Source of the DNA: Elephas maximus | Lineage: Eukaryota | NCBI RefSeq assembly: GCF_024166365.1 | Contig: NC_064841.1 | Span: 46,567,680-46,631,679 of the forward strand | Direction: 5' to 3' | Length of the DNA: 64,000 bases | Shown here: in pieces, positions 1-64,000 of the stretch | Layout of the letters: the number at the start of each line of letters is the position of its first letter | Position numbering within the stretch: position 1 is the stretch's first letter | Notes under the pieces: generated by a model | Database searches by the model: none | Told to the model about the DNA's origin: nothing | The model's input: only the letters and a program-made list of their open reading frames with translations | Program-made: the position numbers and the translations under genes

Positions 1-360
1 CGGTGGCCATGCTCCCCAGACCTTCTGTTGACACAGGACAGGAACCATCCCCGAAGACAACTCATCAGAAATGAAAGGGACTGGTCAGCGGGTGGGAGAG
101 AGACGCCAATGAAGAGTGAGCTAATTATATCAGGTGGACACTTGAGATTGTGTTGGCAACTCTTGTCTGGAGGGGGGATGGGAGGATAGAGAGAGAGGGA
201 AGCAGGCAAAATTGTCAAGAAAGGAGAGACTGAAAGGGCTGACTCAAGAGGGGGAGAGCAAGTGAGAGTAGGGAGTGAGATGTATGTAAACTTATATGTG
301 ACAGACTGATTGGATTTGTAAACGTTCACTTGAAGCTTAATAAAAGTTATTAAAAAAAAA
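1..360 (+). mobile_element. LINE-1 3'UTR terminal fragment ending in poly(A) at 352-360; the 5' part lies outside the window
   Basis: About 95% identical to the terminal ~350 bp of the other young L1 3'UTR copies (5830-6200, 17340-17700, rc of 56570-56920). Ends ...aataaaagttattaaaaaaaaa. Confidence 0.85.
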
Positions 361-3300
361 ACAAAGCTAACAGACTTAGAGAAACAGAGATGTCAATATG
401 TAGATAATGACAATAAAGGGAGGAATAAATGGTGTAGGTATAGAACTTTCAAATGGAAAGGAAGTCAAGGCAATATCAAGTAATAGAAGACTGGATCAAA
501 CTTAGGAAGATAAGGGTAAATTTCAAGGCAACCAAAAAAAGTTAACAAATGTACTCATCAAAACAAAAAAGAAGAAAAAACATACAGATTCAGTAAAAAC
601 AAAATCTACAATAATGAAAGAAAAGAACATCCACAAGCAAAAGGAACTCAGCATGGGAGAGTAAGAGCTACAAAGAAAGCATCGGCACCACAAAAATAAG
701 CAACAAAGATACAGAAGATCTGAAGGTCAAAATGAACCAACTGGACCTCATAGACATACACAAAACACTCCACCAAACAGCAGCAAAGTATACATTCTTT
801 TCCAATGTACATGAGGCACTCTCCAGAAGAGACCACATTTTAGGCCACGAAGCAACCATCAATAATGTTTGAAACACTGATATAATACAAAACATTCTTT
901 CTGATCCCAATGCCATAAAAGTAGAAATCAGTAACAGGAAGAGCAAGGGCAAAAAAACAAATACATGGAAAGTGAATAACACCTTGCTTAAAAACAACTG
1001 GGTAATAGAAGAAACCAAAAAGGGAATAAAAAAAATTCCTAGAATCAAATGAAAGTGAAAATTCATCATACCGAAACATGTGGCACATAGCAAACGCACT
1101 GCTCAGAGGTCAATTTACACCAATAAATGCACATATCAAAAAAGGAGAAGAGGCCAAAATCAAAAAGTTAGCTCTACAAGTGGAACAAATAGAGAACAGC
1201 AAAAGAAGCACATAGCCACCAGAAGGGAAATACTAAAGAACCTAGCAGAAGAAAATAGAGAACAGAAAAACAACAGAAAGATTAAACAAGACCAAAAGTT
1301 GGTTCTTTGAAAAGATCAACATAAGCAACAAACAGCCAAATTAACAAAAGAAAAACAGGAGAGGGAGTGAATAACCCAAATAAGAAATGAGATGGGGGAC
1401 ATTACTATGGACCCAACTGAAATAAAATGGGTTATAAGAGAATACTATGAAAAACTGTTACTCCAACAAATTTGAGAACCTAGAGGAAATGGACACATTT
1501 CTAGAAACACACTACTACCTAAACTAACACAAACTGAGATAGAAACTCTGAATAGATCCATAATAAGAGAAGAGATGGAAGAGCTAAGAAAAAAAAACAA
1601 AAAGAGCCCTAGCCAGACGGCTTCCATGGAGAATTCTACCAAACATTCAGAGAAGAGCTCACACCAGTACTACTCAAACTATTTCAGTGCATAAAGAAGG
1701 AAAAAATACTCCCAAATTTATTCTACAAAGCTAGCATGACCCTGATGTTAAAGCCAGGCAAAGACACCATAAAAAAAGAAAATTACATACCAATGCCTCT
1801 CTTGAATATAGACACAAAAGTTCTTAATAAAATTCTAGCCAGTAAAATTCAGCAATATATTAAAAAAAAAAAATCATGGCCATGTGGGATTCATACCAGG
1901 TGTATAAGGATGATTTAACATTAGAAAATCAATCAACGTAATCCACCACATAAATAAAAGAATCACATGATCATCTCAATTGATGCAGAAAGGGCATTTG
2001 ATAAACTCCAAAACCACTTCCTGATAAAAACTCTCAGCAAAACAGAACTAGAAGCGAAATTCCTCAACATAATAAAGGGCATCTACAGCAAACCAACAGC
2101 CGACATCATTCTCACTGGAGGCTGAAAGCATTTCCCCTGAAAACGGGAACAAGACAAGGATGATCTTCATCACAATTCCTATCTAACACTGTGCTGGACG
2201 TCATAAAAAAAAAAAATTTTTTTTTTTTTGGACGTCATAGCTAAGGCAATAATGACAAAAAAGAAATAAAGGGCATCCAAATTAGAAAATAAGAAGTAAA
2301 ACTACCCTGTTTGCAGATGATATGATCCTATACATAAAGAATTTCAAAGATTCCACAGGAAAACTACTGGAAATAATAGAAAGATTCAGCAGAGTAGCAG
2401 TATATGAGATCGACATACAAAAATCAGTTGGATTCCTACACAATAACAAAAAGAACCTCAAAAATGTAATCAAGAAAACAATACCATCTATAATAAAAAA
2501 AAAAAAACTATAATAGCCCCTAAAAAATGAAATACTTAGGAATAAATCTAACCAGGGATATAAAAGACCAATACAAAGAAAACTACAAAACACTACTGCA
2601 AGAAACCAAAAGAGATATACATAAATGGAAAAATATACCATACCCATGAGGAGGAAGATTCAACATTGTGAAAATGTCAGTTCTACCCAAAGCGATGTAT
2701 GAATATAACTCAATCCCAGTACAAATACCAACAACATTCTTTAATGAGATGGAAAAACTAATCATTAACTTTATTTGGAAAGGAAAGAGGGCCTGGATAA
2801 GCAAAGCATGATTGAAAAAGAAGAACAAAGTATGAGGCCTCACCCTACCTGATCTCAGAATCATAGCTATGGTAGTCAAAACAGCCTGGTACTGGTACAA
2901 AGACAGACACATAGACTAATAGAACAGAACTGAGAACCTAGGCATTAATCCATCCACCTACAGTCAGCTGATCTATGAGAAAGGCCCAAAGTCCACAGAA
3001 TGAGGAAAAGACAGTATCTTTTGCAAATGGTGCAGGGAAAACTGGACATTCATCTGTGAAATAATGAAATAGGACCCAACCTCAAGAACTAATTCAAATG
3101 AATCAAAGGCCTAAACAAAAAGCCTTAAACTATAAAGATCATGGAAGAAAAAGTAAGGAAAATGCTAGGGGCCCTAACACATGGCATAAATTCAATACGA
3201 ACCATAATTAACAATGTGCAAACACCAAATGATAAACTAGATAACTGGGAGCTCCGAAAATTAAACATCTATGCTAATCAAAAGACTTCACTAAAAGAGT

Positions 3301-3510
3301 AAAAAGACAATCTACGGACTTGGAAAATATTTTTGGCTACAACATATCCAACAAGGATCTAATCTCTAAAATCTGAAAGATACTACAACACCTGAACAAC
3401 AAAAAGACAAATAATCCAATTAAAAAATGAGCAAAGAATACGAACAGACAAAGAAGTCACTCGGCAGCTAATAGACACATGAGGAAATGCTTGCAATCAT
3501 TAGCCATTAC

Positions 3511-3671
3511 CAAAATAATAACCAAACCAATTGCCATCGAGTTGGTTCCGACTCATAGTAACCCTACAGGTCAGAGCAGAACCGCCCAACAGGGTTTCCA
3601 AGGAGTAGCTGGTGGATTCAAACTGCTAAACTTTTGGTTACCAGCTCGTATGCCATAGCTCTTAACCACTG
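3511..3671 (-). mobile_element. AfroSINE (tRNA-derived SINE) nested in L1-b ORF2; head slightly truncated
   Basis: Reverse complement matches AfroSINE copies in the window (ccagctcgtatgccatagctcttaaccactg ... gactcatagtaaccctacagg). It interrupts the L1 ORF2 sequence cattagccatta / aaatgcaaatcaaaac. Confidence 0.85.
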
Positions 3672-3840
3672 AAATGCAAATCAAAACTACACTGAGATAC
3701 CATCTCAACCTGACATTACAGACACTAATAAAAAAAAATCAAAAAACATAAATCTTGGAGAGGTTGCAGGGAGACTGGAACTCTTAGGCATTGCTGGTAG
3801 GAATGTAAATAGGCAGGTACAACCACTATGGAAAACGATA

Positions 3841-3914
3841 TGCTGCCTCCTTAAAAGCTACAAATAGAAATACCATATGCTGCCTCCTTAAAAGCTACAA
3901 ATAGAAATACCATA
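3841..3914. repeat. 37-bp direct tandem duplication (tgctgcctccttaaaagctacaaatagaaataccata x2) inside L1-b ORF2
   Basis: Two identical adjacent copies read directly. Confidence 0.9.
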
Positions 3915-4593
3915 TGATCCAAAAATCCCACTACTAGAACTAGAACTACTACTAGAACTATATCCTAGAAAAATAAGAGCCATCACACAAATGGACATAT
4001 ACACACCCATGTTCACTGCAGCATTATTCACAATAGCATCAAAATGGAAACAACCTAAGTGCCCATCAACACATAAGTGAATAAACAAATTATGGTACAA
4101 ACACACATTGGAATACTATGCAACAATGAAGAACAATGATGAATCTGCAAAATATCTTACAAGATGGATAAATCTGGACGCCGTTATGCTAAGTAAAGTA
4201 AGTCCATTACAAAAGGACAAATACTGTATGACACCACTATTATAAAAACTCATGAAACGGTTGACACAGAAAAAGTGCAAACTTTGATGGTTATGAGGGA
4301 AGGGAAGGTGGGGGGGGAATCACTAACTACATAGTAGCTAAGCCTTAACTTTCATGAAGGGAAGGACAACACACAATATAGGGAAAGTCAGCAAAACTTA
4401 ACCACAGGACAGACAAGAGAAATGTCATAAAGACATTGAAAAGCCCTGAGGGACATAGTTACTGCCCCTGAAGGCTGGGGACTACAGTTGCAGGGGTCAT
4501 CTAGATCAAACGGCATAACATACTTCATAAAGAAAATGTTCTACTCCAACTTTGATGAGTAGCGTCTGGTGTCTTAAAAGCTTGCGAGCAGGG

Positions 4594-6201
4594 ATATGAA
4601 CACACACTTCACTAAAGAAGATATTCAGGCAGCTAACAGATACATGGGAAAATGCTCTCGATCATTAGCCATTAGAGAAATGCAAATTAAAACCACGATG
4701 AGATTCCATCACACTCAAACAAGGCTGGCATTAATCCAAAAAACACAAAATAATAAATGTTGGAGAGGCTGCGGAGAGATTGGAACTCTTATACACTGCT
4801 GGTGGGAATGTAAAATGGTACAACCACTTTGGAAATCTATCTGGTGATATCTTAAACAGTTAGAAATAGAACTACCATACAACCCAGAAATCCCACTCCT
4901 CGGAATATACCCTAGAGAAATAAGAGCCTTCACACGAACAGATATATGCACACCCATGTTTACTGCAGCTCTGTTTACAATAGCAAAAAGCAGGAAGCAA
5001 CCAAGGTGTCCATCAACAGATGAACGGTTAAATAAATTGTGGTATATTCACACAATGGAATACTACGCATCGATAAAGAACAGTGACGAATCTATGAAAC
5101 ATTTCATAACATGGAGGAACCTGAAAGGCATTATGCTGAGTGAAATTAGTCAGAGGCAAAAGGACACATATTGTATAAGACCACTATTATAAGATCTTGA
5201 GAAATAGTATAAACTGAGAAGAACACATACTTCTGTGGTTATGAGCGGGGGAGGGAGGGAGGGTGGGAGAGGGTTTTTTACTGATTAATCAGTAGATAAA
5301 AACTGCTTTAGGTGAAAGGAAGGACAATACTCAATACATGGAAGGTCAGCTCAACTGGACTGGACCAAAAGCAAAGAAGTTTCTGGCATAAAATGAATGC
5401 TTCAAAGGTCAGCGGAGCAAGGGCAGGGGTCTGGGGTCCATGGTTTAAGGGACTTCTAAGTCAACTGACAAAATAATTCTATTATGAAAACATTCTGCAT
5501 CCCACTTTGAAATGTGGCGTCTGGGGTCTTAAATGCTAACAAGCGGCCATTTAAGATGCATCAATTGGTCTCAACCCACCTGGATCAAAGGAGAATGAAG
5601 AACACCAAGGTCACACGACAACTAAGAGCCCAAGAGACAGAAAGGGCCACATGAACCAGAGACCTACATCATCCTGAGACCAGAAGAACTAGTTGGTGCC
5701 CGGCCACAATCGACGACTGCTCTGACAGGGAGCACAACAGAGAACCCCTGAGGGAGCAGGAGATCAGTGGGATGCAGACCCCAAATTCGCATAAAAAGAC
5801 CATACTTAATGGTCTGACTGAGACTAGACGAATCCCGGCGGTCATGGTCCCCAAACCTTCTGTTGACACAGGACAGGAACCATCCCCGAAGACAACTCAT
5901 CAGACATGAAAGGGACTGGACAGTGGGTAGGTGAGAGATGCTGATGAAGACTGAGCTAATTATATCAAGTGGTCACTTGAGACTGTGTTGGCATCTCCTG
6001 TCTGGAGGGGGGATGGGAGGATAGAGAGAGTGGGAAGCTGGCAAAATTGTCACGAAAGGAGTGACTGGAACGGCTGACTCATTAGGGGAAGAGCAAGTGG
6101 AGTACGGAGCAAGGTGTATATAAACTTATATGTGACAGTCTGACTTGATTTGTAAACGTTCACTTGAAGCTCAATAAAAGTTAATAAAAAAAAAAAAAAA
6201 A
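4594..6201 (+). mobile_element. 5'-truncated young L1 (L1-c): ORF2 C-terminal ~200 codons, ~1 kb 3'UTR and poly(A). Flanked by a 17-bp TSD AAAAGCTTG(C/T)GAGCAGG at 4577-4593 and 6198-6214.
   Basis: Begins inside ORF2 ([18 protein letters not shown]...). The 3'UTR is collinear with the other young copies. A16 tail at 6186-6201. Direct repeats lie immediately outside both ends. Confidence 0.85.
4596..5192 (+). pseudogene. L1 ORF2 C-terminal fragment (three ORF pieces)
   Basis: ORF-track translations carry conserved L1 ORF2 C-terminal motifs ([67 protein letters not shown]). Confidence 0.8.
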
Positions 6202-6214
6202 GCTTGTGAGCAGG

Positions 6215-7643
6215 AGGCAAGCCCAAGATGGCGGAGTAGTCAGGTGCTTCCAGTGATCCCTCTTACAACAAAGACATGAAAGAACAAGTGAAACAATTAT
6301 ATTTATGACAAGCTAGGTGCCCTGACCATCAAAACTTAGAAAACTGACTGAGTGGCAAGGGGAAGGAGAAACGGTACCGAAGCGGAGAGGAGTTGCCAGA
6401 CTTGAATCACTGGAAGCCTTCAGGCACCATTCCCAGGAGTGACTGTGGTGGGCTAGTGGTGGCGTTCAAGCCATAGTTTCTTCAGGGAGAAAGAGCCAGC
6501 CGCACAGCCTACTCACACATCCGGAACAAGACAAGAACAGGGCTCTCGGGAAAAGTTAAGTACTTCGGTATATTTTACCAACACCCCCACCAGCCCCCAA
6601 GCAGACATCAGGGGCTGTTGATTTCCCTGGGCCTGAGATAGGCGCTGCTGAGCGTGCTGAGCCATTCTCCCGGCCTTGGAGAAGGAATCAATTGACAATT
6701 GGGAGAAAAGAAAATCTGCCAGCTCCACTAAGCTTGGGGGTTCAGGACAGAAACGGCTCCTATCCAGCCATAAAGGGGCCATAGGCCTTGAATACCTATC
6801 CCCCTAGCATGGGCCTGTGTGGGCCCATTTAAGTAGAATAGACCCTTGTTGGCAGACTGCAACTGTTTCACCTGTGTGGTGGAGAGGTGGGTGATTTATG
6901 TTTGACACCACTTTGCCTATTAAACAGGGTCCTCACCTACCCACATCAAGGGCCTAAGGACTGGTGGCTCCACTCATATCACCCAACCACCCGTGACAGG
7001 GGTCCAGGGTAACTGGTACTTCCCACCTCTTACACCCAAAAGAATTGGGTGCCTGTAGTCCATCTGAAGAACCCACCCACCTGTGTGCTCTAGGGAACAG
7101 GGACCTGCTATCCTCACAGATACTCGGCGGACTATTGTCAGGCTCTGCCTTGTTCAGAGCGTGACCCCCTGCTGCAAACAGATACCTGTACCTACACCAA
7201 TCACCCATACCCCTCTAAGAATGTAGGACAGATCCTGTACCACACATTTGGTGACTAACTACCTGGACACCTTACAAGAAAAGTGAATGGACTCCTAGGT
7301 TCATGTGCCTGTTAACAGCTGCAGCCATGTGGTGACAGGATGTTAGAGTTTCAAAGGAGAAATATAAGCAAGCTAACTCAAGCAACTTATTTAGGCATAT
7401 CAAAACAAAACAAAGCAAGAAGCTAGGATACAGTAAGCAAACACAAAATAAAGTATTACAATAACTTATAACTGGCTCAGAGAGAAGGGTCAATATCAAA
7501 TCACATAAAGAAGCAGACCATAATCACTTCAACAAGCTGTCAAAACAAAAAATTAAGGTATCATCTTGATGAAGGTGCCTTCCTGAAATTACAGAATTCT
7601 TCAAGAAAACAGGAACAAGATCAGGCAATACAAAGAATAAGCC
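6215..7643 (+). mobile_element. 5' segment of a full-length L1 (L1-E): the 5'UTR (begins aggcaagcccaagatggcgg) and about the first 55 codons of ORF1. This host element is split by the L1-D insertion.
   Basis: Collinear with the L1-D 5' region (7644-9083) at about 75-80% identity. Ends at ...caatacaaagaataagcc, exactly the ORF1 position where L1-E resumes at 15252. Confidence 0.75.
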
Positions 7644-8929
7644 AGGAGGCAGACCCAAGATGGCGGAATACACAGACGCTTCCATCGAGTCCTCTTTACA
7701 ACAAAGACCTGAAAAAAAAAGTGAAAAGAGTACGTTTGTGACAAGCTGGGAGCCCTGAGCATCAACGGCAAGCTTAGACAACGAACTGAGGGGCAGGGGG
7801 AGGAATAGACCGTTCAGAAGCGGAGAGGAGTTGCCAGACCTGAATCGCGGGGAGCCCTCAGGCACCATTCCCTGAGTGGCAGTGGTGGTGGCGGTGGCAG
7901 AGGGCTGGTCCTAGCGTTAGGCCATAATTTCCTCAGGGAGAAGCAGCCAGCCACACAGCCCACTCACACCTCCAGAACCTGAGGAGAACAGCATGCTCTT
8001 GGCAAAAGCTAAGTACTTCCGTATATTTTACTGTGCCCTCCCACCCCAAAGCTAGCTTCAGCAGCTGAATCCCTAGGCCTGAGATAGACCCTGGTGAGCA
8101 CCTAGAGCCATCCTCCCGGCCTTGGGGAAGGAAAAAATTTCCATCTTGGGGGAAAAGATAATTTGCTAGCTCCATTAACGGGGGGAGCTCAGGAGAGAAG
8201 CAGCTCCTGTCCAGGCATAAACCATCCATGGACCTTGAGCACCATTCCCTTCAGCATGGACCTGTGTAGGCCTATTTCGGGAGAATAGGCCCTTGTTGGC
8301 AAACTCCAACCGTTTTAGCGGTGCAGTGGAGAGGCGGGTGTTTGACGTTTGATATTGCTTTCCCTATCAAACAAGGTCCTCACCTACCGACAACAGGGAC
8401 CTAAGGACTGGTGGTTCCATGTGGGTTGCCGAGCCACCCGCAAAAGGGGCCCAAGGATAACTGGTACCTCCCAGTCCATAAAACAAAATCTTTGGGTGCC
8501 CATGGTCCCTCTGCAGAGCCCGCCCACCAGCACACTCTAGGGAACAGAGACGCGTTTACCTCAGAGACACTTGGGGGTTGGTTCTCAGCCCCCTGTCTTG
8601 TTCAGAGCATGACCCCCTGCTGCAATCAGATATGGGTATATACGCCAATCACTCCTGCCCCTCTAAGACTGCAGGACAGAGCCTGTACCACACACTTGAT
8701 GATCAGCTACCTGGAAACCTGAGCTGAATTCATGCAAGAAAACTGAATGGACTCCTAGACTGACATACCTGATAACAGATCTAGCCAGCTTGGGACAGGA
8801 CACCAGAGCTCCAAAGGCGAAAATAATCAAGCTAGCTCACTCAAGCAATCCATAGGGGTATACCAGAACAAAACAAAGCAAGTAGCTACAACACAGTAAG
8901 CAAGCATCAAATAATACAACAACTTATAG
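7644..8929 (+). promoter_or_regulatory. L1-D 5'UTR (presumed internal L1 promoter region, ~1.29 kb)
   Basis: Its position upstream of the ORF1 ATG in a full-length element. That it acts as a promoter is inferred from general L1 biology, not read from the sequence. Confidence 0.4.
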
Positions 8930-9945
8930 ATGGCTCGGAGACAACAGTCAATATCAAGTCACATAGAGAAACAGGTCATGATCACCTCAACAGTCTATCA
9001 AAACAAGAATCTAGGGATCTTTTAGATGAAAGCGCATTCCTGGAATTACCAGACACAGAATACAAAAGCTTAATATACAGAACCCTTCAAGACATCATGA
9101 AGGAAATGAGGCAATACACAGAACAAGCCAAGGAACACATAGATAAGGCAACTGAAAAAATCAGAAAGATTTTTCAGGAACATGATGAAAAGTTTAATAA
9201 GCTAGAAAAATCCATAGACAGACAGCAATAAGAAATTCAGAAGATTAACAATAAAATATAAGAATTAGATAACTCAATAGAAAGTCAGAGGAGCAGAATT
9301 GAGCAAGTAGAAGCTAGAATTTCTGAACTTGAAGGTAAATCACTTGGCACTAATATATTTGAAGAAAAATCAGATAAAAGAATTTTAAAAAATGAAGAAA
9401 CCTTAAGAATCACATGGGACTCTATCAAGAGAAATAACCTACGAGTGATTGGAGTACCAGAACAGGGAAGGATAACAGAAAATACAGAAAAAATTGTTGA
9501 GGATTTGTTGGCAGAAAACTTCCCTGATATTCTGAAAGATGAGAAGATATCTATCCAAGATGCTCATTGAACTCCACATAAGGTAGATCTGAAAAGAAAG
9601 TCACCAAGACATATTATAATCAAGCTTCCCAAAACCAAAGATAAGGAGGCAATTATAAGAGCAGCAAAGGATAAAAGAAAAGTCACCTAAAAGGGAGAGC
9701 CAATAAGAATAAGCTCGGACTACTGGGCAGAAACCATGCAGGCAAAACGGCAAAGGGATGACATATTTAAAAAACTGAAGGAAAAAAATTGCCTGCCAAG
9801 AATCATATATCCATCAAAACTGTCTCTTAAATATGAAGGTGAAATTAAGACAATTCCAGATAAACACAAGTTGAGGGAACTCGTAAAAACCAAACCAAAA
9901 CTAAAAGAAATACTAAAGGGAATTCTTTGCTTAGAAAATCAATAA
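8930..9945 (+). pseudogene. L1-D ORF1 (coiled-coil/RRM-type ORF1p), disrupted by several stops
   Basis: Translation is collinear with the intact-looking ORF1 pieces of L1-I (…IQDAH.TPHKVDLKRKSPRHIIIKLPKTKDKE…CLPRIIYPSKLSLKYEGEIKTIPDKHKLRELVKTKPKLKEILKGIL). Stops at 9026, 9229, etc. Confidence 0.8.
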
Positions 9946-10416
9946 TATCAGGTATCAACCCAAGACTAGAACACTGGGCAGAGCAACCAGAAGTCAACCC
10001 AGACAGGGAAATCCTCCCCCGCTAAAAAACCAAAGCAATATTAAAAAAAAAAAAAAAAAAAACCCCAACACAGGGCAATGGCGATGCTATTGTATAAAAC
10101 AAGACAACATTAAAATAATAAAGAGGGACTAAGAAATGTAATCATACACCTTCCATATGGAGAGGAAGATACGGCGATACAAAGAAATAAAAGTTAGTTA
10201 TAAATTTAGAAAAATAAGGGTAAATAATATGGTAACCACAAAGGAGACAAACTACCCTACTCATCAAAATAAAATACAAGGGAAAAATACAGACTCAGCA
10301 GAAACAAAATCAACAAAAACAAATATGAAGAAAGGACAACGTACAAAGAAAATCTACTCAGCACATAAAATCAAGTGGGAAAAACAAGCTGCCAACACAC
10401 AAAAAAAGACATCAAA

Positions 10417-13400
10417 ATGATAGCACTAAATTCATACCTATCCATAATTACCCTGAATGTAAATGGACTAAATGCAGCAATAAAGAGACAGAGAGTGGCA
10501 GAATGGATTAAAAAACAAGATCCGTCTATACGCTGCCTACGAGAAACACACCTTAGACTTAGAGACATAAACAAACTAAAACTCAAAGGATGGAAAAAAA
10601 TATATCAAGCAAACAACAATCAAAAAAGAGCAGGAGTGGCAATATCAATTTCTGACAAAATAGACTTTCAAGTTAAATCCATCTGAAAGGATAAGGAAGG
10701 ACACTATATAATGATTAAAGGGACAATACACCAAGAAGATATAAGCGTATTAAATATTTATGCACCCAATGACAGGGCTGCAAGATACATAAAACAAACT
10801 CTATCACCATTCAAAAGTGAGATAGACAGCTCCACAATTATAGTAGGAGACTTCAACACACCACTTTCGGAGAAGGATAGGACTTCCAGTAAGAAGCTCA
10901 ATAGAGACACGGAAGACCTAATTCTTACAATCAACCATCTTGACCTCATAGACTTATACAGAACACTGCACCCAACAGCTGCAAAGTATGCTTTTTTTTT
11001 CTAGTGCACATGGAACATTCTTTACAATAAATCACATATTAGGTCATAAAACAAACCTTTGCAGAGCAGAATCCAAAACATCGAAATATTACAAAGCATC
11101 TTCTCAGACCACAAGCCCATAAAAGTGGAACTCAATAACAGGAAAACTAGGTAAAAGAAGTCAAACACTTGGAAACTGAACAATACCCTGCTCAAAAAAG
11201 ACTGGATTACAGAACACATTAAGGATAGAATAAAGAAATTCACAGAACCCAAAGAGAATGAAAGCACTTCCTATCAGAACCTTTTGGACACAGCAAAAGC
11301 GGTGCTCAGAGGCCAATTTATATCAATAAATGCATACATCCAAAAAGAAGAAAGGGCCAAAATCAAAGAACTATCCCTACAACTTGAACAAACAGAAAGA
11401 GAGCAAAAACAGAAACCCACAGTCACCAGAAGAAAACAAATAAAAACAATGAGAGCTCAGCTAAATGAAATAGAAAGCAGAAAAACAACTGAAAGAAATA
11501 ACAAGACCAAGAGCTGTTTTTTTGAAAAACTCAACAAAATTGATAAATCACTGGCCATACTGACAAAAGAAAAGCAGGAGAGGAAGCAAATAACCTGAAT
11601 AAGAAATGAGATGGGTGATAGTACAACACACCGAACTAAAATTAAAAGAATCATATCAGATTGCTATGAAAAACTATACTCAAACAAATTTGAAAACCTA
11701 GAAGAAATGGATGAATTCCTAGAAACACACTACCTACCTACACTAACACAAACAGAGGCAGAACAAATAAATAGGCCCATAACAACAGAAGAGATTGAAA
11801 ACGTGATCAAAAAACTCCCAACAAAAAAAAGCCCTGGTCCAGACAGCTTCACTGCAGAGTTCTACCAAACTTTCAGAGAAGAGTTAACACCACTACTACT
11901 AAAGGTATTTCAGAGCATAGAAAAGGATGGAATACTACCTAACTCATTCTATGAAGCCACCATATCCCTGACACCAAAACCAGGTAAAGACACCACAAGA
12001 AAATTATAGACCTATATCCCTCATGAATGTATATGCAAAAATCCTGAACAAAATTCTAGCCAATAGAATTCAACAACATATCAAAAAAGAATTCACCAGG
12101 ACCGAAGGGGATTCATACCAGGTATGCGGAGATGGTTCAACATTTTCAACATTAGAAAAACAATTAATGTAATCCACCACATAAATAAAACAAAAGAGAA
12201 GAATCACATGATTTTATCAATTGATGCAGAAAAGGCATTTGACAAAGTTCAACACTCATTTATGATAAAAACTCTCAGCAAAATAGGAATAGAAGGAAAA
12301 TTTCTCAACATAATAAAGGGCATTTATACCAAGCCAACAGCCAACACCACCCTAAATGGAAAGAGACTGAAAACATTCCTACTGAGATCGGGAACTAGAC
12401 AAGGATGCCCTTTAACACCACTCTTATTCAACATTGTGCTGGAAGTCCTAGCCAGAACAATTAGGCTAGATAAAGAAATAAAGGGCATCCAGATTGGCAA
12501 GGAAGAAGTCAAAGTATCTCTATTTGCAGATGACATGATCTTATACACAGAAAACCCTACGGAATCCTCCAGAAAACTACTGAAACTAATAGAAAAGTTC
12601 AGTAGAGTATCAGGATACAAGATAAACATACGAAAATCAGTTGGATTCCTCTACACCAACAAAAAGAAAATCGAAGAGGAAATCACCAAATCAATGCCAT
12701 TTACAGTAGCCCCCAAGAAGATAAAATACTTAGGAATAAATCTTACCAGAGATGTAAAAGACTTATACAAAGAAAACTACAGTACACTTCTGCAGGAAAC
12801 CAAAAGAGACTTACATAAGTGGAAGAACATACCTTGCTCATGGATAGGAAGACTTAACATTACAAAAATGTCTATTCTACCAAAAGCGATCTATACATTT
12901 AATGCAATTCCGACCCAAATCCCAATGACATTTTTCAATGAGATGGAGAAACAAATCACCAATTTCATATGGAAGGAAAACAAGCCCCGGATAAATACAG
13001 CATTTCTGAAAAAGAAGAACAAAGTAGGAGGCCTTACTTTACCTGATTTTAGAACCTATTATACTGCCACGGTAGTCAAAACAGCCTGGTACTGGTACAA
13101 CAACAGATACATGGACCAATGGAACACAATTGAGCATCCAGACATAAATCCATCCACATATGAGCAGCTGATATTTGACAAAGGCCCCAAAACAGTTAAA
13201 TAGGGGAAAGATACTCTTTTTAAAAAATGGTGCTGACATAACTGGATATCCATCTGCAAAAAAATGAAACAAGACCCATACGTCACTCCATGCACAAAAA
13301 CTAACTCAAAATGGATCAGATACCTAAATATAAAATCTAAAACGATAAAGATCATGGAAGAAAAAATAGGGACAACATTAGGAGCCCTAATACATGGCAT

Positions 13401-14240
13401 AAACAGTATAGAGAACATTATAAAGAACATAGAAGAAAACCTAGATAACTGGGAGCTCCTAAAAATCAAACACTTATGCTCATCCAAAGACTTCACCAAA
13501 GGAGTAAAAAGACTACCTACAGACTGGGAAAAAGTTTTTCGCTATGACATTTCTGATCAGCGTTTGATCTCTAAAATCTACATAATACTGCAAAAACTCA
13601 ACTGCAACAAGACAAATTACCCAATTAAAAAATGGGCAAAAGATATGAATAGACAGTTCACTAACGAAGACATTCAGATTGCTAGCAGATATATGAGGAA
13701 ATGTTCACGATCATTAGCCATTAGAGAAATGCAGATCAAAACTACAATGAGATTTCATCTCACTCCAACAAGGCTGGCATTAATCCAAAAAACACAAAAA
13801 AATAAAAGGTGGAGAGGCTGTGGAGAGATTGGAACACTTCTACACTGCTGGTGGGAATGTCAAATGGTACAACCACTTTGGAAATCGATTTGGCGCTTCC
13901 TTAAAAAGCTAGAAATAGAACTACCATACGATCTAGCAATCCCACTCCTTGGAATATATCCTAGAGAAATAAGAGCCTTTACACAAGCAGATATATGCAC
14001 ACCCATGTTTACTGCAGCACTGTTTACAATAGCAAAAAGATGGAAGCAAACAAGGTGTCAATCAACGGATGAATGGTTAAATAAATTATAGTATATTCAC
14101 ACAATGGAATACTACACATCAATAAAGAACAGTGAGGAATCTGTGAAACATTTCATAACATGGAGGAACCTGGAAGGCATTATGCTGAGTGAAATTAGTC
14201 AGTTGCAAAAGGACAAATATTGCATAAGACCACTATTATA
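10417..14240 (+). pseudogene. L1-D ORF2 (endonuclease-RT-C-terminal domain), fragmented into at least 6 ORF pieces
   Basis: The ORF track gives MIALNSYLSIITLNVNGLNAAIKRQRVAEWIKKQDPSIRCLRETHLRLRD (endonuclease start), [12 protein letters not shown] (RT) and [29 protein letters not shown] (C-terminal Cys motif). Confidence 0.85.
12124..13203 (+). CDS. Longest ORF2 piece of L1-D: reverse-transcriptase core (359 aa, not a complete gene)
   Basis: [13 protein letters not shown]…[22 protein letters not shown]…FADDMILY… These are the canonical L1 RT motifs. Confidence 0.8.
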
Positions 14241-15251
14241 AGAACTTGAGAAATAGTTTAAACTGAGAAGAAAACATTCTTTTGTGGTTACGAGAGGTGG
14301 GAGGGAGGGAGGGTGGGAAAGGGGCATTCACTAATTAGATAGTAGATAAGAAGTACTTTAGGTGAAGGGAAAGACAGCACACAATACAGGGGAGGTCAGC
14401 ACAATTGGACTAAACCAAAAGCAAAGAAGTTTCCTGAATAAACTGAATGCTTCGAAAGCCAGCGTAGCAGGGGCAGGGGTCTGGGGACCATGGTTTCAGG
14501 GGACATCTAAGTCAATTGGCATAATAAAATCTATTAACAAAACATTCTGCATCCCACTTTGAGGAGTGGCATCTGGGGTCTTAAATGCTAGCAAGCAGCC
14601 ATCTAAGATGCATCAATTGGTCTCAACCCACCTGGATCAAAGGAGAATGAAGAACACCAAGGACACAAGGCAATTACGAGTCAAAGAGACCAAAAGGGCC
14701 ACATGAACCAGCGACTACATCATCTTGAGACTAGAAGAACTAGATGGTGCCCAGCTACAACTGATGGCTGCCCTGACAGGGAACACAACAGAGCACCCCT
14801 GAGTGAGCAGCAGAGCAGTGGGATGCAAACCCCAAATTCTCATAAGACCAGACTTAATGGTCTGACTGAGACTGGAAGGACCCTGGTAGTCATGGCCCCC
14901 AAACCTTCTATTTCCCCAGGACAGGAACCATTCCCGAAGCCAACTCTTCAGACGTGGATTGGACTGGACAATGGGTTAGAGAGGAATGCTGGTGAGGAGC
15001 GAGCTTCTCGAATCAGGTGGACACTTGAGACTATACTGGCATCTCCTGCCTGGAGGGGAGATGAGAGGGTGGAGGGGGTTAGAAGCTGGTGAAAAGGACA
15101 TGAAAAGATAGAGTGGAGGGAGAGACCAGGCTGTCTCATTAGTGGGAGAGTAATTGGGAGTGTTTAGCAAGGTGTATATGGGTTTTTGTGTGAGAGACTG
15201 ACTTGATTTGTAAACTTTCATTTAGAACACAATAAAAATTATTTAAAAAAG

Positions 15252-18200
15252 AAGAATAAGCGAAAGAACACAGAGATAAAGCAGTTGAAAAAATTAAAAT
15301 GGTTATTCAAGAACATAATGAAAAGTTTAATGAGCTCCAAGAATCCATAAACAGCAATCAGAAATTCAAAAGATGAGCAAAGTACAGAACTAGAAACAAT
15401 AGAAAGTCAGAGAAGCAGACTTGAGGAACTGGAAGGCAGAATTAGTGAGATGTAAGAAAAAACACTTGGCACCACTATATGCAAAGAAAACTCTAAAATA
15501 AGAATTTAAAAATTTGAAGAAACCCTAAGAATCATGTGGGACTCTATCAAGTGAAATAACCGACAAATGATTGGATTACCAGAACAAGGAGGGGTAACGG
15601 AAAATAAAGAGTGAAGTGTTGAAGACTTGCTGGCAGAAAACTTCCTTTATATCCTGGAAGATGAAAAGATATCTATGCAAGATGCTCATCGAACTCCCCA
15701 TAAGGTATATCTCAAAAGAAAGTCATCAAGACATAACCAAACTTGCCAAATCCAAAGATAAACAGAGAATTTTGAGAGAGGCTAGTGATAAATAAAAAGT
15801 CACCTATGAAGGAGAGTCAGTAAGAATAAGCTCGGACTACTCAGCAAAAACCATGCAGGCGGGAAGACAATGGGATGACTTATATAAGGCATTATATGAA
15901 AAAAATTGCTAGCCAAGAATTATACATCCAGCAAAACTGTCTGTCAAATATGAAAGCAAAATTAGCACATTTCCAGATGAACAGAAGTTTAGGGGATATG
16001 TAAAAACCAAACCAAAATCATAGAGAAATACTAAAGGAAGTTCTCTGGTTAGAAAATCAGTAATATCAGATATTAACCCAAGAAAAGAACACAGGACAGA
16101 GCAACGAGATGCCGTCAACCCAGACAGGGAAATCACAAAATAAATCAAGATAAAAAATCTCTCAAAGCAGGGAAACAGCGATGCCAATATGTAAAAGAAT
16201 ACAACATTGAAACAATAAAGAGGGACTGAGAAATGTAGTCATACATCTTTCAGATGGAGAGGAAGACAAGGTGATATAAAGCTATAAATGTTAGGTTTAA
16301 ACTTAGAAAAATAGGGGTAAATATTAAGGATAACCACAAAGGAGACTAACGAAACTAGTAATCAAAATAAAATACAAGAAAAAAATAAACACTACGCAGA
16401 AACAAAATCAATAACAATGAATAAGAGGAAAAAACAATATATAAAGATAAACCACTCTGCACAAAAAATTAAGGGGGAAAAAGAAACTATCAACAACATG
16501 CAAAAAAAGACATCAAGGTGACAGCAATAAACTCATACCTGTCCATAATAACCCCAAATATAAATGGACTAAATGTACCAATAAAGAGACAGAGTACCAG
16601 AATGGATAAAAATACGCGATCCTGGAAGGCATTATGCTGAGCGAAATGAGTCAGAGGCAAAAGGACAAATATTGTATAAGACCACTATTATAAGATCTTG
16701 AGAAATAGTAAACCTGAGAAGAACACATACTTTTGTGGTTACGAGGGGGGGAGGGAGGGAGGGTGGGAGAGGGTTTTTTATTGATTAATCAGTAGATAAG
16801 AACTGCTTTAGGTGAAGGGAAAGACAACACTCAATACATGGAAGGTCAGCTCAATTGGACTGGACCAAAAGCAAAGAAGTTTCCGGGATAAAATGAATGC
16901 TTCAAAGCTCAGCGGAGCAAGCGCGGGGGTCTGGGGAACATGGTTTGCGGGGACTTCTAAGTCAATTGGCAAAATAATTCTACTATGAAATCATTCTGCA
17001 TCCCACTTTGAAATGTGGCGTCTGGGGTCTTAAATGCTAACAAGCAGCCATCTAAGATGCAGCAATTGGTCTCAACCCACCTGGAGCAAAGGAAAATGAA
17101 GAACACCAAGCCCACATGACAACTAAGAGCCCAAGAGACAGAAAGGGCCACATGAACCAGAGACCTACATCATCCTGAGACCAGAAGAACTAGTTGGTGC
17201 CCGGCCACAATCGATGACTGCCCTGACAGGGAGCTCAGCAGAGGACCCCTGAGGGAGCAGGAGATCAGTGGGATGCAGACCCCAAATTCTCATAAAAAGA
17301 CCAAACTTAATGGTCTGACTGAGACTGGAGGAATCCCGGCGGTCATGCTCTCCAGACCTTCTGTTGACACAGGACAGGAACCATCCCTGAAGACAACTCA
17401 TCAGACATGAAAGGGACTGGTCAGCGGGTGGGAGAGAGACGCTGATGAAGAGTGAGCTAATTATATCAGGTGTACACTTGAGACTGTGTTGGCAACTCTT
17501 GTCTGGAGGGGGGTGGGAGGATAGAGAGAGAGGGAAGCCGGCAAAATTGTCAAGAAAGGAGAGACTGAAAGGGCTGACTCAAGACGGGGAGAGTAAGTGG
17601 GAGTAGGGAGTGAGATGTATGTAAACTTATATGTGACAGACTGATTGGATTTGTAAACGTTCACTTGAAGCTTAATAAAAATTATTATAAAAAAAAAAAT
17701 ACACGATCCATTTATATGCTGCCTACAAGAGACACACCTTAGACTTAGAGACAAACTAAAACACAAATGATTGAAAAAATATATCAACCAAGTAACAACC
17801 AAAAAAGAGCAGAAGTGGCAATATTAATTTCTGACAAAATAGATGTTAAAGTTAAATCCACCATAAAGGATGAGGAAGGACACTATATACTGATTAAAGG
17901 GACAATGTACCAGGAGGATACAACTACATTAAATATTTATGCATCCAATGACAGGGCTACAAGATACATAAAACAAACTCTAACAGCACTGAAAAATGAG
18001 ATAGACAGCTCCAGAATTATAGCAGGAGACATCAACACACCATTTTGGTGGAGGACAAACCATCCAGACAGAAGCTCAATAAAGACATGGATGATCTAAA
18101 TGCCACGATGAGCCAACTTCACCACAGAGACATCTATAGAACACTCCACCCAACGGTAGCCAAGTATACTTTCCTTTCTAGTGCACATAGAACACTCTCT

Positions 18201-21200
18201 ACAATACACCACATATTAGGTCATAAAGCAAGCCTTAGCAAAATCCAAAACATCAAAAATATTACAAAGCATCTTCTCTGACTATAAGGCCATAAAGCAG
18301 AAATCAATAACAGAAAAATGAGGGAAAACAAATCAAACACTTGGAAACTGAACAAGAGCCTGCTCAAAAATGATTGGCTTCTATATGACATTAAGGATGG
18401 AACAAAGAAATTCATAGAATCCAATGAGAATGAAAACATTTCCTACCAGAACCTTTGGGACACAGAGAAAGCAGTGCTCAGAGGTCAATTTATATCAATA
18501 AATGCACACATACAAAAAGAAGAAAGGGCCAAAATCAAAGATTTATCTGTACAACTTGAACAAATACAAAGAGAGCAACAAAGGAACCCCGCAAGCATCA
18601 TAAGAAAGCAAATAATAAAAATTTCAGCAGAATTAAATGTAATAGAGAACAGAAAAACAACTGAAAGAGTTAACAAGACCAAAAGCTGCTTCTTGAAAAA
18701 CTTAACAAAGTCAATAAGCCAATGGCCAAAAGAAAAACAGGAGAGGAAGCAAATAACACGAATAAGAAGTGAGATGGGCAATATCACAACAGACCCAACT
18801 GAAAATAAAAGAATCATAATAGATTACTACGAAAAATTGTATGCTAATAAATTTGAAATCCTAGAAGAAATGGATAAATTTTTAGAAACACACTACCTAT
18901 CTAAACTAACACAAACACAGGCAGAAAAATTAATAAACCCATAACAAAAGAAGAGCTTGAAAAGGTAATCAAAAAAATTCCCAACAAAAAAAAAACCCTG
19001 GCCGGAACAGCTTCACTGGAGAGTTCTACCAAATTGTCAGGGAAAACTTAACACTACTACTAAAGGTATTTCAGAGCACAAAAAATGATGGAACACTCCC
19101 TAACTCATTCTGTGAAGCCCTCATATCCCTGATACCAAAACCGGGTAAAGATACTACAAAAAAAAAGAAAATTATACACCTATATCCCTCATGAACTTAG
19201 ATGCAAAAATCCTCAACAAAATTCTAACAAATAGAATTCAACAACATATCAAAAAAATAATTCACCGTGACCAAGTGGTAATACAAGGTATGGAGGGATG
19301 GTTCAACATTAGAAAAACAATGAATGTAATCCATCATATAAATCAAACAGAAGACAAGAACCACATGATCTTATTAATTGATGCAGAAAAGGCATTTGAC
19401 AAAGATCAACACCCATTCATTATAAAAACTCTCAGCAAAATAGGAATAGGAGGAAAATTCCCAAGCATTTATACTAAGCCAACAGCCAACATCATCCTAA
19501 ACAGAGAGAGTCTGAAAGCATTCCCCTTGAGATCGGGAACCGGACAAGGATGTCCTTTATCACCACTCTTATTCAACATTGTGCTGGAAGTCCTACCCAG
19601 AGCAATTAGGCTAGATAAAAAAATAAAGGGCATCCAGATTGGTAAGGAAAAACTAAAAGTATCTCTATTTCCAGATAACATGATCTTATACACAGAAAAC
19701 CCTAAGGAATCCACAAGGAAACTACTGAAACCAATAGAAGAGTTCAGCAGTGCATCTGGATACAAAATAAACATACAAAAATCACGTGGATTCCTCTAGA
19801 CCAACAAAAAGAACATCAAAAAGGAAATCACCGAATAAATACCATTTCCAGTAGCCCCAAGAAGATAAAACAGAAATAAATCTTACCAGAGACATAAAAG
19901 ACCTATACAAAGAAAACCACATGATGCTACAGCAAGAAACCAAAAGAGACCTACATAAGTGGAAAAACATACCTTGCTCATGGATAGGAAGACTTAACAT
20001 TGTAAAAATGTCTATTCTACCAAAAGCGATCCACAGATACAATGCAATTCCTATCCAAATTCCAATGACATTTTTTACTGAGATGGAGAAACAAATCACT
20101 AACTTCATATGGAAGGGAAAGAGGCCCCAGATAAGCAAAGCATTACTGAAAGAGAAGAACAAAGTAGGAGGCCTCCAACTATCTGATTTCAGAACATATT
20201 ATATTTTCACAGTACTCAAAACAGGCTGGTACTGGTACAACAACAGATACATACACCAATGGAACAGAATTGATAATCCAGATATAAATCCATCCACATA
20301 TGAGCAGCTAATATTTGACAAAGGCCCAAAGTCAGTTAAATAAGAAAAAGACAGTCTCTTTAGCAAATGGTGCTGGCATAACTGGATATCCATCTGCAAA
20401 AAAATGAAACAAGACCCACACCTCACACCATGCACAAAAAACAAACTCAAAATGGATCAAAGACCTAACTATAAAATTTAAAATGCTAAAGATTATGGAA
20501 GAAAAAATAGGGACAATGCTATGAGCCCTAATACATGTCAAAAACAGTATACAAAACATTACTAACAATGCAGAAGTAAAACTAGATAACTGAGAGCTCC
20601 TAAAAATCGAACACCTATGCTTATCCAAAGCATTCACCAAAAGAGTAAAAAGATTACCTACAGACCGGGAAAAAAATTTTAGCTATGACATTTCTGATGA
20701 GCATCTGATCTCTAAAATCTACATGATACTGCAAAAACTCAACTACAAAAAGATAAATAACCCAATTGAAAAATGGTCAAAGGATATGAACAGGCACGTC
20801 ACCAAAGAAGACATTCAGACAGCTAACAGATACATGAGGAAATGCTCAGGACCATTAGCCATTAGAGGAATGCAAATGACCACCCCAACAAGGCAGGCAT
20901 TAATCCAAAAAACACAAAATAATAAATATCGGAGAGGTTATGGAGAGACTGGAACACTTAAAAACTGCTGGTAGGAATGTAAAATGGTATAACCACTTTG
21001 GAAATCCATTTGACGCTTCCTTAAAAAGCTACCACATGATCCAGCAATCCCACCCCTTGGAATATATCCTAGAGATATAAGAGCCTTCACACAAACAGGT
21101 ATATGCACACCCATGTTCATTGCAGCACTGTTTACAACAGCAAAAAGATGGAAGCAACCAAGGTACCCATGAACGGATATATGGATAAATAAATTATGGT

Positions 21201-22347
21201 ATATTCACACAATGGAATACTACACACACATCGATAAAGAACAATGATAAATTCATGAAACATTTCATAACATGGAGGAATCTGGACGGCATTTCGCTTA
21301 GTGAAATCAGTCAGTTACAAAAGGACAAATATTTTATAAGACCACTATTATAAGAACTTGAAAAATAGTTTAAACTGAAAAGAAAATATTCTTTGATGCT
21401 TAAGAGAGTGGGGATGGAGGGAGACGAGTATTCACTAATTAGGTAGCAGATAAGAACTATTTTAGGTGAAAGGAAAGACAAAGCGCAATACAAGAGAGGT
21501 CAGCACAACTGGACTAAACCAAAAGCAAAGACGTTTCCTAAATATACTGTACGCTTCGAAGGCCAGCATAGCAGGGGTGGGATTTGGGGACCATGGTTTC
21601 AGGGTACATCTAAGTCAACTGGCATAATAAAATCTATTAAGAAAACATTCTGCATCCCACTTTGGAGAGTGGCGTCTGGGGTCTTAAATGCTAGTAAGTG
21701 GCCATCTAAGATGTATCAACTGGTCTCAACCCACCTGGAGCAAAGGAGAACAAAAACACCAGGTAATTATCAGCCCAAGAGACAGAAAAGGCCACATAAG
21801 CCAGAGACTACATCACCAGAGACCAAAACACCTAGATGGTGCTCAGCTACAGCCAATGTGCTCTGACGGGGAACACAACAGAGAACCCCTGAGGGAGCAG
21901 GAGAGCAGTGGGATGCAGACCTCCAATTCTTGTAACAAGACCAGACTTAATGGTCAGACTGGGACTGGAGGGACCCCAGAGGCCATGGTCCCCAAGCCTT
22001 CTGTTAGCCCAAGACAGGAACAATTCCCAAAGCAAACTGTTTAGACAAGGACTGGACGGGAATAGGGGACAGAAAATTATACTGGTGAAGGACGAGCTTC
22101 TTGGATCAAGCGGACACAAGACTATGTTGACATCTCCTGTCTGGAGCAGGGATGAGATGTAAAGAGGGGGGCAGAATCTACCTGAATGGACATGAGGAGA
22201 GAGAGCGGAGAGAAGAACTGTGCTGTCTCATTGGAGGGAAAGCAATTAGGAGTGTATGGCAAGTTGTATGTAAATTTTTGCATGAGAGACTGACCAGATT
22301 TGGACACTTTCACTTAAAGTAAAATAAAAATTAATTTAAAAAAAAAT
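15252..22347 (+). mobile_element. 3' segment of L1-E: remainder of ORF1, ORF2, 3'UTR and poly(A) at 22335-22347, with L1-f nested inside
   Basis: Begins aagaataagcgaaagaacacagagataaagcag, which is ORF1 codon ~55. ORF1 and ORF2 are collinear with L1-D and heavily disrupted. The 3'UTR subfamily differs from the young copies. Confidence 0.8.
16623..17699 (+). mobile_element. 5'-truncated young L1 3' end (L1-f: ~1.07 kb, 3'UTR plus poly(A)) inserted into the L1-E ORF2 endonuclease region. 15-bp TSD AAAAATAC(G/A)CGATCC at 16608-16622 and 17695-17709.
   Basis: L1-E ORF2 reads …QSTRMDKNTRS | …insert… | IHLYAAYKRHTLDLETN, continuous across the insert. The insert is about 95% identical to L1-c and L1-I 3'UTRs. 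Confidence 0.9.
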
Positions 22348-23009
22348 GCTAGATGCATCTAGATGCATCCATTGGTCTCAACCCACCTGAAGCAAAGGAG
22401 AACAAAGAACACCAAAGACATAAGGTAATTATCAGCCCAAGATACAGACAGGGCCACATAAACCATGGACTATATCAGCCTGAGACCAAAAGAACAAGAT
22501 GGTACCTGGCTACAACTGATGACTGCCTTGAGAGGGAACACAACAGAGAACCCCTGAGGCAGCAAGAGAGCAGCAGGATGCAGACCTCAAATTCTTGTAA
22601 AAAGACCAGATTTAATGGTCCGACTGAGGCGAGAAGCACCGCAGAGGTCATGGTCCTCAGACCTTCTGTTAGCCCAAGACAGAAACCATTCCCAAAGCCA
22701 ACTTTTCAGACAGGGATTGGACTGGACTATGGAATAGAAAATGATACTGGTGAAGAATGAGGTCCTTGGATCAAGCAGACACATAAGACTATGTGGGCAG
22801 CTCCTATCTGGAGAAGAGATGAGAGGGCAGAGGGGGGCAGAAGCTTGCCAAATGGACATGGAAATAGAGAGTGGAGAGAAAGAGTGTGCTGTCTCATTAG
22901 AGGGAGAGCAACTAGGAGTATACGGCAAGGTGTATATAAGTTTTTGTATGTGAGACTGACTTGGTTTGTAAACTTTCACTAAAAGCACAATAAAAATTTT
23001 TTTAAAAAG
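22348..23009 (+). mobile_element. L1 3'UTR fragment (L1-g) ending aataaaaatttttttaaaaag
   Basis: Collinear with the L1-E and L1-h 3'UTRs from ...gctag(c)...atgcatccattggtctcaaccc to the terminus. Confidence 0.75.
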
Positions 23010-24643
23010 ACAAAAAACCCATCTAAAAATGGGCAAAGGATATGAACAGACAATTCACCAAAGAAGACATTCAGACAGCTAACAGATACGTGAGGAAATG
23101 CTCAGGATCATTAGCCATCAGGGAAATGCAAATCGAAACCACAATGAGATTTCATCTCACTCCAACAAGGCTGGCATTAATCCAGAAAACACAAAATAAT
23201 AAATGTTGGAGAGGTTGAGGATAGACTGGAACACTTATACACTGTTGGTGGTAATGCAAAATGGTACAACCACTTTGGAAATTGATTTGGCCCTTCCTTA
23301 AAAAGCTAGAAATAGAACTACCATACGATCCAGCAACCCCACTCCTTGGAATATCTCCTAGGGAAATAAGAGCCTTTACACAAACAGATAAATGCACACC
23401 TATGTTCATCGCAGCACTGTTTACAATAGCAAAAAGATGGAAGCAACCTAGGTGCCCATCAACAAATGAATGGATACATAAATTATGGTACATTCACACA
23501 ATGGAATACTACACATTGATAAAGAACAATGATGAATCCGTGAAACATTTCACAGCACAGAGGAATATGGAAGGCATTATGCCAAGTGAAATCAGTCAGT
23601 TGCAAAAGGACAAATATTGTATAAGAGCAGTGTTACAAGAACTCAAGAAATAGTTTAAACAGAGAGGAAAATACTTTTTGGTGGTTACGATAGCGTGGAG
23701 GGGAATTCATTAATTAGTTAAACAAGAACTATTTCAGGTGAAGGGAAGACAACACACAATACAGGAGAGGTCAGCACAACTGGACTAAACCAAAAGCAAA
23801 GAAGTTTCCTAAATATACTGAACGCTTCAAAGGCCAGCATAATGGGGTGGGGATTTGGGAAACATGGTTTCAGGGGGCATCTAGGTCAACCGGGATACTA
23901 AAGTATATTAAGAAAACATTCTGCATTCCACTTTGGAGAGTGGCATCTGGGGTCTTAAATGCTAGCAAGCGGCCATCTAAGATGTATCAATTGGTTTCAA
24001 CCCATCTAGAGCAAAGGAGAATGAAGAACACCAAAGATACAAGGTAATTATCAGCCCAAGAGACAGAAAGGGCCACATGAACCAGAGACTACATTAGCCT
24101 GAAACCAGAAGAACTATATGGTACCCGGCTACAACCAACGACTGCCTTGACAGGGAACACAACAGAGAATCCCTGATGGAGCAGGAGAGCAGCAGAATGC
24201 AGACCTAAAATTCTCATAAGAAGACCAGAATTAATGGTCTGACTGAGACTAGAAGGACCCCGGAGGTCATGGTCCCCAGTCCTTCTGTTAGCCCAATACA
24301 GGAACCATTCCCAAAGCCAACTCTCAGGCAGGGATTAGACTGGACTACGGGATAGAAAATGATACTGGTGAGGAGTGAGCTTCTTGGATCAAGTAGACTC
24401 ACGAGACTATGTGGGCAGCTCCTGTCTGGAGGGGAGATAGGAGGGCAGAGGGAGTCAGGAGCTGGCTGAATGGGCACGAAAATAGAGAGTGGAGAGAAGG
24501 AGTGTGCTGTCTCATTGGGGGAAGAACAACTAAAAAAAATAATATAAAACCAAAACCCAGAGTATATAGCAAGGTGCATTTAAATTTTTGTGTGAGAGAC
24601 TGACTTGATTTGTAAACTTTCACTTAAAGCACACAAAAAAAAA
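23010..24643 (+). mobile_element. 5'-truncated L1 (L1-h): ORF2 C-terminal part, 3'UTR and A9 tail
   Basis: Starts at ORF2 ...[21 protein letters not shown] (disrupted). The 3'UTR ends ...cacttaaagcacacaaaaaaaaa. Confidence 0.8.
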
Positions 24644-25565
24644 GTTTGTGAGCAGCCATCTAAGAAATATCTACTGGTCCCATACCGTCCAGAGCAAAAG
24701 GCAATGAAGAAAATCAAAGACAGAAGGGAAAGACTAGTCCAAAGGACTAATGGACCACAACTACCACAGACTCCACCAGCCTGAGCCTAGAATAACTAGA
24801 TACAGTGGCAGCTCCAACAGGGATCACAATAAAGGGTCCCTGACAGAGTAGAAGAAAATGCAGAACAAAATCAAAATTCACAAAAAGACCAGACGTACTG
24901 GTCTGACACATACTGGAGGAACCCCTGAGACTATGGCCCCCAGATACCCTGATAACTCAGAGCTGAAGCCACTCTTGAAGTTCATCCTTCAGCCAAAGAT
25001 TAGACAGGTCTATAAAACAAACAATAACATACACGAGGAATGTGCTTCTTAGTTCAATCACGTATACCAAACCAAATGGACAACACTCACCCAAAAGCAA
25101 TGAGAAGGCAGGAAAGGACAGGAAGAATGGAGGGACGGAAACAGGGAACCCAGGGTGGGGAAAGGGACAGTGTTAACACATCACAGGGTTTGCAACCAAA
25201 GTCACAAAACTGTGACCAAGTGCAAACCCTAGGTTCTGCTTGACATAACTCATATTGGCCAATAAATGAGAGACCGAGGTGGGAAGATACAAAAGGCAAC
25301 TTTATTTTGTTTTGCAAGGAAAGGAGTCAGTCAGAGCTGCTGCTGCCACCAAGGTTGCTCCCTGAGGGCAAGGTGAAATGTTACTTTTAAGGGTTCATAA
25401 GTAGGGAGTTCATACATGTTAGTAACATTCTTAATCATACTACACAGATGCTAGATTTTTGAGGTAAGCAAAGGAACCAGGATTATAATGCAGAATTGTG
25501 GGGGAGGAAGCCAAGCAAGCTGCAGGGGAATTTTCTGCATTCTGGGAACTTCTGTATTATTGCCT
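24644..25565 (+). mobile_element. Older-subfamily L1 3'UTR fragment (3' end diverged or truncated)
   Basis: Its first ~550 bp are collinear with L1 3'UTRs (gccatctaag...ggtctgac...ggaacccctgag...). The last 370 bp match the fragment at 32215-32570, which ends in an L1-type terminus with poly(A). Confidence 0.55.
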
Positions 25566-36527: not shown

Positions 36528-36660
36528 CCCACTCTTTTGTGGTGGAGTGGAATCCAACTGTACAGACCCTATGGGACAGAGTAGAGCTGCCCCATAGGGT
36601 TTCCAAGGAGTGGCTGATGATTTCCAAACTGCCATCATTTGGCTGGCAGCTGAGCACGCA
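36528..36660 (-). mobile_element. AfroSINE, partial (tRNA-like head missing), tandem to the next copy
   Basis: gtggtggagtggaatccaactgtacagaccctatgggacagagtagagctgccccatagggtttccaaggagtggctgatgatttccaaactgcc... Confidence 0.7.
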
Positions 36661-36666
36661 AACAAA

Positions 36667-36815
36667 AACAAACCCATTGCCGTGGAGTGGATTCCGACTC
36701 ATAGCAACCCTATAGGACAAGACAGAACTGCCCCACAAAGTTTCCAAGGAGTGCCTGGTGGATTCAAACTGCTGACCTCTGATTGGCAGCTGTACCACTT
36801 AACCACTAGGCCATT
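36667..36815 (-). mobile_element. AfroSINE (complete, minus orientation)
   Basis: aaacccattgccgtggagtggattccgactcatagcaaccctataggacaagacagaactgccccacaaagtttccaaggagtgcctggtggattcaaactgctgacc...cacttaaccactaggccatt. Confidence 0.85.
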
Positions 36816-37229
36816 ACTAAATAAATGATCCTGTCAAATGCAGTGTTAAGAATCTGCACATGCAAATATACATACTCAGGATGAACACCACACTTTGAAT
36901 ATTTTAATACATTTATTGCAATTCTGCATTCCAGACTCTAAAGAGCTTAAGCTCTAACACTTGGCTGCGCCTGTTTTCCCAGAAGCTGAACTCTACAGTG
37001 CTCTACTTCCATGAACCCATGGATGAGTCATACCGCATTCCTTGCACGTATTATTTTCAACTTCGGATCTCAACAAGCCCATAAATGTTTTCCCAACTAC
37101 TCATCATGACTAGGTCAGATTCCATTCCCTGATCATTCATCAAAACATTGTACCTTGTACAAGTTTCCTTTGAAATCTAACTTTCAGAAAGAACAGCCTC
37201 TTGGCATACTGGAAATAAAAGGCATTTCA

Positions 37230-37800
37230 TTTCTGCAGCAACCTGCCGGTTTCCCGAGGCAGGAGGAGTCCCCAGGCCGCCGGCCCGACCCGAGTACACC
37301 ACGGGTCTTGCAGGGCCCCGGCAGTTCCGAAGACGAACCGCGTCCTCGACTGTCCCATGAGTAATTAAAAAGCCAACACTCCCGGCGGACCCGCCAAGTG
37401 AACAGGCCCTTTAAACTGAAAGCTTTGAATGCCGGAAAGGACTACAAGGAAGTCGCACAGCACATGGAAGCAAAGCAGGATTCTTTCCAAACGGTGGAGC
37501 TGGACTCCCTTCGCCCTGCAGGAAGGGCCACCCAGAAAATGCTCCCGACTTCCCCAACCCTGGAAAGGACAATGGAGAACCCGCAGGCCACCCGCGGTCC
37601 TCACGCACCTGGCTGAGATCCGGGGGCTGCAGGTACTCGGGCTCCAGATCCTCTGCTATCCGGCTCTGACCTCAGCTGGCCGCTGGGCAGTCCCAGAGCT
37701 AGCGCAGGCAAAACCCCGCCCCGCGGCCTCTGAAGGCCTCGCCCGGCGCTCTGCACCCTGCAACTAAGCGCCCCTTGCGGGAATGAGAGAATGAGCAGCG
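37230..37800. promoter_or_regulatory. GC-rich CpG-island-like block with a GC box (ccccgcccc at ~37718)
   Basis: High G+C and many CpG dinucleotides relative to the AT-rich, CpG-poor flanks. No similarity to the repeats in the window. Confidence 0.45.
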
Positions 37801-38020
37801 GTATTTCCTTCCCAGCATCAGCCCAAGTGTCCAGATATTTTTCAGGATTTTTTTCCAGGAGGGATTTGGCCAAAGAGGCTACCTCTGAGACAAATACGGT
37901 TAACTCTGCTGGTGGAACAAGAGAGCTTTGGGTAAATAGGATCCACATCCTGCCAACCTGAAATAAGGTTAGAACAACCCATGAATTACTGCTTCCTCCT
38001 TAGTATTTTTCTAGTCCCTT

Positions 38021-38155
38021 GGAAACCCTGGTGGCAATTCCAATCCGCCAGATGCTCCTTGGAAACTTTATGGGGCAGTTCTACTCTGCCCTATAGGGTC
38101 GCTATGAGTCGGAATCGACTGGAGGGCAGTGGGTTTGGTTGGTTGGTTGGTTTTT
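38021..38155 (+). mobile_element. AfroSINE with an internal deletion of most of the tRNA-like region
   Basis: ggaaaccctggtggcaattccaatccgccagatgctccttggaaactttatggggcagttctactctgccctatagggtcgctatgagtcggaatcgactggagggcagtgggtttggttgg. Confidence 0.8.
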
Positions 38156-38332
38156 GAAGCAGGCAGAGGGTTATTGACCATCCCATAATAGTTGTTCTTC
38201 AGAAAAGTCTACTCTTGTTACATTTTTGTTGCAACTTTTACAACACCTCACCATGATTGGTTGATTCACCAGGTTTCCTCCCTTTTCCAGGCAGGGCAGG
38301 CACTTAAAATTTACCTACTCTGTGACCTTTCT

Positions 38333-38500
38333 GGAAACCCTGGTGGTGTAGTGGTTAAGTGCTACGGCTGTTAACTAAAAAGTTGGAGGTTCCAATCCGC
38401 CAGGCACTGGTTGGAAACTCTGGGGCAGTTCTACTCTGACTATAGGGTCGCTATAAGTCAGAATGGACTCGACATGAGGTTTTTTTTTTTTTTTTTTTTT
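38333..38500 (+). mobile_element. AfroSINE with a T21 tail
   Basis: ggaaaccctggtggtgtagtggttaagtgctacggctgttaactaaaaagttggaggttccaatccgccaggcactggttggaaactctggggcagttctactctgactatagggtcgctataagtcagaatggactcgacatgagg + poly(T). Confidence 0.9.
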
Positions 38501-39548
38501 AAATGACTTACCTTGCCTGCCAGTAGCAAGCCCTGGCCCCTTTTTTTTAAGGCTGTGCGTGTAGTATTTTTAAAGCCCTGTGCAAAAACTCATTCGCAAA
38601 AATTAGGTGGACCGCTCACACGCAGCAGGACTGAAGATTTGGCCCTCACTGTTCATGAATATGTATGTCACTCCCTGTATACGGAGCAAATCTGCCTTAC
38701 TTCAGGGAGCTGGCAGCCTTAGGTCTTGAGACCCTGCCTGCCTCCCAGTTTGCAAACTCTGAATAAAACTTTCTGTTCTTGCAACCCCAAATCTGGCTGA
38801 CTTCAGTTTGCTAGTCTGCTGGGCAAGAACCTATTAGTTGTTGGCTCCACCCTTTCCCTTTTACAGGCTCGCATTTGCAGAAAGACAAGGTGTGACCACT
38901 GTTTGACCTTCCTTAGCCCCTGAAGAGGGCAATGTATTGTGGGAAATCAGTATGCCTGTGCTATATCCCATAATGTGTGATGCCAAGGCCTGCTGAGAGG
39001 ACTCCATCTTGACTATCAGCAGATTCCATCTTGAATTCCAGATGCCCAGCAGCCTAATTAGTATGCACTGCCATTTCCACCTGTCAGTTAAAAGAAACCC
39101 ACTGGATATTCATTGTTCTATTGTTACCACCAAACTCATGTAAGCCCTAGCTTTGCTTCCCTTTTTGAGTCAGTCTTTTGAGCCACATGAGCCCCTGCTG
39201 GCTCCTCTTACTTGTCACAAGTAAAATAAACATGTTAGAGCCGAACCTAAAATTGTCTGTGTGTTCTTACAAGAGAAAGACAAGGACCCATTGAGTCCAG
39301 AGGGCCTCCATGCCCTCAGCAGTAACACCTCCAAAGTTTGAGTTTGGGAGAGGTGGGTGGATGACGCTGCCAAATAACTGAGGAATTGGGAAAATTCCCA
39401 GGGCTGGGGAAGGATCAAATTTCGTGAGGGTTTGGAGTTGGGAAAACTGTAGGGTAAGATTATGAGTTGAACTTAAAACTTACTGAAGTTTGAAGTTTGT
39501 ATTAGTGTTCACAAGTATTTGGAAATATGTATCTGCCAGTTGAAAGAG

Positions 39549-39705
39549 GTGGTGGCATAGTGGTTAAGTGCTACAGCTGCTAACCAAAGGGTGGGCAGTT
39601 CGAATCTGCCGGGCGCTCCTTGGAAACTCTATGGCGCAGTTCTATTCTGTTCTATAGGGTCGCTATGAGTCCGAATCCACTCGATGGCACTGGATTTGGT
39701 TTTAT
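39549..39705 (+). mobile_element. AfroSINE, 5'-truncated by ~8 bp, with a short TSD (A)GAGGTG
   Basis: gtggtggcatagtggttaagtgctacagctgctaaccaaagggtgggcagttcgaatctgccgggcgctccttggaaactctatggcgcag...gggtcgctatgagtccgaatccactcgatggcactggatttgg. Confidence 0.85.
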
Positions 39706-40984
39706 TCAAGAGAGGTGAGGGTTGGAGATACAGATTTGAGATTCATTAAATAGAGACTAAAGTAGTGGGAAAGAATCAGATCTCCCAGGCCCTGAATAAA
39801 ATGAGAAAAGAAGAAGACTATCTTGGCAAAGATCAATATAAACACGTGACGTTGTAATCCCAATACTCCCCAGCATGTTTTCTCCTTTTTTCAAAATGGG
39901 CAACTGAGAGCTTGACATAACTAATGCCATGAAGAACCAGTAAGTTTTTCTCCTTCCTCTGCCTGCCTCCTCCTTCTCATACCTCTGTTAAAGACTTTGT
40001 TTTGACCTAATGTTGATGACTTTGTTCTTTGTTTTAAACTGATGCAAATAACTTTGTTTTTTTCTGTTGGACCACCTGTGACTTACAACCCCCACAGGAA
40101 AATCACAGCCCAGGTATCTGATAAGTATCTCTTTAGTATAATAGAGTCTTTTGTCACTATCCTGTAATGCATAACTCCTCCTGCCAGGCCATCTCCAGAC
40201 TACAAAGGCACTTCTAATCCTCGTGAGATTCTATATAATCTCTAATGTAAAATTGTTCTTTGGAATTCCATAGAGACAGCCTGTGTTGCTGCTGGGCCCC
40301 CAGTGATGTGCACATCTCCTTAATAAACTTTCTCACTCTTTCTGACTTGGAGTATGTTTCATTGGCTCCACTGCTCCAGGGCACAGACCCTCATGAGGTA
40401 ACAATGTAAAAAACGGTATGCATTTGAATCCTGACTCCACAATTTACTACTGAGGTAAAGGTACTTTATGTAGGCCCTAATTTCAAAATTTCATCATTAG
40501 GACTTACTTTATAGGACTGTATAAGAATCATTTTAGGTGATGTCAACAAAAATGGTGCAGCACAGATCTCGCCTATTCCCAGAAACACCAAAAAAGCTAG
40601 TTAAACTGTCAGAATCAACCTTATTGAAACTCTAGAAGCTAGTCAAAGGTTTATAGCAACCAAGCCAAAGCTTAACCAGGAGAAAAACACTGAAACAGGT
40701 ATGAGATCTTTGTGGCAGTTTAACTAACCCTACTTCCCTTCCCCTCCCCAGAGCAGCCTCTGTGATTATGACCCAGTTTTGGAGCGAGCAGAACAGACCT
40801 TGTTCTTGAGGAATTGTGCTTGTCTGTTTTAACCTGTTTGTGGGTTCCCAGAGGTGAGGCAGAGCTCCCACGGTGCTGTATTCTTTACCTGACTTTCTCC
40901 CCTACAGTGTTGTATTGAAAAATCACTTCCTTTGCTGCCTCCTCACCGCCCCCCCCCCCCAGCTTTGTGTTTAAATCCTGTTTT

Positions 40985-41300
40985 TGCTTGGAGGCCATAT
41001 GTAAACCCCATTGTGCCTGCTTAGTATGATTAAGAATGTTGCTGACATGACTTGTATGAACTCCTTATTTGTAAACTCCTTTAGAAGTAACTTACCTGCC
41101 CACCCTTGGTGAGCAGTCTTGGCAGCAGCATCTCGGGCTGACTCCATTTCCTTGTACAATGACATAAAGGTACCTTTCTTGTTCTCCCACATAGGTCTCT
41201 CGTTTATTGGCCAATACAAGTCATGCCGAGTAAGAATCTGGGGTTTCCACACAGTAACAGAAGGACTGATGCAAGGGGCTTGCTTTTACTTGGAAGCCTC
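40985..41300 (-). mobile_element. Older-subfamily L1 3'UTR fragment (same family as 25190-25560 and 32215-32570)
   Basis: Its reverse complement is collinear with those copies (…ccaataaacgagagacctatgtgggag…ggaaatggagtcagcc…gctgctgcc…accaagggtgggcaggtaagttacttctaaagg…). Confidence 0.55.
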
Positions 41301-41854
41301 AAGGTAGAAAGGTCACTACATAGAGGGCATGACTTGAAAACATCCGCAGGCAAACGAAAAGGAGCAAGCCGCTGCTGCCTAGGGTAAAAAACAACAGTTG
41401 GATCAAACACTAAACCAAACACTAGACAGACCTAAAACCTGGCAGGGAAATGCTGGGAGGAAATGCTGAGAGAAAATTTGAGGGGGGAGGGGAGGATAAG
41501 GACTTTGAAAAGCTCCTGCATGTACTGCATTTTTACACAAATAATGCACACTTTCTGCTTTTTTTTCCAACCATACCCTCCCGCATAAGATATTTTTAAG
41601 TGTGTAATGCTAATCAAAATTGTGGTGAAACCCATGTGAAATTGTGCACTACGGATTAGTAAGTAAACACAATTTAGCTATGTGTACCTTGCTTACTGTA
41701 AGCCCATGCATACTTTGCTTACTCGTTAATGTGCCCAGGTCACATACAACAGATCTTCAATAAGATTAACAGCCAATTTCTCACCAGGAACCACAGAGGC
41801 CAGAAGGCAGTAGGATGCTATATTTAAAATGCTGGGGGGGGGGGGGGAGGGGAA

Positions 41855-42060
41855 CTGTCAGCCAAGAATTCTATATCTGTTACAAGTATTCATCAGAAAT
41901 GAAGGAGAAATTAAGACACTCAGATATAAGCAAAAGCCTAGGGACTTGTCACTAGTAGACCTGCTCTATGAGTAATGCTATAGGGAGTCTTTCAGGCTGA
42001 AATGAAAGAACACTAGATAGTAACTTGAAACCATACGGAGAAATAAAGAACACTGGTAAG
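41855..42060 (+). mobile_element. Old L1 ORF1 C-terminal fragment, preceded by a G14 run
   Basis: gccaagaattctatatctgttacaagtattcatcagaaatgaaggagaaattaagacactcagatataagcaaaagcctagggacttgtcactagtagacctgctc is collinear with L1 ORF1 …CLPRIIYPSKLSLKYEGEIKTIPDKHKLRELVKTKPKL…. Confidence 0.55.
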
Positions 42061-42291
42061 GGTAACTATGTACATAAATATAAAAGCAGATATTATTGTA
42101 TTTTTGGTTCCTCTTTTTATTTTTTCTATGATTTGAAAGACATCCATAAACCAATGGACAAATAATGTATAAATATGTAATTTGTGACTATAACAACATA
42201 AAAAGAGAGGTACAGAGATGTATAGGACTTCTTGTGTACTACAGAGTTTTTGTGTATTATTGAAGCTAACCAAAAACAACAACAAAAAAAA

Positions 42292-42422
42292 TCAAAACCC
42301 GTTGCCTTTGAGTCGATTCTGACTTATAGTCAGAGGGTTTCCAAGGGGGAGCTGGTGGATTTGAACTTCTGACCTTTTTGGTTAGCAGCCAAGCTCTTAA
42401 CTACTGGGCCACCAGGGCTCCT
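42292..42422 (-). mobile_element. AfroSINE-related short variant (central region deleted)
   Basis: aaaacccgttgcctttgagtcgattctgacttatagtcagagggtttccaagggggagctggtggatttgaacttctgacctttttggttagcagccaagctcttaactactgggccaccagggctcc. Confidence 0.7.
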
Positions 42423-42671
42423 ATTGAAACTAAAAAAAAAATAATAATTCTTTTTTCTTGGTATTAATTCAAATTAGATTGTCATAAATTTAGGATGTTA
42501 ACTGTAATCCTCACGGTAATAATTAAAAATACATACATAAAGAATAATGGGAAGGGAATCAAAATGGATGCAACAGCAACAAAAAAAAAAAGGCTGTAAT
42601 GGAGGAACTGAGGAACACAAAAGATATATAGAAAAAAATAGTGAAATGCAAACTAAATCTGTCCTTCCAAA

Positions 42672-42857
42672 AATAAAATAAACACACTGCTGTCGAGTCA
42701 GTTCCAAGTAATAGTGACCCCATAGGGTTTCCAAGGCTGTAAATCTCTACAGAAGCAAACTGCCACATGTTTCTCCTGTGGAGCCACTGGTGGTTTCGAA
42801 CTGTCGCCCATTCAGTTAGCGGTTGATCACTTTAACCACTGTGCCACCAGTGCTCCT
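42672..42857 (-). mobile_element. Divergent AfroSINE-family SINE with a ~45-bp extra internal segment
   Basis: Reverse complement: ggagcactggtggcacagtggttaaagtgatcaaccgctaactgaatgggcgacagttcgaaaccaccagtggctcc[acaggagaaacatgtggcagtttgcttctgtagagatttacagcc]ttggaaaccctatggggtcactattacttggaactgactcgacagcagtgtgttt. Confidence 0.7.
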
Positions 42858-44409
42858 TAGGTCTGTCCTTACCAGTGATCAATGATTATTTTAAATGTAA
42901 ATGGATTAAACTCTCCAAATAAAAGGCAGAGATGAGCAGAATAGATTTTCAAAAAAATCCATCTGTATGCACTCCTGAAAAGACTCACTTAAGATCAAAA
43001 GACACAAATAGGTAGAAAGTAAAAGGATGGAGAAGGGGAATCACATGAAAATAGTAACCAAAGAGAGCTAGGATGGCTTTACTAGTAATAGAAAAAAGTA
43101 TATATTTTAAGTCAAATTTGTTAAAAGATTAAAAAGACATTATGTATTGACAAAAAGGTTAATCATCAAGAAGATTTAGCAATTATAAACATATACAAAA
43201 CTTACAATATATGAAGCAAAAAATTGACAGAAATAAAGGGATAGAACAACCAGACAGAAGATCGATAAGGAAATAAGGACTTGAACAATACATAAACCAA
43301 CTAGACCTAATAGACACAAATAGAACACTACACCCAACAGTAAAATACACATTTTTCTGCACTGTACACGAATCATTCTCCATGATAGACCATATCTTAG
43401 TCCACAAGGCAATTCTTAATAAATTTTTTAAAATGAAACTATAAGAAGAATCTTTTCCAACCACAATGGTATGAAACCAGAAATAAATTACAGCAGTAAA
43501 ACTGGGAAGTTCACAGATATGTATAAATTAAACAACACACTCTTAAACAACCTGAGGCCAAAGAAGAAATCACTAGGGAAATTAGAAAATACTTTGAGAT
43601 GAATGAAAACAAAAATACAGCATACCAAACATGTGGGATGAAATAACGTGCTCAGAGGAAAATTTTTTTAGCTGCGAATACCTATATTAAAAGAGAAAGA
43701 TCTCAAATCAATAACCTAACTTTATACCTTGAGGATCTAAAAAAACAAGAGCAAATTAACCCAAAGTCATCACAAAAGGGAAATAATAAAGATTGGAACA
43801 GAAATGAATGAAATAGAAAAAAAAAAAAGAAAAATCGGCCAAGCCAAAAGTTGGTTCTTTGAAGGGATCCATAAAATTGATGAATATTTAAGCTAGATGG
43901 ACAGAAAAAAAAAAAAAGAAGAAGAAGACACAAATTACTAAAGTCAGGAATGAAAATGGAGACATGACTGCAGACTTTACAGAAATTAAAAGGAATATAC
44001 GAGAATACTATGAACAATTTTATGCCAACAAGTTAGATAACCTAGATGAAATGGACAAGTTCCTAGAAACACAGACTACAGCAAATGACTCATAGAATAT
44101 TTCAACAGACCCATGGTAAGTCAAGAGACTGAATCACTAATCAAAAAATTCCCGACAAAGAAAAGCCCAGAATCAGATGGCTTTACTGTTGAATCCTACC
44201 AAATATTCAAAGAAAAATTAACGCCAATACTTCTGAAACTTTTCCAAAAAACAGAAGAGAGAATATTTCCTAACTCATTCTACGAAGCCAGCATTACCCT
44301 AATACGAAAGGCAGACAAAGGCATCACAAGGAAAGAAAACCACAAAATAACATCCCTTGTAAACATAGATGCAAAAATCCTCAACAAAATACTTGCAAAC
44401 TGGACCTAA

Positions 44410-44571
44410 ACCCACTAAAAAACCCAGTGCCATAGAGTTGATTCTAACTCATAGCGACCCTATTGGACAGAGTAGAACTGCCTCATAGAGTTTCCAAGGA
44501 GTGCCTGGCGGATTCGAACTGCCAACCTTTTGGTTAGCAGCCATAGCACTTAGCCACTACACCTCTAGGAC
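44410..44571 (-). mobile_element. AfroSINE nested in the ancient L1
   Basis: aacccagtgccatagagttgattctaactcatagcgaccctattggacagagtagaactgcctcatagagtttccaaggagtgcctggcggattcgaactgccaaccttttggttagcagccatagcacttagccactacacctctagg. Confidence 0.9.
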
Positions 44572-44851
44572 CCAGCAGCATATTAAAAAGATTATACACC
44601 ACGACCAAGCATGATTAATCCCAGGAATGCACAGGTGGTTCACCATAAGAAAATTACTCAATGTAACACAACACATTAATAAAATGAAGGAATAAAATCA
44701 CATGATTATCTCAATTGATGCAGAAAAGGGATCTGACAAAATCCAAAACCCTTTAATGCTAAAAACCTTCAGAAAACTAGAAATAGAAGGCAAATTCATC
44801 ATGGCAATGAAGAGCATTTATGAAAAACCCACAGCTAACATTATAGTCAAT

Positions 44852-45014
44852 GGAGCCCTGGTGGCAGAGTGGTGAAGACCTCAGCTGTTAACCAAAAGGT
44901 TGACAGTTCAAATCCACCAGCCACAACTTAGAAACCCTATGGGGCAGTTCTACTCTGTCCTATAGGGTCGTTATGAGTCTAAATCGATTTGAAAGCACCA
45001 GGTTTGGTTTTTTC
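44852..45014 (+). mobile_element. AfroSINE nested in the ancient L1 (approximate TSD ATAgTCAATG / ATATCCAATG)
   Basis: ggagccctggtggcagagtggtgaagacctcagctgttaaccaaaaggttgacagttcaaatccaccagccacaacttagaaaccctatggggcagttctactctgtcctatagggtcgttatgagtctaaatcgatttgaaagcaccaggtttgg. Confidence 0.9.
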
Positions 45015-46387
45015 GGATATCATATCCAATGTGGAAAGACTGAAAGATTTCCCTGTAAGAAGAGAAACAAGACAAGGATTGCCACTTTTACCTTTACTAT
45101 GGAAATTCTAGCCAGAGCAAACAGGCAACAAAAAGAAATAAAAGACACCCAAATTGGAAAGGAAGAATTAAAGCTATCTCTATTTGCAGATGGCATTAAC
45201 TTATATACAGAAAACCCTAAAGAATTGAGGAAAAAGCTATTAGAACAAACAAGTGACTTCAGCAAAGTCAGAGGGTAAAAGATCAACATGCAAAAGTCAG
45301 TTGTGTTTCTATACACCAACAATGAACATTCTGGAAGAGAAATTGAGAAAGCAATTTAACTTACAATAACATGTAAAAGTGTAAAATACCTAGGAATAAA
45401 TTTAAGTGAGAAAGTGATAGACTTGTACATTGAAAACTATAAAGCATTACTTAAAGAAATTAAGGAAGGCCTAAATAAATAAAAAAGCATACTTTCTTCA
45501 CAGTTTGGAAGACTTAATAATGTTAAGATCGCAGTACTCCCCAATATAATCTACTGATTTAAAGAAATTCCTATTAAAATCTCAACGGCTTTTCTGCAGA
45601 AATGGAAAAGCTAATCCTAAAATTCATATGGAATTGAAAAGGACTCTGAGTAGCCAAAACAGTCTTGAAAAAAAAAAAAAACAAATTTGGATGACTCACA
45701 CTTCCCAATTTCAAAATGTGCTAAAAAGCTACAGTAATCAAAACAGGGTAATACTTGCATAAAGATAGACATTGATCAATGACATAAGATTGACAGTCTA
45801 AAATTCAACCCATACATCTATGGTCAATTGATTTTTGGCAAGGGTGCCAAGACTACTCAATGAGGAAAAGGTGGTCTCTTCAACAAATGGTGCTGGGACA
45901 AGTAGATAGCCACATGCAGAAGAATGAAGTTAGACTCTTACCTCTCGTGATATACAAAAATTAACTCAAAATGGATCAAAGACCTAAATATAAGAGTTAA
46001 AACTATGAATCTTTTAGAAGAAACCATAAGGGTAAATCTTCATGACCTTGCACTTGGCAATGGTTTATAGATGACACCGAAAGCACAAGGAACAAAAGAA
46101 AGAATAGATAAAGTGGACTTCACCAAATTAAAAATTCTTGTGCATCAGAACACATTGTAAAGAAAGTAAAAAGAAAACATTTAAAATAAGAGAAAATATT
46201 TGCAAATTATGTATCAGATAAAAATCTAGTATCCAGAATATATAAAGAACTACCACAACTCAACAACAAAAAGACAAATAATCCAACTAAAAAATGGGCA
46301 AAGGCTTGAATAGACAATTCTCCAAAGAAGATCTACAAATGGCCAACAAGCACATGAAAAGATGCTTAACATCATTGATCATTAAAA

Positions 46388-46546
46388 CCAAAAAACCAAA
46401 CCCACTGCCCTCCAGTCGATTCCGACTCATAGCAACCCTATAGGGCTGAGTAGAACTGCTGCATAGAGTTTCCAAGGAGCACCTGGAGGATTCAAACCTT
46501 TTGGTTAGCATCTGTAGCACTTAACCACTACGCCACCAGGGCTTCC
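46388..46546 (-). mobile_element. AfroSINE nested in the ancient L1 C-terminal region (diverged ~14-bp TSD catcattgatcatta / cattcgtcattagg)
   Basis: aaaaccaaacccactgccctccagtcgattccgactcatagcaaccctatagggctgagtagaactgctgcatagagtttccaaggagcacctggaggattcaaaccttttggttagcatctgtagcacttaaccactacgccaccagggcttcc. Confidence 0.9.
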
Positions 46547-46776
46547 CATTCGTCATTAGGTAAACGCAAATTAAAACTACTATGATGGCTATAGTTTTTT
46601 TTTTAAGAAAAGAAAAATAACAAGTGTTGGTGAGAATGTGTATAAATTGGAACCCTCATACATTGCTGGTGGGAATGTAAAATGGTACAGCTCTGTGGAA
46701 AACAGTGGAGGTTTTTCAATAAACTAAACATAGACTTTTCATATGACCCAGCAATTTCAGTCCTAGGTATTATTAT

Positions 46777-46960
46777 GGATTGAATTGTGTACCCAAAAAA
46801 TATATGGTCAAGTCCTAACCCCTGTATCTGTGGAAATAGGGTTAAATTAAATAAGGGCATACTGGAGTGGGATGGGTCCCAACCCTAAGCCTTCTGAGTG
46901 ATGTTTCGTAAAAGGAGAGGAAACAGAGTCACACAGGAGACACAGGTAAAGACACCATTT
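46777..46960. repeat. Unclassified interspersed repeat (family X), short copy
   Basis: ggattgaattgtgtacccaaaaaatatatggtcaagtcctaacccctgtatctgtggaaatagggttaaattaaataagggcatactggagtgggatgggtcccaaccc… is related to 48607-49100. From memory it resembles a repeat found in many mammalian genomes; I cannot name it. Confidence 0.4.
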
Positions 46961-47059
46961 AAAGATTCTTCTACAAATCACAAAGGATACCTACAATTGC
47001 CAGCAATCAACCGGGGATCAAAAAACAAAAAACAAAAAAGTTCCAAAACACAAAACTTG

Positions 47060-47720
47060 AATTTGCTGTGAGCCAGCCACTATGCTGAATCCACATGAAT
47101 GAAGTGATGTAAAGGCGTACCCTGCTGTAGCCTCTCACCATTTTGAGACTGATAGGGTTAACTGTGCTGGTGGAACAAAGAGCTGTTAAAAGATGACTAT
47201 CTAAAAGCTGGGTAAACAAGAACCTTACCCTGTCGACATGAGATAAAATTACTATCTCCTTCTTAGTGTTTTTTCTAGTCCTTTCCCCCTTTACTGGCTC
47301 CCGCATGTGCAGAAGAACAAAGTGTGACTGCTGTTTAACCTTCCTTAGCCCTCTGAAGATGGTGATCTAGCGCCAAAGATCAGTGTGCTTGCGCTATATC
47401 CCATAATAAGTGATGCCAAGGGCTGCCAAGAGGACTCCATCTTGAATAGCAGCAGGTTCCCATCTTGGATTCCAGATGCATGTGCAATCTAATTAACATG
47501 CACCACCATTCTGAGAAGTACCCACCCCTTGAAAGAAGTCCGCTAAATATGCATTGCTCTATTGTCTCCACTGAACCCGTATAAGCCCTAGCCTTGCTTC
47601 TGTTTTCGAGTCAGTGTTTTGGAGAGGCTTAGATTCCCGCTGACTCCTTTTACTTGACTCAAGCAAAAGAAAGCTTGCTGAAGATTAAGTTTGTCTTTCA
47701 CGTGTATTCTTACTCGGGAA
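47060..47720. repeat. Unclassified LTR-like interspersed repeat, copy 2
   Basis: See 37840-39250. Collinear blocks include …ccttccttagccctctgaagatggtg…gctatatcccataataagtgatgccaagg…ccatcttggattccagatgc…. Confidence 0.5.
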
Positions 47721-48606
47721 AAGAAAGGACGCTTGTGTCAGACTGGCAATTGGTAACAATTTCACAGATCCTTAGTCCCTCCCTAGCACTTCTTGTTTGA
47801 GCCTTATTCACCTTGCATCTTGTTATTCCCTAAACGATCCAGTACAAAATAACAACAATTTACATAGCATTTACATTGTATTCAGTATTATAAGTAATCT
47901 AGAGGTGATTTAAAGTATACGGGAGGATGTGTGTAGGTTACATGCAAATACTGTGCCATTTTATATAACGGACTTGCGCATTCATGGATTTTGGTATCTG
48001 CAGGGGTCTTGGAACCAATCCTCTGCAAATACTTAGGGATGACTGTATCCTCCAGGATACTTTATAGCTCTTCTCACTTCCTTCTGAGCCTTCACCAGGA
48101 TTGTCTTTGAGGTCCTTAATTCTACAAACAGTCTCTTCAAGGCAACCTAGGCTTTTACTATTCTTTTACTATTAGGCACTTTAAAACTCTTCCAGCCTCT
48201 ACCAATTAACCCATTTCCAAAACTGCTTCCACATTTTAGCTACCTGTTAGAGCAGCACCGTACTCTTCTGCAACCAAATTCTGTCTTAGTTATCTAGTGC
48301 TGCTGTAATACTACAAATGGATGGCTTTAACAAATAAGATATTTACTTTCTCACAGTTTAGGAGGCTAGAAGTCTGAATTCAGAGCACCTGCTCTAGGCG
48401 GAAGGCATTCTCTTTCTGTGGGCTCTGGAGAAAGGCCCTTGTCTCTTCAGTTTTTGCTTCCTGGTCTCTTGGAGGTCTCCAGGTGCCTTGGCATATATCT
48501 TACCCCACCTCTGCTTTTAGCTTTCATTTAATCTCTTAAAAGAGACTGACTCAAGATACACCCCACACTAATCCTGCTTCATTAACATAACAAAGACAAC
48601 CTGTCC

Positions 48607-49100
48607 TGGATTGAATTATGTCCCCCCAAAATACGTGTGTATCAACTTGGTTAGGCCATGAGTCCCAGTATTGTGTGGTTGTCCTTCATTTTGTGATTGT
48701 GATTTTATGTCAAGAGGATTAGGGTGGGATTGTTACACCACCCTTACTCAGGTCACCTCCCTGATCCAATGTAAAGGGAGTTTCCCTGGGGTGTGACCTT
48801 TTATCTCTAAGAGATGAAAGAGAAGCAAGCAGAGAGTTGGGGACCTCATACCACCACGAAAGTGCCAGAAGCAGAGCACATCCTTTGGACGCCGGGGTCC
48901 CTGCGCCTGAGAAGCTCCCTGACCATGGGGAAGATTGAGGACAAGGACCTTCTTCCAGAGCCGACAGAGACAGAAAGCCTTCCTCTGGAGCTGACACGCT
49001 GAATTTGGACTTTTAGCCTACTTTACTCAGAAAGCATAAACTTCTCTTTGTTAAAGCCATACGCTTGTGGTATTTCTGCTATAGTAGCACTAGATGACTA
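48607..49100. repeat. Unclassified interspersed repeat (family X), longer copy
   Basis: ggattgaattatgtccccccaaaatacgtgtgtatcaacttggttaggccatgagtcccagtattgtg…attagggtgggattgttacaccacc…tgatccaatgtaaagggag…cttttagcctactttactcagaaagcataaacttctctttgttaaagccatacgcttgtggtatttctgctatagtag. Confidence 0.4.
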
Positions 49101-49149
49101 AGACACAACCCATTCCGAATGGGTTTATAACCACAGGTATAAACAAACA

Positions 49150-49310
49150 AAACACTTGGCCGTCAAGGTGATTCTGACTCATAGCGACCCTATAGGATAG
49201 AGTAGAACTGCCCCACAGAGCTTCTAAGGAGCACCAGGTGGATTCAAACTGCCAATCTTTTAATTAGCAGGCATAGCACTTAACCACTACACCACCAAGG
49301 TTTCCAACCA
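49150..49310 (-). mobile_element. AfroSINE
   Basis: aaaacacttggccgtcaaggtgattctgactcatagcgaccctataggatagagtagaactgccccacagagcttctaaggagcaccaggtggattcaaactgccaatcttttaattagcaggcatagcacttaaccactacaccaccaaggtttcc. Confidence 0.9.
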
Positions 49311-49564
49311 CAGGTTAGGATTTATAACACATATTTTCTGGGGATGCAATTCAGTCCATAACAATGACACAGAATACTATAGTTAGAATGGTTAAAATGG
49401 TATATTTTATGTGATGACTATTCTACCACACACAAAAAAATCAGTTTAGAAAATATATGAAAAATGTCTGACATGTGAAAGTTTTTTCGGACAGTTCTGC
49501 CCCTTGCAGATAATGTGTATTTAAAACAGCAAATCTCTGATTATTTTCGTATTTGTGGAAAGTA

Positions 49565-49725
49565 ATGCTGGGTAAGCTTTCGGCTGCTAATCAAAAGATC
49601 GATGGTTTGAATCTACCAACTGCTCCTTGGAAACCCTATTGGGCAGTTCTACTCTGTTTTAATGTGTCGCTATGAGTCAGAATCGACTCGACGACAATGG
49701 ATTTGGTTATTTGTTTTGGAAAGTA
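49565..49725 (+). mobile_element. AfroSINE, 5'-truncated and diverged
   Basis: gctgggtaagctttcggctgctaatcaaaagatcgatggtttgaatctaccaactgctccttggaaaccctattgggcagttctactctgttttaatgtgtcgctatgagtcagaatcgactcgacgacaatggatttgg. Confidence 0.75.
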
Positions 49726-51859
49726 AAGTGTTGTTTTAAAAATGTGTAATAAAAAAACAACAGTGTGCTTCAAGAAATGCCAAACAACTATATAAATATC
49801 TCAACTATTGTTCTCTTCAATAAATATATAGGAGAGACAACTATCATGGTATTGCTCTCCTGTCATCACAGCAAAGATCCCAGTCAGAATTCTCCTTTTA
49901 TTATCTATCCAACATCATTGGTCAGGCAGTCTTGAATGAAGTGCATGTGATAATCCCTTCCTTGTATAGGCTCTTAGGTTTCAATGATATTTTACTGCAA
50001 ATCTAACGTACCAGCAATAGTTCTATCCATACAAAAATACTGAGATATTCAAGGAAGATGTCTTTCAGCTTCAAACAGTATTATAAACTTCTTTACTAAG
50101 GTAAAATTATAGCAGTCTGAGATTTGGGAGCCTTGGAGAGTAACTCCTCTCTCTTTCTCACAGGTGAGGTGGACTGTGGGTTTTCTTGCCCTTTTCCTAG
50201 AGGCCTAGAGTCATCTTTTCTAGTCTGGGTGACTTCGGTTTGGGCATTGTACCTCAGCCAGGCCTGCATTTCTGTCCTCTCACGATAGGGCAGTCACTGC
50301 TACCACTAGCTCAACAATGAAAAGTTCTCAATTCTCTAAACATCTTTCTGCCCAGATTAACTATGTTAAAAGGGTAGTTATTACCAAATAATTTGGAAAT
50401 TATAGATGTATTATTTTTTATCTTGCAAAACCATTTGATATAACCTGTAGAGCTGGGCTTTTGCAGACAACCCAAGTTCCTCGTCAGTTGAAATCATAAT
50501 AAAGATGAAAACATCTCCTGGTCATTGAATTTTTTACTACATGGTAGGTGTTACGCTAAGTTTTTACGTATAGCCTTTAATTTAATCTTGACAACCCCAT
50601 AATGTAGGTATTATTGTCACCTCCATTTTGCAGATGAGAAGATTGAATTTCAGAGAAGTACAAAGTTCTCTGTAAATTGTCAAGTTAGGATTTGATCCAG
50701 GCCCGCCTGACTCCAAAGCATGGGCTGTTAACCGTTACATTACAGTGTCCTCTTGCTTCCTATGATGGCATAAAGGATTGTATCAGAATGGGTAATTTGT
50801 GGTTAAACCCCCCTGTGTGAGCATTTGGTCTAAGTTTTCTCCACAGCAATACCTGAAGATGCAACAAAGATCGGAGTAGCTGATTTGATTGAATCTTTCA
50901 TTGCCTGGCAGACTAGAATTCAGAAGTTACTCCCCTCCACTGTGTAAGGGATTTGGAAGACCCTGCAGCCTTAGTTGAGAGTTTTAAGAATTACATGAAA
51001 GCTTATATAGATCAGAACCTAAATTTAACAGCTGGATAAGACTTGAATATGGTAAAAGACTATTCAGTCAATAAGCAATGTGAGCAGCAGTACTACATAT
51101 TACACTAGAACAAGAACAGGCATAAAATTAGAGGCTATTGTCACTGTCCTCAAAAAGGAACATTCTAAGAAAAATGATGAGATTTGGGTACGCTTTCAAA
51201 CTAAAGCACACTCATAAATGAAGATCGTTTCGGTCCTGAAGTGATGAGAGTTCTAGTCCTTGTCCAGCATCTTAAAATAGTCATGTGATCTTGGAAGACT
51301 GGGCTTTGGCTTCCTCTTCTACAAGGAAAATTTAATAACAATAATAAACACAACAAACCCAAAACCTTGATTTTGGTAAGTAGAACTATTTTTGAAGTAA
51401 AAGGCAAAAAAAAAAAAAAAGAAGAATTTTTTTTTTTTTTGGTAGTGATGTGGAAAATTTCTGAGAAATTGTTTCTAAATTAGCTTTAGCCAGTGGAAGT
51501 TTGCTTCAGATATTATACCAGTTGTTATAAATGGCATGTCATCTGATTTCAACATTTTACTGTTAAAAATCAGAATGTCAAACGGATTCCTGCTGTTTAA
51601 AGAGTCACGAAGCCCAGATACGTACACCGTGCTAACTTGCAATGCTGTAACTTCCTAAAGGGCCGTAACTGCATCCACCCTGCACGCATTTCTTCAGTTT
51701 TGTACTTTTTGTGCTCAAAATAGTTTTAGTAGCTAATGAACACACTAGCTACATGAACAAAGTGAGATAACTATATTTGGAGTGAACTGTCTCACGGTCA
51801 TCTTTGCCTTATGAAATAGTGTGGCCGATCACTCTTGGTTCTCCTAATTAACACTCAGC

Positions 51860-52620
51860 CACCGGCAAAAGAAAACCTAAAAAAAAGGAAAAGTAACACC
51901 CAAACCGACCGTTCGCAAACAGCAAACAACAAAAAAAAGCCTTTAAGTTGTGCGCGCTGGGTCTCTGTGCGCCCAGTTTGCGAGGAACGTAAAGATTTAC
52001 TCCACGTGTAGGGCCTACCCTTCATTTCAAAGGGACCCAGGAGCGTTAGTCTTGGGCCCTCCACGGTGAACGCCCATGCCCCCGCCGACAGAGCAACATC
52101 CCAGCCAGTTGCCCGCGGTTCGGGCGGAGGCGCCGCGCAGCAAGGTTCTCGCTGACGTCCTTGGCCCGTGGTGCCGCTGGGAGTTGTAGTTTGCATAGGT
52201 CCGGCGGTGCCAGCCCGAGCGTGGAAGACCCGGCGATAACTACACTTCCCAGGAGCCCTCGGGTTTGGCGGGGTCGTCAGGGCAGCGGCTGCGGCGACTC
52301 GATCGTAAATGCGGCGCGAGTTGGTAAAAGCGCTGGTGTGGGAGCGGGCATACAGACCGGTGAGGGGGCGCTCGGCGGTTGTAGGTGGGCTACGGGGGCC
52401 GGGGATAGGGCTGACGGGTCTCGGGGTTCGGGCTGGCTTGGCAGAGGGAACGCAGGTGGGGAAACAGGGTGGTCGGCGGGCCGCGGGAAATACCAGTTTA
52501 ATGTCTATCACAGGTTAACGCTGTTGTTTCTTCGGGGAGCCTTAGAAGCCTGCCTTTCAGGCGGGTCTCACTGTCTTGTGGTTTTGGCTTGACTTGGAGG
52601 TATTGTTTAAACGCGTTGGA
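51860..52620. promoter_or_regulatory. CpG island / candidate TATA-less promoter. It has two inverted ACTACAnnTCCCAG (ZNF143/SBS-like) motifs at 52177-52199 (minus orientation) and 52238-52253 (plus), and a CRE-like TGACGTCC at 52153-52160.
   Basis: Very high G+C and CpG density against AT-rich, CpG-poor flanks. The motifs are read directly: cctatgcaaACTACAACTCCCAGcggc (reverse complement) and aACTACACTTCCCAGgagc. No TATA box. Not a repeat. Confidence 0.7.
52309..52359 (+). CDS. Candidate first coding exon: ATG plus 17 codons (MRRELVKALVWERAYRP) ending exactly at a GT donor (accg|gtgaggg). Gene unknown.
   Basis: The ATG sits in a CpG island ~70 bp downstream of the ZNF143-like motif. The downstream sequence fits a splice donor (CG|GTGAGG). 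Nothing else supports it, and the peptide is not recognised. Confidence 0.25.
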
Positions 52621-53966
52621 AAAGAGAGTTTAGGTGGCGTTTGCTTTTTGTCCTTTGGGCCCATCGGTTTCATCCCTGTAAAGTGCTTCTGTTTTAAAGT
52701 TTCGTTATAGATTCGTGGCATTTGAGGAGTAATAAGGCTTTGAAGGAAGTGTTTTATTTTGGCAAACTGAACTTCCTGCACCGTTTACTTTTCAGGGCCT
52801 TTTTTTCCCTTAGGGTGCGGAGAGTTTATCTTTTTTTTTTTTTTCCTTTAAAATGGTTTTAAGAACGTTTATATAGAGGGTCAAGACTGACAGTTTACTT
52901 CAGTAGGATTTTGATATCTGTAAAAGCTAGAGTCTAATTCTATCGAGGCATTTTTTTGCTGTAAATTCTTCCTTTATAAAAGGGCTTAATATAAAAAATG
53001 AATAGCAGATTGAGGTAAAACAGTATTTTTATATTTAATGCTGACATTAACACATTTTTAAGATCATAAACATGATACTGAAATGAAGGTGTGGAATTTT
53101 CTTTTTCTTTAAGTGGGAGAAAGACGCAGATGCCCTGTCACAATGTTATAACCAGAATGTATTAGTCTAGTGGGGAACTTTTCTAGTTTTTCTTTTTTTT
53201 TTTAAATTATCTCAAAAATATTTAAGAAATTATTGTGAAATGTATATAATAAAACATTTGCCAATTCAACATTTTTTACATGTAGAGTTTCATTGACATT
53301 AGTTATGTTCATCATGTGCAACCATCACCATTATCTGTTTCCAAATTTTTCCATTACCCTGAACAGAAGCTCAGTGCCCCCTAAGAAATACCCACCTTCC
53401 TCTCACCACTGGTAACCACTATTAAATTTTGGTCTCTGTACATTTGCCTATTCTGGATATTTCATGTAAGTGGTTCATACAGTATTTGTCCTTTCGTGCC
53501 TGACCTCTTTCAGCATGATGTTTTCAAGGTTCATCCATGTTGTAGCATGTATGAGGACTTCATTTCGCTTTATGGCTAATTTATTCCATTGTATGTATAT
53601 ACTACATTGTGTTGATCACTTCATCTGTAGTTGAACTTGTAGATTGTTTCTGCCTTTTGGCTATTGTGAAGAGTGCTGCAGTGAACGTTGGTGTACGAGA
53701 ATCTGTTTGACTCTTGCTTTCCAGGCCATTGAGTATATACTAGGAGTAGAATTGTGGATCATCTGGTAGCTCTATGTTTAACTTTTTGAGGAACTGTCAT
53801 GCTTTTTCGCAGCGGCTGCACCATTTTACAATCCTACTGGCAATGGATGGGGGTTCCGGTTTCACCACATCCTTGCCAACGCTTAATATTTTGATAACAG
53901 CCATCCTAGTGGGAGTGAGGTGGTATCTCATTGTGGTTTTGATTTGCATTTCCTTAATGGATAAAG

Positions 53967-54116
53967 GGAAACCCTGGTGGTATAGAGTTCCAGCTGCTAA
54001 CCAGAAGGTAGGCAGTTCAAATCCACCAGATGCTCCTTGGAAACTCTTTGGGGCAGTTCTACTCTGTCACGTAGGGTCGCTATGAGTCGGAATCGACTCC
54101 ATGGCAGCATGTTTTT
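53967..54116 (+). mobile_element. AfroSINE inserted in the old L1, with TSD AATGGATAA(A)GG (53956-53966 / 54117-54127)
   Basis: ggaaaccctggtggtatagagttccagctgctaaccagaaggtaggcagttcaaatccaccagatgctccttggaaactctttggggcagttctactctgtcacgtagggtcgctatgagtcggaatcgactccatggcagcatg. Confidence 0.9.
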
Positions 54117-55008
54117 AATGGATAAGGATTTGAGCATCTTTTCATTTGCTTATTGGCCATCTGTATATCTTTTTTAGTGAAATGGCTATTCAAGTCCTTT
54201 GCCCGTTTTTAGATTGGGTTGTCTTTTTGTTGTTGTGTTGTAGGAGTTCTTTTTATAGTCCTGGATATTAAACCCTTGTCATATATGTTATTCCCAAATA
54301 TTTTCTCACAATCTGTAGATTGTGTCTTCACTTTGTTGATAAAAGTTCTTTGGTGCACAGATGTTTTAAATTTTTATAAAGTTCAGTTTATCCGTTTTGT
54401 CTTCTTTTGTGTGTGCTTTTTTTTTTGTATATGAAAAAATTTGTTGTTAAAAGCTCGCTCCTGAAGAATCGCTTGTATGTTTTTTTCAAGAATTTTATGG
54501 TTTTAGTTCTTACATTCAGGTTTTTGATACATTTTGAGTTAATTTTGATATGTGGTGTGAAATATGGATCCAGCTTCATTATTTTACATGTGGAGATCCA
54601 GTTGTCCCAGCTCCATTTATTGAAGAGCCTGTTCTTTCCCCACTGGATGAACTTAGCACCCTTGCTGAAATCAGTTATTTCTGGATTCTTAATTCTAGTC
54701 CATGTTACATGTGTCTGTCATTGGACTGGTACCAGACTATTTGAATTATTGTAGCCTTATAGTATGTTTTGAAATTGGGAAATGTGAGTCCTCTTACTTT
54801 GTTCTTTTCTAGGATTGCTTTGGCTATTTGAGGCCTCTTACAATTCCAGGTAAATGTGAGGATTGGCTTTTCCATTTCTGAAAAGAAGGCTGCTGGAATT
54901 TTGATAGGTATTATGTTGAATCTATAAATTGCTTTGAGTAGAGTTGACATCTTCACAATATTGAGTCTTCCAATCCATGAAGATGGAATGTCTTTCCATT
55001 TTGTTAGA

Positions 55009-55460
55009 TAGATGGCTGCTGTTGAGTCAACTCCCAACTCACGGTGACTTTATGTACAACAGAATGAAACATTGCCCAGTCCTGTGTCATCCTCATGATC
55101 TCTGGCATGTTCAAGTCCATCATTACCGCTGTTGTGCCAGTCCATCTCACCAGAGGTCTTTCTTGCCCTTGCTGGCCCTCTTCATCAAACATGATGTCCT
55201 CCTCAAGCGATGATCCCTTTTGATGGATGATGTGTCCAAAGCAAGCCATTTGGGCAGCGTTCTGTTGTGATCCATAAGGTTTTCATTGACTGATTTTCAA
55301 AAATAGATAAGCCAGGCCTTTCTTTCAGTCTATTTTAGTTTGGTAGCTTTACCCACCATGAGTGACCCTACTGGTATTTGAAATACCGGTGGCATTGCTT
55401 CCAGCATTACAGCAGTACACATGTCACTGTAGTACAACAAACTGACAGACAGGTTGTGGT
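55009..55460 (-). mobile_element. RTE/BovB 3' fragment (C-terminal coding region plus tail) inserted into the old L1 ORF2
   Basis: Minus-strand ORF …[66 protein letters not shown] is collinear with the RTE C-terminus at 33476-33700. L1 ORF2 reads …LKEIKEDLNKW | insert | KDIPSSWIG across it. Confidence 0.75.
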
Positions 55461-55788
55461 CCATTTATTTAGATCTTCCTTAATTTTTTCAGCAGCGTTT
55501 TATAGTTTTCAGTTTACAAGTCTTTCACCTTCCTGGTTAAATTTATTCTTAGGTGTTTTATTCTTTTAGATGCTGTTGTAAAGGGAATTGTTAATTTCTT
55601 TTTCAGATTGCTCATTGCTGTTCTGTAGAAGCCCAGCTGATTTTTGTGTGTTGATCTTGTACCTTACCACTTTGTTGAATTCATTTATTAGCTCTATTAG
55701 CTTTTATTGTGGATTCTTTGAGATTTTCTATATTTAGGATCATGTCATCTGTGACTAGGAATAGTTTACTTCTTTTTTCTTGATTTAA

Positions 55789-55956
55789 ACTGTAAGAAAA
55801 CAAACCCACTGCCATTGAGTCGATTCCAACTCACAGCTACTCTGTACAATAGAACAGAACTGCCCCATAGAGTTTCCAAGGAGCACCTGGCGGATTTGAA
55901 TTGCCAACCTCTTGGTTAGCAGCCTTAGCACTTAGCCACTACACCACCAGGGATTC
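55789..55956 (-). mobile_element. AfroSINE inserted in the old L1, with TSD TTCTTGATTTA (55776-55788 / 55958-55970)
   Basis: aaaacaaacccactgccattgagtcgattccaactcacagctactctgtacaatagaacagaactgccccatagagtttccaaggagcacctggcggatttgaattgccaacctcttggttagcagccttagcacttagccactacaccaccagggattcc. Confidence 0.9.
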
Positions 55957-58900
55957 CGTTCTTGATTTAGATAGGTCTTATATCTTTTTCTTGCCTAATT
56001 GCTTTGGCTAGGACTTCTGAAACAATATCGAATAACAGTGGTAAGAGTGAGCATCCTTGTCTTATTCCTGATCTTAAAGGGAAAGCTCTTCCTTGTAGTT
56101 TACTGAAAAACAATTAGAATTACTTTACTTAAAACAGATTTAAAGAATTATTCAGGAATGCCATATACCCAGTAAAGAGCACTAATCTTAAGTGTATTCC
56201 CTAAATTTGTATACACCAGTGAATCATGACCTAGAAAAAGAACACTTTCTATCACCCTTGAAGGCAGGAGGCCCATGGTGGGGGGCAGGGTGATTTTTCT
56301 TGTGGAACTGTGGAGAACATAGGCTCCCTAGATGGGCAGAGAAGCAATGCCAGACTAGGGACAGAAGCATGAAAGTGCTACATATGAGTAATATCTGATA
56401 TTGATACTGGTTTTTTTTTTTGGTAATTAAATAACTTAGAAGGTGTTTTAGCTCCCATAGTTAAGGTCAACTGATTTCTCACTTGTATCAAATCATCAGT
56501 AATTGAATGCTTGGACTAGAAGGAATCTTAAGTTTAAACCTAACTTTTATTTCTTTTTTTAATAATTTTTATTGTGCTTTAAGTGAAAGTTTACAAATCA
56601 AGTCAGTCACATATAAGCTTATGTACACCTTACTCTATACTCCCACTTACTCTCCCCCTAATGAGTCAGCCCGCTCCCACCTGCCAGTCTCTCCTTTTGT
56701 GACGATTTTGCCAGTTTCTAACCCTCCTCTACACTCCTATCTCCCCTCCAGACAGGAGATGCCAACACAGTCTCAAGTGTCCACCTGATACAAGTAGCTC
56801 ACTCTTCATCAGCATCTCTCTCCAACCCATTGTCCAGTCCCTTCCATGTCTGATGAGTTGTCTTCGGGAATGGTTCCTGTCCTGGGCCAACAGAAGGTCT
56901 GGGGACCATGACCGCTGGGATTCTTCTAGTCTCAGTCAGACCATTACGTCTGGTCTTTTTATGAGAATTTGGGGTCTGCATCCCACTGATCTCCTGCTCC
57001 CTCAGGGGTTCTCTGTTGTGCTCCCTGTCAGGGCAGTCATCCGTTGTGGCTGGGCACCATCTAATTCTTCTGGTCTCAGGATGATATAAGTCTCTGGTTC
57101 ATGTAGCCCTTTCTGTCTCTTGGGCTCATAGTTATCATGTGGCCTTGGTGTTCTTCATTCTCCTTTGATCCAGGTGGGTTAAGACCAATTGATGCATCTT
57201 AGATGGCCGCTTGTTAGTATTTAAGACCCCAAACGCCACATTTCAAAGTGGGATGCAGAATGTTTTCATAATAGAATTTATTTTGCCAATTGACTTAGAA
57301 GTCCCCTTAAGCCATAGTCCCCAAACCCCCTCCCTTGCTCCGCTGACCTTTGAAGCATTCAGTTTATCCCAGAAACTTCTTTGTTTTTGGTCCAGTCCAG
57401 TTGAGCTGACCTTCCGTGTATTGAGTATTGTCCTTCCCTTCACCTAAAGTAGTTCTTATCTACTAACTAATCAGTAAATAACCCTCTCCCACCCTCCCTC
57501 CCCCTCCTCGTAACCACAAAAGAATGTGTTCTTCTCAGTTTATACTATTTCTCAAGATCTTATAATAGTGGTCTTATACAATATTTGTCCTTTTGCCTCT
57601 GACTAATTTCGCTCAGCATAATGCCTTCCAGGTTCCTCCATGTTATGAAATGTTTCACAGATTCGTCACTGTTCTTTATCGATGCGTAGTATTCCATTGT
57701 GTGAATATACCACAATTTATTTAACCATTCATCCGTTGATGGACACCTTGGTTGCTTCCAGCTTTTTGCTATTGTAAACAGAGCTGCAATAAACATGGGT
57801 GTGCCTGTGTCTGTTCGTGTAAAGGCTCTTATTTCTCTAGAGTATATTCCGAGGAGTGGGATTTCTGGGTTGTATGGTAGTTCTATTTCTAACTTTTTAA
57901 GAAAACGCCAGATAGATTTCCAAACTGGTTATACCATTTTACATTCCCACCAGCAGTGTGTAAGAGTTCCAATCTCTCCGCAACCTATCTAACATTTATT
58001 ATTTTGTGTTTTTTGGATTAATGCCAGCGTTGTTGGAGTGAGATGGAATCTCATCGTAGTTTTAATTTGCATTTCTCTAATGGCTAATGATCAAGAGCAT
58101 TTTCTCATGTATCTGTTAGCTGCCTGAATATCTTCTTTAGTGAAGTGCGTGTTCATATCTTTTTGCCCACTTTTTGATTGGGTTGTTTGTCTTTTTGTGG
58201 TTGAGTTTTAACAGAATCATATAGATTTTAGAGATCAGGCGCTGGTCCGAGATGTCATAGCTGAAAATTTTTTACCAATCTGTAGGTGGTCTTTTTACTC
58301 TTTTGGTGAAGTCTTTAGAGGAGCATAGGTGTTTGATTTTTAGGAGCTCCCAATTATCTGGTTTCTCTTCGTCATTTTTGGTAATGTTTTGTATTCTGTT
58401 TATGCCTTGTATTAGGGCCCCGAACGTTGTCCCTCTTTTTTCTTCCATGATCTTTATCGTTTGAGTCTTTATGTTTAGGTCTTTGATCCAGTTGGAGTTA
58501 GTTTTTGTGCATGGTGTGAGGTATGGGTCCTGTTTCATTTTTTTGCAAATGGATATCCAGTTATGCCAGCACCATTTGTTGAAAAGACTATCTTTTCCCC
58601 AATTAACTGACCCTGGTCCTTTGTCAAATATCAGCTGCTCATATGTGGATGGATTTATATCTGGGTTGTCAATTCTGTTCCCTTGGTCTGTGTGCCCATT
58701 GTTGTACCATACCAGGCTGTTTTGACTACTGTGCCTGTATAATATGTTCTAAAATCAGGTAGAGTGAGGCCTCCCACTTTGTTCTTCTTTTTCAGTAATG
58801 CTTTACTTATCCGGGGCTTCTTTCCCTTCCATATGAAGTTGGTGATTTGTTTCTCCATCACATTAAAAAATGTCATTGGGATTTGGATCAGAAGTGCATT

Positions 58901-59161
58901 GTATGTACAGATGGCTTTTCGTAGAATATACATTTTTTACTATGTTAACTCTTCTATCCATGAGCAAGGTATGTTTTTCCACTTACGTAGGTCCTTTTTA
59001 GTTTCTTGCAGTAGTACTTTGTGGTTTTCTTTGTATAGGTCTTTTACATCTTTGGTAAGATTTATTCCTAAGTATTTTATCTTCTCGGGGGCTACTGTGA
59101 ATGGTATTGATTTGGTGATTTCCTCTTCGATGTTCTTTTTGTTGATGTAGAGGAATCCAAG

Positions 59162-59419
59162 TCATTTTTGTATGTTTATCTTATAACCTGAGACTCTGCC
59201 AAACTCTTCTCTTAGTTTCAGTAGTTTTCTGAAGGATTTCTTAGGGTTTTCTGTGTATAAGATCATGCCATCTGCAGATAGAGATAATTTTCCTTCCTCC
59301 TTGCCAATCTGGATGCGCTTTATTTCTTTCTCTAGCCTAATTGCTCTGGCTAGGACCTCTAGCACAATGTAGAATAAGAGCGGTGATAAGGGGCATCCTT
59401 GTCCGGTTCCCGTTCTCAA
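59162..59419 (-). pseudogene. L1-I ORF2 RT piece with the catalytic FADD motif mutated to SADG
   Basis: …[63 protein letters not shown]. Compare FADDMILY in L1-D and L1-E. Confidence 0.8.
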
Positions 59420-60800
59420 GGGAAATGCTTTCAGGCTCTCTCCATTTAGAGTGATGTTGGCTTTGTACAGATGCCCTTTATTATGTTGAGGAATTTTCCT
59501 TCAATTCCTATTTTGCTGAGAGTTTTTATCAAAAATGGGTGTTGGACTTTGTCAAATGCCTTTTCTGTATCAATTGATAAGATCATGTGTTTTTTGTCTT
59601 TTGTTTTATTTATATGATGGATTACATTAATGGTTTTTCTAATATTATACCAGCCTTGCATGCCTGGTATAAATCCCACTTGGTTGTGGTGGATTATTTT
59701 TTTGATATGTTGTTGAATTCTGTTGGCTAGAATTTTGTTGAGGATTTTTGCATCTATGTTCATGAGGGATATATATGTTCATGAGGGATATAGGTTTGTG
59801 ATTTTCTTCTTTTTTGATGTCTTTACCTGGTTTTGGTGTCAGGGATATGGTGGCTTCATAGAATGAGTTAGGTAGTATTCCCTCATTTTCTATGCTTTGG
59901 AATACCTTTAGTAGTAGTGGTGTTAACTCTTCTCTGAAAGTTCAGTAGAACTCTGCAGTAAAGCCATCTGGGCCAGGGCTTTTTTTTTGTTGGAAGTTTT
60001 TTGATTACCTTTTCAATCTCTTTTTTTGTTATGGGTCTGTTTAGTTGTTCTACTTCTGATTGTGTTAGGTAGGTAGGTAGTGTTTTTCTAGGAATTCATC
60101 CATTTCTTCTAGGTGTGCAAATTTGTTAGAGTACAATTTTTTGTAATAATCTGAAATGATTCTTTTAATTTCAGTTGGGTCTGTTGTGATGTGGCCCATC
60201 TTGTTTCTTATTTGGGTTATTTGTTTCCTTTCCTGTATTTCTTTAGTCAGTCTGGCCAGTGGTTTATCAATGTTGTTAATTTTTTCAAAGAACCAGCTTT
60301 TGGCTTTGTTAATTCTTTCAATTGTTTTTCTGTTCTCTAATTCATTTAGTTCAGCTCTAATTTTTATTATTTGTTTTCTTCTGGTGCCTGATGGATTCTT
60401 TTGTTGCTCAGTTTCTATTTGTTCAAGCTGTAGGGACAGTTTTCTGATTTTGGCTTTTTCTTCTTTATGTATGTGTGCATTCGTTGATATAAATTGACCT
60501 CTGAGCACTGCTTTTGCTGTGTCCCAGAGGTTTTGATAGGAAGTATTTTCATTCTCGTTGCATTCTATGAATTTCTTTATTCCCTCCTTAATGTCTTCTA
60601 TAACCCAGTCTTTTTTCAGCAGGGTATTGTTCAGTTTCCAAGTATTTGATTTCTTTTCCCTAATTTTTCTGTTATTGATTTCCACTTTTATGGCCTTATG
60701 GTCTGAGAAGATGCTTTGTAATATTTTGATGTTTTGGATTCTGCAAAGGTTTGTTTTATGACCTAATATGTGGTCTATTCTAGAGAATGTTCCATGTGTG

Positions 60801-61388
60801 CTAGAAAAAAAAAGTGTACTTCGCAGCTGTTGAGTGAAGTGTTCCGTATAAGTCTATGAGGTCAAGTTGGTTGATTGTAGCAATTAGGTCTTCAGTGTCT
60901 CTATTGAGCTTCTTACTGGAAGTCCTGTCCTTCTCCGAAAGTGGTGTGTTGAAGTCTCCCACTATAATTGTGGAGGTGTCTATCTCACTTTTCAGTTTTG
61001 TTAAAGTTTGTTTTATGTATCTTGCAGCCCTGTCATTGGGTGCATAAATATTTAATATGGTTATATCTTCCTGGTCTATTGTCCCTTTAGTCATTATGTA
61101 GTGTCCTTCTTTATCCTTTGTGGTGGATTTAAGTCTGAAGTCTATTTTGTCAGAAATTAATATTGCTACTCCTCTTCTTTTTTGCTTATTGTTTGCTTGA
61201 TATATTTTTTTCCATCCTTTGAGTTTTAGTTTGTTTGTGTCTCTAAGTCTAAGGTGTGTCTCTTGTAGGCAGCATATAGACGGATCGTGTTTCTTTATCC
61301 AGTCCGAGACTCTATGTCTCTTTATTGGTGCATTTAGTCCATTTACATTCAGCGTAATTATAGATAAATAAGTGTTTAGTGTTGTCAT
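60801..61388 (-). CDS. L1-I ORF2 N-terminal piece: endonuclease domain (195 aa)
   Basis: MTTLNTYLSIITLNVNGLNAPIKRHRVSDWIKKHDPSICCLQETHLRLRD…ILNIYAPNDRAARYIKQTL…IIVGDFNTPLSEKDRTS. Confidence 0.8.
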   Translation of the reverse strand: MTTLNTYLSIITLNVNGLNAPIKRHRVSDWIKKHDPSICCLQETHLRLRDTNKLKLKGWKKIYQANNKQKRRGVAILISDKIDFRLKSTTKDKEGHYIMTKGTIDQEDITILNIYAPNDRAARYIKQTLTKLKSEIDTSTIIVGDFNTPLSEKDRTSSKKLNRDTEDLIATINQLDLIDLYGTLHSTAAKYTFFF

Positions 61389-61839
61389 TTTGATACCTTT
61401 TTATGTGTGTTGTTGACAATTTCATTTTTCCACTTTTTTGTGCTGAGACGTTTTTCTTAGTAAATTGTGAGATCCTTATTTTCGTAGTGTTGGACTTTAT
61501 GTTGAGTCGTTACGTTTTCCTTGGTTTTCATTAAGAGTTATGGAGTTGTTATACCTCTTTGTGGTTACCTTAATATTTACCCCTATTTTTCTAAGTAAAA
61601 ACCTAACTGGTTTGGTCCTATATCACCTTGTTTCCCTCTCCATATGGCAGTTCAGTGCCTCCTGTATTTAGTCCCTCTTTTTGATTATTGTGATCTTTTA
61701 CATATTGACTTCAGTGATTCCCTGTTTTGAGCGTTTTTTTCTGTTTGAAATTAATCTTAATTTGTTTTTGTGATTTCCCTATTTGAGTTGATATCAGGAT
61801 GTTCTGTTCTGTGACCTTGTGTTGTGCTGGTATCTAATA

Positions 61840-62819
61840 TTACTGGTTTTCTGACCAAACAATTTCTTTTAGTATTTCTTGTAGCTTTGGTTTGGTTTTT
61901 GCAAATTCTCTAAGCGTGTGTTTATCTGTAAATGTTTTAATTTCGCTTTCATATCTGAGAGAGAGTTTTGCTGGATATATGATCCTTGGCTGGCAGTTTT
62001 TCTCCTTCAGTGCTCTATATATGTCATCCCATTGCCTTCTTGACTGCATGATTTCTGCTGAGTAGTCTGAACTTATTCTTATTGATTCTCCTTTGTAGGA
62101 GACCTTTCTTTTATCCCTGGCTGCTTTTAAAATTTTCTCTTTATCTTTGGTTTTGGCAAGTTTGATGATAATATGTCTTGGTGATTTTCTTTTTGCGTCA
62201 GTCTTATATGGGGTTCGATGAGCATCTTGGATAGATATCCTTTCGTGTTTCATGATGTCAGGAAAGTTTTCTGCCAACAGATCTTCAACTATTCTCTCTG
62301 TGTTTTCTGTTATCCCTCCCTGTTCTGGGACTCCAGTCACACGCAAGGTATTCTTCTTGATGGAGTCGCACATGATTCTTAGGGTTTCTTCAATTTTTTA
62401 AATTCTTTTATCTGTTTTTTTTTTCCAGCTATATTGGTGTCAGTTGCCTTGTCCTCCAGATCCACCACCCTGCATTCAAGTTGCTTGAGTCTGCTTCTCT
62501 GACTTCGTATTGAGTTGTCTAATTCTGTAATTTTACTGTTAATGTTTTGAATTTCTGAATGCTGTCTCTCTGTGGATTCTTGCAGCTTATTATTTTTTCC
62601 ACTATGTTCCTGAATAATCTTTTTGATTTCTTCAACTGCTTTATCAGTGTGTTCCTTGGCTTTTTCTGTAGATTGCCTTATTTCATTTCTGAGGTCATTC
62701 CTGATGTCTTGAAGCATTCTGTATATTAGTTTTTTTATATTCTGCATCTGGCAATTCCAGGATTGTATCTTCATTTGGGAAAGATTTTGATTCTTTAGTT
62801 TGGGGAGTTGTAGAAGCAA
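61840..62819 (-). pseudogene. L1-I ORF1 (two longest pieces, 146 and 177 aa). Broken by one TAA at 62379-62381 and a 1-nt frameshift at ~62373.
   Basis: …NSIRSQRSRLKQLECRVVDLEDKATD…KKP* / MCDSIKKNTLRVTGVPEQGGITENTERIVEDLLAENFPDIMKHERISIQDAHRTPYK…RKSPRHIIIKLAKTKDKEKILKAAR…CQPRIIYPAKLSLRYESEIKTFTDKHTLREFAKTKPKLQEILK. Confidence 0.85.
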
Positions 62820-64000
62820 TCATGGTCTGCTTCTGTATGTGGTTTGATGTCGACTGCTGTCTCCGAGCCATCTCTAAGATATTGTAGTGATTTATTTTGT
62901 ATTTGCTCACTGAGTCTTATCTTGTTTTGTTTTCTTTCAGTCTACGTAGATGGGCTACTAGATTGCGCTGTCTTGATTGTTGCAGCCCTTGTATCACTTA
63001 TGTGCTATTACCAGCTGGTTTGGGCTGTTACCAGATATATATGCCTAAGAGTCCATTCACTATTCTTGAGTAGAATCTGATTTTGGGTCATCAAGTGTGT
63101 GGTGCAGACTGTCACCTATCCACCTAGAGAAGTAGTGGTGATAGTTGTGTGCACCAGATTCTAGTAGCAGCAGGGGTTCACACTCCACGAGGGGGCAGGA
63201 TGCTGACAGGCTTCCCTCAAGTGCCAGTGAGGTAGGAGTGTCTCTATTCCTAAAGCACTTTGGTGGGTGGGCTCTGCAGGTGTACCTTAGGCCCCCAATG
63301 CAAGTACCTCTACAGATTGGTAGGTGTCACCCTCCTTAGACCCCTAAGGCAGGAGGCTAGGTGTCTGGGGGGAGCTTCAGCCCTCAGTTCCTTGTTGTGG
63401 GTCAGTGAGGGCTGTGTTGAATAGGCAGAGATACCAGACCTGGAAAACTTGTCTTTCCAGTAATCCGCTAAATCAATTACAGTCAGATCCCTCTCAGAAT
63501 CGCCTTTGCATTATAATCCTATCTTGTTCCCTGTAGGGATAAAAGCCCAAGACTGTGGATCACATATGTTTGGGTGGAGCTGGTTCTGTATTTTTAGTCC
63601 AATTAGGGAAGGATTTTTGGTCCCTGGGTTTTTTGTACCTGCTTCTCTCAGGGCAGGAGAATGGGTTAGGAAAAGACGAAAAAGAAAAACCGCAGCACAC
63701 TTCACTCTCTGGCTCAGGAAATTCCAATGTTAATGAAGCCGCCTGGGAAGGGGAGGGGGGGTTCAGATAAATAGGAGAGAGTAGCACCCCGGAATATGGA
63801 CAAAGTTACTTATCTTGTTTGGTGATGACTGTTTTATCTGAGATTCCCGGGGGGCATGTAGCATGTGTGCGTTGGCTGGGTTGAGATTGCCTCCGAGGGT
63901 CAAGCCAGCGTCCTGTGTTTGTGCTGTCTCAGAAGCTGTGGTCAGTTCCTCCGCTCCCACTCCAGAGCCCAGCGCCAAGGTTCCCTGGCTGGGACGTTGC

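Follow-up and report, generated by a model that had tools for sequence, protein, structure and literature searches.

In the window (the whole stretch of 64,000 nucleotides analysed here), a full-length L1, named L1-D, lies at 7644-15251 on the forward strand (7608 bp), with its own 5' end, ORF1, ORF2, 3'UTR and a short A tail. The 5'UTR (7644-8929) is followed on the same strand by ORF1 (8930-9945), an intergenic spacer of 471 bp (9946-10416), an ORF2 of about 3.8 kb (10417-14241) and a 3'UTR of 1010 bp (14242-15251). The element ends in aataaa...aaaaaag, with the polyadenylation signal and A tail at 15232-15251, and this 3' end (aataaaaattatttaaaaaag) is immediately 5' of the downstream copy of a direct repeat. 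The A tail has just about 6 nt, and its last base is G. Pfam recognizes Transposase_22 (2.4e-21) and Tnp_22_dsRBD (3.5e-20) in ORF1 and the reverse transcriptase RVT_1 (1.4e-30) in ORF2. The ORF2 endonuclease is represented by two matches under the Pfam cut-off, a weak one to Exo_endo_phos (9e-5, 22.8 bits vs 24.5) and another to Exo_endo_phos_2 (1.6e-5, 25.2 bits vs 27.4). The domains follow one another on one strand as expected for a full-length L1, from the ORF1 RNA-binding domain to the ORF2 endonuclease and reverse transcriptase, and every reading frame is broken by stops or frameshifts. L1-D starts with AGGAGGCAGACCCAAGATGGCGGAATA, in which the YY1-box start is present as a variant with 5 extra bases. 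Given its domains, polyadenylation signal and A tail, target-site duplication (TSD) and YY1-box start, L1-D is a full-length LINE-1.

An exact 10-bp direct repeat, AAGAATAAGC, flanks L1-D at 7633-7642 and 15252-15261, as the earlier note had stated. Such a match would arise by chance with a probability of 1.5e-6, rising to 7.5e-5 when +/-3 nt of slack is allowed per junction, and no second exact 10-mer pair with this spacing occurs at any of 56,280 positions of the window. The 5' copy of the TSD occupies 7633-7643, AAGAATAAGC(C), and the 3' copy 15252-15262, AAGAATAAGC(G), both on the forward strand. Since the base aligned after the 10-mer is C in both L1-D and an independent minus-strand L1, the duplication was probably of 11 bp, with one base changed later.

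The sequences on both sides of L1-D belong to another full-length L1 on the forward strand, L1-E, which is found in three parts. Part 1 (6212-7643) contains the 5' terminus (AGG)AGGCAAGCCCAAGATGGCGG, the 5'UTR, which ends at 7471, and ~57 initial codons of ORF1, whose start codon, at 7472, has decayed to CTG. The exact 5' end is somewhere in 6212-6215, and the start reads (AGG)AGGCAAGCCCAAGATGGCGGAGTA. Part 2 (15252-16622) runs from the remaining ORF1 through the intergenic spacer into the start of ORF2, corresponding to L1-D positions 1477-2880, while part 3 (17710-22346) carries the remainder of ORF2, with an RVT_1 domain at 19191-19799 (Pfam), the 3'UTR and, at 22338-22346, an A tail of 9 nt. 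Pfam domains of both L1 ORFs are present in L1-E as in L1-D, and the two elements show 77-87% identity over their whole length, 5'UTR included.

At first sight, the front of L1-E followed by the front of L1-D resembles a duplicated 5'UTR in two units of ~1.43 kb. The doubled 5' similarity is real, with 74.8% identity over 1423 columns between 6212-7592 and 7644-9049 (L1-D positions 1-1406). In the global alignment, the similarity extends to the end of unit 1, where 7642 corresponds to L1-D position 1485 (window 9128). Because L1-E has a 29-30-nt deletion near the unit end relative to L1-D, unit 2 ends at ~9128 and not at 9083, the border given previously. Unit 1 does break off inside ORF1, but at codon ~57 counted from the CTG at 7472, or codon ~66 in L1-D coordinates, instead of the claimed codon ~55. 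L1-E continues at 15252, as had been proposed: 15253-16622 aligns to L1-D 1477-2880, resuming where unit 1 stops with an overlap of 10 nt. With L1-D and a second nested L1 (16623-17694) removed, the rejoined L1-E has 7429 bp and is gapless at both joints against L1-D and against the minus-strand L1. The first joint has a single repeat copy, and this is the collinearity that the earlier note had anticipated. At the second joint (16622/17710), the host fragments are contiguous, with no gap.

The second nested L1, a young 5'-truncated copy in ORF2 of L1-E (16623-17694, forward strand; L1-D positions 6523-7607), is flanked by repeats at 16608-16622 and 17695-17709 (AAAAATACGCGATCC and AAAAATACACGATCC) that match at 14 of 15 positions. 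The alignment itself matches L1-D 6523-7607 with window positions 16618-17694. Another young 5'-truncated copy with an A tail, L1-c (4593-6199, forward strand; L1-D positions 5999-7607), is flanked by AAAAGCTTGCGAGCAGG and AAAAGCTTGTGAGCAGG and adjoins the 5' end of L1-E. Both copies had been recognized before, with slightly different borders (16623-17699 and 4594-6201). Each of the three nested inserts has its own distinct duplication.

Three generations of L1 within 18 kb had been claimed for this locus; the nesting holds, but it is deeper, since L1-E and its neighbours lie inside a still older L1, F. The whole 4593-24644 block sits within the 3'UTR of this much older element. The upstream half of F is at 412-4591 (forward strand; L1-D positions ~2474-6955, ~70-75% identity), and its 3'UTR continues at 24657-24942 on the same strand, joining the upstream half seamlessly and with similarly low identity (~62-75% on both sides of the joint). 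The upstream half is interrupted at 3515-3672 by a SINE of ~158 bp, whose sequence string had no text match in a literature search. Two further L1 pieces on the forward strand lie downstream of L1-E: Fdn, a 5'-truncated 3' fragment between the L1-E A tail and g23k (22347-23009; L1-D positions ~6957-7608), and g23k, also 5'-truncated (23010-24640; L1-D positions 5963-7595). The segment 22350-23009 could be taken as the continuation of F, considering that the coordinates abut (L1-D 6955/6957), but we rejected it, as identity to the other copies jumps at the joint from ~75% to ~86%; Fdn is younger than F. The continuation was placed at 24641 onwards because the low identity matches and the target site is repeated there.

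This target site, AAAAGYTTGYGAGCAG, is found three times on the forward strand: where the upstream half of F ends (4576-4591, AAAAGCTTGCGAGCAG), between the A tail of L1-c and the 5' end of L1-E (6198-6213, AAAAGCTTGTGAGCAG), and after the A tail of g23k (24641-24656, AAAAGTTTGTGAGCAG), from where it runs directly into F. The 16-bp repeat flanks the entire E-Fdn-g23k array. A private duplication of L1-E was sought from 22347 onwards and none was found, and g23k is flanked by a short AAAAAG that is a possible duplication. Right after the L1-E A tail there is a stretch, tgc tagatgcatc tagatgcatc, without a clean explanation. L1-c entered the upstream copy of the shared site, duplicating the site and the first base(s) of L1-E.

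From this arrangement we infer four successive L1 insertions at one site. Endonuclease-site logic and a weak difference in branch length (0.117 for E vs 0.074 for Fdn; 30 vs 21 private substitutions, not significant) suggest that L1-E was the first to arrive. It would have entered the 3'UTR of F at a site that fits the endonuclease consensus (TTTT/AA on the bottom strand), generating the 16-bp duplication. Fdn and then g23k may have entered at the T-rich boundary where an A tail meets the downstream duplication copy, and L1-c would have come last, re-using the upstream copy. The threefold target site is a clear single-locus case of endonuclease-site and A-tail re-use. It resembles the insertion hotspots described for TEs (PMC2836564) in that one TTTT/AA site with A tails appears to have taken four L1s; unlike that work, it is a single locus without statistics, and its order of events is one that we infer.

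The neighbour-joining tree built from the last ~650 bp has the form of a ladder, (E, Fdn), g23k, D, minus-strand L1, (c, nested), and therefore the subfamilies of the hosts are older than those of the inserts. L1-D is younger than L1-E: E is basal to D in the ladder, the longest surviving ORFs reach 359 aa in L1-D vs 208 aa in L1-E, and the 5'UTRs retain 28 and 17 CpGs, respectively. Terminal-branch ages by themselves are noisy. The nesting order, from F to E, to D and to the youngest copies, provides a small subfamily chronology that is independent of sequence divergence.

We consider, with a probability of about 0.95, that the full-length L1-D inserted into ORF1 of the older full-length L1-E and that this explains the apparent doubled front end, the wider insertion order being included as the tentative sequence of events given above. 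The collinear joint, the 10-bp repeat and the A tail agree with target-primed reverse transcription, the route suggested before. The shortness of the L1-D A tail and its final G count against it. L1-E, full-length with 7.4 kb, was present before the arrival of L1-D, whose RNA was integrated into the L1-E ORF1 in the same orientation after a bottom-strand nick at 5'-TCTT/TG-3'. Reverse transcription copied this RNA all the way to the YY1-box 5' end, and a staggered cut of the top strand produced the 10-11-bp duplication, AAGAATAAGC(C). The stranded front of L1-E, with its 5'UTR and ~57 ORF1 codons, is now situated immediately 5' of the L1-D 5'UTR, mimicking a 1.43-kb tandem repeat. The younger 5'-truncated L1 came into ORF2 of L1-E later. 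All L1 copies of the nest are now dead.

It is scarcely credible that unit 1 (6215-7643) is a true tandem 5' monomer of a single L1, in the style of mouse and rat, and 7644-15251 no separate insertion. Two units of 1.43 kb do stand head to tail, ~75% identical and with a common start motif, and tandem repeats exist in the 5'UTR of some mammalian L1s, elephant among them (PMC5381506). However, the published elephant repeats are motifs of 70-100 bp rather than units of 1.4 kb (PMC5381506), and Tandem Repeats Finder and direct-repeat scans revealed no internal tandem repeats in the 5'UTR of either L1-D or L1-E, giving just a short (GTGGCG)n run, the L1-c A tail and one chance 24-nt pair. The likeness to murine promoters is superficial, in that 5' sequence containing a promoter is repeated head to tail. 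Murine monomers (~200 bp in mouse, ~650 bp in rat) lie within one element, wholly in its 5'UTR and upstream of ORF1, whereas unit 1 includes the ORF1 start and ~57 codons and is part of another element, one that has been interrupted. The exact continuation of unit 1 is 7.6 kb downstream, separated from it by the 3' end of an L1 with an A tail and followed up from a repeated 10-mer, and the collinearity test contradicts the monomer reading. An assembly artefact, or unequal homologous recombination or segmental duplication between two L1s, in place of retrotransposition, is also highly improbable. The L1 density is extreme here, with ~24 kb of same-orientation L1, a setting in which misassembly and ectopic exchange occur readily. 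Even so, recombination or collapse joins homologous positions and would not result in a complete element that starts at its true 5' terminus and has both an A tail and a TSD. Moreover, the copies, at 75-87% identity, are too diverged for assembly collapse, and the three nested inserts have distinct duplications.

For the outer array (6212-24640), a single chimeric insertion of E, Fdn and g23k, by template switching among three L1 RNAs, or an L1-E insertion with 3' transduction, seems unlikely. Only one clear duplication surrounds the whole array, Fdn having none and g23k at most the AAAAAG, and E and Fdn are sisters in the tree, with private substitutions that do not differ significantly. The junction after the L1-E A tail has 3 unexplained bases and a 10-bp duplication, and template-switch chimeras of L1 with other RNAs are known (bioRxiv 10.1101/2025.02.02.635956). 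On the other hand, insertions into A tails give A-only, invisible duplications, so missing duplications are expected under serial insertion too. The tree places g23k in a later subfamily than E and Fdn, the 5' end of Fdn (aaa|tgctag) is explained by A-run microhomology with the L1-E tail, and nesting into hotspots is very common (PMC2836564). The strict form of this idea, a single multi-template event in which the L1 reverse transcriptase, on reaching the 5' region of one L1 RNA, would have moved to the A tail of the next and would have done so twice, we regard as slightly less likely still. If true, the array would be a tripartite L1-L1-L1 chimera in which a full-length copy was made last, and not three serial hotspot insertions.

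The insertion of L1-D into L1-E is an ordinary event in an L1-dense mammalian stretch and does not change existing knowledge of L1 biology. Nested L1s and insertion hotspots are already well documented, the former in genome-wide catalogues based on transposon defragmentation and on the analysis of interruptions (PMC1914374, PMC2517846, PMC2836564). As in those catalogues, an older L1 is split by a younger one that has an A tail and a TSD, the fragments of the host are collinear after removal of the insert and the hosts are of older subfamilies, with no difference in kind. Somewhat unusually, a full-length host (7.4 kb) received a full-length insert (7.6 kb) in its own orientation, and this gives rise to the tandem-5'UTR look. 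There is a risk for annotation, since the stranded 5' part of L1-E may be mistaken for a promoter monomer, creating a false tandem 5'UTR for the L1-D/L1-E family.

Both full-length elements share the 5' motif noticed earlier: CCCAAGATGGCGG is exact at 6222 and 7654 and occurs nowhere else in the window. It does not define a lineage, as had been thought, being a variant of the YY1-box start, G2-6(A/C)G2AGNCAAGATGGCGGA, which is reported for nearly all L1s of mammals (PMC5381506). When metagenome contigs were scanned for the exact motif there was no match, a relaxed scan of genome contigs gave 29 bacterial/archaeal matches that are apparently due to chance, locus searches with ORF1 gave nothing in either the metagenome or the prokaryote-genome collections, and an Rfam scan of the window had 0 matches. 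The ORF2 protein search found generic mammalian L1 ORF2 matches with 59-80% identity, among them no afrotherian entry. The contig of the top match (L001) carries an unrelated L1 (~70%), and an apparent contaminant contig in a Pseudomonas assembly (L002) is 79% identical to L1-D 3806-7261, without the 5' end.

L1-D and L1-E share with afrotherian (elephant/hyrax-type) L1s the YY1-box start CAAGATGGCGGA (PMC5381506), but differ from them by 5 extra bases (CAGAC / CAAGC) between GGAGG and CCAAGATGG. In contrast to the active elephant L1 (PMC5381506), they are old, dead copies whose 5'UTRs do not have the triplicated 70-100-bp motif. The ORF2 of ~3.8 kb is as in afrotherian L1s, the 471-bp spacer of L1-D falls within the 423-719 bp published for elephant/hyrax and its 3'UTR of 1010 bp is close to the 994 bp of elephant (PMC5381506). 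Judged by length, the spacer and the 3'UTR appear consistent with Afrotheria, which is no proof of the host taxon.

With the sequence of L1-D (the full-length L1 at 7644-15251) as query against the whole window, same-strand L1 sequence was found nearly unbroken from ~400 to 24,950. Around L1-D, window positions 6212-7592 match its positions 1-1406 (74.8% identity), 15253-16622 match 1477-2880 (78.4%), 16618-17694 match 6523-7607 (81.7%) and 17696-22343 match 2867-7607 (83.2%). By these matches, the two 1.43-kb units described in the earlier note are real, both consisting of an L1 5'UTR and the start of ORF1, with the end of the second corrected from 9083 to near 9128. The possibility that the first unit (6215-7643) is a true 5'UTR monomer is excluded, since it holds an ORF1 start (now CTG, at 7472) plus ~57 codons and its continuation is found past a complete L1. 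Moreover, internal tandem repeats are absent from both 5'UTRs, and the tandem motifs published for elephant L1 5'UTRs are only 70-100 bp (PMC5381506).

The claim that L1-D inserted into ORF1 of L1-E, an older full-length L1, is supported by collinear joints, a flanking repeat and an A tail. After 7644-15251 and one repeat copy were excised and the rejoined sequence was aligned to L1-D, no gaps appeared within ~50 columns of the joint (identity to L1-D of 78% before it and 79% after it), so that L1-E is collinear across it with one repeat copy, as had been predicted. Excising the second nested L1 as well gave a 7429-bp L1-E, and in a three-way alignment L1-E, L1-D and the minus-strand L1, an independent reference copy, are collinear across both joints. 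Identical copies of the repeat AAGAATAAGC occupy 7633-7642 and 15252-15261, a match with a chance probability of ~1.5e-6 (7.5e-5 with positional slack), and they form the sole exact 10-mer pair at that spacing within the window. The next base is C (7643) in the 5' copy and G in the 3' copy; because both L1-D and the minus-strand L1 carry C at this position, the target-site duplication was most likely 11 bp originally, with a single later C-to-G change. The 3' end of L1-D (aataaa...aaaaaag) lies immediately 5' of the 3' repeat copy. The bottom-strand nick would be TCTT/TG, probably a degenerate yet acceptable site for the L1 endonuclease, which prefers TTTT/AA. Recombination or misassembly would not yield a complete element with a true 5' terminus, A tail and duplication, and L1 copies 75-87% identical are too diverged for assembly collapse. 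L1-D in L1-E is a textbook nested L1 insertion and not new biology.

Pfam domains confirm that these elements are L1. The ORF1 region of L1-D matches Transposase_22 and Tnp_22_dsRBD, and its ORF2 pieces match RVT_1 clearly (as does one L1-E piece) and Exo_endo_phos and Exo_endo_phos_2 more weakly, slightly under the Pfam cut-offs. L1-D comprises a 5'UTR of 1286 bp (7644-8929), ORF1 of 1016 bp (8930-9945), an intergenic spacer of 471 bp (9946-10416), ORF2 of 3825 bp (10417-14241) and a 3'UTR of 1010 bp (14242-15251). The spacer resembles those published for elephant and hyrax L1s (423-719 bp), and the 3'UTR that of elephant L1 (994 bp; PMC5381506). No intact reading frame is left in L1-D or L1-E, L1-D being less disrupted (longest ORF of 359 aa, versus 208 aa in L1-E). 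L1-D and L1-E both start with (AGG)AGGCARRCCCAAGATGGCGG, whose core 13-mer is found nowhere else in the window. This motif, proposed earlier to define the lineage, is instead the pan-mammalian start: nearly every mammalian L1 starts with G2-6(A/C)G2AGNCAAGATGGCGGA (Boissinot and Sookdeo, PMC5381506), of which L1-D and L1-E carry a variant with five extra bases. Within it, CAAGATGGC is a YY1 site required for accurate initiation (PMC5381506).

The earlier note correctly placed L1-D and a young L1 inside L1-E, but it understated the depth of nesting, since L1-E itself lies inside a much older L1, F (~412-4591; 70-75% identity to the other L1 copies), whose 3'UTR forms the upstream flank of L1-E (to 4591). 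The nesting is thus F, then L1-E, then L1-D and the young nested L1. Abutting L1 coordinates suggested 22350-23009 as the continuation of F; this was rejected, since identity to the consensus jumps from ~75% to ~86% exactly at that joint and the fragment is clearly younger. F continues from 24641, after the A tail of another L1, where AAAAGTTTGTGAGCAG/CCATCTAAG... connects to the upstream half without a break, identity being comparably low to either side. A 16-bp target site in the F 3'UTR, AAAAGYTTGYGAGCAG, is present three times, at 4576-4591 (AAAAGCTTGCGAGCAG), 6198-6213 (AAAAGCTTGTGAGCAG) and 24641-24656 (AAAAGTTTGTGAGCAG). Copies 1 and 2 bracket L1-c, a young 5'-truncated L1 (4593-6199), while copies 2 and 3 bracket an array of L1-E and two 5'-truncated L1s, Fdn (22347-23009) and g23k (23010-24640). 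Since copies 1 and 2 share an extra G absent from F, L1-c came after L1-E. The threefold occurrence implies that one L1 endonuclease site, with the A tails made there, was used repeatedly, and we infer four insertions at this site. Nested transposable elements, and hotspots inside them, are well documented (PMC1914374, PMC2517846, PMC2836564).

A neighbour-joining tree built on the last ~650 bp of the L1 copies is ladder-like, in the order (E, Fdn), g23k, D, minus-strand L1, (c, nested), with terminal branches of 0.117 for E, 0.074 for Fdn, 0.078 for g23k, 0.087 for D, 0.067 for the nested L1, 0.031 for the minus-strand L1 and 0.024 for c. Every nesting relationship is consistent with this tree and its branches. 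In the most economical order of events that we infer, L1-E would first have inserted into F, where the target was a perfect TTTT/AA, and a 16-bp duplication would have resulted. Fdn, then g23k, would have inserted at the T-rich boundary where an A tail meets the 3' copy of the duplication, and the duplications they made would consist of A residues only or be AAAAAG. L1-E would then have received L1-D and the young nested L1, and L1-c would finally have taken the same site again, in the upstream duplication copy. The 5' end of Fdn (aaa/tgctag...) fits A-run microhomology with the L1-E tail. Right after that tail, 22347-22375 reads tgc tagatgcatc tagatgcatc cattgg, which can be read in two ways: the 654-bp L1 fragment has, at its 5' end, 10 bp duplicated in tandem and 3 filler bases, or it begins at aaa/tgctag and has lost 6 nt. 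A single chimeric template-switch event producing the whole L1-E, Fdn and g23k array is less likely than these successive insertions. The insertion of L1-D into L1-E is useful for annotation and relative dating.

LINE and SINE debris makes up most of the window. The minus-strand L1 (56553-63298) is a 6.7-kb 5'-truncated copy of a younger subfamily, corresponding to L1-D positions 849-7608 and 90-94% identical to L1-c over the 3' 1.5 kb. More old L1 ORF2 fragments, interrupted by SINEs, lie at 43689-46770 and 53469-56074, on the plus and minus strands, with 65-73% identity to L1-D. A ~158-bp SINE-like repeat, which we take to resemble AfroSINE, interrupts ORF2 of F at 3515-3672; both strands of the window carry it, in 15 copies or fragments altogether (e.g. 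27118-27257, 39559-39705 and 49142-49288), and it gave no matches in an Rfam scan. A second, non-L1 LINE, presumably RTE/BovB-like, is found at ~33675-36260 as fragments on opposite strands, with an endonuclease piece at 35246-35884 (plus) and a reverse-transcriptase piece at 34512-34910 (minus). At 36125, a sequence close to the YY1 box (ACCAAGATGGCTG) falls within the coding sequence of this LINE and was dismissed as chance. Outside the window, a 3800-bp contig (JAMXMA010000105.1) of a Pseudomonas sp. MOB-449 assembly (GCA_024054415.1) has 79% identity to L1-D 3806-7261, including the L1 3'UTR, and is apparently mammalian-host contamination in a bacterial assembly.

What the first reader, a model, noticed from the sequence alone, without database searches (positions are those of the whole stretch)
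51860..52620. CpG-island promoter with two inverted ZNF143/SBS-type motifs, a CRE-like site and a candidate 17-codon first exon
This is the only non-repeat, CpG-dense block with promoter grammar. ACTACAACTCCCAG (minus orientation, 52177-52199) and ACTACACTTCCCAG (plus, 52238-52253) lie about 45 bp apart in opposite orientations. Both match the ACTACAAyTCCCAGnA submotif bound by ZNF143 (also bound by THAP11/HCFC1) at TATA-less and bidirectional promoters. TGACGTCC at 52153-52160 is close to the CRE octamer TGACGTCA. An ATG at 52309 opens MRRELVKALVWERAYRP and stops exactly at accg|gtgaggg, a plausible donor. This could be the 5' end of a host gene on the plus strand, and perhaps a divergent transcript on the minus strand. 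I cannot name the gene.
Basis: partly seen in the sequence, partly recalled or inferred. Interest (0 to 1): 0.55.

Follow-up and report, generated by a model that had tools for sequence, protein, structure and literature searches.

The report
Ordinary CpG-island promoter, THAP11/ZNF143 motifs
This is a normal mammalian housekeeping-type gene promoter: a CpG island carrying two copies of a well-known promoter motif and most likely firing on the plus strand. The proposed 17-codon first coding exon and the identity of the gene could not be confirmed.

Summary
A 750-bp CpG island lies at 51901-52650 (GC 0.60, CpG o/e 0.98, against 0.29 for the window). It holds the only two exact ACTACANNTCCCAG motifs in the window, at 52177-52190 (-) and 52239-52252 (+), where 0.0001 are expected by chance. 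These are perfect THAP11-binding/M4 motifs. Only the plus-strand copy keeps a better-than-chance ZNF143 half (CCCR plus C12, 9/12). The minus-strand copy does not (6/12).

Direction was inferred from sequence alone. GC skew flips from -0.18 to +0.42 at about 52100-52300. Two strong 5' splice sites follow on the plus strand, at 52359 and 52455. The minus strand has none in 3 kb and a polyA hexamer at about 785 nt. This fits a productive plus-strand gene with, at most, a short upstream-antisense RNA.

The CRE-like site is not beyond chance (P about 0.13). The 17-codon exon is unproven: 17 open codons are expected by chance (P 0.57), the Kozak context is poor, the ATG sits in the predicted TSS zone, and no protein shares the N-terminus. 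A second, weaker CpG island lies at 37131-37830.

The gene could not be named with these tools. This is an ordinary feature of a known kind, of low interest.

The parts
51901..52650 (.). CpG island (750 bp, GC 0.60, CpG o/e 0.98), unique in the window, TATA-less and CCAAT-less
52166..52190 (-). Site A: ACTACAACTCCCAG (52177-52190), a perfect THAP11-binding site / M4 motif. On the + strand it reads CTGGGAGTTGTAGTT, which matches the Ronin motif CTGGGARWTGTAGTY. It is preceded by AA (RRACTACAN). The ZNF143-specific 3' half is degenerate in register: 6/12, A at SBS position 12, GCACC displaced by 1 nt.
   Evidence: motif definitions from PMC3627581 and PMC3082894
52239..52263 (+). Site B: ACTACACTTCCCAG (52239-52252) extended to a 25-bp SBS2-like site. 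It is a perfect TBS/M4 motif, with CCCR at SBS positions 3-6, C at position 12, 15/18 matches to the degenerate SBS consensus, and 9/12 in the 3' half (P about 0.02).
52189..52196 (-). Octamer-like ATGCAAAC (7/8 of ATGCAAAT), overlapping the 5' end of site A by 2 nt. Significance not established.
52153..52160 (+). CRE-like TGACGTCC (7/8; contains the half-site TGACG). Not beyond chance.
52122..52127 (+). Sp1-type GC box GGGCGG. A further GGCGGGG at 52267-52273 is read directly from the sequence.
52003..52008 (.). E-box CACGTG (palindromic)
52286..52335 (+). Inferred plus-strand TSS zone, 40-89 bp downstream of the centre of site B. It coincides with the onset of strong positive GC skew.
   Evidence: Inference. 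Not observed directly.
52309..52359 (+). Candidate 17-codon ORF, MRRELVKALVWERAYRP. An in-frame TAA lies directly upstream. Kozak context is weak: tcgtaaATGc. Coding status is unproven.
52360..52365 (+). Best 5' splice-site-like sequence in the island: CCG|GTGAGG, about 9.1 bits, phase 0 relative to the ATG. Candidate end of exon 1.
52456..52461 (+). Alternative 5' splice site: CAG|GTGGGG, about 8.7 bits, also phase 0 (49 codons).
52300..52499 (+). Strongly G-skewed segment (GC skew +0.42 to +0.43), directly downstream of the inferred TSS.
52095..52144 (-). Inferred zone of divergent (upstream-antisense) initiation, 40-89 bp from the centre of site A. The cumulative G-C minimum is at 52114.
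   Evidence: Inference.

Best explanation
The block is the TATA-less CpG-island core promoter of an RNA polymerase II gene transcribed on the plus strand.

Two divergently oriented ACTACANNTCCCA elements, 48 bp apart, would recruit THAP11 with its co-regulator HCFC1. At least at the plus-strand copy, which keeps an SBS2-like 3' half, they would also recruit ZNF143, which stimulates initiation. Sp1-type GC boxes, an E-box and possibly a CRE half-site assist.

Initiation is inferred to be dispersed at about 52286-52335. The first exon is short and ends at the donor after 52359, or alternatively after 52455. The first intron exceeds 11.5 kb and is filled with antisense L1 elements. On the other side, the minus-oriented motif probably supports only short, unspliced upstream-antisense transcription that ends at early polyA signals.

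What is shown: the island, the motifs and their statistics, the strand asymmetries, and the splice-site/polyA asymmetry. What is inferred: factor binding, TSS position, exon 1 boundaries, and whether the ATG at 52309 is translated. For that last point I give about 0.3 that it is the main start codon.
For: - CpG island metrics.
- Two exact TBS/M4 motifs, with 0.0001 expected in the island. They form a 15-nt inverted repeat.
- Site B has CCCR plus C12 and 9/12 in the ZNF143 3' half, P about 0.02. These are the SBS features described in PMC3082894.
- Literature on this motif class. The TBS is bound by THAP11, and SBS2 by ZNF143 or THAP11 (PMC3627581). M4 is a conserved core-promoter element peaking about 89 bp upstream of TSSs (PMC5006282). 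HCFC1 sits about 40 bp upstream of TSSs, and 97% of its TSS-associated peaks lie in CpG islands (PMC3668359). ZNF143 acts proximally and stimulates initiation (bioRxiv 2024.05.13.594008).
- GC skew flips from -0.18 (52000-52099) to +0.42 (52300-52499). The cumulative minimum is at 52114. G>C and T>A persist to about 52900.
- Plus direction: 5' splice sites at +70 and +166 from 52290, first polyA hexamer at +959. Minus direction: no site of 7.5 bits or more in 3 kb, polyA hexamer at +785.
- No TATA or CCAAT box.
- No RNA gene or tRNA in the window.
- Downstream L1s are antisense to the plus strand, as is usual for intronic L1s (own knowledge).
- Three unrelated CpG-rich metagenome loci carry the same divergent motif pair, so the layout recurs.
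Against: - No transcript, CAGE, ChIP or cross-species data could be reached, so promoter activity, direction and factor occupancy are inferred from sequence alone.
- No downstream exon was found in the 11.4 kb that remain on the plus strand.
- The gene could not be named.
- Site A lacks a recognisable ZNF143 half, and the literature disagrees on whether THAP11 and ZNF143 bind such sites together or exclusively.
- The splice-site matrix I used is approximate. Its frequencies were written from memory.
- GC skew and U1/polyA asymmetry are statistical tendencies, not proofs for a single locus.
Confidence: 0.8

Rival explanations
1. This is a true bidirectional promoter shared by two stable genes, one on each strand. 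Each of the two oppositely oriented motifs serves one direction.
For: - The motifs point in opposite directions.
- SBS and ACTACANNTCCC motifs are over-represented in bidirectional promoters, and a single SBS can drive both directions (PMC3082894).
- Pol II forms two peaks flanking SBS2 loci (PMC3627581).
- GC skew is negative upstream of 52100.
- L1s upstream are in plus orientation, which is antisense to a hypothetical minus-strand gene.
Against: - The minus strand has no 5' splice site of 7.5 bits or more within 3 kb of the inferred start. The best is AGG|GTAGGC, 6.3 bits, at 52019. A polyA hexamer lies at about 785 nt.
- There is no convincing minus-strand start-codon exon.
- No exon-like match turned up on the minus strand between 36.4 and 52 kb.
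- The negative skew upstream is much weaker than the positive skew downstream.
Confidence: 0.15
2. The promoter drives a non-coding or 5'-UTR-only first exon. The ATG at 52309 is either upstream of the real TSS, or a short upstream ORF start, and not the start of the gene's protein.
For: - Weak Kozak context: T at -3, C at +4.
- The ATG lies within the TSS zone predicted from the motif position.
- 17 open codons have P = 0.57 by chance. The frame runs on for 69 codons through G-rich sequence that translates to Gly/Arg/Ala-rich text.
- No protein with this N-terminus exists in a collection that contains many mammalian proteomes.
- No Pfam match.
Against: - It is the first and only ATG between site B and the two strong donors.
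- Both donors are in phase 0 with it.
- The first 17 residues look less like low-complexity GC translation than the rest.
- The protein collection seems to cover the source lineage poorly: the best L1 identity is only 60-80%. A lineage-specific or poorly annotated N-terminus would therefore be missed.
Confidence: 0.55
3. This is a distal sequence element of an snRNA-type (Pol II or Pol III type 3) gene: a Staf/ZNF143 site next to an octamer, activating a small RNA gene about 200 bp away.
For: - An octamer-like ATGCAAAC (7/8) abuts site A.
- ZNF143/Staf was first described as the activator of such genes.
Against: - All 56 ZNF143 sites at snRNA-type genes are SBS1, not the ACTACA-extended SBS2 type (PMC3627581).
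- No PSE-like TCACCNTNA is present in the island.
- Rfam finds no small RNA at the gathering threshold in the window, nor at E<=1 within 50500-54500. No tRNA is present.
- snRNA promoters characterised so far carry a single SBS (PMC3082894).
Confidence: 0.02
4. This is an orphan CpG island, or a ZNF143/THAP11-bound regulatory element, that is not a gene promoter. Alternatively, the motifs are relics of a repeat such as MLT1J, which carries SBS2 motifs.
For: - No downstream exon was found within the window.
- ZNF143 peaks over MLT1J elements contain SBS2 motifs.
- THAP11 has many non-TSS sites.
Against: - A CpG o/e of 0.98 over 750 bp indicates long-term freedom from methylation, which is typical of active promoters and not of old retroelements.
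- The sharp GC-skew switch and the splice-site/polyA asymmetry are promoter signatures.
- The block has no copy elsewhere in a very repeat-rich window.
Confidence: 0.05

Closest known systems
SBS2 / M4-type CpG-island promoters bound by THAP11 (Ronin), ZNF143 and HCFC1. Human examples named in the papers read are NUP153 and ALG14 as SBS2 promoters, and BUB1B with two RRACTACAN+SBS units.
   Same: - A CpG island with no TATA box.
- Exact ACTACANNTCCCA motifs.
- RRACTACAN immediately upstream of an SBS-like core (CCCR, and C12 at site B).
- More than one motif per promoter.
- The motifs sit a few tens of bp from the inferred TSS.
- Accompanying Sp1-type GC boxes.
   Different: - Site A has no recognisable ZNF143 3' half in register, so it may be a THAP11-only (TBS) site. 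Ngondo-Mbongo et al. report that genomic TBSs are always linked to an overlapping ZNF143 site.
- Binding was not tested.
- The gene is unknown.
ZNF143-dependent bidirectional promoters (Anno et al. 2011, PMC3082894; e.g. TMEM186-PMM2, C11orf10-FEN1)
   Same: Two SBS-type motifs in a short CpG-rich interval, in opposite orientations, with a skew switch between the two sides.
   Different: No second gene is detectable on the minus strand. There is no strong 5' splice site, there is an early polyA hexamer, and no exon-like match was found. The defining head-to-head gene pair is therefore not shown.
snRNA-type distal sequence element (octamer + Staf site)
   Same: An octamer-like sequence lies next to a Staf-related motif.
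   Different: The site is of the ACTACA-extended type rather than SBS1. There are two copies, no PSE and no small RNA gene. The octamer matches only 7/8 and overlaps the motif.
cAMP-response-element (CREB/ATF) CpG-island promoters
   Same: A TGACG half-site with a central CpG lies about 130-180 bp upstream of the inferred TSS zone.
   Different: The full palindrome is absent (7/8). Its occurrence is compatible with chance in this composition (P about 0.1).

Membership tests
CpG island | Gardiner-Garden & Frommer: at least 200 bp, GC >= 0.50, CpG o/e >= 0.60. Takai & Jones: at least 500 bp, GC >= 0.55, o/e >= 0.65. (Criteria from own knowledge.) | tested here: met
   51901-52650: 750 bp, GC 0.599, o/e 0.983. 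The Takai-Jones scan returns 51771-52750.
M4 / THAP11-binding site (TBS) | Sequence ACTAYRNNNCCCR (M4), or ACTACANNTCCCA (TBS) | tested here: met
   Two exact matches, at 52177-52190 (-) and 52239-52252 (+). They are the only TBS matches in the window. A third M4-pattern match at 24930 lies outside the island. 0.0001 are expected in the island. Definitions.
M4 / THAP11-binding site (TBS) | Occupancy by THAP11/HCFC1 in vivo | not testable with these tools
   No ChIP data are available for this genome.
ZNF143 site, SBS2 type (25 bp) | ACTACAN directly 5' of an 18-bp SBS with conserved CCCR at positions 3-6 | tested here: met
   Both sites: ACTACAA-CTCCCA and ACTACAC-TTCCCA. Definition.
ZNF143 site, SBS2 type (25 bp) | Conserved C at SBS position 12, and a recognisable 3' half (..ATGCAyyGCG-like) | tested here: inconclusive
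   Site B has C12 and 9/12 in the 3' half (P about 0.02). Site A has A at position 12 and 6/12 (chance level), with GCACC shifted by 1 nt. The degenerate consensus was written from memory, and only partly checked against the probe sequences and description.
Bidirectional promoter | Two genes head to head with TSSs less than 1 kb apart on opposite strands | tested here: inconclusive
   No annotation or transcripts were available. Sequence proxies argue against a spliced minus-strand gene, but divergent initiation itself is plausible.
snRNA-type promoter (DSE + PSE) | Octamer ATGCAAAT plus a single SBS1 at about -200 to -245, a PSE at about -55, and an snRNA or other small RNA gene downstream | tested here: not met
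   The octamer matches only 7/8. The sites are ACTACA-extended (SBS2-type), and there are two of them. No PSE-like TCACCNTNA is present. There are no Rfam or tRNA hits.
cAMP response element | Palindrome TGACGTCA, or a functional half-site TGACG near the TSS, present beyond chance | tested here: not met
   7/8 only. 1 observed against 0.14 expected (P 0.13). Half-sites 3 against 1.05 (P 0.08).
Protein-coding first exon | Start codon in a usable context downstream of the TSS, an ORF spliced in frame to downstream exons, and a peptide conserved in orthologues | tested here: inconclusive
   ATG plus a phase-0 donor are present. Kozak context is weak and the ORF length is uninformative. No matching N-terminus in the protein collection (control). 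No downstream exon in the window. Orthologues could not be reached.

The most novel reading that the evidence does not exclude
The island is the promoter of a gene, or of a first coding exon or short upstream ORF, that is specific to the source (apparently afrotherian) lineage and unannotated elsewhere. MRRELVKALVWERAYRP would then be a lineage-specific N-terminus or micropeptide. Site A would be a natural example of a stand-alone THAP11 site with no overlapping ZNF143 site, which would contradict the reported genome-wide rule that TBSs are always embedded in an SBS.
Probability: 0.05. Interest if true: 0.25.

Novelty: already known. Interest (0 to 1): 0.1.

Why it matters
It matters little beyond annotation. 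It marks the 5' end of a plus-strand gene in an otherwise L1-, RTE- and SINE-filled, exon-poor stretch. It predicts that this gene belongs to the broadly expressed THAP11/ZNF143/HCFC1-regulated class. For a genome annotator, the usable outputs are a probable TSS zone (about 52286-52335), two candidate exon-1 donors (after 52359 and 52455), and a caution that the ATG at 52309 should not be accepted as the start codon without comparative or ribosome-profiling support. The one mildly instructive point is that the two motif copies differ: one is SBS2-like and the other TBS-only. This bears on the unresolved question of whether THAP11 needs ZNF143 at such sites.

Tried and rejected
1. snRNA-type or other RNA gene. 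Rfam at gathering threshold on the whole window, Rfam at E<=1 on 50500-54500, and ARAGORN all found nothing. Rejected.

2. Naming the gene from the peptide.
- The 17-mer is too short for the search tool.
- The 69-aa read-through ORF gave no hit at E<=10.
- The 218-aa mechanical minus-strand ORF over the island gave no hit.
- Exact look-ups of the 218-aa and 143-aa ORFs found nothing on record.

3. Orthologous DNA. The single metagenome scan, using the double-motif pattern, returned three CpG-rich loci with the same layout but no similarity to the window. No mammalian genome collection is available.

4. Control for the negatives. The window's L1 ORF2 fragment finds thousands of mammalian proteins, but at only 60-80% identity. 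Mammals are therefore covered, while the source lineage seems poorly covered.

5. Exon hunt.
- Lists of non-repetitive open segments show no recognisable coding exon.
- Pfam on selected ORFs hit only an RTE reverse-transcriptase fragment, below its cut-off.
- Composite queries of non-repetitive open segments against all PDB sequences gave 0 hits, for the plus strand 24.9-64 kb (segments of 38 aa or more) and the minus strand 36.4-52 kb (40 aa or more).
- The positive control worked: L1 ORF2 hit human ORF2p at 1e-164.
- The minus strand at 24.9-36.4 kb and downstream of the island was not searched this way.

6. Repeat or tandem origin of the island. No intra-window copy. No meaningful tandem repeat.

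7. The exhaustive representative-protein search, structure prediction and RNA-model tools were not used. A 17-residue match cannot reach significance there, and the word-indexed search at 90% clustering had already excluded near-identical N-termini.
Full report
CONTEXT. The window is mammalian DNA, rich in interspersed repeats.
- Sense L1 fragments fill about 0.5-25 kb and 43-46.5 kb.
- Antisense L1 fragments fill about 53.4-55 kb and 57.5-63 kb.
- RTE-type fragments and many SINE copies are present.
- Whole-window GC is 0.40 and CpG o/e is 0.29.

THE OBSERVATION. A CpG island lies at 51901-52650: 750 bp, GC 0.599, CpG o/e 0.983, 64 CpGs.
- It has no copy elsewhere in the window. It contains no tandem repeat apart from a 19-bp GCAAACA run.
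- ACTACAACTCCCAG is at 52177-52190 on the minus strand. ACTACACTTCCCAG is at 52239-52252 on the plus strand. 48 bp lie between them.
- The repeat finder recovers them independently as a 15-nt inverted repeat.
- They are the only exact ACTACANNTCCCAG matches in the window. Allowing one mismatch, the window has 3 matches against a shuffle mean of 0.34, and 0 of 100 shuffles reach 3.
- In 20,000 first-order Markov shuffles of the island, the expected count is 0.0001 and none had two.
- Three sites in the window fit the M4 pattern ACTAYRNNNCCCR; two of them are these sites and the third lies far away at 24930.
- TGACGTCC is at 52153-52160.
- The ATG is at 52309, directly preceded by an in-frame TAA. 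It is followed by 17 codons (MRRELVKALVWERAYRP) and then GTGAGG.

WHAT THE MOTIFS ARE. The papers I read define three related elements.
- The THAP11-binding site (TBS) is ACTACANNTCCCA.
- SBS1 is the 18-bp ZNF143 site. SBS2 is ACTACAN plus SBS1.
- The ZNF143 DNA-binding domain binds SBS1 and SBS2 but not the TBS alone. THAP11 binds the TBS and SBS2 (PMC3627581).
- The SBS has a highly conserved CCCR at positions 3-6 and a conserved C at position 12. In 21% of sites it is preceded by RRACTAYRN (PMC3082894).
- M4 is bipartite. ACTAYR engages THAP11/HCF-1 (PMC5006282).
Both sites here are perfect TBS/M4 motifs. On the plus strand, site A reads CTGGGAGTTGTAGTT, which fits the Ronin motif CTGGGARWTGTAGTY as I recall it.

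Scoring the ZNF143-specific 3' half in register separates the two sites.
- Site B has C12 and matches 9/12 positions. That gives P about 0.02 for island-composition random sequence, and about 0.05 among other YWCCCR sites in the window.
- Site A has A at position 12 and matches 6/12, which is chance. Its GCACC block is displaced by one base.
- The degenerate consensus I used came from memory and was only partly checked against the published probe sequences and description.
The label 'ZNF143/SBS-type' is therefore fair for site B. For site A, 'THAP11/M4-type' is more accurate.

OTHER ELEMENTS.
- One Sp1 GC box at 52122, and a second GGCGGGG at 52267-52273 that I read directly.
- An E-box at 52003.
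- No TATA, CCAAT, NRF1, YY1 or CCGGAAG ETS sites.
- The CRE-like octamer is not beyond chance. It occurs once against 0.14 expected (P 0.13). Half-sites occur 3 times against 1.05 expected (P 0.08). One-mismatch CRE octamers occur 21 times in the window against 14.4 expected.
- An octamer-like ATGCAAAC (7/8) overlaps the 5' end of site A. This prompted a test of the snRNA-type alternative.

RNA-GENE ALTERNATIVE. Rfam at gathering threshold over the whole window, Rfam at E<=1 over 50500-54500, and ARAGORN all find nothing. There is no PSE-like sequence. In human, ZNF143 sites at snRNA-type genes are all single SBS1 sites, not ACTACA-extended ones. Rejected.

DIRECTION OF TRANSCRIPTION (sequence-intrinsic evidence).
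- GC skew is -0.18 at 52000-52099. It turns positive at about 52100 and reaches +0.42 to +0.43 at 52300-52499. The cumulative G-C minimum is at 52114.
- G>C together with T>A persists to about 52900.
- A sharp switch to G-richness on the non-template strand just downstream of the TSS is a known property of active CpG-island promoters (Ginno et al. 2012, 2013; own knowledge).
- Counting from 52290, the plus strand has strong 5' splice-site-like sequences at +70 (CCG|GTGAGG, 9.1 bits) and +166 (CAG|GTGGGG, 8.7 bits). It has no polyA hexamer until +959.
- Counting from 52120, the minus strand has no site of 7.5 bits or more in 3 kb, and an ATTAAA at +785.
- This is the U1/polyA-signal asymmetry that separates productive from upstream-antisense directions (Almada et al. 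2013; own knowledge).
- The splice-site matrix is an approximation from memory, so the scores are relative.
- The minus strand also lacks a plausible start-codon exon.
- Downstream L1s are antisense to the plus strand, as intronic L1s usually are. This is weak evidence, because it rests on few insertions.
Together these favour a productive plus-strand gene and, at most, a short antisense RNA on the other side.

TSS POSITION AND THE 17-CODON EXON.
- HCFC1 and its motif lie on average about 40 bp upstream of TSSs (PMC3668359). The M4 peak is cited at -89.
- Measured from the centre of site B, this predicts a TSS at about 52286-52335. The ATG at 52309 lies inside that zone.
- Its context, tcgtaaATGc, has neither the -3 purine nor the +4 G.
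- At this base composition a stop occurs in 3.2% of codons. Seventeen open codons therefore have P = 0.57. The frame in fact runs on for 69 codons into Gly/Arg/Ala-rich text.
- A search of a 5.8-billion-cluster protein collection with the 69-aa ORF found only two word-sharing candidates, and none at E<=10.
- A control with the window's L1 ORF2 fragment shows that the collection holds many mammalian proteomes. The best identities are only 60-80%, so the source lineage looks poorly covered.
- In favour of the exon: it is the only ATG between site B and the two strong donors, and both donors are in phase 0 with it.
I rate it at about 0.3 as the true start codon. The alternative, a non-coding first exon or an upstream ORF, is at least as likely.

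ATTEMPTS TO NAME THE GENE. All failed.
- Exact look-ups of the two long mechanical ORFs over the island: nothing on record.
- A homology search with the 218-aa minus-strand ORF: no hit.
- The one metagenome scan, using the double-motif pattern: three unrelated CpG-rich loci with the same divergent architecture and no orthologue. This does show that the layout recurs.
- The 11.4 kb downstream is mostly antisense L1 and RTE.
- Non-repetitive open segments show nothing exon-like.
- Composite queries of those segments against all PDB chain sequences returned no hit, for the plus strand at 24.9-64 kb and the minus strand at 36.4-52 kb. The L1 positive control scored 1e-164 against human ORF2p.
- Pfam found nothing in selected ORFs except an RTE reverse-transcriptase fragment below its cut-off.
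The first intron therefore probably exceeds 11.5 kb, and exon 2 lies outside the window.

COMPARISON WITH WHAT IS KNOWN. This is a textbook member of the M4/SBS2 class of CpG-island promoters occupied by THAP11, ZNF143 and HCFC1. Multiple motifs per promoter are common, and are associated with stronger ZNF143 ChIP signal. SBS motifs are enriched in bidirectional promoters and can act in both directions. The defining feature of a bidirectional promoter is a second gene within 1 kb, and that is not supported here. The only slightly unusual detail is that site A lacks an in-register ZNF143 half, whereas genomic TBSs were reported to be always linked to an overlapping ZNF143 site. The SBS 3' half is known to be degenerate, so this is not strong evidence of anything new.

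VERDICT.
- Promoter: yes.
- ZNF143 label: partly.
- CRE: not significant.
- Divergent gene: unlikely.
- Coding exon: unproven.
- 'Only CpG island': not strictly, because of 37131-37830.
This is an ordinary, already known kind of element, of low interest. A simple alignment to an annotated afrotherian or human genome would settle the gene name and the status of the exon.

Noticed in passing
window 37131-37830: A second, weaker CpG island by Takai-Jones criteria (GC 0.57-0.63, CpG o/e 0.66-0.71), about 14.5 kb upstream of the finding and unique in the window. It has slightly negative GC skew, an Sp1 box at 37716 (-) and a minus-strand donor-like CAG|GTGCGT ending at 37609 (9.1 bits). It has no M4, ETS, NRF1 or YY1 motifs, and no Pfam or PDB match to its ORFs. 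It could be a minus-strand promoter or an orphan island.
   Followed up: partly
window 34515-34946 (-) and 35243-36257 (+): RTE/BovB-like non-LTR retrotransposon pieces in opposite orientations. One is a reverse-transcriptase-like fragment (Pfam RVT_1, E 2.8e-06, below the curated cut-off). The other is an endonuclease-like ORF, identified by eye only.
   Followed up: partly
window 26360-26524 (-): An open segment, FFLLAQERVICTVANTSCCIQINNTGEV, resembles the transmembrane-subunit CX6CC region of a retroviral envelope protein. This suggests an old endogenous retrovirus fragment. Pfam gave no hit.
   Followed up: partly
window 0.5-25 kb, 43-46.5 kb, 53.4-55 kb, 57.5-63 kb: L1 orientation switches at the island. 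L1 fragments are in plus orientation upstream and in minus orientation downstream, which accounts for the strong AT-skew sign change across the window. This is compatible with antisense-biased intronic L1s in transcription units diverging from the 37-52 kb region. Too few independent insertions are involved to test it.
   Followed up: partly
window e.g. 27143-27376, 36460-36798, 37936-38154, 46290-46520, 49093-49263, 54001-54174, 55755-55916: Many copies of a SINE whose translation reads [22 protein letters not shown] in one frame. I recognise this as AfroSINE-like (own knowledge), which supports an afrotherian source. This was not verified against a repeat library.
   Followed up: no
L003 1005-1150 (metagenome contig Ga0065711_1094916); also L001, L002: Three CpG-rich metagenome contigs, probably host-derived DNA, carry the same divergent pair of ACTACANNTCCCAG motifs 35-65 bp apart. 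L003 has a third copy created by a 35-bp tandem duplication (ACTACAGCTCCCAGCGGGCCGTGCG at 1084 and 1119). None resembles the window.
   Followed up: partly
protein P0018: Among the listed hits, the one most identical (80%) to the window's L1 ORF2 fragment is annotated as 'reverse transcriptase family protein [Pseudomonas sp. MOB-449]' on a 3.8-kb contig. This is most likely mammalian DNA contaminating a bacterial assembly.
   Followed up: no
window 52036-52057 vs 52248-52269: A 22-nt direct repeat (73% identity), CCCAGGAGCGTTAGTCTTGGGC / CCCAGGAGCCCTCGGGTTTGGC. The upstream copy resembles the 3' part of site B without the ACTACA module. It fails the SBS checks by eye (no C12), so it may be chance.
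   Followed up: partly
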